Assembly: GCA_945902255.1 (NCBI GenBank)
Contig: CAMDMO010000001.1
Coordinates: 1-36,513 of the forward strand
Source of the DNA: Rickettsia typhi
GTDB lineage: Bacteria > Pseudomonadota > Alphaproteobacteria > Rickettsiales > UBA1997
Direction: 5' to 3'
Length of the DNA: 36,513 nucleotides
Below the pieces are notes generated by a model, which saw only the letters and a list, made by a program, of their open reading frames with translations, was not told where the DNA came from and did not search any database. Of this stretch, positions 1 through 36,513 are shown one piece after another. Each line of letters starts with the position of its first letter. The first letter of the stretch is position 1. The translations under genes were made by a program, and so were the position numbers.

Positions 1-273
1 TTCACTCATCAAACCATAAGCCACAATAATCACAAGATCTCCAACCTGCACTAATCTAGCAGCGGCGCCATTGACTTTAATTTCACCACTACCCGCTTTT
101 GCTGCAATCGCATAAGTTGTAAAACGCTGACCATTACTAATATTTAAGACATCAACTTGCTCATTTAATAAAATTCCCGAAGCTTTTAGCAAATTAGTAT
201 CAATTGAAATCGAGCCTTCATAATTTATATCAGCCTGAGTTACGGTTGCGCGATGAATTTTGGCGCGCATCAT
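1..273 (-). CDS. panD: aspartate 1-decarboxylase (PanD), N-terminal 91 codons; the C-terminus runs off the left edge
   Basis: Own translation of the minus strand from ATG 271-273 gives [95 protein letters not shown] and the YEGS self-cleavage region are PanD hallmarks. It is absent from the ORF track because it is truncated. It starts 2 nt after the acs stop. Confidence 0.85.
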
Positions 274-275
274 GG

Positions 276-2162
276 TTAATTGCATATCTTTGTAATTTGA
301 TTTACCAAGTCAGGATTTAACAAGGTCGATATATCGCCTAAATTTTCGTCTTTTGTAACGATTTTTTTCAAAATTCGGCGCATAATTTTACCAGAACGAG
401 TTTTTGGTAAGTCGGGAACTATATAGATCTTATCTGGCTTTGCAATAGCGCCAATTTGATCTCTGATGATTTCTATTATTTCATTTTCAATATTTTTTTG
501 CGGCATTTTTAAAATTACAAAGGCACAAATTGCCTCACCTTTAATTTCATGCGGCACGCCAATTACCGCAGATTCCACTACTGCCTCGTGTGAATTAATT
601 GCATTTTCAATTTCTGCCGTGCCTAAGCGATGTCCTGAGACTTTAATCACATCATCAACGCGACCAATTATGCGATAAAGTCCGTTTTCATCTCTAAATG
701 CGCCGTCTCCAGCAAAATAATGATTTGGAAAATTTTGATAATAAGTTTTAAAGAATTTTTCCCTATCGCCCCAAATTCCGCGCGCCATGCTTGGCCACGG
801 CTGTTTGAAGCATAAATTTCCAACTTTATTATTTTCTAAAATTTCATTTCCCTCATCATCAAATAAAACCGGAACAATTCCTGGAAGCGGTAATCCAGCA
901 TAAGAAGGCTTGCTTTGAGTTACTCCCGCCATTGAGGAAAGCATTATGCCACCAGTTTCAGTTTGCCACCAAGTATCAACAATTGGACATTTTTTTTGAC
1001 CAATTTTTTCAAAATACCATTGCCAAGCCTCTTCATTTATTGGCTCTCCAACGCTTCCCAAAACTTTTAGAGATGATAAATCATAGCCTTCAGCAAATTC
1101 ATCGCCCTTTTGCATCAAGCTTCTAATAGCGGTTGGCGCGGTATAAAAAATATTTACTTTATGTTTTTCAATTATTTGCCAAAATCGTGATGCCGTAGGA
1201 TAAGTTGGAATTCCTTCAAACATTACAATTGTTGTGCCACATAAAAGTGGACCATAAACTAAATAAGAATGTCCTGTGATCCAGCCAATATCAGCACTGC
1301 AGAAAAATATATCATCTTTTTTTGCCTGAAACACATTTTGAAAAGAATAAGCGGCGTAAGTCATATAGCCTGCGGTGCTATGTAAAATGCCCTTCGGCTT
1401 ACCGGTAGATCCAGAGGTGTAGAGAGTAAAAAGCGGATGCTCTGCATCAATTACTGATGCTTCACAGAATTTAGGAAATTTTTTTATTTCATCTTGCCAA
1501 ATTGTAATCTTAGCTTTGTTTGCGCTAATAAATTGCGCCTCTTCATCTCTGCGATATAAAATAATATTTTCAACTAACTCGCATTCTGCAATTGCTTCTT
1601 TGGCAATTTCAAAAAGTTCAATTTTTTTATCACCACGAAAAAGTAAATCGGAAGTGATTAATGTTTTTGCGCCAGAATCTTTGATTCTTCCAGCTAAAGC
1701 ATTGGCAGAAAATCCGGCAAAAACCACCGAATGAACCGCGCCAATTCTAGCGCAAGCAAGCATTGCAACTATGGCTTGCGGAATCATTGGCATATAAATA
1801 ACAACTCGATCACCATATTTTATGCCGCTTGCAAGTAGTAAATTAGCGAATTGACAGGTTTGTTCAAAAAGTTGTTTATAGGTAATATTTTGGCTTTTTT
1901 CACTTGGGTTATTCGCCTCCCAGATTATAGCAATTTTATCGCTGGGCTCACTTAAATAGCGATCTAAACAGTTATAAGTTATATTAGTTTTTCCATCTTC
2001 AAACCACGCAATTTCTCCACGCGATAAATCACAATTCATAATTTCTTTTGACTTATGAAACCAAAAGAAATTATCAATAATTTCACCCCAAAAACTTTTT
2101 GGATCAGCAATTGATGCTTGATATTGCTGGTTGTAATCGCTTTTTGATTTTATGTGAAACAT
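276..2162 (-). CDS. acs: acetyl-CoA synthetase (AMP-forming)
   Basis: 628-aa ORF with the AMP-binding motif [11 protein letters not shown] and a C-terminal [11 protein letters not shown] motif. Length and overall pattern are typical of Acs. ATG at 2160-2162, 5 nt after the cysE stop. Confidence 0.9.
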
Positions 2163-2167
2163 ATTTA

Positions 2168-2698
2168 TTAAATATAATAATCAATTTCATGCTTCTTTTT
2201 CTTAACTTCTTTTGCAATTTCTGCAACCATAACTTTATTTGCATCTAAATCTTCAATTATGATTGCGCCCGGTCCAACTTTAGCCCCTTCACCAATTACA
2301 ATTGGACCTAAAATTTTTGCTCCCGCGCCAATTACCACATCATTTTCGATTGTTGGATGGCGTTTAATTTTAGCAATTGATCTGCCGCCCAAAGTAACGC
2401 CTTGGTAAATTGTAACATTATCTCCAATCACTGCGGTTTCGCCAATTACAACACCAAAACCGTGATCAATAAATAAATTTTTACCAATTTTTACTTTGGG
2501 ATGAATTTCAATTCCAGTTAAAATTCTGCTAATATGGGCAATTAAACGCGGTAAAATTGGCACATTTTTTTTTACCAAAAAATGACTAATTCTATGAAAT
2601 AAAACCGCGTGAACTCCCGGATAGCAAAGAATTATCTCTAGATAACCATTTGCCGCCGGATCTTTCTTTTTTATATTTTCAAGAAATTCTATTTTCAT
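2168..2698 (-). CDS. cysE: serine O-acetyltransferase (short form)
   Basis: 176 aa with a left-handed beta-helix hexapeptide region ([44 protein letters not shown]) and an N-terminal DPA...LCYPG motif typical of CysE. It begins 2 nt after the cysK stop. Confidence 0.85.
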
Positions 2699-2700
2699 TA

Positions 2701-3633
2701 TTATCCTGTAATATGCTCAAATAACACCGAAGATAAATAGCGCTCGCCATATGATGCCAAAATAAATACTATTAACTTTCCTGCATTTTCTGGTCTTTTA
2801 GCAATTTCTAAAGCGGCATAAACAGCGGCACCTGAAGAAATTCCGGATAAAATACCTTCTTTTAGTGCTAAAGCTCTAGCATTTGCAATTGCATCTTCAT
2901 TTGAAACGGTAAAAATTTCGTCAATCAAACTAGTATCCAAAATTGATGGAATGAAGCCAGCGCCAATTCCTTGAATTTTGTGAGGACCCGCTTGACCACC
3001 AGATAAAACTGGACTTGCTGAAGGTTCAACCGCAACAATTTTAAGATTTGGATTTCTTTTCTTTAACACCGAAGCAATACCTGTAATGGTTCCTCCAGTT
3101 CCAACGCCAGAAACTAAAATATCAATTTTACCATCAGTATCGCGCCAAATTTCTTCTGCGGTAGTTTTTTGATGAATTTCCACATTTGCTTGATTAGAAA
3201 ATTGTTGCAAAATTACTGAATCTTTAATTTCAGCTTTAAGCTCTTCAGCTCTTGCAATTGCGCCTTTCATACCTTTTGCGCCTTCAGTTAAAACCAATTC
3301 CGCACCATAGGCTTTAAGTAATTTACGACGCTCTAGCGACATGGTTTCTGGCATAGTTAAAATCAATCTATAACCTTTAATTGCAGCAACAAAAGCTAGG
3401 GCAATTCCAGTGTTTCCCGAAGTTGGTTCAATTAAAACTGTTTTTCCAGGCGTAATTAAACCTTGTTTTTCCGCTGCTTCAACCATGGCAGAACCAGCTC
3501 TATCTTTAACTGAATTAGTTGGATTATAATATTCCAATTTTGCCACTACCGTAGCCTTTGATTGATTCATACGATTAATTTGAACTAGCGGCGTATTGCC
3601 AACTAACTCGATTAGATTTTTTGCTATTTTCAT
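2701..3633 (-). CDS. cysK: cysteine synthase A (O-acetylserine sulfhydrylase)
   Basis: 310 aa with a PLP-lysine region NPTNSVKDR, then [12 protein letters not shown] and [10 protein letters not shown] loops. A strong AGGAG sits upstream of the ATG at 3631-3633. Confidence 0.92.
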
Positions 3634-3661
3634 TTTTTCTCCTTTTTTAATTATTAAAGAA

Positions 3662-3709
3662 GAAAAGGGGTCAGACCCCTTTTCTAAAAAAGGGGTCTGA
3701 CCCCTTTTT
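3662..3709. repeat. REP-like palindromic doublet, copy 1 (GAAAAGGGGTC-A-GACCCCTTTTC, then AAAAAGGGGTC-T-GACCCCTTTTT)
   Basis: Read directly from the sequence. There are two perfect about 23-nt palindromes. The 13-nt cores are reverse complements of each other, so the whole doublet is also a palindrome. It fills the cysN-cysK spacer. The same doublet recurs at 5091-5136. Confidence 0.85.
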
Positions 3710-3710
3710 G

Positions 3711-5072
3711 TTAAATCGTGAAATCGATATTTTTATTACCGAAATATTTTTTAACCAATTGCGATAATTCTAGTAAAAATTCCTCTTGTTGATCCTTAGC
3801 CTTATCTTGTTTCGGCAGGAAATTTGAAATCACACCACATGCCACCGTTTCATTGTTATTTTTATCAATTAATAAAAATGAACCAGTGTTTTTATTGCTT
3901 TTAAATAAATCAAAAGCAGTTTCTTGCGAAATTGATAAATTTACATTAGCAATTTGATTTAAAATAATTGTTTCATGCTGATATTGCTTAGGATCATCAA
4001 CATTGGCTAAATTGTTAATATCAATAATGTGATTAATATTATTCACCTTAGCGCGCAAATAATTATGGTTAATTTTAATCAAATATTCTTTTGATTCTTT
4101 TGTGATAAATTCATCCGCACTGAACCAAATTAAGTAAGAGCTGAAGTGATTAGCAAAATATGGGCGATTGTCAGAATTAACCACCAAACCACCGCGATCT
4201 AAGTCAACATCACGATCTAAAACAATTGAAATTGAACTGCCAAAATTTGCATTTTTAGCTTCTTTTTCTGAGTGAATAATTTTAGTAATTTTAGCCGATT
4301 CTTTTGCCGGATAAACCATAATCTCTTCACCAACTCTAAGATCTCCACTAGATAAGAGTCCTTGATAATATCTTTTATTTTCGTGCTTTGCCAAACCTTG
4401 CACTTGAAAACGCGTTAATTCTTGGCTTTGCGGCTTGGTTTCAACTTCTAATAAATAATCGATAATTGTTTTACCGCTATACCAAGAAATTTTATTACTT
4501 TTTTCTACAATATTATCACCAAGCATTGCAACTATTGGCACGAAATAAATATTTTCAAAACCTAAATCAGCAGTTTTTTCTAAATAAGTTTTACGAATAT
4601 TATCAAAAACATCGTAATCAAAATTCACTAAATCCATTTTATTAACCGCTAAGATCACATTTTTTATTCCAAAAAGATGTGCAATATAACTATGTCTAAT
4701 GGTTTGGGTTTTTACACCTTTAGTTGCATCAACCAAAATAATTATAATATCACTATTTGCTGCAGCCACCGCCATATTTCTAGTATATTGCTCATGCCCT
4801 GGAGCATCTGCAATAATGAATTTTTTACCTCTATGAGAAAAATAACGGTAAGCAACATCGATAGTAATTTTTTGCGCTCTTTCCGAAGTTAGACCATCTA
4901 AAAAAAGTGAAAAATCTAGGTCGCCATCAAATGATTTATCGGTTGATTTTTTTACCTCTTCAATTTGATCTTGATAAAGTGAATCAGTGTCATGAAGCAG
5001 CCTTCCAATTAGAGTAGACTTGCCATCATCAACATTTCCTGCAGTTAAAAATTTTATAATTTCTTGTGACAT
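3711..5072 (-). CDS. cysN: sulfate adenylyltransferase subunit 1 (GTPase subunit); no fused APS kinase
   Basis: Track ORF 3711..5198. I place the start at ATG 5070-5072 ([26 protein letters not shown]), which puts the G1 motif at the N-terminus as in CysN. DAPGH and NKMD motifs are present. The 42 upstream codons of the track ORF only translate the palindromic repeat (GVRPLFNKRGLTPF). Confidence 0.88.
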
Positions 5073-5090
5073 GTTTTTTTCAATTTTATT

Positions 5091-5136
5091 AAAAGGGGTC
5101 AGACCCCTTTTGTTGAAAAGGGGTCTGACCCCTTTT
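5091..5136. repeat. REP-like palindromic doublet, copy 2 (AAAAGGGGTC-A-GACCCCTTTT gttg AAAAGGGGTC-T-GACCCCTTTT)
   Basis: Read directly from the sequence. It has the same two units in the same order as 3662-3709. It fills the 70-nt spacer between the cysD stop (5143) and the cysN start (5072). Confidence 0.85.
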
Positions 5137-5142
5137 GCGGTT

Positions 5143-6039
5143 TTAGAAATATCCTTCCAATTTTTTCTTTTCCATCGAGCCAGACTGATCTTTATCAATT
5201 AGTCTTCCTTGCCTTTCTGAAAATTTACTTTTTTTCATTTCCGCAATAATTTCATCAATATTACTTGCCTCAGATTCAATGGCGCCACTGAGTGGATAAC
5301 ATCCTAAAGTTCTAAATCTAACTTTTTTAATTTCTGGTTTTTGTCCATTTAAAGGCAGTCGGTTATCATCGACCATAATTAGAGTTCCATCGCGCTCAAC
5401 CACTGGTCTTGGTGCAGAAAAATAAAGCGGCACAACCTCAATTTCTCTTTCTTTAATATATTCCCAAACATCAAGCTCGGTCCAGTTCGATAAAGGAAAA
5501 ACGCGCATCGATTCTTTATCGTTAATTTTGCAATTAAATAAATTAAACATTTCTGGCTTTTGCATTTTTGGATCCCAGTTATGAAACTGATTTCTAAAAG
5601 AAAAAATTCTCTCTTTAGCGCGAGATTTTTCTTCGTCCCTGCGCGCGCCACCCAAAGCCATATCAAAACCATGCTCGTCAAGAGCTTGTCTTAAACCTTC
5701 GGTTTTCATAATATCGGTGTAAACCTTGCGCTGTAAACCAAATGGCGTAATATCTTCTTTTGCGCCACGAGGATTAACATGAACAATCAGATCAAGTCCA
5801 AATTTTTCTGCCTGATATTTTCTAAATTTAATCATCTCTTGAAATTTCCAAGTTGTATCAACATGCAAAACCTTTACTGGCGGTTTTGCTGGATAAAAAC
5901 TTTTAAGCAAAAGATGTAATAAAACTGAAGAATCTTTACCAATTGAATAAAGCAAAACCGGATTTTTAAATTCCGCCACCGCTTCGCGAATTATGTAAAT
6001 AGACTCTTCTTCAAGCATTTGTAAATATTTGCTAACCAT
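5143..6039 (-). CDS. cysD: sulfate adenylyltransferase subunit 2
   Basis: 298 aa. The N-terminus [16 protein letters not shown]...[17 protein letters not shown] (PP-loop SxGKDS) matches CysD. The ATG at 6037-6039 overlaps the cysI stop by 8 nt. Confidence 0.92.
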
Positions 6040-7669
6040 AAATCTCCCTTAAAATAAAATCGCCAAAAGTCTCGTTGGCAGCGCGTTTTTTAGAATAATC
6101 GCCTAAAAATTTATCCAACTCATTTAGAATATCGCCCTCTTCTAAATCTTCTTTGTAAAGCCTGTTTAAGCGATTTCCTAAGCGATCTCCAGCCAAATAA
6201 AGATTGTATTTTCCAAGCGCTTTTCCAACAAGACCAATTTCTGCCAAATAAGGTCTGCCACAACCATTTGGGCAACCCGTCATTCTTATGCTAATTGGAT
6301 CTTGGCTTAAGTTATATTTTTCCAAAATCACTTCGATTTTTGTAATTAAACTTGGTAAATATCTTTGCGCTTCCGCTAAAGCTAACGAGCAAGTGTTAAG
6401 CGCCACGCAAGCAATAGAATCGGCAAGAATTGGTGAAATGCCGTCATTATTAATATTATATTTTTGGAAGATTTTTTCGACCTGCGATTTATTTTTTTCA
6501 ACAATATCAGAAATAATAATATTTTGATTATTGGTGAAACGAAAATTCGCTAAATTATTTTGCGCAACTTCTCTAAAAGCTTTTTTTAATTGTTGTTTTT
6601 GACTATCGTAAACTCGACCATTTTCAACAAATAAACCATAATGATAATTACCAAGATAATCTTGCTTCCAGCCATAATAATCGCCGCGTTTATCGAATTT
6701 AAATTCTTTGGTTTTTTCCAATTTAAATCCGAGTCTTTTTTCAAATTCTTCCACAAACCATGCAACTCCATATTTTGCGATAGTATATTTGAAGCGAGAC
6801 TGTTTTCGCTCTTCGCGATTTCCAAAATCTCTTTGAATAGTTAAAATTTGGTAAGTCGCATCTAAAATTTTATCTTTTGCGATAAATCCAATTACATCGC
6901 CAAGTCTTGGATAAGTGTCCGCATTGCCATGAGTGGCGCCCATTCCGCCGCCAACCGAAACATTAAATCCTTGCAAAACACCATTTTGAATTATCGCAAT
7001 TAAACCAATATCGTGAGCGTAAACATCCACATCATTATCCGGCGGAATTGCAATTACGATTTTAAATTTTCTTGGCAAATAAGTTTTACCATAAAGCGGC
7101 TCCACCTCTTCAACGCCGGCAATTTGCTCTTGATCCAACCAAACCTCGTGATAAGCATTGGTTTTTGGCAATAAATATTCGCTGATTTTTTTACTAAATT
7201 CATAAACTTCATCATAAGCAGAATTTTGCGCAATCGCCACTGAAGCCATAACATTGCGATTTACATCGCCGCAAGCCGCAATTGAATCAAGTCCGTGATT
7301 CATAAACCAAGCAATTGTTGGTTTTAATTTTGACTTAATCACGCCATGTAATTGCACGGTTTGTCTGGTAGTAATTTTTATCGTTCCCGTTGAATTGTGT
7401 TCAGCAATTTCATCAATTGCCAACCATTCTTTTGCAGAAATTTTTCCGCCAGCAATTCTTAAGCGAAGCATAAAAGAGTAAAGTTTTTCTAACTTTTTTT
7501 CTGCCCTCTCCTCTCTGCGATCACGATCATCTTGCTGATAAATTCCGTGAAATTTTATCACCGTTTGATCATCTTCCGAAATTGCTCCCGTAATAGGATC
7601 AGCAAGGCTTTGTGCTAGAGTTCCGCGAAGATAATTACTATTTATTTTAATTTGTTCTACTTTGCTCAT
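6032..7669 (-). CDS. cysI: sulfite reductase (NADPH) hemoprotein beta-component
   Basis: [20 protein letters not shown], the Cys cluster [15 protein letters not shown] and [19 protein letters not shown] follow E. coli CysI along the whole length, compared from memory. I prefer the ATG at 7667-7669 (MSKVEQIK), 16 nt after the cysJ stop. The track start at 7720 would overlap cysJ by 35 nt. Confidence 0.9.
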
Positions 7670-7685
7670 TTTCTTGTTAATTAAA

Positions 7686-9131
7686 TTAATAAACATCTCG
7701 CAAATATCTATCTTGCTCAATCAAGTTTGATAAATATTCTTGCGCCTGTTCTCTATTTTTATTTCCCTCATTTTCTATTACCTCAAGCAGTGAATTTTCA
7801 ACATCGCGCGCCATGTTTTCTTTATCGCCGCAAACATAAAAATAAGCGCCATTTTCTAACCACTGATATAATTCTTTGGCATTTTCTTTGATGCGATCTT
7901 GCACATAAATTTTTTCTTTTTGATCTCTTGAGAAAGCCACCGACATCTTGGAAAGCAGCCCAGATTCTAAATGCGCTTGCCATTCAATCTGATATAAAAA
8001 ATCACTTTGAAAATTTCTTTCACCAAAAAATAACCAATTTTTTCCACTCGCATTGCGATAATTTCTTTCTGCTAAAAAGGCGCGAAATGGCGCAACTCCT
8101 GTTCCAGGACCAACCATTATAATATCTTGATCGTCTTTAGGTAATTTAAATTGGCGATTTTTGCTAATGTAAAATTTAATTTTAGAGCCAACTTGCAAAT
8201 GCGCCAAATGGCCAGAAAATAAGCCTTCAACCTCTTTTCCATCTTTATCAATATAGCGCAAAACCGAAACCGTTAAATGAACTTCGCTACCATGCTCATT
8301 TAATGAAGAAGCAATAGAATAAAGGCGTGGGGTAATTTTTCCCTCAACTTTCAACTCTTCATTTTCAAATAAAATTCCAACTGAATCACCAGCTTCATAA
8401 TGCAAATCATCCGCGCCAGATGCAGCAATTTCAATATGCCTAGTTTCTTTTGAAGAACCCACATCATTAAGATTAATGTTAGCTAAAATTTCACCAACAA
8501 ATTGATTTTGTCCAGATTTGGCCGGTTTAATATTTTGAACCGAAGCAATTGCGCCGCCTTCTGCAAAAGCTGCTGAAACTTGGGCATAAACTTGATTAAT
8601 TGAATTTTCAAAATCTAAATCTAAATCAATTCTTGGCGCTAATTTTTTTGCATTTAATTTTTCTAACCTTAAATCAATATCTTTTCCTGATTGGCAAAAT
8701 AGCGGGTAGTTAGTGTCTCCAAGCGCAATTACAAAATAATTTAAATTTTTTAAATCCAATTCATTTTGATTAATATATTCGTAAAATTTTTTTCCAGATT
8801 GTGGAATTTCACCTTCGCCATGAGTGCTTGCAATTATCAGTAAATTTTTTTCTTTCACTAAATCGGTAAAGCGATATTGCTCAACTGATTTTAACTTAGA
8901 ATTAGAGCCTTCTGCCTTTAATTTTTTAGCTATTTCTGAAGCTAAAAATTTTGAATTTCCAGTTTCCGTGATATATAAGATTGTTAAATCTTTAACTATT
9001 TTATTATTAGAAATCGCAGATATTTCTTCCGCTACAAGACCAGCTAAATATCCGCTAACCCAAGCAATTTCAGGCTTGGTAAGGCTTGTAATAAATTGAT
9101 CTAATATTTGTTTTTTTTCTTTATTTAGCAT
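7686..9131 (-). CDS. cysJ: sulfite reductase flavoprotein alpha-component, short form (flavodoxin plus FNR-like module)
   Basis: 481 aa. It has the N-terminal AWVSGYLAG motif, flavodoxin-like LTILYITETGNSK, the FAD motif RLYSIASS, NADPH motifs MVGPGTGVAPFRAF and YFYVCGD, and the C-terminal RYLRDVY. Confidence 0.85.
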   Translation of the reverse strand: MLNKEKKQILDQFITSLTKPEIAWVSGYLAGLVAEEISAISNNKIVKDLTILYITETGNSKFLASEIAKKLKAEGSNSKLKSVEQYRFTDLVKEKNLLIIASTHGEGEIPQSGKKFYEYINQNELDLKNLNYFVIALGDTNYPLFCQSGKDIDLRLEKLNAKKLAPRIDLDLDFENSINQVYAQVSAAFAEGGAIASVQNIKPAKSGQNQFVGEILANINLNDVGSSKETRHIEIAASGADDLHYEAGDSVGILFENEELKVEGKITPRLYSIASSLNEHGSEVHLTVSVLRYIDKDGKEVEGLFSGHLAHLQVGSKIKFYISKNRQFKLPKDDQDIIMVGPGTGVAPFRAFLAERNYRNASGKNWLFFGERNFQSDFLYQIEWQAHLESGLLSKMSVAFSRDQKEKIYVQDRIKENAKELYQWLENGAYFYVCGDKENMARDVENSLLEVIENEGNKNREQAQEYLSNLIEQDRYLRDVY

Positions 9132-9222
9132 ATTTCATTTATTTAACTTACAATTTATACGATATTAAAACTTATGCCGCGACGAGATGGACTGGCTTAC
9201 GCAACCGCGCCCTCACCTTTAT

Positions 9223-9915
9223 TTACGCCTTATGTAACCCACATTCTTTTTTCAAATCACTTTCCCACCACCACCTGCCCGCTCTCACATCTTCATCCGA
9301 TGCAACAGCTCTAGTGCAAGGTTCGCAACCAATTGACTTATAGCCTTTTTTATAAAGCTCATTAAAGGGCACGCGATTTTTTTCAATATATTCCCAAACC
9401 TCTTTTTCGCTTAACTCAAGCAAAGGATAAAATTTAATAAGCGCAAAACCTTCGTCTTTTTCAAAAAAATCTTTTTGACCACGAAGTGAAGAATGCTCTT
9501 TTCTAACCCCGCTAATCCAAAGATTTTTTCTTTTTAAAGCGCGCTTCAAAGGCTCTACCTTCCTTATTTGGCAACATTTTAAACGCAATTCTAGATTTTT
9601 ATAAAAAGGATTGATCCCTTCTTGTGAAATAAATTCTTTTAACTCTTTTTCAGCGGGATAATAAGCAGTAATTTTTAGCGGATATTTATCTAAACTATTT
9701 TGCCATACTTCATAAGTTTCTTTCGGCAAGCGCCCTGTATCAAGAGTAAAAACCGTAATTGGCAATTTATTTTGAGCGATAAAATCAAAAATCACCTGAT
9801 CTTCAATGCTAAAACTGGTGGAAAAAACAATATCTTCAAAAACAGACGAAACAAATTTTAGCCTCTCTTGCCAATTTAAATTTTTTGTTTGCTTCAATAG
9901 TTGACTAATTTCCAT
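9223..9915 (-). CDS. cysH: adenylylsulfate (APS)/PAPS reductase, Fe-S (APS-reductase) type
   Basis: C-terminal KKECGLH, plus the CC pair (LKCCQIRKVEPL) and CxxC (IGCEPCT) that mark the iron-sulfur APS-reductase class. I place the start at ATG 9913-9915 (MEISQLL), which is preceded by GGAGGTGAGC. The track start at 9948 lacks a comparable RBS. Confidence 0.88.
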   Translation of the reverse strand: MEISQLLKQTKNLNWQERLKFVSSVFEDIVFSTSFSIEDQVIFDFIAQNKLPITVFTLDTGRLPKETYEVWQNSLDKYPLKITAYYPAEKELKEFISQEGINPFYKNLELRLKCCQIRKVEPLKRALKRKNLWISGVRKEHSSLRGQKDFFEKDEGFALIKFYPLLELSEKEVWEYIEKNRVPFNELYKKGYKSIGCEPCTRAVASDEDVRAGRWWWESDLKKECGLHKA

Positions 9916-11323
9916 GCTCACCTCCAATTTTTTGAAAATAAACACCATCTAAATTTTCTTCGCGCCATTTATGACCTAAATTTACTACATCACCAATAAT
10001 AGCAAGCGATGGGGAGGTAAATTTTTTCTCACCAAATTCTTTAGAAAAATTTTGAATTGAGCTAATATAAGTTTTTTGATAAGGTGTTGTCGCTTGCTCA
10101 ATTATCGCAATTGGTGTATCAGATTTTTTACCAAATTTAACTAGATTTTGCGTGATTTCTAACAAGTTATGAGATGACATATAAAACACTAAGCTATCAT
10201 CACTTTTCGCCAAATCTCTCCAATAATCTTCGCTCTCAAAATCTTGTTTATACATCGCTAAAAATCTTACCGATTTATTTGAATTTCTTGAAGTTAGAGG
10301 AATTCCAGCATAAGCTGCTGCACCAGATGCCGCAGTAATTCCCGGTACTACTTGATATGGAATATTTAAATCAATAATTGCGTCAATTTCTTCACCCAAA
10401 TGAGCAAAAATTCCAGCATCTCCACCTTTTAGGCGCGCCACCACATTGCCTTTTAGCGCATATTCTCTAATCAATAAATTAATTTCTTCTTGTTGATATA
10501 AATGCTTATCGCGGGTTTTTCCTACATTAATTTTTATCGCATCTTTTCTTGCATAATTTAAAATTTCCGGCGAAACCAAGCGGTCATAAAGCACAATATC
10601 AGCTTTTGACAATAACTTAATTGCTTTAAGAGTAATTAATTCTGGATCACCCGGTCCGGCACCAATAAAATAAACCGCCGCCTCTTTTTTATTTTGAGAA
10701 TTTTCTAATTTATCTTCTAATAATTTTTGTGCTTTTTGCAAATTTCCAATCAACACTTCTTCAGCGATTACGCCATCAATTACTTCTTGCCAAAACAATC
10801 TTCTCGCCTGCAAATTGTTTAATTTTTCTTTTACTAATTTTTTATTTTGCGCCAAAAATTCACTTAATAATGGTAAATTTTCTGGCAATAATTTTTGCAA
10901 TCTTTGTTTTAAAACTCGCGCCAAAACAGGCGAAACCCCTGAAGTTCCAATAGATAAAATAACTTCACCGCGCTTAATATTTGCACCAAAAATAAAATTA
11001 GAAATATCTGGATCATCCACTGCATTAATTAGCTTATTTTGCAATTTAGCATCTTGTGAAATTTCTTGATTCACCTTTTTATCATCAGTTGCCGCAACAA
11101 TAATATCAACTTGTGATAAATATTTTTTATCGTAAGAATCTTTGATTAATTTAATACGATTTTCTTTTGCTAAATTCTCAATTTGAGGATTAATTTTTTC
11201 ACCGATCACCAAAATATTATCGCTAAACTCTAAAATGGTATCTAACTTCGCTAAAGCAATATTTCCAGCTCCAACAACTAAAAACCTAATGTTACTAACA
11301 TTTAAAAATAATGGAAAATACAT
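9905..11323 (-). CDS. cysG: siroheme synthase (precorrin-2 dehydrogenase/ferrochelatase plus uroporphyrinogen-III C-methyltransferase)
   Basis: 472 aa with an N-terminal Rossmann motif FLVVGAGNIA and a C-terminal SUMT domain (VYFIGAGPGDPELITLKA, GGDAGIFAHLGEE). It overlaps the cysH start by 11 nt. Confidence 0.9.
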   Translation of the reverse strand: MYFPLFLNVSNIRFLVVGAGNIALAKLDTILEFSDNILVIGEKINPQIENLAKENRIKLIKDSYDKKYLSQVDIIVAATDDKKVNQEISQDAKLQNKLINAVDDPDISNFIFGANIKRGEVILSIGTSGVSPVLARVLKQRLQKLLPENLPLLSEFLAQNKKLVKEKLNNLQARRLFWQEVIDGVIAEEVLIGNLQKAQKLLEDKLENSQNKKEAAVYFIGAGPGDPELITLKAIKLLSKADIVLYDRLVSPEILNYARKDAIKINVGKTRDKHLYQQEEINLLIREYALKGNVVARLKGGDAGIFAHLGEEIDAIIDLNIPYQVVPGITAASGAAAYAGIPLTSRNSNKSVRFLAMYKQDFESEDYWRDLAKSDDSLVFYMSSHNLLEITQNLVKFGKKSDTPIAIIEQATTPYQKTYISSIQNFSKEFGEKKFTSPSLAIIGDVVNLGHKWREENLDGVYFQKIGGEHGN

Positions 11324-11379
11324 ATTTGATGAACTGCAAATTTAAAATAAAAACAAGAAGAAAAGACAACTAACAACAA

Positions 11380-11415
11380 TTAGCAGCAACAACAGCAAGC
11401 AGCAAAAGACGGCAT
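11380..11415 (-). CDS. candidate leader peptide MPSFAACCCCC (five consecutive Cys codons) upstream of cysG
   Basis: Own reading of the minus strand: ATG CCG TCT TTT GCT GCT TGC TGT TGT TGC TGC TAA. The stop lies 56 nt upstream of the cysG ATG. The ORF is too short for the ORF track. There is only a weak SD-like GGG 8-10 nt upstream of the ATG. Confidence 0.45.
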   Translation of the reverse strand: MPSFAACCCCC

Positions 11416-11465
11416 GAACAACCCAGCGTGAGAAGCTAGGTTAACAGCATTTTTATGATTTTTGT

Positions 11466-11495
11466 ATGATAAAAAACTATCCACTTTTTTTACAA
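11466..11495 (-). promoter_or_regulatory. candidate sigma70-type promoter of the cys operon (TTGTAA - 18 nt - TATCAT)
   Basis: On the minus strand the -35 is at 11490-11495 and the -10 is at 11466-11471. This would put the TSS about 45 nt upstream of the poly-Cys sORF. It is a pattern match only, in AT-rich DNA. Confidence 0.3.
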
Positions 11496-11609
11496 AAAAA
11501 TTAAGGAAGAGCCAGATTGTGCCTCTTTTTCTTTAAAGAATCAACTAATTATTTTTTCTTATACCATTCCAACTAATCCAAGTGTCGGCAAATAAAAGTG
11601 ATGTTCGCC

Positions 11610-12380
11610 TTAATCCACCGCAAAACCACTCTCAACTAAGATCTTTCTAGCTTTATCGGTTTTTAAAAATTTTAAGAATTCTCGCGCAATTTCCATATTA
11701 TCTCCAGCAATTACCAGCGCTTGATAAAAAATATTCTGACCCTTTGTTTTAGATAAAATTTTAAGATCTGACTTACTTTTAATCTGACTTGCAAATAATA
11801 TAGCGTAGTATTCAGGATTGTCTTTGATGATAGTAATAATCGGAGTTTTATCCTCCACCAATTTATTTAAAAGCTTTAAATCACTAAAGTTAAATTTACT
11901 AATAAAATCATTGCCAAATTTACCAGAAGAATTTCCTTGATGATCTAAGATTAGAGTGGATTTATTTTGATCTAAAATTTTTATTGCCTCTTCGAATGGC
12001 ACTTTTCTTTCCAATAAAACTGGTAAAATTTTTGGATTATCCTTAGAGGTAACAAGTACCATCTCATCGCGCGCAATAAAACTAACATTATAAACATCCA
12101 CTACACCTTTTTGACGCAGAGCCTCGACCAATCCAGAGTGAGCTGAAATAAAAACATCAGCGGGCTCTCCAGAATCAACTTCATTCATTAAATCTAGAGC
12201 TGAATTAAAATTTATTGAGACAATTACATTATTTTTTTGCGAATAAAGACGAGCGATTTTAGTCAAAGCCTGCGCCATGCTTGGCTCAGCAAAAACAGTA
12301 ATGTTTCTGCTGGAAGAAGCGAAGGAGGCTTTGCTAAAAAAAACTATCGCAAAAAATAGGACGAAAAATTTTTTTAACAT
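11610..12380 (-). CDS. periplasmic oxyanion-binding protein, ModA (molybdate/tungstate) family-like
   Basis: 256 aa with a signal peptide (MLKKFFVLFFAIVFFSKASFA). ITVFAEPSMAQAL...ADVFISA resembles the ModA pattern ITVFAAASL...ADLFISA. Its start abuts the nrdB stop (TAA then ATG). No permease or ATPase gene is adjacent. Confidence 0.55.
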   Translation of the reverse strand: MLKKFFVLFFAIVFFSKASFASSSRNITVFAEPSMAQALTKIARLYSQKNNVIVSINFNSALDLMNEVDSGEPADVFISAHSGLVEALRQKGVVDVYNVSFIARDEMVLVTSKDNPKILPVLLERKVPFEEAIKILDQNKSTLILDHQGNSSGKFGNDFISKFNFSDLKLLNKLVEDKTPIITIIKDNPEYYAILFASQIKSKSDLKILSKTKGQNIFYQALVIAGDNMEIAREFLKFLKTDKARKILVESGFAVD

Positions 12381-13376
12381 TTATATAACCAACATTTTTT
12401 GTCTATCTTGATCAATATCTTCAAACACTTCTTCCCAAGTTCCCGTAGTAGAAGCCTTACTATATTCAGTAACTCTATTTTCAAAAAAGTTGGTATGTTC
12501 AACACCATTTAAAATCTCGTCAAGCCATGGAAGTGGATTAATATCAATCATGTAAATATCTTTTAATCCCAATTGATTTAAGCGTCTATCTGCAATATAG
12601 CGAATATAACGCTTAACTTCGCGTGAAGTTAGGCCTTCAACATTTCCCATTTCAAAAGCAAGATCGATAAAAGCATCTTCGTAATGCACAATAGTTGCGC
12701 AAGCTTCGTAAAGACGACCTTTCAAATCTTCATCCCAAACTTCGGAGTTTTCTTGCACAAAGGTGCGAAAAAGTTTGATGATAGAATTAGTGTGCAAAGT
12801 CTCATCACGCACTGACCAAGCAATGATTTGACCCATTCCCTTCATTTTTCCAAATCTTTGAAAATTTAACAAAATAGCAAAAGAAGCGAATAGTTGCAAA
12901 CCTTCTGTAAACCCACCAAACACCGCCAAAGTAGTCGCTATATCTTTATTGGTTTTAATACCAAATTTATGCATATAGTCATATTTATCTTTCATTTCCT
13001 TATATTTCATGAAAGCCTGATATTCGGTTTCCGGCATGCCAATTGTATCAAGTAAATGAGAATAAGCGGCAATGTGAACAGTTTCCATATTTGAAAATGC
13101 AGATAACATCATTTGCACTTCGATTGGCTTAAAAACTTGTGAATAATGCTTCATATAGCAGTTATTCACTTCAATATCAGCCTGAGTAAAAAAGCGAAAA
13201 ATTTGCGATAATAAATTTTTTTCACCACTAGTTAGATTATGTTTCCAATCCCTAACATCGTCAGCTAAAGGAACTTCCTCTGGAAGCCAGTGAATTTGTT
13301 GTTGTTTTAACCAAGCATCATATGCCCAAGGATAGCTAAATGGCTTGTAAATTGGTTTCGCATCAAGAAGAGACAT
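12381..13376 (-). CDS. nrdB: ribonucleoside-diphosphate reductase beta subunit (class I)
   Basis: 331 aa. It shows a ferritin-like di-iron pattern (EVNNCYMKHY, ETVHIAAYSHL, EGLQLFASF, RDETLHT), and its length is typical of NrdB. Confidence 0.9.
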   Translation of the reverse strand: MSLLDAKPIYKPFSYPWAYDAWLKQQQIHWLPEEVPLADDVRDWKHNLTSGEKNLLSQIFRFFTQADIEVNNCYMKHYSQVFKPIEVQMMLSAFSNMETVHIAAYSHLLDTIGMPETEYQAFMKYKEMKDKYDYMHKFGIKTNKDIATTLAVFGGFTEGLQLFASFAILLNFQRFGKMKGMGQIIAWSVRDETLHTNSIIKLFRTFVQENSEVWDEDLKGRLYEACATIVHYEDAFIDLAFEMGNVEGLTSREVKRYIRYIADRRLNQLGLKDIYMIDINPLPWLDEILNGVEHTNFFENRVTEYSKASTTGTWEEVFEDIDQDRQKMLVI

Positions 13377-13397
13377 TTTATATAAAATTAAAGTTAA

Positions 13398-13446
13398 AAA
13401 CTATATATAGTGGCAAATTCATCATCACCAACACATTATATTGTGT
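13398..13446. promoter_or_regulatory. two NrdR-box-like palindromes upstream of nrdB
   Basis: Box 1 is 13398-13413 (AAACTATATATAGTGG). Box 2 is 13431-13446 (ACACATTATATTGTGT). By my count each matches 14 to 15 of 16 positions of the recalled NrdR consensus acaCwAtATaTwGtgt. The centres are 33 bp apart, and box 1 is 22-37 nt upstream of the nrdB ATG. Confidence 0.55.
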
Positions 13447-13563
13447 TTTATGTTTTTTTAATAAGCAAAATTTTTTTAATAAATATTGATTCTGCAAATT
13501 TTATAACTAGATTTTGTAACGCAAAAAAAATTTTACAATATTAATAATTAATTATTTACAAAC

Positions 13564-14166
13564 ATGTCAGTTTTAGTTGGAAAAAAAGCTCCGGATTTTA
13601 CTGCTTCAGCAGTTATGCCGAATAACGAAATTAATGACAAATTCAGCTTACACGCCCATCTTAAAGGCAAAATCGCTGTATTATTCTTCTATCCACTTGA
13701 TTTTACATTTGTTTGTCCTTCAGAAATTATTGCTTTTGATAATCGCTTACAAGAATTTAAAGATCGTGGCGTTGAAGTAATTGGGGTTTCTGTTGACTCA
13801 AAATTTAGCCATATCGCTTGGAAAAATACCGCAATTAATAATGGCGGAATTGGTCAAGTTCAATATATTTTAGTTTCAGATTTAACTAAACAAATTGCTC
13901 GTGATTATGATGTATTAATGGGTGAAGCGGTTGCTTTGCGCGGAACTTTTTTAATTGATCAAGAAGGTGTAGTTCGTCATCAAGTAGTGAATGACTTACC
14001 TCTTGGACGCAATATTGATGAAGCTATTCGCATGGTTGATTCTCTATTATTCTTCCAACAACATGGTGAAGTTTGCCCTGCAGGCTGGAATAAGGGTCAA
14101 AAAGGTATGAAAGCTGATGCTAAAGGCGTTGCTGAATATCTTGCTGATAATGCAAAAAAATTGTAA
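13564..14166 (+). CDS. ahpC: typical 2-Cys peroxiredoxin (AhpC/Tsa family)
   Basis: 200 aa with the peroxidatic Cys in DFTFVCPSEI and the resolving Cys in GEVCPAGW. Confidence 0.9.
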   Translation: MSVLVGKKAPDFTASAVMPNNEINDKFSLHAHLKGKIAVLFFYPLDFTFVCPSEIIAFDNRLQEFKDRGVEVIGVSVDSKFSHIAWKNTAINNGGIGQVQYILVSDLTKQIARDYDVLMGEAVALRGTFLIDQEGVVRHQVVNDLPLGRNIDEAIRMVDSLLFFQQHGEVCPAGWNKGQKGMKADAKGVAEYLADNAKKL

Positions 14167-14173
14167 GCAATTT

Positions 14174-14197
14174 AGAGGCGCGATTTATCGTGCCTCT
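14174..14197. terminator. hairpin between convergent ahpC and ubiB (AGAGGC...GCCTCT)
   Basis: AGAGGCgCGAtttaTCGtGCCTCT has a 6-bp GC-rich outer stem plus a 3-bp inner stem, followed by T/A-rich sequence. It could serve both convergent genes. Confidence 0.45.
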
Positions 14198-14211
14198 ATT
14201 AATTTCCCACA

Positions 14212-15504
14212 TTAAAACTTCAAAAACTTCTTTGCCATTCCAAATAAATCCACTAAAACATCTCTAATTTTTGCATCAAAGCCAATATTTTTCTTCGCCC
14301 ATTCACTAACCCAAGGACGAGCCAGTTCCCACATATTTAAGTTAGGATCCAACATTACCCCAACCCCCTCAACCAAAAGTAGAGTTTTTTGCAATAATAA
14401 CAACTCTGGATTGGTTGACATTTTATAATCACGAGTCATTACAATTAAGTTGGAAAGTAGTTTAGCTAAAGAGACTTCTTTAATTGAAGATCCTACAATT
14501 GTTTCGCCAATTTTTCTGCAAGATAAAGCAAGCGCGTCAACATCCGTATCTTGAGGAACAAGTCCTGCATCAACATGAATTTGAGCAACTTTTTTATAAT
14601 CTTTTTGCAAAAATCCAATCAAAATCTCCGCAACCGCAAGACGAGTTTTTTTATCAATTTGCCCCATAATTCCAAAATCAACCACACCAATATCGCCATT
14701 TTTTAGTAAAAATAAATTTCCTAAATGCATGTCTGCATGAAAAAATCCATTAGCGTAAACTTGTGTAAAATAGCTATTTACAAGGTTTTGTGCGATTTGT
14801 TTTTTATCAAAACTAGAGTTTAAAATTTCTACCTGATTTGAAAATGGAATTCCATCCAACCATTCTAACACCAAAATTTTAGTGGTAGAAAATTTCCAAT
14901 AAATTTCTGGAACATAAAAACCCGCCACACTTTTTAATTCTTCTTTTAAGCGAGAAGCATTAGCCGCTTCTTGCAATAAGTCTAACTCACTTTTTGAAAC
15001 TTGAGATAAAAGATCGGCAATGTCAGAAAGGCTTTTTGCTAAAAACTTAGAAAAAAATGCGATAAATTTTATAATTATTTTTAAAGTTGAAATATCTCGC
15101 GCCATTATCTGCGATATTCTTGGGCGCAAAATTTTTACCGCTACAATTTTTCCATCTATTAATTTTGCCTTATGAACTTGCGCAATTGAAGCTGATGCGA
15201 CTGCTTGAAAATCAAAATCTGAAAAAATTTTATCAAAATTATCACCAAATTCTTGCTTTAAAATTATTCTAACTTTTTCACTTTTAAATGACTTTATTTT
15301 GTCTTGAAAACTAGAGAGAACTTCTGCCAAATCTTGACCAACAAGATCTTGTCGAACTGATAATATTTGTCCAAGCTTGATAAATGATGGACCAGCAAAT
15401 CTTAAGAAAAAATAAATCGCGCGGTTTTTATAAAAAGGATAGGCAACCAAAGAAACTATAAAGAGAATCAATAGTCGAAAAATATTTAGAATAGAAAATA
15501 ACAC
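14212..15504 (-). CDS. ubiB: UbiB/ABC1-family atypical kinase (ubiquinone biosynthesis), short form
   Basis: 430 aa with GPSFIKLGQILSVRQDL, ASASIAQVHKAKL, VAVKILRP and FFHADMHLGNLF motifs. The start codon at 15502-15504 reads GTG. It lacks the C-terminal membrane segment of E. coli UbiB, by comparison from memory. Confidence 0.8.
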   Translation of the reverse strand: MLFSILNIFRLLILFIVSLVAYPFYKNRAIYFFLRFAGPSFIKLGQILSVRQDLVGQDLAEVLSSFQDKIKSFKSEKVRIILKQEFGDNFDKIFSDFDFQAVASASIAQVHKAKLIDGKIVAVKILRPRISQIMARDISTLKIIIKFIAFFSKFLAKSLSDIADLLSQVSKSELDLLQEAANASRLKEELKSVAGFYVPEIYWKFSTTKILVLEWLDGIPFSNQVEILNSSFDKKQIAQNLVNSYFTQVYANGFFHADMHLGNLFLLKNGDIGVVDFGIMGQIDKKTRLAVAEILIGFLQKDYKKVAQIHVDAGLVPQDTDVDALALSCRKIGETIVGSSIKEVSLAKLLSNLIVMTRDYKMSTNPELLLLQKTLLLVEGVGVMLDPNLNMWELARPWVSEWAKKNIGFDAKIRDVLVDLFGMAKKFLKF

Positions 15505-15545
15505 GAATTTATTTAGTTTAACACCAAGGATATGACAAACGCCTT

Positions 15546-15878
15546 TTATTCAATGGCGCTTGAGATGGCTGCTGCATCACCTTGATGCACATCAACTTTG
15601 ATTTGATTAAGATGAGGATCAATTCCAGCCCATCCAAATAATTTACCTAGAAGTTGCGATGTTATATTTAAAATATTCCCAGTAACCTCTTGGATTCTTG
15701 ACATCACTAGCTTAAGTGCGTTCGTTGCTTCTGGAGATAATTTTAAAATCAGAGCTACTTCATCAACCGTAATGATATTTAGAGCAAACATTACCACAAA
15801 AATTGAAAATGTAGTAGAAGCAAAAATTATCGCAGTTCTAAGCGTAAGAAAGGAAAGAATATCTGGCATATATTTCAT
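15546..15878 (-). CDS. hypothetical small membrane protein
   Basis: 110-aa ORF with one clear N-terminal hydrophobic helix (AIIFASTTFSIFVVMFALNII). I recognise no family. The coding call rests on ORF length and the fit between neighbouring genes. Confidence 0.4.
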   Translation of the reverse strand: MKYMPDILSFLTLRTAIIFASTTFSIFVVMFALNIITVDEVALILKLSPEATNALKLVMSRIQEVTGNILNITSQLLGKLFGWAGIDPHLNQIKVDVHQGDAAAISSAIE

Positions 15879-15935
15879 AAAATTTATAAACGATCTGACT
15901 ATGAGATTTTATATAAGTTATTTTTCAAGCAAAAT

Positions 15936-16991
15936 TTAATCTGTATTTTTAAAAAGCAAAGAAGTGTCTCCATAAGAATAGAAACGATATTTATTTTCAA
16001 TTGCGTGTTTATAAATTTCAAAAGCTTTTTTCTTGCCTACAAAAGCACAAATTAACATAAATAAAGTTGATTGTGGTAAGTGAAAATTTGTCATCAAAAT
16101 ATCAACAACTTTAAATTTATAAGGCGGATAGATAAAAATTTCAGTGTCTAAATTTGCTGCTTTTACCAAGCCATTTTCATCTGCAACCGATTCTAAAACT
16201 CTCAAAGATGTAGTTCCAACTGCAATAACTCTTTTTTTAGCTAATTTAGCAGCGTTAATAATATCTGCTACTTCCTGCGAAATAACAAAAAATTCTGAAT
16301 GCATTTTATGATCTTTTATAAATTCTGATCGAACTGGTAAAAAAGTTCCCGCACCAACATTTAATGTAACAAAAACTTTCTGAACTTTTTTCTCATCAAG
16401 CATCTTCATTATATTATCAGTAAAATGTAAGCCCGCGGTTGGTGCAGCTACTGCGGCGCCGTTAGCGGCATAAATGGTTTGATAGTTTTTCTCATCTTTT
16501 TTATCATCATCTCTACTGCTATATCTTCTGTCTATATAAGGTGGAAGTGGCATTGAGCCATATTTTTCAAGCATCTCCATTAATTGATCTTCAGAACATT
16601 CAAACTCAACATGGATAAATCCGTTATCTAATTTTTCAATTACTTCAGCAAAAAAATCTGTCGAAATTCTTAAAATATCACCAACTATAACCCTTTTAGC
16701 CGGATAACATAAGGCTTCCCAAACATCGCCACCAATTTTTTTAGTTAAATTAAATTCTAATGTAGCAGAGCTTCTTAAAATTATCGCACTTAATTGCGCC
16801 TTGATAACTCGCGCATCGTTAAAAACGATAACATCTCCCTCTTGCAAAAAATCAAGCAAGTTGATTAGCTTGGCATCAGATATTTCCTTGTTATCAAAAA
16901 CCAACATTTTAGTTTCTTCTTTTGGAAAAAATGGCTGGTGAGCGATTAAATTTTCAGGCAATTCAAAATTAAACTCAGAGGTTTTTAACAT
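15936..16991 (-). CDS. queA: S-adenosylmethionine:tRNA ribosyltransferase-isomerase
   Basis: 351 aa. The N-terminus SEFNFELPENLIAHQP, plus PPYI, APTAGLHF and AVGTTSLRVLES, are QueA signatures. Confidence 0.92.
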   Translation of the reverse strand: MLKTSEFNFELPENLIAHQPFFPKEETKMLVFDNKEISDAKLINLLDFLQEGDVIVFNDARVIKAQLSAIILRSSATLEFNLTKKIGGDVWEALCYPAKRVIVGDILRISTDFFAEVIEKLDNGFIHVEFECSEDQLMEMLEKYGSMPLPPYIDRRYSSRDDDKKDEKNYQTIYAANGAAVAAPTAGLHFTDNIMKMLDEKKVQKVFVTLNVGAGTFLPVRSEFIKDHKMHSEFFVISQEVADIINAAKLAKKRVIAVGTTSLRVLESVADENGLVKAANLDTEIFIYPPYKFKVVDILMTNFHLPQSTLFMLICAFVGKKKAFEIYKHAIENKYRFYSYGDTSLLFKNTD

Positions 16992-16992
16992 A

Positions 16993-17742
16993 ATGGATCA
17001 AGTAGATTTCGGATTTAAAAAAGTGGATCGTGAAAAAAAGGCTGACCTCGTTAAAGAGGTATTTTCAAATGTCGCCAAGAAATATGATTTAATGAACGAC
17101 TTCATGAGCGCTGGAATTCATCGATTATGGAAGAATAAAATGATAGAAGAAATAAATTTTAGCAATGCAAATCATATAATTGATCTTGCTGGCGGAACTG
17201 GAGATATTGCATTTCGTATTGCTAAAAAAGCGCGTGAAAAAAATATAAAATGCGAAATTGATGTGGTCGACATTAATCAAGAAATGCTTAATGTTGGTCG
17301 CGCTAGAGCGGTTGATCTTAATCTTTTTTCTAACTTAAAATTCACTTGTTGCGATGGTGAAAAATTGTCTTTTGGCAATGAGGTTTTTGATTTTTTTACT
17401 ATCGCTTTTGGAATTAGAAATTTCACCAATATTGAAGCGGGACTTACCGAGGCCTATCGTGTTTTAAAGCCAAATGGCAAATTTATTTGTTTAGAATTTT
17501 CAAAAGTTAACGATTATTTTTTACAAAAAATTTATGACACTTATTCTTTTAAAGTAATTCCAAAAATTGGTGAAATAGTTTTGAAAGACAAAGATTCTTA
17601 TCAATATTTAGTTGAAAGCATAAGAAAATTTCCCAGCCAAGATGCGTTTAAGAAAATGATTGAAAAGGCAGGATTTAAAAATGTTTCTTATAAAAATTTA
17701 AGCTTTGGCGCGGCGGCAATTCATGTAGGATATAAGTCTTAA
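16993..17742 (+). CDS. ubiE: ubiquinone/menaquinone biosynthesis C-methyltransferase
   Basis: 249 aa. FGFKKV...K...V..VF..VA.KYDLMND.MS.GIHRLWK is the canonical UbiE N-terminus. The SAM motif is DLAGGTGDIA. Confidence 0.92.
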   Translation: MDQVDFGFKKVDREKKADLVKEVFSNVAKKYDLMNDFMSAGIHRLWKNKMIEEINFSNANHIIDLAGGTGDIAFRIAKKAREKNIKCEIDVVDINQEMLNVGRARAVDLNLFSNLKFTCCDGEKLSFGNEVFDFFTIAFGIRNFTNIEAGLTEAYRVLKPNGKFICLEFSKVNDYFLQKIYDTYSFKVIPKIGEIVLKDKDSYQYLVESIRKFPSQDAFKKMIEKAGFKNVSYKNLSFGAAAIHVGYKS

Positions 17743-17746
17743 AAAA

Positions 17747-17821
17747 TGGTGCTGTCAGCGGGAATCGAACCCGCGATCTCTTCATTACCAATGAAGTGCT
17801 CTACCGCTGAGCCATGACAGC
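17747..17821 (-). tRNA. tRNA-Thr (anticodon GGU), CCA encoded
   Basis: Folded by hand on the minus strand: GCTGTCA tg GCTC agcggta GAGC a CTTCA ttGGTaa TGAAG agatc GCGGG ttcgatt CCCGC TGACAGC a CCA. This gives a 7/4/5/5-bp cloverleaf with a TTCGATT T-loop. Confidence 0.9.
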
Positions 17822-17904
17822 TTCTTTATTAAATATACAAGGGGTTGGAAATTATCGCACCATAAATTCAACTTTCAAGCAGCTTCTTATCAACAACTAC
17901 CCGA

Positions 17905-20900
17905 TTATTTTGAATCACCAACATTGTTACCACCCTCACCGCCAGATTTGTCAGTAGCGCCAGAAGGACCATCTCCACTAGAAGAACCGGAGGATGATTC
18001 TCCATCGCCTGAGGCACCTTCAGTAGATTTACCTTTATTTGCAGCGGATTCAACTTCTTTACCCGCTTTTCTTTTGCCACCAAGCGCTACTTTCCTAGTT
18101 AGTCCAACAGCGCGTTTTTGAGCTCCTATCAAACCTTTTGCAAATTTATTAAATAATTCAGCGCCAGAAACATTGCTTCCTGGTAATTGAGCCCCGCCGG
18201 TTAAGTGAGAGGCAATTCCCGGAATTTCGTTAAGGAATTTCATCAATAGATACATTACTAGAGCTCCCTTTAAAATAGTGAGAACCCTTTCCTTTACATG
18301 ATCTGAAAAAATATTAAGCAATATTGGAATGCTAAGACCAACCACTTCAAGACCCGGAAATCTTCCAAAGTCATTAACATTAATTAAACAAGCGACACTA
18401 TCATTTAATGGATTAACAAGGGTTTGACCCACCTTATCACAGGAAGAATTCTCAATCACAGCGCCATTTGAATCTTGGCAATATGAACTACAAGAAATTG
18501 CTTTCATTGGTCCAGGGCCGGCAAAGGTTGCGCTGCCTATTAATGTTCCATCAATTACCATGATTAAAATTGCAATATATGCGAAAAGTATCATTGGCTG
18601 TAAGCAGAAGCTAATTAGATTAGTAAGCCAGCTTTTAAAAATATCCGCAGTTTTTTCAAATAAAACCCCAACTATCACAATTGGCGAAACAAATACCATT
18701 ATAATAATTGATATTGCTGAGGCTAAAAATATATGAAGAGCCATTATTGTAAGGGCGATAAAGAAGAAGCCCATAAACATTACCGAAATGGCAAAATAAA
18801 TCCCAATTGGTCCAGTAAAAAATCCTGCAAGAATTAAAGATGCAATATTTGCCGCAGAAACCTCTGGCCCAAATGAAAGATAACGAGCGATTTTACAGTC
18901 AAGCGTATCCCACAAGGCCAAATATTCTTTTCCCGCTGGATATAACCTTCCGGAAGAAGCTCTGGTGCCATCTTCAAGAGTTAGGTAACCAAATTGACAT
19001 CCGTCTTTTTTATTTTCTTGCGTACTAGTATTAATTTTAAAAACTAGGCGAGACATTTCGGTTGAAGTATTATAAACACCTTCAAAAAACTTAGATTGCC
19101 AAGCGTCGCCAACTGCAAAATAAAGCACCAAAGCAATTTTTAAAATATATAATAAGATATCTTTCTTTTCTCTAATATCGCTTTTTCCAAGCAAAATATT
19201 CATGCCATAAAATGTTACCGACAAGGTCAAAACCAGCTTAACAAAAATTCTTAAATTTGATTGAATTGTTTCAAAAAATGATTTGTCGTAAACTTTATTT
19301 CCTTTTTTATAAGTAAATGTTCCATCGCTAGCATATTGACCTCCGGGACAGCTGCCGTCAGCAGAAGGATATGCGGAACTTGATAAACAAACACTGTGAC
19401 CCGCTCTGTTATAAAAAAGATTTTCCAAAGTTTCTTTCACGCATTGAGCAATTGGAGCGCTGAAATGTCTTTGACTGCCAAGAATTACACCGCCGCCGCC
19501 ATAAGCTGTTTGGTTTTGAGAATCTCCAACAAAATTAATGCAGGCATCTGAAAAATATGGAGAACCAATATTGCTTTTATATCTATAAGGAATGCTGCCA
19601 GTAATGGTGCAATGAGTTAAATATTGGCAATAGTTCTTACACTTTCCAGCTTTAGCATTATAGGTGCAGTCAGCATTTCTAATTTCACTCTTTGCGGCAC
19701 AATCACCAGCTGCTACATCGCTTGTTTTAATTAAATTCCATGATCCCGAACTACTATTCCAAATACCGTCTTGATAATAATTACAATATTCAGTTCCACC
19801 GCCAACTGAAAAATTATAAGGACATAAACTATAACTCTGAGCACAGACCAATCTTCCATTGTCAAGCTGCTTAGCTTCAAAAGTTACAATTTTACCACTA
19901 TGATTAAGCGTACATCTTGAGCCAGCTTTGCAAAAAACTTGGCTATCATAATATTCTATACACACATAGTTTTGACTTCTTTCTCTACAACAATTATATG
20001 CGTTTCTAAAATCACCAAGGCGCTTTTCTGAAATTGGCCCAGTAAATGTTGGATCGTCTTGCCCCGGCATTATATCATATTGCTTACAATTAAAATTACC
20101 CGACTGCAGACCTTTTAAATAATATCTTTGCTTTGGATATGAAGCGTAAGATTGAGTTGCACTAGTGGCTCTAAGCGGATCGCGACAAGTTGAAGCGGCG
20201 GCGCTTCCAGATAAATCATCACTAGATAAATCAACGCCAGATACTGATGAACCTCCAATAGAAGCAAACGCATCTGCGGTGGAAGTTCCTGCGTTAGCTA
20301 CATCATTCGCAGCAGAAACTGCTCCCGCAGATAGATCGTCATAAAAATCACCAACATTATCTTCGACTTCAACCCCATTATAATACCATTCACGATAAGT
20401 TTTATTGGTCAAAGCAAGCTGCGAACTGTAATTTGCATCATTGAGATGTCCTCTATCTGCTATAATATAATTTTTTATCGCCAATGCTATTGTTTGCTTA
20501 TAATCAGCGGCGTCTCTGTTAAATTTAGCAACATCTGGCTTTGTCCAGTTTGCACCACAAACTTTTGTATTATTAAAAGTTGGCTGAGCAAATTCAGAAT
20601 AAATTATACGAAGCTCTCCCAAGGCCACGTAAAAAGAAGAAAGAGCAAGAAGATATGCGCTTTTACAAGCTGGCGTACCACCGATTGCAGATTTTGTACC
20701 TTTTATTAAATCCCTAGCATCAAGAAGAGGAGATGGGGTAAGTCTTGGAACAGAACTTCCATTGCCACAAGTATAGTTCATGTTTGCAATCGCAATTTTA
20801 ACCGCTGCATAGCTAGTTAAAATTACCGTTAAACACACCGGATTAGATAATACAAATTCTACATCTTTACCGCCCGTTCTTGGATCAAAATCTAAACCTT

Positions 20901-21081
20901 CAACATCTCCAGTCGTCACATCGCAAGAACGCTCTCTGCCAATACCAGCTTCTGGCGCAGATCCGTAACTTGTTGCGGCAGCATAAGATTCTTGTGAAAA
21001 AGTTATAAAAATAACGGACAGCAAAAAAATCTTCAAAAAATATGATATTTCTTTAAGATTTATCTGCCGCAAAATATTCAC
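17905..21081 (-). CDS. virB6: VirB6/TrbL-family type IV secretion inner-membrane protein with a large Cys-rich N-terminal domain and a Gly/Ser/Asp-rich tail
   Basis: 1058 aa with a signal-like N-terminus (FLLSVIFITFSQESYA). By my hand count there are about 24 Cys in the first 600 residues or so. A block of 6-7 hydrophobic helices lies at about residues 610-960, typical of VirB6/TrbL. The tail reads GASGDGESSSGSSSGDGPSG. The start reads GTG at 21079-21081, directly abutting the virB4 stop. Confidence 0.7.
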   Translation of the reverse strand: MNILRQINLKEISYFLKIFLLSVIFITFSQESYAAATSYGSAPEAGIGRERSCDVTTGDVEGLDFDPRTGGKDVEFVLSNPVCLTVILTSYAAVKIAIANMNYTCGNGSSVPRLTPSPLLDARDLIKGTKSAIGGTPACKSAYLLALSSFYVALGELRIIYSEFAQPTFNNTKVCGANWTKPDVAKFNRDAADYKQTIALAIKNYIIADRGHLNDANYSSQLALTNKTYREWYYNGVEVEDNVGDFYDDLSAGAVSAANDVANAGTSTADAFASIGGSSVSGVDLSSDDLSGSAAASTCRDPLRATSATQSYASYPKQRYYLKGLQSGNFNCKQYDIMPGQDDPTFTGPISEKRLGDFRNAYNCCRERSQNYVCIEYYDSQVFCKAGSRCTLNHSGKIVTFEAKQLDNGRLVCAQSYSLCPYNFSVGGGTEYCNYYQDGIWNSSSGSWNLIKTSDVAAGDCAAKSEIRNADCTYNAKAGKCKNYCQYLTHCTITGSIPYRYKSNIGSPYFSDACINFVGDSQNQTAYGGGGVILGSQRHFSAPIAQCVKETLENLFYNRAGHSVCLSSSAYPSADGSCPGGQYASDGTFTYKKGNKVYDKSFFETIQSNLRIFVKLVLTLSVTFYGMNILLGKSDIREKKDILLYILKIALVLYFAVGDAWQSKFFEGVYNTSTEMSRLVFKINTSTQENKKDGCQFGYLTLEDGTRASSGRLYPAGKEYLALWDTLDCKIARYLSFGPEVSAANIASLILAGFFTGPIGIYFAISVMFMGFFFIALTIMALHIFLASAISIIIMVFVSPIVIVGVLFEKTADIFKSWLTNLISFCLQPMILFAYIAILIMVIDGTLIGSATFAGPGPMKAISCSSYCQDSNGAVIENSSCDKVGQTLVNPLNDSVACLINVNDFGRFPGLEVVGLSIPILLNIFSDHVKERVLTILKGALVMYLLMKFLNEIPGIASHLTGGAQLPGSNVSGAELFNKFAKGLIGAQKRAVGLTRKVALGGKRKAGKEVESAANKGKSTEGASGDGESSSGSSSGDGPSGATDKSGGEGGNNVGDSK

Positions 21082-23469
21082 TTACTTACGAGACCTCTCA
21101 TAATAAACCGGCAACCAATCATTTGGATCGTCGCCAACCTCTTCAATAATTTGATCTAGCAAAATTATTGTATCAACCCTTGCGGATAAAACACGAATTA
21201 GATCATCCATTCCACCTAAATCTACCCTAGCGATTACGCCATCACTATCTTGTTTGACCAAGAAAAATCTAGTTGAAGGATCTGTCGTTTTTACCAGATT
21301 AAATTCGCGCTCTGAAAGCATAAATACATCACGATAGGCCATGGTGGCTTTCAAATTAGGTAAGAAAATTTGAGTTGCAGTTTGTTGCACCAAGGTATCA
21401 GAAATACTGCTTTTTGATGCATCCTCAACTGACTGAGTTGCAAAAACTACGAATGTGTTTAATTTTCTTAATACTTTTAGCCAATCTTTAATTTTTGGCG
21501 CAAAAACTGGATTACCAATTAATGCCCAAGCTTCATCCAAAACAATCATAGTTGGCGAGCCATCAAGCGAACTTTGAATACGATGAAACAAATAAAGTAA
21601 AGCCGGACTAATACTGGTTTTATCTTTAAGAAGCTCACCCATTTCAATGCCGAAAGTGCGTGACGAAGTAAAATCAATTAGATCTTCTGCATTATCAAAA
21701 AGTTTAGCGTGAGATCCGTCCGAGTGCCACATTGAAAGCCTTCCAGATAGCGTTCCAGGGCCACCTATTCCCATGAAAGGAGCAATATTTCTTATTCTTC
21801 TTTGTTCTTTTGGTAATTTATAATTTCCACTCACTGCCTCATTAATTCTCTCAACTTCGTGAGCTGGCAAAGGCGCGTCACTAGTAGAAACTAACACCTT
21901 CAAAAACTCAATTAAAAATGAGCGATTTTCACTATTATCTTCAAGTTGAAATGGATTAAAACCAGATATTTTTGCCGCATCTGGAATCATATAACGACCA
22001 CGAATGGCGCGAATAAATATTTCTGCACCACGATCTTTATCAAAGAAAAATAAACGACATTTAAATTTTTGCGCCTGAGCACAAAGGAAGGTCAAAAGCA
22101 CTGTTTTACCTGCGCCGGTTGGACCAATAATCATGGTATGTCCCACATCTCGCACATGAAAACTAAAGAAATAGGGCGTTCCTGAAACTGTATTTAGAAC
22201 AGTTAGTGCATTTCCCCAGTGATTCTTTTTTCTTTTTCCAGATGGATAATTGTGAAATGATGCAAAAGATGCAATATTTAGCGTATTTACAGTACATCGA
22301 CGCGCTAGCAATTCTGTGTTTCCAGGAAGTTGCCCCCAAAAAGCAGGCTCCATATTCATTCTTTCACGAACGCCGGTGATACCACTATTTGAAAGCTCCA
22401 CCACCGCTAAAGATAAAGCACTTTCCAAAGATTTTGGCGTATCTTCAACGCAAAGCACAGTAAGATGATGATTGCCAAAGCCAAATTCACCACTCATCGC
22501 CGAATCAAGTGCCTGGTCAATTTCTTGAATTTGCGATACCGCCACATCTTCAGATTGCACAAGTCGTCTTTGTTGAAGCTGCATCGAGCTAATCGCCACC
22601 ATGCGATTAATAAAAGAAAATGATTGGCTAATAATTAATTCAAATGGCATTTCCATAAAACCATCTAACACGCCAGCATGAGTTGAGGGGCGATATTCTT
22701 TGATCGAAACCAATCCAGCATATTTAATGCCGGTAGGAGTTCTAACTTCAATTGATTTATTGCCGAAATAAAGTCGACTAATTGGAAGATGGTGAGATAT
22801 TTCGCCAAGCGGCACTGTCATTGGCTGCGAATATCCGCAATTAACTAAGCGAGATAAAAATTCTAATGCTTCTGAGGTAACGCCATCTTCGGTTTCAGTA
22901 ATTCCAATAGTGTGTGCGCCATAGTTACCATAGCCATTTAGAATTCTTTCGGTCATTTCTTCAAGCTCATCGAAAGCCTCTCTCATGTAATTTTCCCAAG
23001 TGGACTTATCTGCTCGATGTTGCAATTTTTTCGCCATATGCTCAATTACAGCGGCTCCAGATTTATCTTGCCCGCGAATAATTGTAAAATAATGCTCGTT
23101 AACGAAACATTTATCGTCCGAGTGCTTTGCAGCCCATTCTCTATTTACGCTTTCAGAAAATAAATCCGGCATTTCACCATCAGGAAAACCCTTTTCTTTG
23201 CGTCTAATTGTGTGAAAATAAAGCGAAAAGCTTCCGGAAGACATACCTTTTAAAAGGTTATTTCTTGCCGATTTTTTAAGGTCAATATCAATATCATCAG
23301 CGGTTTCAAAGGAAAAACCTTTGATTTTTATAATTCTAACCAGCTCTTCATTATAGGTTAAAATAGTGTCGGAATTCCAATGGCATTTATATGGAATAAA
23401 ATGCGCCGCAGAAACCTCATATTTAGTAACTTTTTCTTTCGCTGGTTTAAGCGTTGAAAGCCTGATCAT
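21082..23469 (-). CDS. virB4: type IV secretion ATPase VirB4
   Basis: 795 aa with Walker A IIGPTGAGKTVLL, Walker B-like MIVLDEAW, and FATQS. Size and N-terminal pattern are typical of VirB4/CagE. Confidence 0.9.
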   Translation of the reverse strand: MIRLSTLKPAKEKVTKYEVSAAHFIPYKCHWNSDTILTYNEELVRIIKIKGFSFETADDIDIDLKKSARNNLLKGMSSGSFSLYFHTIRRKEKGFPDGEMPDLFSESVNREWAAKHSDDKCFVNEHYFTIIRGQDKSGAAVIEHMAKKLQHRADKSTWENYMREAFDELEEMTERILNGYGNYGAHTIGITETEDGVTSEALEFLSRLVNCGYSQPMTVPLGEISHHLPISRLYFGNKSIEVRTPTGIKYAGLVSIKEYRPSTHAGVLDGFMEMPFELIISQSFSFINRMVAISSMQLQQRRLVQSEDVAVSQIQEIDQALDSAMSGEFGFGNHHLTVLCVEDTPKSLESALSLAVVELSNSGITGVRERMNMEPAFWGQLPGNTELLARRCTVNTLNIASFASFHNYPSGKRKKNHWGNALTVLNTVSGTPYFFSFHVRDVGHTMIIGPTGAGKTVLLTFLCAQAQKFKCRLFFFDKDRGAEIFIRAIRGRYMIPDAAKISGFNPFQLEDNSENRSFLIEFLKVLVSTSDAPLPAHEVERINEAVSGNYKLPKEQRRIRNIAPFMGIGGPGTLSGRLSMWHSDGSHAKLFDNAEDLIDFTSSRTFGIEMGELLKDKTSISPALLYLFHRIQSSLDGSPTMIVLDEAWALIGNPVFAPKIKDWLKVLRKLNTFVVFATQSVEDASKSSISDTLVQQTATQIFLPNLKATMAYRDVFMLSEREFNLVKTTDPSTRFFLVKQDSDGVIARVDLGGMDDLIRVLSARVDTIILLDQIIEEVGDDPNDWLPVYYERSRK

Positions 23470-23535
23470 TTTATGACATTATTCGATATTTTTGAAAAGA
23501 AATAATAAGCTATTGCGATTGCAAAAAAAGTAAAG

Positions 23536-24759
23536 TTAAGACTTTTTATTTTTTATTAAAAATAAAAATAATAATCCGGGTATGGCGAGTAATGTTGAAA
23601 AAATAAAAAATTGATACCAGTCAACACTCTGAGCAACCACTCCCGCGCATGATGCTAAAACACTTCTAGCTAGCGTTGCAAAAGAAACTAGTAAAGCATA
23701 TTGGGTGGCGCTGAAAGCAACATTACACAATCCGCTTAAATAGGCTACAAACACCGAATCACCAATTCCTCCGCTAAAGTTTTCAGCAAAAACAACTAGA
23801 TAAAGAGCCTCTGTATTATGACCAATTTGAGACAAATAAGAGAAAGTTAAATTTGACAACATTTGCCCAAAACCCGCAATCCACAAGCTTTTATTAATGC
23901 CAAGTTTTTTTACCAAAACCCCACCAATAAAAACTCCAAATAATGTTGCGAAAAGCCCAAATGTTTTAGCAATACTTGCTATTTCAATTTTGCTAAAACC
24001 AATATCTAGTAAAAAAGGCAAAGTTAAATTTCCAGCAAAAGCATCGCCAAGTTTAAAACAAATTATGAAAGCGATAATAAAATACCACCTGTTGCGCTTA
24101 GTAAAATCAAGCACTGGATCAATCACCGCAACTTTTAGCCAACTTGAAAAATTATGCGCTTTTGGCTGCCAATTTTCTCTGGTTTCTTTGGCAAAAATAG
24201 TCACGATCATGGCGAGCGCCATAAAAACTGACATCAAATAATAAACTTTATCCCAGCTAATAACTTCTGATAACGCTAAAGCGCCCGCCCCAGAAATTAG
24301 CATACCAATTCTATAACCATAAACATAAAAACTTGCCGCCAAACCTTGATTTTCTTTTTCTATTAACTCAATGCGATAACCGTCAATTACAATATCTTGA
24401 CTTGCAGAAGCAAAAGCAACAAGCAGCGCAAATATTATAATATTTTGTAACTCTCCAACAATTCCAGCAACTCCAAGTAATGAAATAAAAATAATTAAAG
24501 AAAATTGCGTTAAGATAATCCAAGATTTTCTCTGACCAATTTTTTTAGTTAAAAATGGAACTTTGCACGAATCGATTATTGGGGCAAAAAATATTTTTAA
24601 AGAGTAAGGCAAGCTAATCAGAGAAAAAAGACCGATGGTTTTTAAATCAAAACCCGCATCCACTAAAGATGCTTTTAAAGTCGACAATATCAACACCAGT
24701 GGCACCGCACTGCTAATTCCGAGAAGAAAAATTATTAAAAAATTTTTTACCGATTTCAT
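23536..24759 (-). CDS. ampG: AmpG-family MFS muropeptide permease
   Basis: 407 aa and about 12 TM helices. LPYSLKIFFAPIIDS...GQRKSWI is the AmpG-type motif between TM2 and TM3. Confidence 0.8.
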   Translation of the reverse strand: MKSVKNFLIIFLLGISSAVPLVLILSTLKASLVDAGFDLKTIGLFSLISLPYSLKIFFAPIIDSCKVPFLTKKIGQRKSWIILTQFSLIIFISLLGVAGIVGELQNIIIFALLVAFASASQDIVIDGYRIELIEKENQGLAASFYVYGYRIGMLISGAGALALSEVISWDKVYYLMSVFMALAMIVTIFAKETRENWQPKAHNFSSWLKVAVIDPVLDFTKRNRWYFIIAFIICFKLGDAFAGNLTLPFLLDIGFSKIEIASIAKTFGLFATLFGVFIGGVLVKKLGINKSLWIAGFGQMLSNLTFSYLSQIGHNTEALYLVVFAENFSGGIGDSVFVAYLSGLCNVAFSATQYALLVSFATLARSVLASCAGVVAQSVDWYQFFIFSTLLAIPGLLFLFLIKNKKS

Positions 24760-24787
24760 GCGATATTAATATATTAAATTGAAGTTT

Positions 24788-24815
24788 TTGAAAGGCAGTA
24801 CTATATCAACTATAC
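24788..24815 (+). promoter_or_regulatory. possible heat-shock (RpoH-like) promoter for hslV: TTGAAA - 16 nt - CTATAC
   Basis: Pattern match to the recalled alphaproteobacterial sigma32 consensus (CTTGAA-N16/17-CYTATNT). It lies 42 nt upstream of the hslV ATG. AT-rich context makes a chance match plausible. Confidence 0.25.
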
Positions 24816-24856
24816 AAGATTTTTTTATACGAATAAATTTTAATTAAACTTATCCA

Positions 24857-25408
24857 ATGTTAGAACATAAAAATCCATCTCAAATTTATGGAACCACTAT
24901 TCTTTCTGTCAGAAAAAATGGCAAAGTTGCAATTGCTGGCGATGGTCAAGTGTCATTAGGGTCAACCGTTTTAAAATCAAACGCCAAGAAAATTCGTAAA
25001 ATTGGTGACGGCTCAATCATCGCTGGCTTTGCTGGCGCAACCGCTGACGCCTTCACTTTATTTGAAAGATTAGAAAGTAAATTAGAACAATATCCAAATC
25101 AATTAACTCGCGCTTGCGTTGAATTAGCAAAAGATTGGCGCACTGACAAATATTTGCGCCGACTTGAAGCGATGTTAATTGTAATTGATAAAGATGTATC
25201 TTTAGTATTAACCGGAAATGGTGATGTTCTTGATCCAGAAGATGGAATTGTTGGAATTGGTTCTGGCGGAAATTACGCTCTTTCAGCCGCTCGCGCTCTT
25301 ATTTCAATCGATAATCTATCAGCTGAAGAAATTGTAAAAAGATCAATGAAAATTGCCGCAGATTTGTGTGTCTATACCAATCAAAATATTATTATCGAAA
25401 CTTTATAA
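24857..25408 (+). CDS. hslV: ATP-dependent protease subunit HslV
   Basis: 183 aa. [21 protein letters not shown] carries the N-terminal catalytic Thr. [10 protein letters not shown] and GSGGNYA are also present. Confidence 0.92.
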
Positions 25409-25421
25409 CGAAAATTACATA

Positions 25422-26825
25422 ATGAAAAATTTAAAATTTTTAGTATTTTTTCTAGCTTGTTTTTTCATCTCCGCTCAAAGTTTTGCGGCAGTTTCGCTTT
25501 CAATTAAAAATGAAGATATTCCAAAAACAAAAATTTTATTTTTTGGATTTGATTCAACCGATCCAAATCTAAGAATTGATAGTTTTGACATTCTTGAACG
25601 CATTAGAAGAAACTTAAAAACCACTGATCTTTTTGAAGTTATAAAGCAATCTGGACAAATGGAAGTTGGAAAAGCTGCACCAATCGTAACCAACGGCAAA
25701 ACAGCCTTAAAAACCGCTCCTCAAACTCAAGTTGCGCCAACCACAAGTCAAGAAAACCTTACCGTTGAGTCAGTTCCAAATTTTGAAAAATATAATAAAG
25801 CCGGAATTGGCGCTATCGTAATTGGTCAATTTAATTATGACCAAACCGGCAATTTAGAAGTTAGAATTCGCATGTGGGATGTTCTTGACCAAAGACAATT
25901 ATTTGGCAAATTTTACACCTCTTCGCGCGATAATTATCGCAAAGTTGCGAACATTATTTCTGATGAAATTTTTAAAGCAATTAGCGGTGAAAAAATCGGA
26001 CATTTTAACTCACAAATTCTTTATGTATCTGAGTCTGGACCACTTACAAAAAGAGTTAAAAAAATTAATATAATTGATTTTGATGGTGAAAATCATCGCA
26101 CTTTAAGCGATGGTCGCGACTTAGTTTTGACGCCAATTTTTTCTAAAAAACGCGATGAAATCTTCTACTTACGCTATTTTCAAACTCGCCCACAAATTTT
26201 TTCACTAAATTTACAAAATTTAAGAATTAAAAAAATCGGTGGATTTCCAGGAACTACCTTTGCCGCAAGCACAGTTCCAAACAAACCAGATTCACTTTTA
26301 CTATCTGCAATTATTGATGGAAATAGTGATATTTATGAGCTAGATATAAATTTAAATTCCGCAAGAAAGCTAACTAAAAGCCCCGCCATTGATACTACAG
26401 CCTCTTATTCGCCAGATGGAAAATATATTACTTTCGCTTCAGATCGCGATTCTGGACAACAGCTTTATGTGATGGATGCAAATGGCAGTAGCGTTAAGAG
26501 AATTAGCTCGTCCTCTGGATCTTACTCAAAACCAATGTGGTCTCCAGACGGAAGGTTAATTGCTTTTACCAAAATAAAATCAAATCAATTTTTTATTGGC
26601 GTAATTTCACCAAATGGTGCTGGCGAAAAAATTCTAACCGGCGGATATTTAGCCGAAGGCGCTAAATGGTCACCAAATGGTCGTTACTTAATATATTCAA
26701 AAAAGAAAGGCCCTTACGGCCAAGACAGCGTTCCTCGTCTATATATAATTGATGTTACTACCGGATTTGAATTTGAATTTCCAACCCCAACCAGCGAAGG
26801 CGCCACCGACCCTGATTGGGCTTAA
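25422..26825 (+). CDS. tolB: Tol-Pal system periplasmic protein TolB
   Basis: I place the start at ATG 25422 (MKNLKFLVFFLACFFISAQSFA, a signal peptide). The track ORF start at 25353 overlaps hslV. C-terminal beta-propeller repeats are present (SPDGKYITFASDR, WSPDGRLIAF, WSPNGRYLIY). Confidence 0.88.
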   Translation: MKNLKFLVFFLACFFISAQSFAAVSLSIKNEDIPKTKILFFGFDSTDPNLRIDSFDILERIRRNLKTTDLFEVIKQSGQMEVGKAAPIVTNGKTALKTAPQTQVAPTTSQENLTVESVPNFEKYNKAGIGAIVIGQFNYDQTGNLEVRIRMWDVLDQRQLFGKFYTSSRDNYRKVANIISDEIFKAISGEKIGHFNSQILYVSESGPLTKRVKKINIIDFDGENHRTLSDGRDLVLTPIFSKKRDEIFYLRYFQTRPQIFSLNLQNLRIKKIGGFPGTTFAASTVPNKPDSLLLSAIIDGNSDIYELDINLNSARKLTKSPAIDTTASYSPDGKYITFASDRDSGQQLYVMDANGSSVKRISSSSGSYSKPMWSPDGRLIAFTKIKSNQFFIGVISPNGAGEKILTGGYLAEGAKWSPNGRYLIYSKKKGPYGQDSVPRLYIIDVTTGFEFEFPTPTSEGATDPDWA

Positions 26826-26844
26826 AGCGGCGGTCTTCGACCGC

Positions 26845-26869
26845 AAAAATAGCCTAAACGGCTATTTTT
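26845..26869 (+). terminator. hairpin AAAAATAGCC-taaac-GGCTATTTTT after tolB
   Basis: Perfect 10-bp stem, 5-nt loop and a T-run on the 3' arm. It is nested with a second hairpin (GCGGTC-ttc-GACCGC, 26830-26844) inside an outer inverted repeat (26821-26828 / 26871-26878). Confidence 0.5.
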
Positions 26870-26994
26870 AGCTTTAAGCGGGCAAAGGAGCGCGGCGACG
26901 CCTGCCCCGGCGCGAGTCGTCTTCGAGCGCAGCGAGAAAAGCGACGAAGCGTTCGCACACTCCAAAGCGTTAGTTTGTACGAAAAAGCGTTAAA

Positions 26995-27015
26995 AAATCG
27001 ATTAATAATCGATTT
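26995..27015. promoter_or_regulatory. perfect 10+1+10 palindrome AAATCGATTA-A-TAATCGATTT upstream of the restriction gene
   Basis: Read directly from the sequence. It is centred at 27005, 24-44 nt upstream of the R start codon. It is a candidate operator or promoter-overlapping site. Confidence 0.3.
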
Positions 27016-27034
27016 ATAATAACAATTAATAATA

Positions 27035-27055
27035 AACCATGCACACCAACTTACT
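27035..27055 (+). repeat. direct repeat, left copy (AACCATGCACACCaACtTaCT), containing the R start codon
   Basis: 13/13 identical and then 18/21 identical to 28882-28902. A TTAAAAAATC 10-mer also recurs (26990-26999 and 28870-28879). Confidence 0.7.
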
Positions 27056-27884
27056 CATAGCAATAAAAAATATAGTAAACAACCCCATATCAAATCCAAC
27101 ATCTCATAGCGCTTCATTAAATCGCATAAATAATACCGGAGAAACTTTAGAGCTTTACATAAAAGATATTTTTTGTAACTCACTTCGCATTACAGAGCAA
27201 AATAAAAAAACAGAAATTTTCTCAAATTATTTTTCTTATATTGGAAATCAAAATAATCCACCAGATCTCATAATAAAAAATGGAGATGCGATTGAAATAA
27301 AAAAAATTGAAAATTCTCATTCTGGAATCGCTTTAAATAGCTCTTACCCAAAAGATAAATTATATTCTGACAGCTCAATGATCACAAAAAGCTGTAAAGA
27401 ATGTGAAGATTGGGAAGAAAAAGATCTTCTTTACGCGATAGGATTCATTAAAAATAAAGTATTAAAATCTCTTTGGTTTGTTTACGGAGATTGCTACGCT
27501 GCAGACAAAGAAACTTACGAAAGAATTAAGAAAAAAATCTCTTCTGGCTTAAATGATATATCAAATATAGAGCTCTCAGAAACAAATGAGCTTGGAAGAG
27601 TGAATAAAGTCGATCCTCTTGGAATAACTTATCTGCGCATAAGAGGAATGTGGCACATAGAAAATCCAAAAAAAGTTTTTGACTATGTTTGCAAAGAATC
27701 AGAATCAAATTTTACCGTAAATGCATTAATTTTGCGAAATAAGTATGATTCATTTCCTGAAAACGACAAAAGAGAAATAGAACAAATTAAAAAATCAGGA
27801 TTTACCATTCAAGATGTCAAGATTAAGTCCCCAAACAATCCAGCAAAAATGCTTGATGCAAAACTAATTTCATTCAATAACTAA
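27039..27884 (+). CDS. type II restriction endonuclease, NgoPII-like (probable GGCC)
   Basis: 281 aa, immediately upstream (2-nt gap) of a HaeIII-like m5C methyltransferase. Blocks NGDAIEIKKIE, ELGRVNKVDPLGITYLRIRGMWHIENP and IKIKSPNNPA match my recollection of R.NgoPII. No database search was possible. Confidence 0.65.
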   Translation: MHTNLLIAIKNIVNNPISNPTSHSASLNRINNTGETLELYIKDIFCNSLRITEQNKKTEIFSNYFSYIGNQNNPPDLIIKNGDAIEIKKIENSHSGIALNSSYPKDKLYSDSSMITKSCKECEDWEEKDLLYAIGFIKNKVLKSLWFVYGDCYAADKETYERIKKKISSGLNDISNIELSETNELGRVNKVDPLGITYLRIRGMWHIENPKKVFDYVCKESESNFTVNALILRNKYDSFPENDKREIEQIKKSGFTIQDVKIKSPNNPAKMLDAKLISFNN

Positions 27885-27886
27885 AT

Positions 27887-28873
27887 ATGAGAGTAGCATC
27901 ATTATTTTCCGGCGCTGGAGGTCTAGATAAAGGATTTGAAAAAGCCGGTTTTCATGTAATTTGGGCAAACGAATATGATTCAACTATCTGGGATACTTTT
28001 AAGCTAAATTTTCCAAATACAACTCTTGACAAAAGAAGTATTGTTAAAGTTCAAAGCAATGAGGTTCCCGATATTGACGGCATAATAGGTGGTCCTCCAT
28101 GTCAAAGCTGGAGCGAAGCTGGAGCTGGTCGCGGAATTAACGATAAGCGCGGTCAACTATTTTATGAATATATACGCTTACTAAAAGACAAGAAGCCTAA
28201 ATTCTTTTTTGCCGAGAATGTTTCTGGGATACTTCATCCAAAACACGCTATAGCTTTTTCTAGCATCATTCAAGAATTCAAAGACGCGGGATATGAAGTC
28301 TCTTACAAACTGCTAAACACCAATAATTATGATGTGCCTCAAGATCGCTTGCGCCTCATAATAATTGGCTATCACATAAATTTAGGAAAGAAGTTTGAGT
28401 TTCCAGAGCCACAAGAATATAAACCCGTTCTAAAAGATATAATTTATGATTTACAAGAAGCAACCCCCGCAAAAGATGGAAATAAAACAAATGGTGATGA
28501 ATTAAATATTGCAAATCATGAATATATGAATGGCGGGTTCTCAACAATATATATGTCTCGCAATAGAGTTAGGGCTTGGAATGAGCCATCTTTTACTATT
28601 CAAGCCGGTGGCAGACATGCTCCCATTCACCCTCAAGCTCCAAAAATGCAATTTGTTGAGCAAAATAAAAGGATCTTCGCTCCAGAAAAAGAACATTTAT
28701 ATCGCCGATTATCAGTTAGAGAATGCGCAAGAATTCAAACATTTCCCGACAACTTTATTTTTAAGTATAAAAATATTGCAGATGGCTATAAAATGATCGG
28801 AAATGCTGTGCCTGTAAATTTTGCTTATCATTTAGCGAAAAAAATATTTGAAGATTTATCCGCAAAGAATTAA
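27887..28873 (+). CDS. DNA (cytosine-5)-methyltransferase, M.HaeIII/M.NgoPII-like (probable GGCC)
   Basis: 328 aa with all m5C motifs: LFSGAGGLDKGF (I), GGPPCQSWS (IV), AENVSG (VI), QDRLRL (VIII), RRLSVRECARIQTFPD (IX) and GNAVPV (X). The variable region NHEY...STIYMSRNRVRAWNEPSFTIQAGGR...HPQAP closely follows M.HaeIII as I recall it. Confidence 0.9.
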   Translation: MRVASLFSGAGGLDKGFEKAGFHVIWANEYDSTIWDTFKLNFPNTTLDKRSIVKVQSNEVPDIDGIIGGPPCQSWSEAGAGRGINDKRGQLFYEYIRLLKDKKPKFFFAENVSGILHPKHAIAFSSIIQEFKDAGYEVSYKLLNTNNYDVPQDRLRLIIIGYHINLGKKFEFPEPQEYKPVLKDIIYDLQEATPAKDGNKTNGDELNIANHEYMNGGFSTIYMSRNRVRAWNEPSFTIQAGGRHAPIHPQAPKMQFVEQNKRIFAPEKEHLYRRLSVRECARIQTFPDNFIFKYKNIADGYKMIGNAVPVNFAYHLAKKIFEDLSAKN

Positions 28874-28881
28874 AAAATCTC

Positions 28882-28902
28882 AACCATGCACACCTACCTC
28901 CT
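28882..28902 (+). repeat. direct repeat, right copy (AACCATGCACACCtACcTcCT), containing the yejB start codon
   Basis: See 27035-27055. The two copies bracket exactly the R-M gene pair, with repeat starts 1847 bp apart. Confidence 0.7.
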
Positions 28903-29977
28903 AAAACGCTTCCTACTAATATTCCCCACACTATTCATCATAATGATGATAAACTTCCTTATCATCCAAACCGCTCCAGGCGGCCCAGTCGAGCGCTTTA
29001 TCGCTCAAATGAATCACGCCACCAAAACTAGTGGCGAAATAAGCGAAACCTCACTCACTCAACAAAATTTTAATCCAAATTCATCAACCACTTCCAGTCT
29101 TAAATATCAAGGATCACAAGGAATTGATCCTGAAATAATTAAAAAAATTGAAAAACTCTACGGCTTTGATTTGCCTCTTTGGCAACGCTTTTATCTAATG
29201 ATGAAAAAATTTATCACTTTTGATTTTGGCGAAAGTTTTTATCAAGATAGAAAAGTTCTAGATTTAATTTTTGATAAACTTCCAATATCAATATCACTAG
29301 GCCTTTGGACCACATTACTAATTTACTTAATTTCAATTCCTTTGGGAATAAAAAAAGCAATTAATGACGGCTCAAAATTCGATATTTCAAGCAGCAGTTT
29401 AGTAATTTTTTTACACGCCATTCCTTCATTTCTTTTTGCAATTTTATTAATAATTATTTTTGCCGGCGGAAATTTTTTAAACATCTTTCCTTTGCGCGGC
29501 TTAGTTTCAGAGAATTTCCATCAATTAAATTTTGCTGAAAAAATTCTTGATTATTTTTGGCATTTAACTCTGCCCATAATTGCCATGACCATTGGCGGAT
29601 TCGCATCTCTAACTTTTTTCTGCAAAAATTCTTTTATTGAAGAAATTAACAAACAATATGTCTTAAGCGCTTACGCCAAAGGCTTAAATCAACGCCAAGT
29701 AATTTATCGCCATATATTTCCAAACGCGATGATGATTGTAATTGCTGGCATTCCCGCCGCTTTAATTGGAATAATTTTTACCAGCTCAATGTTAATTGAA
29801 GTAATTTTTTCACTAGATGGCTTGGGTCTATTAGGCTATGAGGCAGCGCTATCGCGAGACTATCCAATAATGTTTGCTACACTTTATATTTTTACTTTAT
29901 TAGGATTGTTAACTAATATTATCAGCGACTTTACTTACAAAATAGTCGACCCTAGAATTAACTTTCAAAAATCATAA
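28886..29977 (+). CDS. yejB: ABC transporter permease, YejB-like (peptide/opine family)
   Basis: 363 aa, collinear with E. coli YejB as recalled: N-terminus M..YL..R.LL..PTL, QTAPGGPV, SISLGLWTTLLIYLISIPLGIKKA, LIEVIFSLDGLGLLGYEA and VDPRI. Confidence 0.85.
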   Translation: MHTYLLKRFLLIFPTLFIIMMINFLIIQTAPGGPVERFIAQMNHATKTSGEISETSLTQQNFNPNSSTTSSLKYQGSQGIDPEIIKKIEKLYGFDLPLWQRFYLMMKKFITFDFGESFYQDRKVLDLIFDKLPISISLGLWTTLLIYLISIPLGIKKAINDGSKFDISSSSLVIFLHAIPSFLFAILLIIIFAGGNFLNIFPLRGLVSENFHQLNFAEKILDYFWHLTLPIIAMTIGGFASLTFFCKNSFIEEINKQYVLSAYAKGLNQRQVIYRHIFPNAMMIVIAGIPAALIGIIFTSSMLIEVIFSLDGLGLLGYEAALSRDYPIMFATLYIFTLLGLLTNIISDFTYKIVDPRINFQKS

Positions 29978-29979
29978 AT

Positions 29980-31254
29980 ATGGCAGATCAAACTACTATT
30001 TACCTAGCCTCAACTTTAGTTTTAATTTTTATTTCAGCGCTTTTTTCTTGCTCAGAAACTTCAATTACCGCCGCTTCCAGAGCAAAAATTCATCGCCTAA
30101 AAAACGAAGGAAATAAACGCGCAAAAAAACTTGAAAAATTCTTGTCAGAGCGCGAAAAAGTTATTAGCGCAATGTTGGTTGGAAACAACGCCATCAACAT
30201 TTTAGCATCAGCACTTGCAACCAGCATATTAATAAAGCTTTTTGGCGAAACTGGATTAGTTTATGCCACAATTGGCATGACAATTCTGATTTTGATTTTT
30301 GCCGAAATTGCTCCAAAAACTTTAGCCCTAAAAGCACCAGAAACCATCGCTTTATTTCTTACGCCATTAATTAATATTTTGGTTAAAATTTGCTTTCCCC
30401 TAACCCATTTAACTCAAAAAATTGTCGATATTTTATTCGTGCCGTTTTTTATTAATTCAAAAAATAAAACCAATGAATCAGAATTAGAAGAAATTCGCGA
30501 TACCGTTGACCTAAAGGCTAAAGAAGGTACAATCTTTAAATATGACAAAGATTTAATTGACGGAGTTCTTGACTTATCTGATACTGAAATTAGCGAAATC
30601 ATGGTGCATCGCAAAGATATTATTTCAATTAATATCAACCTTCCAACCAGCGAAATTGTTAAGCAGGCGCTTAATTTGAATTACACTAGAATTCCTTTAT
30701 GGAGCGAAACAAAAGAAAATATCGTTGCAATTTTAAATGTAAGAAAATTACTCAAAGCTCTACATTCTTACAAAGAAAATATTGAAAAATTCGAAATTGG
30801 CAGCGCCACAAGTCAACCTTGGTTCGTGCCGTCAAGCAACACTTTACGCTCTCAACTTTTTGCCTTTAGAAAAAAGAAAAAAAGATTTTCTTTGGTCGTG
30901 GACGAATATGGATCAATATTGGGGTTATTAACTCTCGAAGATATTTTGGAAGAAATTGTTGGCGAAATTAAAGAACAAGAAGATGCAAATGAAATTAATA
31001 TCATCAAAACAAAATCCAATTTTTATAAAATCGCTGGCAAAACTTTAATTCGCGACATTAACAAAAAATTAGATTGGAACATTGCCGAACATGATCACGC
31101 TTACAACCTAACCGCTTTCATCATCAATAATTTAGGAAGAATTCCCGAAGAAAAAGAAAATTTAGTAATTAATGATTATTATTTCGAAATTTTAAAAAGA
31201 AAAAATCACGACCTAATTTTGATAAAGGTGAAAAAACTTAAAAAGCATCATTGA
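29980..31254 (+). CDS. CNNM/DUF21 - CBS pair - CorC/HlyC family membrane protein (putative divalent-cation efflux / hemolysin-C-like)
   Basis: 424 aa with an N-terminal 4-TM DUF21-like region (CSETSITAAS...), a central CBS-pair region (IMVHRKDI..., VVDEYGSILGLLTLEDILEEIVGEI) and a C-terminal CorC_HlyC-like domain. Confidence 0.8.
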   Translation: MADQTTIYLASTLVLIFISALFSCSETSITAASRAKIHRLKNEGNKRAKKLEKFLSEREKVISAMLVGNNAINILASALATSILIKLFGETGLVYATIGMTILILIFAEIAPKTLALKAPETIALFLTPLINILVKICFPLTHLTQKIVDILFVPFFINSKNKTNESELEEIRDTVDLKAKEGTIFKYDKDLIDGVLDLSDTEISEIMVHRKDIISININLPTSEIVKQALNLNYTRIPLWSETKENIVAILNVRKLLKALHSYKENIEKFEIGSATSQPWFVPSSNTLRSQLFAFRKKKKRFSLVVDEYGSILGLLTLEDILEEIVGEIKEQEDANEINIIKTKSNFYKIAGKTLIRDINKKLDWNIAEHDHAYNLTAFIINNLGRIPEEKENLVINDYYFEILKRKNHDLILIKVKKLKKHH

Positions 31255-31331
31255 GTCCAAATTGATAATTAGAATTTTAAAAGTGAATTGTGGGTTGAAA
31301 ATGGAATTGCAAACAAGATAAATAAAAACTA

Positions 31332-31360
31332 TTGACTAAAAACTTTCTTTTTGGTAAAAA
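31332..31360 (+). promoter_or_regulatory. candidate sigma70 promoter of the str operon (TTGACT - 17 nt - TAAAAA)
   Basis: The -35 is at 31332-31337 and the -10 is at 31355-31360, about 135 nt upstream of the rpsL ATG. Pattern match only. Confidence 0.35.
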
Positions 31361-31494
31361 TGACGCCCCCCATTGCCGAAATTAGATATCTATGCTAAAT
31401 AGTTAGATGTTTGCGACGGGTCTTTAGCTGTTTATTTGAAAAAAATTCTTTTTTTTAAAAAACTAAATAACTTAAATATTGATCAGCATTTTTC

Positions 31495-31866
31495 ATGCCT
31501 ACAATTAATCAATTGATTAGAAAATCAAGAGTAATCCAAACCAATAAAAATAAGGTTCCGGCTATGAAAGCCTGCCCTCAAAAAAGAGGTGTTTGTACTC
31601 GTGTTTATACCACAACTCCAAAAAAACCTAACTCGGCACTTCGTAAAGTTGCTCGCGTTAAATTAACTAACGGATTTGAAGTAATTGCCTACATTCCAGG
31701 CGAAGGTCACAATTTACAAGAACACTCTGTAGTTGCGATTCGCGGTGGTCGTGTAAAAGATTTGCCAGGTGTTAGATATCACATTATTAGAGGATATCTT
31801 GATACTCAGGGTGTAAAAAACCGTAAACAAGCCCGTTCTAAGTACGGCGCTCAAAAACCTAAATAA
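31495..31866 (+). CDS. rpsL: 30S ribosomal protein S12
   Basis: 123 aa: [10 protein letters not shown]...[29 protein letters not shown]. Confidence 0.97.
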
Positions 31867-31917
31867 ATTTCAAGCCCATTAAAAAGGGCTCAAATAACTA
31901 AATAACAGAGTATTACC

Positions 31918-32385
31918 ATGAGAAGAAGAGCAGCGAAAATCAGAAAAATTTTCCCAGACGCCAAATATGGCGAAGTAATTGTTTCAAGATTTGTTAACCG
32001 CTTAATGAATGACGGAAAAAAATCCGTAGTTGAAAAAGCAATTTACGAAGCTTTTGATAATCTTGAAAAAAAGATCAAAAAAAATCCAATCGATATTTTT
32101 AAAGAAGCCCTAGAAAATGTAACTCCAAAAGTTGAAGTTAGATCTAGAAGAATCGGTGGCGCTACTTATCAAATTCCAGTTGAAGTTTCTGCTAGACGCG
32201 GTTCTGCATTAGCTTTAAAATGGCTAAAAACAGCAATCGAAAATATCAAAGGAAAAAATCTTTCAGTTAAAGTTGTAACTGTTGTTCTAGAATCTTTAGA
32301 AAATAAAGGTTGGGCAGCTAAGAAAAAAGAAGAAGTGTTTAAAATGGCTGAAGCTAACAAAGCTTTCGCTCACTATCGCTGGTAG
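31918..32385 (+). CDS. rpsG: 30S ribosomal protein S7
   Basis: 155 aa with PDAKYG, RRIGGATYQIPVEV and a C-terminal AFAHYRW. Confidence 0.96.
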   Translation: MRRRAAKIRKIFPDAKYGEVIVSRFVNRLMNDGKKSVVEKAIYEAFDNLEKKIKKNPIDIFKEALENVTPKVEVRSRRIGGATYQIPVEVSARRGSALALKWLKTAIENIKGKNLSVKVVTVVLESLENKGWAAKKKEEVFKMAEANKAFAHYRW

Positions 32386-32434
32386 TATCTAAACAAATAA
32401 AGATTTTACCGTTAACAATATCGATACTCTTTAC

Positions 32435-34138
32435 ATGAAAAAATATAAAAATATTGAGTTCGATATTGTTATACCGGTACATAAAAAAGATCTCGCAGTC
32501 CTCGAATATTGCATAGAAGCCGCAAAAAATAAAATCATCGGTGTCAGAAAAATCTTCATAGTTTCCAAAGAAAGATATAGCGAAAATGCTGAATGGGTTG
32601 ATGAAGCCTCATTTCCATTTTCAATAGAATTAGCGAAAAGCTATGTTGGAACTTCTTGTGGCTGGTATTTTCAACAGATGCTAAAAATGTATGCCCCCTT
32701 AGTAATTCCGGGCATCACCGAAAATGTTTTAATTCTTGACAGCGACACGGTTTTCTTTCGCAAAGTCAGCATGTTTGATAGTGAAGGTCGCCCTCTTTAT
32801 AATATTAGTAAGGACACCAAACTATGTCGCAGATCCTTTGATCAATTGGTTGCAGCCCATATAAGAAAATTACTTCCATCTATCGCCACAGAAAATCTTC
32901 CTGAAGAATTTCAAACTCTTTCCGGCATTAGTCATAACATGATTTTTAACCAAAAAATCTTAAGAGAGTTATTTAAAAAAATCGAAGATCACGACGCTTC
33001 TGGCGATCCTTTTTATAAAATATTTTTTAAAAATTCCGGCATATCTCACGGCGCCTCAGAATATCAAATCTATTTTTGCTTTTTATTAGTTTATCATAGA
33101 AACGAGGTTGGTTTTAGAAGATTAAGATATAAAAATACCGCTGACTTGAATATTAAAAAATATCGTCGTCGCCTTAAATATCACTATTGCTCTTTTCATT
33201 CTTATTTAAGAAGCACGGTTATCAAATCTTGGCGCATGAAGCTAAGAAAAATTATCAATAAATTATTTTTTATTGATAAGTGGAATTGTGGAATTGCAAA
33301 TTGTGGAATTGAAAATTTTCTAACACTTCCTAATCAGAAAATTAATTGGCTTGCAAGCGTTAGCTCTCTTGACTTCCGCGCCGATCCTTTTGGAATCATT
33401 AGTCACGATGCTAAAAAACATATTTTCTTTGAAGATTACAGTTATTTAAAAAGAAAAGGTGAAATTATTCGCGCCGAAATTGACGATAATTTTAACATTC
33501 TAAACAAAACTTCTCTACTTACAAAACCCTATCACCTCTCTTACCCTTATATTTTCGAAAATGATGGCGAGAACTTCATGCTGGTTGAAAGTTATAAAGC
33601 AAAAAAACTTGAACTATATAAAATCACTAAAAATCTTGGATTAGAAAAAGTCAAAGATTTACTCAGCAATCTTGAAATAGTTGATCCTTCAATAATAAAA
33701 TTTAACGAAATTTGGTGGTTATTTTTCAATTTAAATAATGAGGGCGATGGGAAACTTCACCTAGCTTATAGCGATAACTTGCTTGGCGAATGGAAAATGC
33801 ACCCAAAAAATCCAATTAAAGATAATATTTCCTCCGCTCGTTCAGCTGGAAAAATTTTCTTACATAATGGCTCCTTATATAGACCGGCACAAAATTGCCA
33901 ATTTAATTATGGCAATTCAATCGTCATAAATAAAATAACTACCCTTGATTCACAAAATTACGAAGAGCAAGCTGAAATTGAAATCCATCCCAATCAGTTG
34001 GGGCATTATCCAGATGGACTTCACAACATATCGCCTTTAGGAAAAAATTTAACCTTAATCGATGGCAAAAAGAAAATTTTTGTTTTTTACAAGCCACTTA
34101 TAGCATTATTTAGAGTTTTTTACAAAAATTTCTTGTAG
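32435..34138 (+). CDS. two-domain protein: N-terminal GT-A-like putative glycosyltransferase (DxD = DSD) fused to a C-terminal beta-propeller-like domain
   Basis: 567-aa ORF. The N-terminus has DIVIPVHKKDL, GWYFQQMLKMY and LILDSDTVFF, which I recall from DUF6492-type nucleotide-sugar transferases. The C-terminus has WNCGI, DFRADPFG, FFEDYSYLKRKGEI, DPSIIKF and LAYSDNLLGEWKMHPKNPI. I recall this pattern from bacterial proteins annotated as the glucosamine inositolphosphorylceramide transferase-like / GH43-like propeller family. Confidence 0.6.
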   Translation: MKKYKNIEFDIVIPVHKKDLAVLEYCIEAAKNKIIGVRKIFIVSKERYSENAEWVDEASFPFSIELAKSYVGTSCGWYFQQMLKMYAPLVIPGITENVLILDSDTVFFRKVSMFDSEGRPLYNISKDTKLCRRSFDQLVAAHIRKLLPSIATENLPEEFQTLSGISHNMIFNQKILRELFKKIEDHDASGDPFYKIFFKNSGISHGASEYQIYFCFLLVYHRNEVGFRRLRYKNTADLNIKKYRRRLKYHYCSFHSYLRSTVIKSWRMKLRKIINKLFFIDKWNCGIANCGIENFLTLPNQKINWLASVSSLDFRADPFGIISHDAKKHIFFEDYSYLKRKGEIIRAEIDDNFNILNKTSLLTKPYHLSYPYIFENDGENFMLVESYKAKKLELYKITKNLGLEKVKDLLSNLEIVDPSIIKFNEIWWLFFNLNNEGDGKLHLAYSDNLLGEWKMHPKNPIKDNISSARSAGKIFLHNGSLYRPAQNCQFNYGNSIVINKITTLDSQNYEEQAEIEIHPNQLGHYPDGLHNISPLGKNLTLIDGKKKIFVFYKPLIALFRVFYKNFL

Positions 34139-34234
34139 ATTTAAAACTAAATGATACTGTGCGCCGCCCTTGCTTTTAGCAGACAATTATTTCCTGTCTA
34201 GAATCTTCTTTATTTAAAAAATATTTCACTAATT

Positions 34235-36313
34235 ATGGCACGTCAAATTGAAATCGAAAAATATCGTAATATAGGCATTATGGCTCATATTGATGCTGGT
34301 AAAACTACTACTACTGAGCGTATTTTATTCTATACTGGAAAATCTCACAAAATTGGTGAAGTTCATGATGGCGCCGCTACTATGGATTGGATGGAACAAG
34401 AACAAGAGCGCGGTATTACAATTACCTCTGCAGCAACAACTTGTTTCTGGAAAGAGCATCGCATCAATATTATCGACACTCCAGGGCACGTAGACTTCAC
34501 AATTGAAGTTGAACGCTCGCTTCGTGTATTAGACGGCGCTATTTGTGTATTTGACGCAGTTGCCGGCGTTGAACCGCAATCTGAAACCGTTTGGAGACAA
34601 GCTAATAAATATAAAGTTCCAAGAATGTGTTTCGTTAATAAAATGGATCGCATCGGCGCTAATTTTTATCGCTGCATGGATATGATGAAAACCAGACTTG
34701 GCGCACGCCCAATCCCAATTCAATTACCTATTGATCAAGCTGAAAATTATGGTGGATTAATTGATTTAGTTAAAATGAAAGCTGTAGTTTGGAAAGACGA
34801 AACTATGGGCGCTGATTTTAGTTACGAAGAAATTCCAGCTCACTTAAAAGCTCAAGCTGACGAATATCGTCAACTTTTAGTTGAGGCAGCGGTTGAACAA
34901 GATGACAACTTAATGGAACAATATTTAGGCGGCGAAGAAATCTCTGAAGCAGATCTAAAAAGATGTATAAGAAAAGCTACAATTGCCGGCTCTTTCGTTC
35001 CAGTTTTGAACGGAACTGCCTTTAAAAATAAAGGAGTTCAAACCTTGCTAGACGCGGTTGTAGATTACCTACCAAATCCGACTGACATTAAAGAAGTTTC
35101 AGCAATTGATGCAAATACTGATGCAGTAATCTCAATCAACTGCGGTGATAAAAAATTTGCAGGTTTAGCTTTTAAAATTATGACCGATCCTTTCGTTGGA
35201 TCTCTAACTTTCGTTCGCATTTACTCTGGCTCTTTAGCTGGCGGAACTGGAGTTGTAAACACAACAAAAAACTCAAAAGAAAGAGTTGGTAGAATTTTGT
35301 TAATGCATGCCAATAATCGTGAAGATATTAAAGAAGCTTATGCTGGTGATATCGTGGCTCTGGCTGGTTTAAAAAATACCACAACTGGTGACACTCTAGT
35401 TGAAGCTGATAATCACATCATATTAGAGCGCATGATTTTCCCTGAACCAGTAATCGAGGTTTCAGTTGAACCCAAATCAACTGCCGACCAAGAAAGAATG
35501 GGCATCGCTTTATCACGCCTAGCTTCAGAAGATCCTTCACTTCGCATTGAATCTGATCAAGAATCTGGTCAAACTATTCTTCGTGGAATGGGTGAATTAC
35601 ACCTTGAAATCATTATTGATCGCATGAAACGCGAATTCAAAGTTGAGGCTAACATTGGTCAACCAAAAGTTGCTTATCGCGAAACTATTACTAAAAAAGT
35701 TGAAATTGACTATACTCACAAAAAACAATCTGGTGGCTCTGGTCAATTTGCGAAAGTTAAAATTATCTTCGAACCACTTCCTTCAGACGCTCCTGAAAAT
35801 TTCGTTTTCGAAAGCAAAGTAGTTGGTGGACGCGTTCCAAAAGAATTTATTCCGGGTGTTGAAAAAGGTTTAAAATCAGCAAAAGAAACTGGCTTTTTAG
35901 CTGGCTTCCCAGTAGTTAGATTAAAAACCAGCTTGATGGATGGTGCTTATCACGATGTTGACTCTAGTGTTCTTGCTTTCGAAATTGCCGCTCGCAGCGC
36001 TTTCCGCGAAGCTATGGAAAAAGCCGGACCAATCATTCTTGAGCCAATCATGAAAGTTGAAGTAGTTACTCCAGAAGAATATATGGGCGATGTAATTGGC
36101 GATATCAACTCTCGTCGCGGTCAAATTCAAAACCTAGAAGGACGCGATGTTGCGCAAGTAATTACCGCTAAAGTTCCTCTTGCTTCAATGTTCGGTTATG
36201 TAAATAGCTTACGCTCTCTTTCACAAGGTCGTGCAAGTTACGCAATGGAATTTGAATGCTATGAATCAGTTCCTGCAGCAGTTGCTGAAGAAATTAAAGC
36301 GAAAAAAAGCTAA
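34235..36313 (+). CDS. fusA: translation elongation factor G
   Basis: 692 aa with [23 protein letters not shown] and NKMDR. Full-length EF-G pattern. Confidence 0.97.
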
Positions 36314-36356
36314 TTTAAAAAATAGTTTTGTATTCTTTAATTGAATAAATTTAAGC

Positions 36357-36384
36357 ATGACCCCGTCGAAATGACGGGGCTCAT
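36357..36384 (+). terminator. hairpin after fusA (ATGACCCCGTC-gaaat-GACGGGGcTCAT)
   Basis: 7-bp GC-rich core stem CCCCGTC/GACGGGG, extendable to 11 bp with one bulge, and a 5-nt loop. It is followed by CTCATCTTATCTT, which is only a weak U-tract. Confidence 0.5.
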
Positions 36385-36456
36385 CTTATCTTAAAATAGA
36401 AGTGTATTTTGTCATTTTTATAGAATTAAAATGACTTTAAAAAATAGTAAAAAAAC

Positions 36457-36485
36457 TTGATATTTTTTTACTTTAGAAATGTAAT
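36457..36485 (+). promoter_or_regulatory. candidate promoter for the next downstream gene (TTGATA - 17 nt - TGTAAT)
   Basis: Pattern match only, at the right edge of the window. The downstream gene is not visible. Confidence 0.2.
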
Positions 36486-36513
36486 AATTTTATTTAAGAA
36501 AGTTAAACTTTCT

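What the first reader, a model, noticed from the sequence alone, without database searches (positions are those of the whole stretch)
11324..11495. Five-cysteine leader peptide (MPSFAACCCCC) in front of the sulfate-assimilation / cysteine operon
The 286-nt leader of the 10-gene cys array contains an ORF on the minus strand: ATG CCG TCT TTT GCT GCT TGC TGT TGT TGC TGC TAA (11415 down to 11380). Five of its 11 sense codons are consecutive Cys codons, and it ends 56 nt before the cysG ATG. A run of codons for the end-product amino acid in a short upstream ORF is the defining signature of leader-peptide attenuation, as in trpL, hisL, leuL, pheL, thrL and ilvL. As I recall, polycysteine short ORFs acting as cysteine-responsive attenuators have been reported in mycobacteria. 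I know of no such report for alphaproteobacteria or endosymbiont-like genomes. The architecture is unusual. The stretch between the sORF stop and cysG is G/U-rich and almost C-free (UUGUUGUUAGUUGUCUUUUCUUCUUGUUUUUAUUUU), and I could not find a classical terminator/antiterminator pair by eye. If it is functional, the mechanism may therefore differ from the textbook one, for example through translation coupling, RBS occlusion or polar effects.
Basis: partly seen in the sequence, partly recalled or inferred. Interest (0 to 1): 0.85.

Follow-up and report, generated by a model that had tools for sequence, protein, structure and literature searches.

The report
Cysteine-sensing leader ORF before cys operon
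A tiny upstream reading frame ending in five cysteine codons sits in front of the sulfate-assimilation/cysteine operon of an uncultured Rickettsiales-like bacterium; it is conserved in all 13 related lineages examined, so it is very probably a ribosome-based cysteine sensor of a kind so far tested only in mycobacteria.

Summary
An 11-codon ORF (MPSFAACCCCC, minus strand 11415-11380) ends 56 nt before cysG, the first gene of cysG-H-J-I-D-N(-K-E-acs).

It is not chance:
- It is the only run of 4 or more TGY codons in 36.5 kb (expected 0.06; fewer than 0.004 for a run of 5).
- All 13 distinct lineages examined in which the CysG relative (52-100% identity) heads, or recently headed, a cys operon carry a short ORF with 3-7 consecutive Cys codons. 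The run lies 0-1 codon from the stop in 12 of 13, and the stop lies 42-108 nt before cysG.
- The rest of the peptide and the spacer have diverged beyond alignment.
- A relative whose cysG stands alone lacks the ORF.

This matches the signature of leader-ORF attenuation that senses charged tRNA-Cys.

The output step is unresolved:
- No canonical terminator/antiterminator pair, Rfam match or globally stable fold was found.
- The spacer is exceptionally U-rich, and weak hairpins overlap the stop codon.
- In the closer lineages the junction before the Cys run is specifically complementary to a segment just upstream of the cysG AUG (partner-swap P about 0.01). The window's own pairing, GCUGC:GCAGU, is weak.

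The closest tested analogue is the mycobacterial polycysteine sORF attenuator. This one is not leaderless, sits in an SD-poor, AT-rich setting and is probably of independent origin. I rate it a new variant of a known kind.

The parts
11466..11495 (-). Promoter-like site: -35 TTGTAA (11495-11490), 18-nt spacer, -10 TATCAT (11471-11466). The predicted TSS is near 11459, giving a 5' UTR of about 43 nt before the sORF.
   Evidence: A comparable TTGACW-N16-18-TAnnnT lies 172-281 nt upstream of cysG in 9 of 13 leaders. This is a consensus match only. The same scan finds as many sites in shuffled sequence window-wide.
11420..11442 (-). 5' UTR hairpin AACCUAGC-uucucac-GCUGGGUU, ending 4 nt before the sORF AUG. 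Its role is unknown; it could be a pause or stabilising hairpin.
   Evidence: Present in the MFE and centroid structures. Conservation was not tested rigorously.
11380..11415 (-). Leader sORF encoding MPSFAACCCCC followed by a stop codon (11 sense codons + TAA).
   Evidence: Positional equivalents exist in 12 other lineages.
11383..11397 (-). Run of five consecutive Cys codons (TGC TGT TGT TGC TGC). This is the proposed sensor of charged tRNA-Cys.
   Evidence: the only run of >=4 TGY in the window, with 0.063 expected; across the 13 leaders the runs contain 25 TGC and 46 TGT codons, and the third position varies only between C and T.
11369..11384 (-). Weak hairpin GCUAAU-uguu-GUUAGU. Its 5' arm is the end of the last Cys codon plus the stop codon, and it is followed by a U-rich tail. 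With a 2-bp extension the predicted dG is -4.9 kcal/mol.
   Evidence: Local fold z=-2.38, p=0.003 in the window. As a class this is only suggestive: 9 of 13 leaders have a stem >=5 bp against 5.0 expected (P about 0.02).
11324..11379 (-). Spacer of 56 nt that is U-rich (59% U, 12% G, 11% C) and predicted to be largely unstructured, lying between the sORF stop and the cysG AUG.
   Evidence: composition; 38-63% U in the 11 leaders measured. (the most U-rich upstream region among the window's 29 genes, median 34%, and in the top 0.1% of all 56-nt windows).
11333..11337 (-). GCAGU motif at -14..-10 of cysG. It is complementary to GCUGC in the sORF (11403-11399, the Ala-Ala codons, or 11387-11383, Cys4-Cys5). 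It is the candidate 3' arm of a helix that a ribosome stalled on the Cys run would prevent.
   Evidence: GCAGU is kept at -15..-9 in L004 and L005 (two copies in L005) although the rest of the spacer has diverged. In the window the duplex is only 5 bp (E=-7.2, z=-1.08, p=0.18).
9905..11323 (-). cysG (siroheme synthase), the first gene of the regulated unit.
   Evidence: NF007922, 482 bits.
3711..9948 (-). cysH (9948-9223), cysJ (9131-7686), cysI (7720-6032), cysD (6039-5143) and cysN (5198-3711). These genes are tightly packed or overlapping and are presumed to be co-transcribed with cysG.
3663..3708 (-). Strong GC-rich palindrome (20-bp stem) between cysN and cysK. It looks like a terminator and may end the cysG-led transcription unit.
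276..3633 (-). cysK (3633-2701), cysE (2698-2168) and acs (2162-276). These may form a separate unit downstream of the palindrome.
   Evidence: cysK has one of the few strong SD sequences in the window.

Best explanation
The 11-codon ORF is a leader (sensor) ORF that reports the supply of charged tRNA-Cys to the cysG-led sulfate-assimilation operon.

**Proposed sequence of events**
- Transcription starts at a promoter about 43 nt upstream of the sORF, and ribosomes translate the sORF.
- When Cys-tRNA is plentiful, the ribosome runs through the five terminal Cys codons, terminates at UAA and leaves. The end of the sORF is then free to pair with downstream RNA.
- In the window there are two candidate pairings. 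One is the weak hairpin over the last Cys codon and the stop. The other is GCUGC in the sORF with GCAGU at -14..-10 of cysG.
- This default state gives low cysG expression.
- When Cys-tRNA is scarce, a ribosome stalls on the Cys run. It covers that segment and about 15 nt downstream, the pairing cannot form, and cysG and the genes behind it are expressed.
- I favour an effect on translation initiation of cysG, as in the mycobacterial polycysteine sORFs, over transcription termination.

**Shown here**
- The sORF, its position and its improbability by chance.
- Conservation of a Cys run adjacent to the stop codon in 13 lineages.
- The U-rich spacer.
- The complementarity statistics.

**Inferred, not shown**
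- Translation of the sORF.
- Stalling on the Cys codons.
- Cysteine responsiveness.
- Which output step is controlled.

**My probabilities**
- About 0.85 that this is a Cys-tRNA-sensing leader ORF.
- About 0.4 that the output is unmasking of the cysG start region.
For: **1. Signature.** Five consecutive codons for the pathway's end product lie in a short ORF 56 nt before the first biosynthetic gene.

**2. Not chance.** The window has one run of >=4 TGY against 0.063 expected. There are only 2 such runs in 333 kb (both strands) of unrelated cysG loci. None of 78 distant cysG upstream regions has >=4.

**3. Conservation with drift.** All 13 lineages keep a run of 3-7 Cys codons. The run lies 0-1 codon from the stop in 12 of 13, and the stop is 42-108 nt from cysG. 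Peptide length (11 to about 43 codons), N-terminal sequence, start codon and spacer sequence all differ.

| Lineage | CysG identity | Peptide end |
|---|---|---|
| window | 100% | ...CCCCC* |
| L004 | 80% | ...DCCCC* |
| L005 | 75% | ...DCCCCCA* |
| L007 | 70% | ...ICCCCCN* |
| L009 | 69% | ...NCCCCC* |
| L096 | 68% | ...TCCCCC* |
| L091 | 66% | ...TCCCCCC* |
| L092 | 63% | ...SCCCCCCC* |
| L093 | 61% | ...ACCCCPALSSFI* |
| L097 | 60% | ...FCCCCRCCC* |
| L002 | 56% | ...CCVACCC* |
| L094 | 54% | ...CCCYVNFCCCCCN* |
| L095 | 52% | ...MCCCCCCC* |

**4. Codon-like variation.** Within the runs the third position varies only C/T (25 TGC, 46 TGT), and the frame always ends in a stop. This argues for a translated frame rather than a DNA or RNA repeat.

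**5. Link to the operon.** L001 (59% identity, cysG alone) has no sORF.

**6. Output step.** The junction before the Cys run is specifically complementary to a segment 3-27 nt upstream of the cysG AUG.
- Mean z is -0.99 over 13 leaders and -1.96 in the 7 closer ones.
- Own pairs average -5.98 kcal/mol against -4.56 for swapped pairs, permutation P=0.0098.
- The arm sequences differ between subclades: RCUGC:GCAGU, GACUUG:CAAGUC, AUGACUUG:UAAGUCAU, GUUGUC:GACAAU.
- GCAGU stays at -15..-9 in the window, L004 and L005 although the spacer has otherwise diverged.

**7. Precedent.** In M. smegmatis a C-terminal run of eight Cys codons, 97 nt before the next gene, was shown by mutation to pair with the pre-start region. 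Ribosome stalling relieves that pairing (10.1101/834739).
Against: - **The window's own pairing is weak.** It is 5 bp, E=-7.2 kcal/mol, z=-1.08, p=0.18. With the broader test z=-0.86.
- **Modelling shows no general unmasking.** Thermodynamic folding with a ribosome footprint imposed gives a mean unpaired probability of the cysG start region of 0.57 free, 0.57 stalled and 0.58 at the stop. In the window it rises only from 0.48 to 0.60.
- **Distant lineages lack the complementarity.** L092, L093, L094, L095 and L002 show none.
- **There is no SD to sequester.** Most genes in the window, cysG included, lack one.
- **The whole leader is not unusually structured.** z=-0.17.
- **No experimental data.** Nothing bears on the TSS, sORF translation or cysteine response. 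The promoter call is a consensus match of a kind that is equally frequent in shuffled sequence.
- **Partial phylogenetic dependence.** The lineages are not fully independent, and the partner-swap test could be helped by lineage-specific composition.
Confidence: 0.6

Rival explanations
1. The sensor is the same, but the output is intrinsic transcription termination. The weak hairpin made of the last Cys codon plus the stop codon (or a separate hairpin further down in lineages with longer spacers), followed by the U-rich tract, terminates transcription by default. A ribosome stalled on the Cys run covers the 5' arm and lets RNA polymerase read through.
For: - Hairpin plus U-rich tail between the Cys run and cysG occurs in 9 of 11 leaders, against 4.1 expected (26 hits against 7.7).
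- The local fold of stop-12..stop+30 has mean z=-1.39 over 11 leaders. In the window z=-2.38, p=0.003.
- In the window, L009, L091, L095, L096, L097 and L002 the 5' arm contains the stop codon and the 3' arm matches it (GCUAAU/GUUAGU, GUUGUUAG/CUAGCAGU, UGCUA/UAGCG, UGUUAA/UUAACA, GCUAG/CUAGC).
- The spacer U content is extreme.
- Lineages with longer spacers have better terminator-like hairpins, for example L092 UCCUAG-cuu-CUAGGG followed by a U run.
Against: - The standard scan finds no terminator in the window leader.
- The hairpin is weak (-4.9 kcal/mol, 1-2 G-C pairs). Convincing terminators elsewhere in this window have GC-rich stems of 9-20 bp.
- With a permissive stem test, enrichment at the stop codon is modest: 9 of 13 against 5.0 expected, P about 0.02.
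- No antiterminator alternative appears. The downstream hairpins persist in every modelled ribosome state.
- A ribosome stalled at the first codons of a 7-Cys run would not reach the stop-codon hairpin.
- The timing is awkward, because a terminating ribosome covers the hairpin too.
Confidence: 0.2
2. The sensor is the same, but the output is Rho-dependent termination, as in the E. coli tna operon. After normal termination of the sORF, the naked, unstructured, pyrimidine-rich and G-poor spacer lets Rho load and stop transcription early in cysG. A ribosome stalled at the very end of the sORF blocks Rho's access.
For: - The Cys run is adjacent to the stop codon in 12 of 13 lineages. That places the stalled ribosome directly against the spacer.
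- The spacers measured are unstructured, G-poor (6-14%) and pyrimidine-rich, and they lack a canonical terminator.
- The same idea was proposed for the terminator-less Cys leader ORFs of Actinobacteria (PMC1262725).
Against: - The spacer is U-rich rather than C-rich (C 8-24%; 11% in the window, about equal to G).
- At 42-108 nt it is short for a rut site.
- A stalled ribosome masks only about 15 nt of it.
- The presence and specificity of Rho in this organism were not examined.
Confidence: 0.12
3. The sORF encodes a functional Cys-rich micropeptide (for example metal- or redox-active) that is merely co-located with the cys operon, and it has no cis-regulatory role.
For: - The ORF and its Cys residues are conserved.
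- Small Cys-rich peptides do exist in nature (general knowledge).
Against: - Only the Cys run is conserved. Peptide length ranges from 11 to about 43 residues, the N-terminal sequence is unalignable, and the number of Cys varies from 3 to 7.
- The position immediately upstream of the first biosynthetic gene and the run's adjacency to the stop codon are what is conserved.
- The sORF is absent where cysG is not followed by cys genes (L001).
Confidence: 0.04
4. This is a chance low-complexity (TGY/GTT-type) repeat or an untranslated DNA/RNA motif, for example a regulator binding site, and not a translated sensor.
For: - The leader is low-complexity and G/U-rich around the run.
- One other 5xTGY run in the fetched DNA (L095:1165) proved to be an out-of-frame artefact of Ala/Val codons.
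Against: - The expected number of such runs is far below one.
- In all 13 lineages the run is in a frame that opens with a start codon and closes with a stop, which follows within 0-1 codons in 12 of 13.
- Third positions vary only C/T, and TGC and TGT are mixed rather than forming a pure repeat.
Confidence: 0.03

Closest known systems
Mycobacterial polycysteine leaderless sORF attenuators (Ms5788A / Rv0815A and the 'Cys ribulon'; Canestrari et al. 2020, 10.1101/834739 = Mol Microbiol 114:93)
   Same: - A short ORF with a run of consecutive Cys codons at its C-terminal end lies directly upstream of a cysteine/sulfur-metabolism operon.
- A spacer of tens of nucleotides separates the sORF from the next gene (97 nt there, 56 nt here).
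- There is no classical terminator/antiterminator pair.
- The Cys-tract region is complementary to the segment just before the downstream start codon.
   Different: - The sORF here is not leaderless (predicted 5' UTR about 43 nt).
- The genome is AT-rich and SD-poor, so there is no SD to sequester.
- The predicted duplex is short and weak (5 bp in the window), not a near-complete stable duplex.
- The spacer is U-rich and unstructured.
- The phylum differs and there is no sequence similarity, so the origin is probably independent.
- The regulated unit is cysG-H-J-I-D-N.
- Function here is inferred, not tested.
Predicted Cys-run leader peptides of Actinobacteria (Mycobacterium spp., Propionibacterium acnes cys operon, Bifidobacterium longum cbs; Seliverstov et al. 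2005, PMC1262725)
   Same: - The leader ORFs have runs of Cys codons near the stop codon.
- They lie upstream of cysteine genes.
- No conserved terminator hairpins are present.
   Different: - Those are in Actinobacteria with GC-rich leaders.
- Rho-dependence was suggested there on the basis of C-rich boxes, which are absent here.
Classical leader-peptide transcription attenuators of Proteobacteria (trpL, hisL, leuL, thrL, pheL, ilvL)
   Same: A short upstream ORF is enriched in codons for the end-product amino acid, and a ribosome acts as sensor of charged tRNA.
   Different: - No recognisable terminator, antiterminator or 1:2 pause-hairpin set was found.
- The regulatory codons are the last codons of the ORF.
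- No Rfam leader family matches.
uORFC-8-2 motif upstream of cysS in Rhodobacterales (Brewer et al. 2021, PMC8632094)
   Same: It is an alphaproteobacterial uORF whose conserved Cys codons are proposed to sense Cys-tRNA.
   Different: - It has only two tandem Cys codons, at positions 14-15, embedded in a conserved stem.
- It has a clear intrinsic terminator.
- It controls the tRNA synthetase gene rather than the biosynthetic operon.
- It belongs to a different order.
tnaC-tnaA leader of E. coli (Rho-dependent attenuation relieved by a ribosome stalled at the end of the leader ORF)
   Same: The regulatory stall is at the extreme 3' end of the leader ORF, next to an unstructured spacer without an intrinsic terminator.
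   Different: - In tna the stall is caused by free tryptophan acting with the nascent peptide, not by codon starvation.
- The tna spacer is longer and carries C-rich rut/boxA elements.

Membership tests
Amino-acid-sensing leader ORF attenuators (general class) | Short ORF in the 5' leader of a biosynthetic operon, enriched in consecutive codons for that pathway's end product. | tested here: met
   Five consecutive Cys codons among 11, ending 56 nt before cysG of the cysteine/sulfate-assimilation operon. Chance expectation is <0.07 per window.
Amino-acid-sensing leader ORF attenuators (general class) | Conservation of the regulatory codon run in orthologous leaders, with drift elsewhere. | tested here: met
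   13 of 13 lineages in which the CysG relative (52-100% identity) heads, or recently headed, a cys operon. Absent in L001 and L011.
Amino-acid-sensing leader ORF attenuators (general class) | The sORF is transcribed and translated, and expression of the operon responds to supply of the amino acid through the codon run. | not testable with these tools
   There is only a consensus promoter match upstream. No expression data are available.
Classical transcription attenuators (trpL/hisL type) | Intrinsic terminator (G+C-rich hairpin plus U tract) between the leader ORF and the first structural gene. | tested here: not met
   The scan finds none in 11200-11750. Only a weak hairpin (-4.9 kcal/mol) with a U-rich tail is present, whereas real-looking terminators in the window have GC-rich stems of 9-20 bp.
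Classical transcription attenuators (trpL/hisL type) | Mutually exclusive antiterminator structure selected by ribosome position. | tested here: not met
   Constrained folding with a ribosome stalled, at the stop, or absent shows no switch of downstream hairpins in any of 13 leaders. The whole-leader fold z-score is -0.17.
Mycobacterial polycysteine LL-sORF attenuators | Leaderless sORF (transcript begins at the AUG/GUG). | tested here: inconclusive
   The predicted -10 ends 50 nt upstream of the ATG. Other lineages also show predicted UTRs of 25-60 nt. These are consensus predictions only, and no TSS data exist.
Mycobacterial polycysteine LL-sORF attenuators | At least two consecutive Cys codons in an sORF upstream of a cysteine-related operon. 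| tested here: met
Mycobacterial polycysteine LL-sORF attenuators | The Cys tract base-pairs stably with the SD or pre-start region of the downstream gene. | tested here: inconclusive
   - Window: GCUGC:GCAGU, 5 bp at -14..-10, p=0.18.
- Significant in L004, L009, L091, L096 and L097, and by partner swap overall (P=0.0098).
- Absent in five distant lineages.
- No SD is present.
- Modelled start-site accessibility is unchanged by ribosome position.
Rfam leader / cis-regulatory RNA families | Match to a curated covariance model. | tested here: not met
   No hit at gathering thresholds in the window except a tRNA. Only chance-level hits (E>1) occur in 11250-11650.

The most novel reading that the evidence does not exclude
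The Cys-run sORF works through an output that is neither a terminator/antiterminator switch nor SD sequestration. In this SD-poor organism the exceptionally U-rich, unstructured spacer would be the platform on which either 30S/S1 (for cysG initiation) or Rho loads. A ribosome parked on the terminal Cys codons, directly abutting that platform, would control access to it. That would be a minimal, structure-free form of amino-acid attenuation, evolved independently of the actinobacterial one.
Probability: 0.2. Interest if true: 0.75.

Novelty: new variant of a known kind. Interest (0 to 1): 0.6.

Why it matters
- **Convergent evolution.** If confirmed, ribosome-mediated cysteine sensing by a polycysteine leader ORF would extend from Actinobacteria to Proteobacteria. 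Until now it has been tested only in mycobacteria. Here it would appear in a clade of uncultured, AT-rich, Rickettsiales-like bacteria, showing that the same simple solution evolved twice.
- **Annotation.** It offers a sequence-only marker for the regulated cys operon in genomes where no regulator is known. It also explains a conserved unannotated ORF that gene callers miss.
- **Mechanism.** The leader lacks a canonical terminator, an SD and any stable duplex. It is therefore a compact test case for how a stalled ribosome can control a downstream gene with almost no RNA structure.
- **Application.** It is a candidate minimal cysteine-responsive part for synthetic biology.

Tried and rejected
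- **Metagenome scan.** The scan with a CysG alignment returned only distant homologues (36-44% identity), because the most conserved peptide patterns are universal. These were usable only as a background set. Most are not followed by cysH, so their lack of an sORF says little.
- **General RBS-unmasking model.** Folding with imposed ribosome footprints gave no systematic change in cysG start-site accessibility.
- **Broad Cys-run/TIR duplex test.** It was not significant overall (mean z=-0.33). Only the narrower junction test and the partner-swap test gave support.
- **Stop-codon hairpin.** By eye it looked strongly conserved with compensatory changes. A permissive stem test against shuffled U-rich spacers reduced this to P about 0.02, so I do not rest the mechanism on it.
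- **Multiple alignment of leaders.** Only the Cys run and the cysG start align, so RNAalifold or a covariance model would not be informative and were not pursued.
- **Second Cys run in L095 (position 1165).** This is an out-of-frame artefact within an Ala/Val-rich coding region.
- **Second Cys leader for the divergent cysDN in L093.** None was found.
- **Rfam at permissive threshold.** Only chance-level hits appeared.
- **One contig look-up (P0104).** It returned no DNA.
Full report
**Observation**

- Reading the minus strand gives ATG CCG TCT TTT GCT GCT TGC TGT TGT TGC TGC TAA at 11415-11380. That is an 11-codon ORF, MPSFAACCCCC, whose last five codons are Cys (11397-11383).
- The stop ends 56 nt before the ATG of the next long ORF (11323).
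- NCBIfam identifies that ORF as siroheme synthase CysG. It is followed on the same strand by cysH, cysJ, cysI, cysD, cysN, cysK, cysE and acs.
- Upstream lies a modA-like binding-protein gene ending at 11610, so the intergenic leader is 286 nt. The coordinates and content of the finding are therefore correct.
- Minor corrections: I count eight cys genes plus acs, not ten genes. The spacer is U-rich (59% U, 12% G, 11% C) rather than G/U-rich and C-free.

**Chance**

- The run is the only stretch of four or more TGY codons on either strand of the 36.5-kb window. A first-order Markov model of the window expects 0.063 runs of >=4 and fewer than 0.004 of >=5.
- Cys makes up 1.0% of the residues in the window's ORFs.
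- In 333 kb of unrelated cysG loci there are two runs of >=4 on both strands together. None of 78 distant cysG upstream regions has one.

**Comparative evidence**

- Sources of loci: a genome scan, a protein search and twelve contig look-ups. Together they gave 13 distinct lineages whose CysG is 52-100% identical to the window's. In 12 of them cysG is followed by cysH, cysJ and cysI wherever the contig extends that far. In L094 an insertion sequence interrupts the array after a cysH fragment.
- Every one of these lineages has a short ORF upstream of cysG containing 3-7 consecutive Cys codons.
- The run is 0-1 codon from the stop in 12 of 13. The exception is L093, where eight codons follow the run. 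The stop lies 42-108 nt before cysG.
- Everything else drifts. Peptide length runs from 11 to about 43 codons. The likely start is ATG, GTG or TTG. The N-terminal sequences and the spacers cannot be aligned.
- Within the runs the third codon position varies only between C and T (25 TGC, 46 TGT), and the frame always closes with a stop. This is the pattern expected of a translated sensor, not of a DNA repeat or a functional peptide.
- Two natural controls point the same way. L001 (59% identity), where cysG is not followed by cys genes, has no such ORF. The nearest outgroup with cysG-cysH (L011, 44%) also lacks it.
- The organisms are uncultured alphaproteobacteria labelled Rickettsiales or Alphaproteobacteria by their depositors. 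The window also carries a VirB4-type gene and has 35% G+C.

**Anatomy of the leader**

- A sigma-70-like site (TTGTAA-18-TATCAT, 11495-11466) would start transcription about 43 nt before the sORF. It would exclude the in-frame GTG at 11484.
- Similar TTGACW-N16-18-TAnnnT sites precede the sORF in 9 of 13 leaders. Such consensus matches are as common in shuffled sequence, so this counts as weak evidence.
- A hairpin (11442-11420) precedes the sORF AUG.
- After the stop comes the most U-rich upstream region of any gene in the window: 59% against a median of 34%, in the top 0.1% of all 56-nt windows. U-richness is shared by the 11 leaders measured (38-63%).
- Most genes here, cysG included, have no Shine-Dalgarno sequence.

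**Mechanism tests: what was not found**

- No intrinsic terminator by the standard scan.
- No Rfam family at gathering or permissive thresholds.
- The leader is not unusually stable (z=-0.17).

**Mechanism tests: three ideas tried**

*(a) A hairpin at the stop codon plus a U tract acting as a terminator.*
- Weak hairpins with U-rich tails are enriched between the Cys run and cysG (9 of 11 leaders against 4.1 expected).
- Local folding just after the stop is more stable than in shuffles (mean z=-1.39; window z=-2.38).
- Against this, a direct test of stems containing the stop codon is only modest (9 of 13 against 5.0 expected, P about 0.02).
- The window's hairpin is weak (-4.9 kcal/mol), while convincing terminators elsewhere in the window have GC-rich stems of 9-20 bp.

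*(b) Sequestration of the cysG start region, relieved by a stalled ribosome.*
- Folding with ribosome footprints imposed shows no general change in accessibility (0.57, 0.57 and 0.58; window 0.48 to 0.60).
- However, the junction just before the Cys run is specifically complementary to a segment 3-27 nt upstream of the cysG AUG. Mean z is -0.99 over 13 leaders and -1.96 over the 7 closer ones. Own pairs beat swapped pairs (permutation P=0.0098).
- The arm sequences differ between subclades (RCUGC:GCAGU; GACUUG:CAAGUC; AUGACUUG:UAAGUCAU; GUUGUC:GACAAU).
- In the window the pair is GCUGC:GCAGU. GCAGU sits at -14..-10 of cysG and is conserved at that position in L004 and L005. It is only 5 bp (p=0.18).

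*(c) Rho loading on the naked pyrimidine-rich spacer, blocked by a ribosome stalled next to it.*
- This fits the position of the run at the very end of the ORF.
- It is not supported by C content.

**Comparison with what is known**

- Cys-run leader ORFs without terminators were predicted upstream of cys genes in Actinobacteria in 2005 (PMC1262725).
- One of them, Ms5788A of M. smegmatis, has eight C-terminal Cys codons and lies 97 nt before the next gene. Mutation and compensation showed that it acts by translational attenuation: the Cys tract pairs with the pre-start region, and a stalled ribosome prevents this (10.1101/834739).
- In Alphaproteobacteria a uORF with two Cys codons and a terminator has been described upstream of cysS in Rhodobacterales (PMC8632094).
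- Searches of the held literature found no report of a polycysteine leader ORF on a cysteine-biosynthetic operon in Proteobacteria or Rickettsiales.
- The element here shares the sensor design and overall layout with the mycobacterial case.
- It differs in several respects. It is apparently not leaderless. It sits in an SD-poor, AT-rich context. It has at best a short helix instead of a stable duplex, and a conspicuous U-rich spacer.
- It does not meet the defining structural features of classical trp/his-type attenuators.

**Verdict**

I give about 0.85 to the sensor role.
- The output mechanism remains open. I favour disruption of pairing between the end of the sORF and the cysG start region (about 0.4). 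Next come weak intrinsic termination (about 0.2) and Rho-dependent termination (about 0.12).
- All functional steps are inferred from sequence and conservation. None is shown experimentally.
- It is best classed as a new variant of a known kind. It is of moderate-to-good interest as an independent invention of polycysteine attenuation and as a possibly structure-minimal version of it.

Noticed in passing
window 3663-3708 (minus strand), between cysN and cysK: A strong GC-rich palindrome, AAAAGGGGTCAGACCCCTTTT-TTAG-AAAAGGGGTCTGACCCCTTTT (20-bp stem, 10 G-C pairs), followed by a T-rich tail. It looks like a bidirectional terminator inside the cys gene array, so cysG-N and cysK-E-acs may be separate transcription units.
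   Followed up: partly
window 11610-13376 (minus); also L004, L009, L091, L096: A ribonucleotide-reductase small-subunit gene, followed by an orphan modA-like SBP_bac_11 binding-protein gene, lies immediately upstream of the cys leader. No permease or ATPase genes are adjacent. This synteny is conserved in several relatives. Given its position, the binding protein might serve sulfate or thiosulfate rather than molybdate.
   Followed up: no
window, starts of all 29 ORFs: Most genes have no recognisable Shine-Dalgarno sequence. cysK (aaggag), cysD and cysE are among the few that do. The organism appears to rely largely on SD-independent initiation.
   Followed up: partly
L001 2250-2480: Upstream of the solitary cysG in this MAG (labelled 'Rickettsia typhi') there are GC-rich palindromic segments (for example GGAATGGGTCTCCTGACCCATTCC and GGTCGGGGTCTGGAGACCCTGACC). 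They are reminiscent of Rickettsia palindromic elements. There is no Cys sORF.
   Followed up: no
L094 3900-5587: cysG is followed by a 66-aa CysH fragment and then a DDE transposase. The cys operon therefore seems to have been interrupted by an insertion sequence, yet the Cys-run sORF (CCC...CCCCCN*) is still intact upstream.
   Followed up: no
L095 1099-1236: A second 5xTGY run lies in an alternative frame of an Ala/Val-rich segment (ACT GCT GTT GCT GCT GCA) of a 373-aa gene of unknown function. It is a false positive, which shows that Ala/Val-rich coding sequence can mimic Cys runs.
   Followed up: yes
L093 1-2500: In this lineage cysD and a cysN-cysC fusion are transcribed divergently from cysG and have no Cys leader ORF of their own. 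Here the Cys run is followed by eight more codons before the stop.
   Followed up: partly
window 32435-34138 (+): A 567-aa gene with a GINT1_N-like domain sits between rpsG and fusA, interrupting the usually contiguous rpsL-rpsG-fusA cluster.
   Followed up: no
window 27039-28873 (+): A complete NgoPII-type restriction endonuclease plus C-5 cytosine methyltransferase pair.
   Followed up: no
L007 about 2215-2250 and L009 about 2290-2330: The spacer between the -35 and -10 of the predicted cys promoters shares the motif AAAGTCGG(C/T)TTT in these two lineages. It might be a binding site for a regulator that overlaps the promoter. It was not seen in the other leaders.
   Followed up: no

Follow-up and report, generated by a model that had tools for sequence, protein, structure and literature searches.

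Restriction-modification (R-M) insertions that carry flanking direct repeats and no other mobility genes were described by Nobusato 2000 (Gene 259:99) and Furuta 2010 (NAR 38:2428, PMC2853133). Those reports combine a target duplication of more than 30 bp (examples are 45–49 bp) with a sister genome in which the empty site has a single copy (Nobusato 2000; Furuta 2010, PMC2853133); the repeat can lie inside the flanking genes, and gene fusions at the junctions have been described (PMC2853133). Transposon-like R-M units with inverted repeats and 8-bp target duplications are known from Xanthomonas oryzae and Neisseria gonorrhoeae (Furuta 2010, Fig. 11, PMC2853133).

Here we analyse a GGCC R-M cassette in a 36,513-nt stretch of DNA (the window) from an uncultured Rickettsiales-like bacterium. 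As judged from its sequence, the cassette belongs with the R-M insertions flanked by direct repeats. As in the Nobusato/Furuta insertions, the restriction gene (R) and the methyltransferase gene (M) alone form the insert, which lies with a direct repeat between conserved chromosomal genes and has no integrase or transposase. It differs from them in that the repeat is an exact 13 bp, below their 30-bp criterion, or at most 25 bp if read as a split composite (a 10-mer plus the 13-mer, with 35 nt between the parts on one side and 2 nt on the other), and in that it spans two start codons, two unrelated genes sharing a leader, an ATG, and two codons. Like the transposon-like units of X. oryzae and N. 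gonorrhoeae, this type II cassette has a short direct repeat at its ends, but it is without terminal inverted repeats: a search for inverted-repeat pairs with arms at the cassette ends found none.

Compared with the NgoPII, MthTI, and HaeIII systems, the locus likewise encodes a full-length PF09521 restriction enzyme and a full-length M.HaeIII homologue, but its host is a Rickettsiales-like metagenomic lineage, R comes first and M follows after 2 nt, and the locus has no close relative (at most 72% identity for R and 83% for M). Work on Acinetobacter baylyi by de Vries, Wackernagel, Hulter, and Harms reportedly demonstrated illegitimate recombination at microhomologies, double or homology-facilitated, as foreign DNA was taken up. 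The joining that we consider for the present locus would likewise be recombinase-free, at matches from a few bases up to about a dozen; the A. baylyi events, in contrast, are experimental and usually without target duplication. SPDIR has also been described (bioRxiv 10.1101/2023.11.22.568220).

A GGCC R-M pair between tolB and yejB

The genes and the spacer around the insertion are as follows.

25422–26825, + strand: tolB, left chromosomal flank of the insertion (Pfam TolB_N and PD40)
26826–26952, + strand: native spacer from tolB to yejB, structured and rich in GC; conserved core GGCGCGAGTCGTCTTCGAG...GAGAAAAGCnACGAAGCGT
27039–27884, + strand: R, NgoPII-family type II restriction endonuclease, full length, 281 aa (PF09521)
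27887–28873, + strand: M, C5 cytosine methyltransferase, HaeIII-like (GGCC) (PF00145, 321 bits; TIGR00675)
28886–29977, + strand: yejB, microcin C-type ABC transporter permease (NF011712; true start 28886)
29980–31254, + strand: CNNM/CorC-type gene, 2 nt past yejB and its conserved partner

R matches PF09521 at 386.4 bits (cutoff 25), its residues 3–263 covering the whole profile (1–262 of 262). The search returned 6621 homologues, the closest among the matches listed being 72% identical; R shares 47% identity with the Neisseria gonorrhoeae locus, and 51% with a copy carried by a Methanothermobacter plasmid. M aligns with the M.HaeIII structure 1dct over residues 1–320 (E 5e-122). The GGCC tetranucleotide is depleted in the window (16 observed vs. 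58.8 expected), with CCGG at 57 vs. 43.9, a pattern compatible with a resident GGCC system that would be active.

YejB scores 500.4 bits against NF011712 (cutoff 445), with residues 1–362 on profile positions 1–363 of 364; gene callers place the start at Met21 (28946). The true start lies 12 nt past the end of M. The pairing of yejB with corC is common to the window and to two yejB loci found elsewhere, L101 and L109, with the gene upstream varying among them. In the nearest YejB clade (P0124/L109), considered as a source of comparison for the leader, the upstream genes are different (rplS and a hypothetical gene) and the leader is unrelated.

The initial annotation had proposed that R and M are a foreign cassette between tolB and yejB, and comparison with relatives bears this out. 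Five relatives (L004–L008, YejB 75–81% identical) have tolB, with its conserved C-terminus ...GATDPDWA, directly upstream of yejB across a spacer of 145–349 nt and without an R-M pair, and the pair is therefore a lineage-specific insertion. The distance from tolB to R in the window is 213 nt. Alignable counterparts of the window spacer stand between tolB and yejB in L008, as one copy, and in L007, as two copies, and the left flank is therefore chromosomal at least to 26952. The segment 26826–26952 has a predicted fold of -60.5 kcal/mol (z -2.4) and a GC content of 47% vs. 35% for the window; an Rfam scan returned nothing in it.

Relatives of the kind that the initial annotation asked for, with tolB next to yejB and no R-M pair, were thus found, but at 75–81% YejB identity their leaders cannot be aligned with that of the window. 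Exact-protein look-ups of R, of the 363-aa and 343-aa forms of YejB, and of HslV yielded no same-species empty site: the same-species contigs recovered are at least 99.8% identical to the window, and all that span the site carry the R-M pair. In the YejB homologue search, identity jumps from 100% to at most 83%, and a GTDB scan tops at 81%; a scan of JGI metagenomes with the yejB-start pattern gave 0 matches.

The insert of ~1.85 kb holds R and M only, well within a 20-kb limit, and has no other mobile-element genes. In line with the original description, no transposase or integrase lies within ~8 kb of the cassette, the neighbours being tolB, hslV, ampG-like, virB4, yejB, corC, rpsL, and rpsG. 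Signs of an integrase islet were likewise lacking, with no integrase among the neighbours and the only tRNA in the window at 17750–17821, ~9 kb away.

Direct repeats at the cassette boundaries

Two pairs of direct repeats and one intervening stretch were considered.

27035–27047, + strand: left copy of the 13-bp repeat, AACC-ATG-CAC-ACC, a 4-nt leader, the start codon, and R codons 2–3
28882–28894, + strand: right copy of the 13-bp repeat, a 4-nt leader, the start codon, and yejB codons 2–3
26990–26999, + strand: left copy of the 10-mer TTAAAAAATC, of weak significance
28870–28879, + strand: right copy of the 10-mer TTAAAAAATC, including the M stop codon TAA (28871–28873)
27000–27034, + strand: AT-rich 35-nt stretch from the left 10-mer to the left 13-mer, read from the sequence

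The 13-mer AACCATGCACACC has exactly two matches in the window, and none further with one mismatch allowed, against 0.01 expected for this 13-mer. The exact identity noted in the initial annotation therefore holds, as do its placement of an ATG in each copy (the R ORF start at 27039 on the left, the yejB start at 28886 on the right) and its statement that the repeat encloses R and M, with starts 1847 bp apart. Both start codons occupy the same place within their copies, and the copies coincide exactly with the limits of the cassette. A 13-mer repeated exactly in direct orientation is not in itself rare, 142 recurring 13-mers being present in the window, and the unusual feature of this one is its position. 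When the R-start zone (240 nt) was compared with the M-end zone (340 nt), a longest exact match of at least 13 nt arose in 3 of 2000 shuffles. The repeat was also not the common motif named beforehand as a possible objection: besides having only two copies, its context, aaccATGCACACC, occurs at none of the 27 other gene starts in the window. At three other GGCC R-M loci, flanking repeats are 8 nt or shorter. Extended to 21 nt, the copies are identical at 18 of 21 positions; the count reported earlier is correct, but the added matches do not support a duplication, reflecting instead NLL, conserved in R, and Y[LF]L, conserved in YejB, each within its own family.

That the M stop codon falls within a repeated 10-mer, with a second copy left of the cassette, was confirmed. 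The evidence from this 10-mer is weak: it has four matches in the window vs. 1.5 expected, and among random pairs of real sequence 0.4–1.3% share 10 nt or more between zones of this kind (p ~0.004–0.013). On the right-hand side only 'tc' separates the 10-mer from the 13-mer, the 35-nt stretch being missing there. On the left, that stretch includes TATAAT at 27015–27020, and two short motifs occur twice in or near it, ATTAATAAT (27001–09 and 27025–33) and AATCGATT (26996–27003 and 27007–14). A consensus scan for promoters and terminators over 26700–29100 gave counts no higher than those of shuffles; it placed no sigma-70-like promoter in 27000–27034 and, on the + strand, none ahead of R. The C-terminus of M was considered as a boundary marker and set aside, tails after ...DL varying from 0 to ~90 extra residues in the family; the tail reads ...DLSAKN here and ...DLSK in the closest homologue, which is not diagnostic.

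N-termini of R and YejB

The initial annotation held that R carries the N-terminus of yejB. That interpretation fails, for MHTNLL fits the NgoPII family's own pattern, M-x-T-N-L-L, in which T precedes N in 116 of 118 homologues. An MHT start is found in 3 of the 120 R homologues listed, including the two closest listed, which begin MHTN, encoded as ATG CAT ACA AAT behind unrelated leaders, and an unrelated R gene (L108) starts ATGCACACCAA (also given as ATGCACACCAATCTACTT and ATGCACACCAAT). With MHTN in the closest homologues and ATGCACACCAA in L108, nothing in the R peptide is therefore identifiably derived from yejB, and R appears by its family pattern to keep its own N-terminus rather than to be an N-terminal chimera. 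The prospect, raised as a refutation of the original idea, that R homologues elsewhere share both MHTNLL and the upstream nucleotides was borne out in part: the peptide and the first 11 coding nucleotides recur, but the AACC leader does not. Codon usage was tried as an indicator of a foreign copy; CAC encodes 1 of 3 His and ACC 3 of 11 Thr in R, which is not atypical, so codon usage does not discriminate between the copies.

The argument that the yejB copy is the original, on the ground that MHTYLLKRFLL aligns with YejB, does not carry either: homologues begin M-x-x-Y-[FL]-L-K-R, and conservation starts only at Y4, outside the exact repeat. Among 71 YejB relatives, T is at position 3 in six, H at position 2 in three, and MHT in one. 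The yejB start nevertheless looks native, because the yejB of L101, a relative without R-M, starts ATGCACACCTAC; 51 of its first 60 nt are identical to the window in the printed sequences. The MHT-bearing YejB P0126/L101 was considered as a sister of the window YejB and rejected, the two not being sisters in a neighbour-joining (NJ) tree with star-like distances. A start of ATGCACACC is found elsewhere in both the R and the YejB families.

Origin of the repeat

We tentatively favour, at slightly less than an even chance, a reading in which the GGCC R-M pair was joined without a recombinase at a short, pre-existing likeness of two gene 5′ ends, with duplication of that stretch. The 1.85-kb type II pair (NgoPII-type R, HaeIII-type M), having no recombinase of its own, would have entered the tolB-yejB spacer in an ancestor of the Rickettsiales-like bacterium, at the very 5′ end of yejB, and the 13-bp repeat would be the footprint of the junction. 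The joint was most likely made by illegitimate recombination guided by short homology: the 5′ end of R may already have resembled that of yejB (ATG CAC ACC TAC), and the resembling stretch, with a few leader bases, would have been left on both sides of the insert. R would now stand at the former start position of yejB. Since the two 5′ ends would already have been alike when the stretch was duplicated, both proteins could keep family-typical N-termini, and yejB, so close behind M, would be transcribed with the R-M genes or from inside M.

A crossover at microhomology alone fails to explain the identical AACC leader, because neither family conserves AACC, and the 10-mer repeat (p ~0.01) is unaccounted for by a microhomology model. 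With MHT rare in both families, and P0126/L101 not sister to the window YejB, a native MHT in both parents can be rated only as plausible.

A pure target-site duplication, which we regard as unlikely, would make the 13 bp yejB's own: the incoming R would have lost its start and would use a copied yejB leader, ATG, and codons 2–3, perhaps with the yejB promoter, so that no prior similarity is needed. The left flank is indeed native spacer, with the R ATG at the distance from tolB at which yejB starts in relatives, the yejB of L101 shows ATGCACACCTAC without R-M, and the closest R homologues use other codons (CAT ACA) and other leaders. Yet codon 4 of R would have to be the exact, in-frame first codon of the insert, and the T that R almost always has (116/118) would have to come by chance from yejB, although only 6/71 YejB have it at that position; MHTN in the closest R homologues, ATGCACACCAA in L108, and the non-sister position of P0126/L101 also speak against it. 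The opposite direction, in which the 13 bp are R's own, is more improbable still. A terminally redundant, circular, or tandem 1847-bp unit with the R start at both ends would have overwritten the leader and the variable first three codons of yejB, and tandem amplification has been reported for R-M units that have direct repeats on their flanks (PMC2853133). T3 hardly varies in R but does vary in YejB, whose positions 2–3 tolerate many residues, and ATGCACACCAA is native in L108; against this, L101 has ATGCACACCTAC at a yejB without R-M. R would also have brought its own upstream DNA, yet the tolB-R distance is that of the native tolB-yejB spacer, and among the contigs none has a tandem or circular junction.

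The weaker 10-mer enters if the duplication was a composite of the Nobusato/Furuta type, with a target running from TTAAAAAATC through AACCATGCACACC, both ends joined at microhomologies, and a later 33-nt insertion or deletion making the copies unequal. The duplication would then have a minimum length of 25 bp, rising to 58 bp should the AT-rich stretch of 35 nt be native. We judge this less probable than a duplication of the 13 bp alone and somewhat more probable than an origin of the repeat in R. In its favour, the 10-mer and the 13-mer come in the same order on either side of the cassette, the p for the 10-mer match is 0.004–0.013 by an empirical estimate, the M stop lies in the 10-mer while M tails vary freely in the family, and the internal repetition of the 35-nt stretch is as expected of slippage-prone AT-rich DNA; against this, a second event is needed, no clean deletion or insertion converts one copy to the other, and the 10-mer, itself AT-rich, has four occurrences in the window. 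The right-hand leader (TTAAAAAATctcAACC) was compared with the yejB leader of L006 (TTAAAAAATaaaAACC), and the likeness is at background (1.9% of 30-nt windows, nine loci inspected). Least probable of all is coincidence, the cassette having reached its place 12 nt before yejB in some unrelated way, with the 13 nt shared by chance. Both families can natively begin ATGCACACC, 13-mers recur often in the window, and, given MHT in both proteins, the codons CAC ACC are not unusual for R. We estimate, though, from family frequencies and base composition, a chance of ~1e-6 for a shared MHT, codons, and 4-nt leader; even with position ignored, the shuffles rarely reach 13 nt (3/2000), and the context stands at no other gene start in the window.

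Implications

Our favoured reading, joining at pre-existing likeness, could be extended to a recombinase-free 'start-codon docking' mobility of NgoPII-type cassettes at large, which we consider very improbable. The R 5′ end would pair with a similar 5′ end of a host gene, and the cassette would land in frame at the gene start, take over the upstream region of the host gene, and leave a short duplication, which would preserve both genes and allow precise excision. If general, docking would give selfish R-M units a route of insertion of a distinct kind, one that does no harm and brings immediate expression. The locus itself is a further instance of a kind of insertion known since 2000. A prediction from the direct repeat is a precise product of excision, with ...CAATTAATAATAAACCATGCACACCTACCTCCTAAAACGC as the excision or empty-site junction. 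The locus places the edges of a minimal mobile R-M unit to the base pair in a reduced Rickettsiales-like genome, a kind of genome in which gain of defence genes is rarely documented, and suggests that the gene downstream of such an insertion can be kept intact through duplication of its translation start.

Direct repeats delimit a restriction-modification cassette

The 13-mer AACCATGCACACC occurs exactly at 27035-27047 and 28882-28894; a search of the window that tolerated one mismatch gave no further copy, so it is not a common motif there. The two copies start 1847 bp apart, match at 18 of 21 positions on ungapped extension (repeat family D15), and each holds an ATG, the left one that of a 281-aa open reading frame (ORF) and the right one that of a 363-aa ORF. 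The 281-aa ORF and a 328-aa ORF lie between the copies, with 2 nt separating these two cassette genes (R and M) and 12 nt separating the second from the 363-aa ORF (yejB):

27039-27884, + strand: R, 281 aa, full-length NgoPII-family restriction endonuclease (PF09521, 386 bits, whole profile)
27887-28873, + strand: M, 328 aa, C5 cytosine methyltransferase, end-to-end match to M.HaeIII (1dct, E 5e-122)
28886-29977, + strand: yejB, 363 aa (NCBIfam NF011712, 500 bits against a cutoff of 445, aligned from residue 1)

A 10-mer, TTAAAAAATC, is repeated at 26990-26999 and 28870-28879, its right copy including the stop codon of M. Both repeats were described in the initial annotation and are confirmed here; the boundaries of the cassette are real and precise. 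Since the NF011712 alignment begins at residue 1, the yejB start at 28886 is correct. In public assemblies the gene callers placed the start at Met21 (28946; 343 aa), which makes 72 nt falsely appear "intergenic" and conceals the shared start (28886-28946).

Because M matches M.HaeIII from end to end, GGCC can reasonably be inferred as its specificity. The window holds far fewer GGCC sites than trinucleotide frequencies predict (16 observed vs. 58.8 expected), and CCGG is not depleted. GGCC is likewise depleted in other hosts of GGCC systems (among comparison loci L096, L098, L106 and L004-L010), and also in L006 and L008, both of which lack the cassette at the tolB-yejB site. The nearest M homologue (P0242, 83% identical) is partnered by a HaeIII-family endonuclease (PF09556) rather than an NgoPII-family one (L106, 3040-4984; L107); unrelated R genes appear to have been swapped beside near-identical GGCC methyltransferases.

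The insertion site in relatives

The window belongs to an uncultured Rickettsiales-like population present in several metagenomes; its contigs all match the window at 99.8% identity or more, and the cassette is present in each contig that spans the site. In five relatives (L004-L008; YejB 75-81% identical) tolB is followed by a spacer of 145-349 nt and then yejB, with the R-M pair absent, in agreement with the earlier proposal that the pair is an insertion. In the window 213 nt separate tolB from the R start, and the first 127 nt are orthologous to the L007 and L008 spacers, which makes the left flank chromosomal to position 26952 at the least and places R where the yejB start lies in relatives. 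The genes near the cassette include no integrase or transposase, as first noted, and its ends carry no terminal inverted repeats.

Several other features of the region were observed. A GC-rich structured element just after tolB (26820-26952; 47% GC vs. 35% for the genome; nested hairpin at 26820-26879) has an invariant core, GGCGCGAGT(C/T)GTCTTCGAG...GAGAAAAGCnACGAAGCGT, that is kept in the tolB-yejB spacers of L007 (5660-5960, two core copies) and L008 (5728-5860); it has no match in Rfam and could represent a terminator plus small RNA or a protein-binding site. The yejB-corC pair is conserved and its immediate upstream gene varies among lineages about 80% identical (gatB in L101 and L105, rplQ-rplS-hypothetical in L109, tolB in the window and L004-L008), so the yejB 5' boundary is a recurrent rearrangement breakpoint in the group. 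In one assembly of the population (L002 and L088, sample ERZ19566624), a gap of 22 nt against the window (about 26180-26460) splits tolB into ORFs of 254 aa and 117 aa, reflecting either a variant with a disrupted tolB or a misassembly; separately, L089 departs from the window sequence after 25808. Between rpsG and fusA lies a 567-aa ORF (32435-34138) with a Pfam GINT1_N match in precomputed annotation; the rpsL-rpsG-fusA operon is normally contiguous, and to find it interrupted is unusual.

Origin of the shared start

R had been proposed to carry the YejB N-terminus. This chimera is not borne out: nearly all listed R homologues start M-x-T-N-L-L or M-T-N-L-L, with T before N in 116 of 118, so the pattern is that of the R family. 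An MHT start occurs in 3 of 120 listed homologues, among them the two closest, P0001 (72%) and P0005 (70%), whose genes read ATG CAT ACA AAT behind unrelated leaders; MHTN is thus not unique to this R. At L108, an unrelated R-M locus found by pattern scan of JGI metagenomes (R 57% identical), R starts ATGCACACCAATCTACTT behind the leader ...gcatatc. The MHTNLL peptide, and even ATGCACACCAA, is therefore covered by the natural variation of the R family. Half of what was named beforehand as refuting the chimera is seen: peptide and coding bases have counterparts elsewhere, and the AACC leader has none. The N/Y-L-L matches past the end of the 13-mer are residues conserved independently in the two families, not duplicated DNA.

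YejB homologues start M-x-x-Y-[FL]-L-K-R, with T at position 3 in 6 of 71 and H at position 2 in 3 of 71. Their conservation begins at Y4, outside the exact repeat, so the alignment of MHTYLLKRFLL does not identify the yejB copy as the original; the argument fits R equally well, and the 13 bp could derive from R or from yejB. In L101 (P0126; YejB 80% identical, gatB upstream, R-M absent) yejB starts ATGCACACCTAC, and 51 of its first 60 nt are identical to the window, counted from the printed sequences; a ATGCACACC start is therefore native within the yejB family. P0126 is not the sister of the window YejB in a star-like neighbour-joining tree, and in the nearest clade the start is MTK, preceded by an unrelated leader.

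Exact 13-mers are common in the window, where 142 recur, and the weight lies in the position of this one; coincidence is a rival explanation of the shared start, but an improbable one. The R-start zone (240 nt) and the M-end zone (340 nt) shared a match of 13 nt or longer in 3 of 2000 shuffles, none of the 27 other gene starts in the window has the 13-mer context, and the flanks of three other GGCC R-M loci match over 7-8 nt only. From family frequencies, base composition and codon use, we estimate at ~1e-6 the chance that the gene following the cassette would agree with R in MHT, in its codons and in all four leader bases. Because this position-specific match is so rare, the two starts are mechanistically linked. 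The 10-mer is weaker (empirical p 0.004-0.013).

We favour recombinase-free joining guided by short homology. An incoming R starting approximately ATG CAY ACN AAY would have met a yejB starting ATG CAC ACC TAC, a joint would have formed at this similar 5' stretch, and the joined stretch with a few leader bases would have been duplicated on either side of the insert. Such joining would account for the harmless outcome of the insertion and for two proteins that both retain N-termini typical of their families. The pure target duplication first proposed would make yejB the source, for which a native start of this kind is available; its supporting alignment applies equally to R. In the reverse case, an 1847-bp unit, either circular or with terminal redundancy, would have overwritten codons 2-3 of yejB, which are variable in its family. 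If instead the duplication was longer and composite, extending from the 10-mer through the 13-mer, both repeats would belong to it and a 33-nt indel would have followed in the repetitive, AT-rich stretch 27000-27034.

That 35-nt stretch, separating the 10-mer from the left 13-mer, contains internal repeats (AATCGATT at 26996 and 27007; ATTAATAAT at 27001 and 27025), and 26996-27034 includes a perfect TATAAT (27015-27020) and an ATCGAT palindrome. The stretch may serve as an R-M promoter or operator, or be filler from slippage. A consensus promoter scan returned no convincing promoter, the TATAAT being the sole obvious element. Whichever mechanism holds, yejB and corC are presumably co-transcribed with R-M, since only 12 nt now separate M from yejB and a promoter of their own could lie only inside M.

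Relation to known mobile R-M systems

Nobusato et al. (2000) described insertions that consist of an R-M gene pair between direct repeats and bring no further mobility genes, and Furuta et al. (2010, PMC2853133) compiled a catalogue of them; the authors also recorded repeats inside genes, and gene fusions. The present cassette likewise consists of R-M alone between direct repeats, with no mobility genes. Membership of that class calls for a duplication >30 bp as well as an empty site holding a single copy (PMC2853133). The repeat here is 13 bp, and at the yejB start the cassette-free relatives allow a comparison of gene order rather than of sequence; the cassette works like the class without being a formal member. 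Unlike transposon-like R-M units, it has no inverted repeats. NgoPII-family genes are found on plasmids and at least one phage, which fits horizontal arrival. A precise excision junction is predicted to be detectable in reads, and the locus illustrates R-M mobility neatly but is nothing out of the ordinary.

Follow-up and report, generated by a model that had tools for sequence, protein, structure and literature searches.

In the whole family Candidatus Gamibacteraceae (aquatic relatives of Rickettsia), the str operon has long carried an unrelated enzyme gene, here called X, between rpsG and fusA. The string rpsL-rpsG-fusA is a textbook case of gene order frozen across bacteria. In the window (the entire stretch of 36,513 nt that was analysed), X encodes a protein that joins a Stealth-like transferase domain of the GT-A type to a five-bladed beta-propeller. 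X is probably a cytoplasmic transferase acting on an envelope glycan, with a dispensable fused propeller, encoded at the end of the rpsL-rpsG unit. The junction itself seems to have been rearranged around X: fusA would have a promoter of its own, of the rRNA P1 type, and some lineages would have a terminator between rpsG and X.

Organization of the rpsG-fusA junction

The complete rpsG-fusA interval covers positions 32386-34234 and includes X, a 567-aa ORF (Table 1). As described in the first-pass annotation, X lies on the same strand as its two neighbours, at 49 nt from rpsG and 96 nt from fusA. The layout of a str operon transcribed as a single unit, in which fusA directly follows rpsG, is thus interrupted by a gene of 1.7 kb. 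On the source contig, tuf is located downstream of fusA (as seen in locus L001). The motifs that had been quoted for X (VIPVHKKDL, GWYFQQMLKMY, DSD, WNCGI, FRADPFG and FFEDY...KGEI) are all found in its translation.

Table 1. Features of the rpsL-fusA region of the window
Feature	Position	Strand	Basis
Promoter-like site before rpsL: TTGACT, 18 nt, AAAAAT, then GC-rich box GACGCCCCCC	31332..31371	+	Consensus scan; box by reading
rpsL (ribosomal protein S12), 123 aa	31495..31866	+	ORF; Pfam Ribosom_S12_S23 on identical L001 gene
rpsG (ribosomal protein S7), 155 aa	31918..32385	+	ORF; Pfam Ribosomal_S7 on identical L001 gene
rpsG-X spacer, 49 nt, no hairpin terminator, no clear Shine-Dalgarno	32386..32434	+	Sequence and consensus scan
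Gene X, two-domain protein, 567 aa (DUF6492/Stealth-like transferase and GINT1_N propeller)	32435..34138	+	ORF, Pfam, homologues
N-domain of X, residues 1-280, GT-A-type fold, divergent DUF6492 member	32435..33274	+	AlphaFold2, Foldseek, Pfam
D102-S-D104 codons, DxD ending beta-strand 4, candidate metal/nucleotide-sugar diphosphate site	32738..32746	+	Alignments, model
Residues 261-278, cationic amphipathic helix closing the N-domain (TVIKSWRMKLRKIINKLF)	33215..33268	+	Model helix H257-278
C-domain of X, residues 281-567, five-bladed beta-propeller with terminal amphipathic helix 553-566	33275..34135	+	Pfam, AlphaFold2, Foldseek
fusA promoter-like element, A/T-rich tract at its start	34115..34169	+	Conservation in 25 non-redundant loci
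Putative fusA -35, TTGTAG (TAG = X stop codon)	34133-34138	+	Followed by a 16-nt spacer
Putative fusA -10, TACTGT	34155-34160	+	Within the conserved promoter-like element
Putative fusA GC-rich discriminator, GCGCCGCCC	34161-34169	+	Exact GC box unique in the window
fusA (elongation factor G), 692 aa	34235..36313	+	ORF; Pfam domains seen in L001

X is not a chance ORF, as it has about 80 full-length homologues at 42-69% identity, a dN/dS far below 1 and confident structural models. Its GC content (0.326), its ordinary codon usage and a position common to 40 loci uphold the earlier view that its composition resembles that of its neighbours and that it is not a recent arrival; a recent horizontal acquisition is ruled out by GC content, codon usage and the depth of the synteny. 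The codon log-likelihood ratio of X (-0.065) can be compared with those of the other genes of the window (-0.19 to +0.05) and of rpsL, rpsG and fusA (near +0.05): X has the codon usage of an ordinary gene, without adaptation to high expression. Concerning the secretion signals raised by the first-pass annotation, neither a signal peptide nor a transmembrane segment is predicted in X, which carries two cationic amphipathic helices. An NCBIfam scan of X matched no family, no source consulted in a cluster look-up names X or its relatives reduced to the N-domain, and an Rfam scan of the window detected one tRNA only.

The N-terminal domain: a divergent DUF6492 member with a Stealth-like fold

The AlphaFold2 model of the N-domain is of high confidence (pLDDT 94.3, pTM 0.90). 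The best structural matches retrieved by Foldseek are Stealth enzymes (E 2.8e-9 to 1e-6), namely CpsY from Mycobacterium tuberculosis (8j2n; top match, E 2.8e-9, TM 0.56-0.60) and chains of GNPTAB (7s6n, 9bgg, 7s05; TM about 0.5). GT6 glycosyltransferases rank after these phosphotransferases, the GT6 and the Stealth GT-A-like matches all having a Foldseek probability of 1.00, and among viral proteins the matches are to glycosyltransferases, methyltransferases and Stealth proteins. Judging from the model, the domain is thus closer to solved sugar-1-phosphate transferases of the Stealth family than to classical glycosyltransferases. When the PDB was searched by sequence, X and the N-domain profile gave chance-level matches only, the profile finding no Stealth chain, and the link to Stealth proteins therefore rests on structure. 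The window protein has no match to the Pfam Stealth models at E <= 1, and Stealth_CR2 is matched weakly by 6 of the 55 members of the N-domain alignment (best E 8.8e-4).

At the sequence level, the domain is related to DUF6492 (PF20102), a Pfam family without functional annotation that is matched at E <= 0.01 by 54 of these 55 members, including the window domain (best E 4.6e-12). The score of the window protein is 20.2 bits over its full length and rises to 22.5 bits when the N-domain is taken by itself, slightly short of the gathering threshold of 22.9, so that its membership rests on homology through relatives. It aligns to the profile over the GWYxQQ...DSD core, i.e. 53 of 291 positions; this low score and short alignment indicate that the proteins of the str operon form a divergent DUF6492 subfamily poorly captured by the Pfam model. 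In a profile search, the relatives of DUF6492 amounted to about 3,900 sequence clusters, and a literature search on DUF6492 found no paper and hence no activity, donor or acceptor. The family can now be assigned a GT-A fold resembling that of Stealth enzymes and be placed in the context of glycan assembly (see below).

The D102-S-D104 motif directly follows strand E97-101 of the model, as in GT-A-type enzymes. It is invariant in alignments A1 and A2, and both aspartates are also invariant in alignment A5. By analogy with the enzymology of GT-A and Stealth proteins, it may bind the metal ion. In the N-domain alignments, H167 and H255 do not vary and R228 hardly does; residues of catalytic type are unchanged in about 55 diverse relatives. 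The proposal that the N-terminal half is a GT-A-like module with a DxD motif is borne out by the agreement between the predicted fold, the Foldseek matches and this invariant motif.

The core of both X and the Stealth enzymes is GT-A-like, and in both beta-strand 4 is followed by an acidic motif of the metal site: D102xD104 in X, D407/D408 in GNPTAB and N322/D324 in CpsY (the latter two from PMC9388126 and PMC10668966). The conserved region CR3 of Stealth proteins includes a strictly conserved His that acts as general base and an Arg that binds phosphate (PMC9388126); H167 and R228 of X are found in the same order as these catalytic residues and may be their counterparts. The two groups nevertheless share only 12-16% sequence identity. 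X lacks the C[LI]ND signature of CR4, in which the Asn is a Mg ligand, and has a His in place of Asn-Asp (Y-C252-S-F-H255-S-Y), and the start of X (FDIVIPV) is only loosely similar to CR1 (IDVVYTF-like, as in PMC10668966). The helix that closes the domain has a hydrophobic moment of 0.52 and a net charge of +6, and X may associate with the membrane through it.

The C-terminal domain: a GINT1_N propeller

GINT1_N (PF24793) matches residues 312-512 of X with 125 bits (E 3.9e-36; gathering threshold 27), and the AlphaFold2 model of the C-domain has a pLDDT of 96.3. Foldseek retrieves GH117, GH43 and GH159 enzymes and a beta-1,2-oligomannan phosphorylase (TM 0.5-0.59). The Pfam match and the GH43-like fold agree with the first reading of this half as a five-bladed propeller. 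Five-bladed hydrolases and phosphorylases of the GH43/GH117/GH130 type thus have the fold of the C-domain, but its identity with GH43-type enzymes is 11-16%, and the Pfam GH43 model gives 16 bits (E 0.0081), below its gathering threshold of 32.2. Nine residues are invariant or nearly so in the whole family (D317, E333, E385, D417, R469, R483, E511, H530 and D543), among which R469, R483 and H530 are not features of GH43. Three acidic residues that GINT1_N proteins have in common, D317, D417 and E511, are spaced roughly like the Asp/Asp/Glu triad of GH43, to which they may correspond.

GT64 is a family of GT-A type. In plant GINT1 (glucosamine inositolphosphorylceramide transferase 1) as in X, a propeller is fused to a nucleotide-sugar transferase domain; it is N-terminal with a GT64 partner in GINT1, according to the plant papers, and C-terminal with a DUF6492 partner in X. 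A single transferase partner common to all GINT1_N fusions is ruled out, as the N-terminal halves of two other bacterial proteins of this kind (P0086 and P0109) have no similarity to DUF6492. A literature search on GINT1 returned only papers on plant sphingolipids and yielded no described function for the propeller itself. Among the relatives of X, repeated loss or decay has affected the propeller, so that only the N-domain is always present at the junction.

Distribution, age and selection

The order rpsG-X-fusA recurs, with an intact reading frame, in 40 non-redundant genome loci, including those of the founding Ca. Gamibacteraceae MAGs C-132, UBA2645 and RIFCSPLOWO2_01_FULL_40_26, and X is found at this housekeeping locus in every sampled member of the lineage. 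The first-pass annotation knew neither the fusion nor its location. X proves common in the lineage and is uncharacterised: a literature search on the rpsG/fusA junction, Rickettsiales and glycosyltransferases found nothing relevant and no paper describing X.

The dN/dS ratio ranges from 0.03 to 0.12 in the N-domain and from 0.11 to 0.22 in the C-domain. The values obtained for the N-domain over many pairs, with synonymous sites close to saturation, indicate long-term purifying selection, which is as strong as that on fusA. Pairwise distances of the N-domain and of fusA are correlated (Spearman 0.51). X is ancient and its inheritance is largely vertical, and the insertion is a candidate genomic marker for Ca. 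Gamibacteraceae.

In one subclade (L036-L040, L068), X remains beside fusA although rpsL-rpsG are no longer upstream. Paralogues are found at a second locus, either adjoining rplT (rplT, X, grpE-clpP-clpX) or following an MFS transporter gene; there are no glycan genes there, so these copies outside the operon give no functional clue. Close relatives of the N-domain occur in MAGs of Chlamydiae, Babeliaceae and Rickettsiales. The C-termini of the full-length and the N-only forms are completely different.

Transcription signals around X

A consensus scan of the + strand across rpsG-X-fusA revealed no terminator in the window, which agrees with the earlier failure to see a convincing one on either side of X. 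An intrinsic terminator follows rpsG in about 14 related loci (L014 and L024, plus about 12 recognized by eye), where it may be active. At the start of the unit, the site found upstream of rpsL may act as a promoter.

The element located before fusA overlaps the stop codon of X and has the consensus CTTGTcA-N16-TAnnTT-GCgcCGCCc over 25 non-redundant loci. We take it to resemble E. coli rrnB P1, and it would provide fusA with a promoter of its own. The pattern TTGCSSSGCCC has one match per locus, located just after the stop codon of X in 19 of the 20 loci with a match; the GC box has no second copy in the window and is single in each locus, which rules out a dispersed repeat. As fusA has its own conserved promoter-like element, read-through from rpsG to fusA is not required. 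A structured RNA or a terminator in the X-fusA spacer was rejected, since its fold is no better than that of shuffled sequence (z = +0.63).

A similar arrangement is known from the E. coli operon rpsU-dnaG-rpoD, in which an enzyme gene lies between a ribosomal-protein gene and a housekeeping gene, a terminator behind the ribosomal-protein gene keeps the enzyme at a lower level and the housekeeping gene is served by an internal promoter. In genomes related to the window, a predicted terminator likewise follows rpsG and a promoter-like element precedes fusA. However, the genes are different, X has no known link with macromolecular synthesis and the window lacks the terminator. The rpsG-fusA junction can thus be seen as a natural example of a core operon that tolerated, and then accommodated, an insertion.

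Genomic context, proposed role and alternatives

Outside the lineage, homologues of X are surrounded by genes of glycan synthesis. The 96 neighbours of 20 outgroup homologues most commonly encode RXYLT1_C, GDP-mannose dehydratase, NAD-dependent epimerase, GT11, methyltransferase-domain and GT2 proteins, and GT10, GT47 and UDP-glucose dehydrogenase are also recurrent; linkage with translation genes is absent in 19 of 20 outgroup loci. For example, a verrucomicrobial homologue lies among genes for UDP-glucose dehydrogenase, an FkbM methyltransferase, GT10 and GT92. The fusion partners identified in 55 multi-domain family members, 50 of which match DUF6492, include GT11 (8), RXYLT1_C (7), GT47 (6), FkbM (4), GT34, sulfotransferase and GT92. 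Within the lineage, a nucleotide-sugar epimerase/dehydratase gene follows X in two loci (L017 and L038), with a remnant in a third (L015), and a GT4 gene overlaps the start of X in L034. Among the three roles raised by the first-pass annotation (surface glycan, host-directed enzyme, modification of a translation component), the surface glycan is the best supported, by these neighbours and fusion partners. Several observations count against it: no other glycan-synthesis gene was found near X in the window, in most loci of the lineage only translation genes adjoin X, X keeps its place beside fusA in the subclade that has no rpsL-rpsG upstream, and the second paralogue locus adjoins rplT. Moreover, glycan-type neighbours alone do not exclude a protein acceptor.

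The following model can be proposed, in which both the enzymatic activity and the acceptor are putative. X would be a cytoplasmic and probably membrane-peripheral enzyme needing a divalent cation and a nucleotide-sugar. Its N-domain would add a sugar or sugar-1-phosphate to the precursor of an envelope glycoconjugate, for example an LPS-like or capsule-like glycan, and its propeller would be an accessory part that the enzyme can do without, probably serving to bind or trim the carbohydrate acceptor. The gene would have entered the rpsG-fusA junction in an ancestor of Ca. Gamibacteraceae, with mostly vertical inheritance since then. Transcription of rpsL-rpsG probably extends into X in the window, making X the final gene of that unit; in some relatives, the terminator before X would reduce its level. 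fusA-tuf would be driven by their own promoter of the rRNA P1 type at the end of X. With such a promoter and X at the tail of rpsL-rpsG, the location would reflect history and growth-coupled low expression, not a translation-related substrate.

It is unlikely that X instead modifies the translation machinery, for example by (phospho)glycosylating EF-G, S7, S12 or EF-Tu, its place at the junction ensuring co-regulation as for earP with efp. EarP, the EF-P arginine rhamnosyltransferase, provides a bacterial precedent: a glycosyltransferase acting on a translation factor, with its gene beside that of its substrate. The position kept between translation genes in 40 loci, the persistence of X beside fusA after rpsL-rpsG ceased to be upstream, the duplicate next to rplT, grpE and clpPX and a selection on the N-domain equal to that on fusA are all consistent with such a role, as is the fact that the eukaryotic Stealth enzyme acts on proteins via their glycans (PMC9388126). 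However, neighbours and fusion partners throughout the family are glycan-building enzymes, not translation genes, 19 of 20 outgroup loci are unlinked to the latter, and GT4 or sugar-epimerase genes join X at the junction itself in some genomes. A carbohydrate-type propeller and amphipathic helices fit a membrane glycan substrate better, and gene order in the str region is inert, which makes synteny weak evidence of function. Furthermore, EarP has a GT-B fold unrelated to DUF6492, and nothing here indicates a protein acceptor for X. A broader variant is likewise unlikely, in which the Stealth-like N-domain would act on EF-G, a protein of the small subunit or another part of the translation apparatus, or would couple envelope-glycan output to the stringent and growth-rate control of ribosome synthesis. 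If true, it would explain both the family-wide retention of X between rpsG and fusA and the duplicate adjacent to rplT, and it would mean that the translation machinery of bacteria can be modified with a sugar or sugar-phosphate in a novel way.

About equally unlikely is that X is an effector delivered into a protist host by type IV secretion of the Rickettsiales type, comparable to Legionella Lgt/SetA or the clostridial GT-A toxins. The window does encode VirB4 and a VirB6-like protein of 1058 aa, the C-terminus of X is basic, the lineage is thought to be protist-associated (PMC9352585) and close relatives of the N-domain are found in Chlamydiae, Babeliaceae and Rickettsiales MAGs. On the other hand, the very low dN/dS and slow sequence change would be unusual for an effector, X occupies a housekeeping locus in all members sampled, its C-terminus differs wholly between full-length and N-only forms, and homologues from Verrucomicrobia lie in ordinary glycan clusters. 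That X is a neutral passenger without function of its own, kept in a junction where rearrangement is selected against, would account for the decay or loss of the C-domain in several lineages and for codon usage not tuned to high expression. It is nonetheless very improbable: a pseudogene or neutral passenger is refuted for the N-domain by its dN/dS, and the catalytic-type residues invariant across about 55 diverse relatives and the reading frame intact in 40 loci also argue for a function.

The close relatives recovered come from protist-associated bacteria (Rickettsiales, Chlamydiae and Babeliaceae). If X builds a surface glycan, it may bear on the interaction of these bacteria with their hosts.

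Gene order at the rpsG-fusA junction

A 567-aa gene (hereafter X) lies between rpsG and fusA, as the first-pass annotation had claimed: the ORF listing places the four genes of the string on the + strand, the entire rpsG-fusA interval being 32386-34234, and the gaps of 49 nt to rpsG and 96 nt to fusA match those first reported. All the motifs quoted by that annotation occur in the X translation, and its statement that no convincing terminator stands beside X agrees with a consensus scan of the + strand, which gave no terminator-like site there. The GC content of X is 0.326; in both GC and codon usage it resembles ordinary window genes and not the translation genes (codon log-likelihood ratio of -0.065 versus about +0.05 for rpsL, rpsG and fusA).

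Features of the window and of related genome loci (L numbers)
Feature	Sequence	Position	Strand	Remark
acs, cysE, cysK, cysN, cysD, cysI, cysJ, cysH, cysG	window	276-11323	-	contiguous block
110-aa ORF	window	15546-15878	-	no Pfam match
single tRNA gene	window	17750-17821	-	sole Rfam match of the window
VirB4 (795 aa) adjoining very large VirB6/TrbL-like protein (1058 aa)	window	17905-23469	-
NgoPII-type restriction endonuclease and C5 cytosine methyltransferase	window	27039-28873	+	type II restriction-modification pair, a few genes before rpsL
promoter-like site upstream of rpsL	window	31332-31371		GC-rich box after its -10 too
rpsL	window	31495-31866	+	ORF listing
rpsG	window	31918-32385	+	ORF listing
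X (567 aa)	window	32435-34138	+	ORF listing
promoter-like element for fusA, rrnB-P1 type	window	34115-34169		overlaps X stop; conserved in 25 related loci
-35 TTGTAG	window	34133-34138		TAG = X stop
-10 TACTGT	window	34155-34160		16 nt beyond -35
GC-rich discriminator GCGCCGCCC	window	34161-34169
fusA	window	34235-36313	+	ORF listing
nucleotide-sugar epimerase/dehydratase (331-334 aa) after X	L017	5724-7686		region; also 337-aa ORF
nucleotide-sugar epimerase/dehydratase (331-334 aa) after X	L038	1100-2101
epimerase/dehydratase, truncated remnant after X	L015	5777-6418
GT4 glycosyltransferase overlapping X start	L034	1704-2792
X paralogue outside the operon	L011, L021, L027, L048, L035	about 4000-5700
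predicted terminator after rpsG	L013, L014, L016, L018, L020, L024, L028, L052, L057, L058, L063, L064, L066, L067

Fold and family of the two domains

The N-domain (residues 1-280 of X) gives a sub-threshold Pfam match to DUF6492 (residues 75-126), and neither an NCBIfam scan nor PDB sequence searches with X returned a match. A database search with residues 1-285 retrieved 321 relatives, most of them standalone proteins of 235-340 aa annotated as DUF6492. In a 55-sequence alignment, DUF6492 is matched by 54 members (best E 4.6e-12) and Stealth_CR2 weakly by six; D10, E57, G76-W77, Q80-Q81, K84, Y86, D102xD104, H167, E209 and H255 (window X numbering) are invariant and R228 almost so. The AlphaFold2 model derived from this alignment (pLDDT 94.3, pTM 0.90) alternates strands with helices and places D102-S-D104 directly after strand E97-101, which is the usual place of the GT-A DxD. 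When it is compared with the PDB by Foldseek, Stealth phosphotransferases come at the top (CpsY, 8j2n, E 2.8e-9, TM 0.56-0.60; GNPTAB catalytic domains, TM about 0.5) and GT6 blood-group transferases rank next (TM about 0.4); the best matches among viral models are glycosyltransferase, methyltransferase and Stealth proteins, mostly from giant viruses.

The Stealth family is defined by four conserved regions, CR1-CR4, of which CR1 is IDVVYTF-like, CR3 carries strictly conserved His and Arg, and CR4 is C[LI]ND, its Asn binding Mg (PMC9388126, PMC10668966). X shares the fold, an acidic metal motif and a conserved His then Arg in matching order, but the CR4 signature is absent, with C-S-F-H in its place, and Stealth profiles fail to recognise X. 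For these reasons, we name it Stealth-like and not a Stealth member; as modelled, it would be Stealth-like in fold and outside the family proper.

The C-domain (residues 281-567) matches GINT1_N (PF24793; residues 312-512, 125 bits), and a faint GH43 match is also found in X. Its model (pLDDT 96.3) is made nearly entirely of beta-strands with a helix at the end and is related by Foldseek to GH117, GH43, GH159 and beta-1,2-oligomannan phosphorylase (TM 0.5-0.59). Residues D317, E333, E385, D417, R469, R483, E511, H530 and D543 are conserved across diverse GINT1_N proteins, which points to a genuine site for binding or catalysis in the propeller. Taken as a whole, the HMM and structure searches uphold both domain calls of the first reading, namely a GT-A-like N-terminal module (confident model, DxD position, Foldseek GT-A/Stealth matches) and a C-terminal module like a five-bladed propeller (GINT1_N match, glycoside-hydrolase propellers). 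Neither a signal peptide nor a transmembrane segment was found in X and two cationic amphipathic helices are present (261-278 and 553-566), from which X would fit a cytoplasmic enzyme seated on the membrane.

Distribution and history of the insertion

Homologues that span the full length of X (42-69% identity) were found in MAGs recorded as Rickettsiales or Alphaproteobacteria; the contigs carrying those at 69%, 54% and 43% are all rpsL-rpsG-X-fusA, with differing upstream flanks. Scanning one genome per species gave 79 loci, in which tblastn located rpsL, rpsG, fusA and the two halves of X. This synteny comparison found X to be common at the junction in many related loci: among non-redundant loci, rpsG-X-fusA occurs with full-length X in 20, with the N-domain only in 16 and with the N-domain and remnants of a propeller, frameshifted or deleted, in four, while three show rpsG-X at a contig end and eight X-fusA with rpsG not found upstream (two begin at a contig edge). 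X-bearing genomes include C-132, UBA2645 and RIFCSPLOWO2_01_FULL_40_26, founding members of Candidatus Gamibacteraceae. This Rickettsiales family, sister to Deianiraea, is aquatic and probably lives in association with protists (PMC9352585). Since the three genomes cover the X tree to its full depth, the insertion looks like a trait of the whole family.

In a neighbour-joining tree of the N-domain, whose outgroup is formed by standalone homologues of Chlamydiae, Babeliaceae and Verrucomicrobia, N-only and decayed forms emerge several times within full-length clades; thus, the N-domain is the constant resident of the junction and the propeller is dispensable. Full-length copies outside the operon form a set nested within the operon clade and so arose through secondary duplication. 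Several genomes with an N-only operon copy keep a full-length copy elsewhere (e.g. L063 with L048, L064 with L027). The dN/dS ratios are 0.03-0.12 for the N-domain, 0.11-0.22 for the C-domain and 0.005-0.09 for fusA. The pairwise distances of the N-domain and of fusA are correlated (Spearman 0.51), which fits mainly vertical descent of X.

The paralogue locus, rplT / X / grpE-clpP-clpX, is conserved and has the order GATase, DUF2628, rplT (-) / X (+) / grpE (-), clpP, clpX. The genomes that carry it are often ones in which the str-operon copy lost the propeller, and this copy too adjoins a ribosomal protein gene. In one subclade (L036-L040, L068), X-fusA directly follows nrdB (-), with no rpsL-rpsG in the 2-4 kb upstream, and the X-fusA spacers are long (250-380 nt), are AT-rich and carry no GC-box element. 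In RIFCSPLOWO2_01_FULL_40_26 (L005-L007, 7905-9683), the genes after fusA are two small ORFs on the reverse strand and one with a Fic domain, in place of tuf. In a Chlamydiia MAG (L084, 3947-8743), a standalone DUF6492 homologue is convergent to the end of rpsG-fusA-(107-aa ORF), about 1.5 kb from fusA; nothing is inserted between rpsG and fusA in that genome, where they adjoin, and the closeness of the homologue to fusA, seen at one of 20 outgroup loci, is probably a coincidence.

Putative transcription signals around X

Comparison of X-fusA spacers revealed a non-coding element directly 3' of the X stop codon, conserved in 25 non-redundant loci and composed of an A/T-rich tract, CTTGTcA, a 16-nt spacer, TAnnTT and a GC-rich box GCgcCGCCc. 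The exact GC box occurs only once in the window; TTGCSSSGCCC has one match per locus, and of the 20 loci that have a match, 19 carry it just 3' of the X stop. The E. coli rrnB P1 promoter has a TTGTCA -35, a 16-bp spacer and a GCGCC-type discriminator, features that confer sensitivity to growth rate and ppGpp. Given this conserved promoter-like element, fusA-tuf probably has its own promoter and needs no read-through across X.

Between rpsG and X, the window and many relatives have a short spacer or an overlap. In about 14 relatives, a canonical hairpin with a T-run lies right after rpsG, 13-60 nt before the X start (read by eye, the scan tool confirming L014 and L024); it is absent from the window. 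As this terminator precedes X, expression of X in these relatives must presumably rely on attenuated read-through, at a reduced level. The layout (ribosomal gene, optional terminator, enzyme gene, internal promoter, major housekeeping gene) recalls rpsU-dnaG-rpoD of E. coli.

Long palindromic elements, made up of short units in tandem (GTCGTAAGT..., GTGCTCAG..., GTGCTTCG...), have been inserted into X-fusA spacers (L014, L016, L031, L058, L045) and rpsG-X spacers (L058, L019). They have the look of a repetitive palindromic family specific to the lineage.

Probable function

The verrucomicrobial homologue has genes for UDP-glucose dehydrogenase, FkbM methyltransferase, GT10 and GT92 around it. 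Of the families found in 96 genes that neighbour 20 outgroup homologues, RXYLT1_C, GDP-mannose dehydratase, NAD-dependent epimerase, GT11, methyltransferase domain and GT2 are the commonest, and GT10, GT47 and UDP-glucose dehydrogenase are likewise recurrent. An exhaustive profile search of the N-domain family gave 3,914 clusters, and the fusion partners in the 55 multi-domain members examined are GT11, RXYLT1_C, GT47, FkbM, GT34, GT92, sulfotransferase and similar domains. The junction itself gained further sugar genes in some genomes of the lineage; the 337-aa ORF at that of L017 has no Pfam match. These associations point to glycan assembly, and the neighbours, fusions and added sugar genes argue in favour of an envelope-glycan transferase. 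We consider it reasonably probable that X is a cytoplasmic nucleotide-sugar-dependent transferase, whose N-domain would use a nucleotide-sugar to transfer a sugar or a sugar-1-phosphate to an envelope glycoconjugate and whose propeller would serve as an accessory carbohydrate module.

It is location only that suggests a translation-machinery substrate, as X-fusA persists where rpsL-rpsG moved away and a paralogue lies beside rplT; we regard such a substrate as unlikely. A secreted host-directed effector is about as unlikely, as the gene evolves very slowly and occupies a housekeeping position. That X is a neutral passenger is scarcely credible: for the N-domain, the selection analysis (dN/dS 0.03-0.12) refutes it.

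Literature searches of one library returned no paper on DUF6492 or on an insertion at the rpsG-fusA junction, and a cluster look-up gave the protein no name in any source. Neither the fusion nor its location was known to the first-pass annotation. Because both domains fall in catalogued families, the protein is not new in kind; what is new is that DUF6492 is assigned a Stealth-like structure, that X resides in the str gene string across the family, that the propeller was lost repeatedly and that the junction was apparently re-wired with a dedicated fusA promoter.

Other features of the window

The acs-cys block encodes complete assimilatory sulfate reduction and cysteine synthesis, a set that is unusual among host-associated Rickettsiales. 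VirB4 paired with a very large VirB6-like protein matches the arrangement in the vir-homologue type IV secretion system of Rickettsiales. The window thus fits a metabolically capable Rickettsiales relative. The NgoPII-type endonuclease gene has the lowest GC content among the window genes (0.30).
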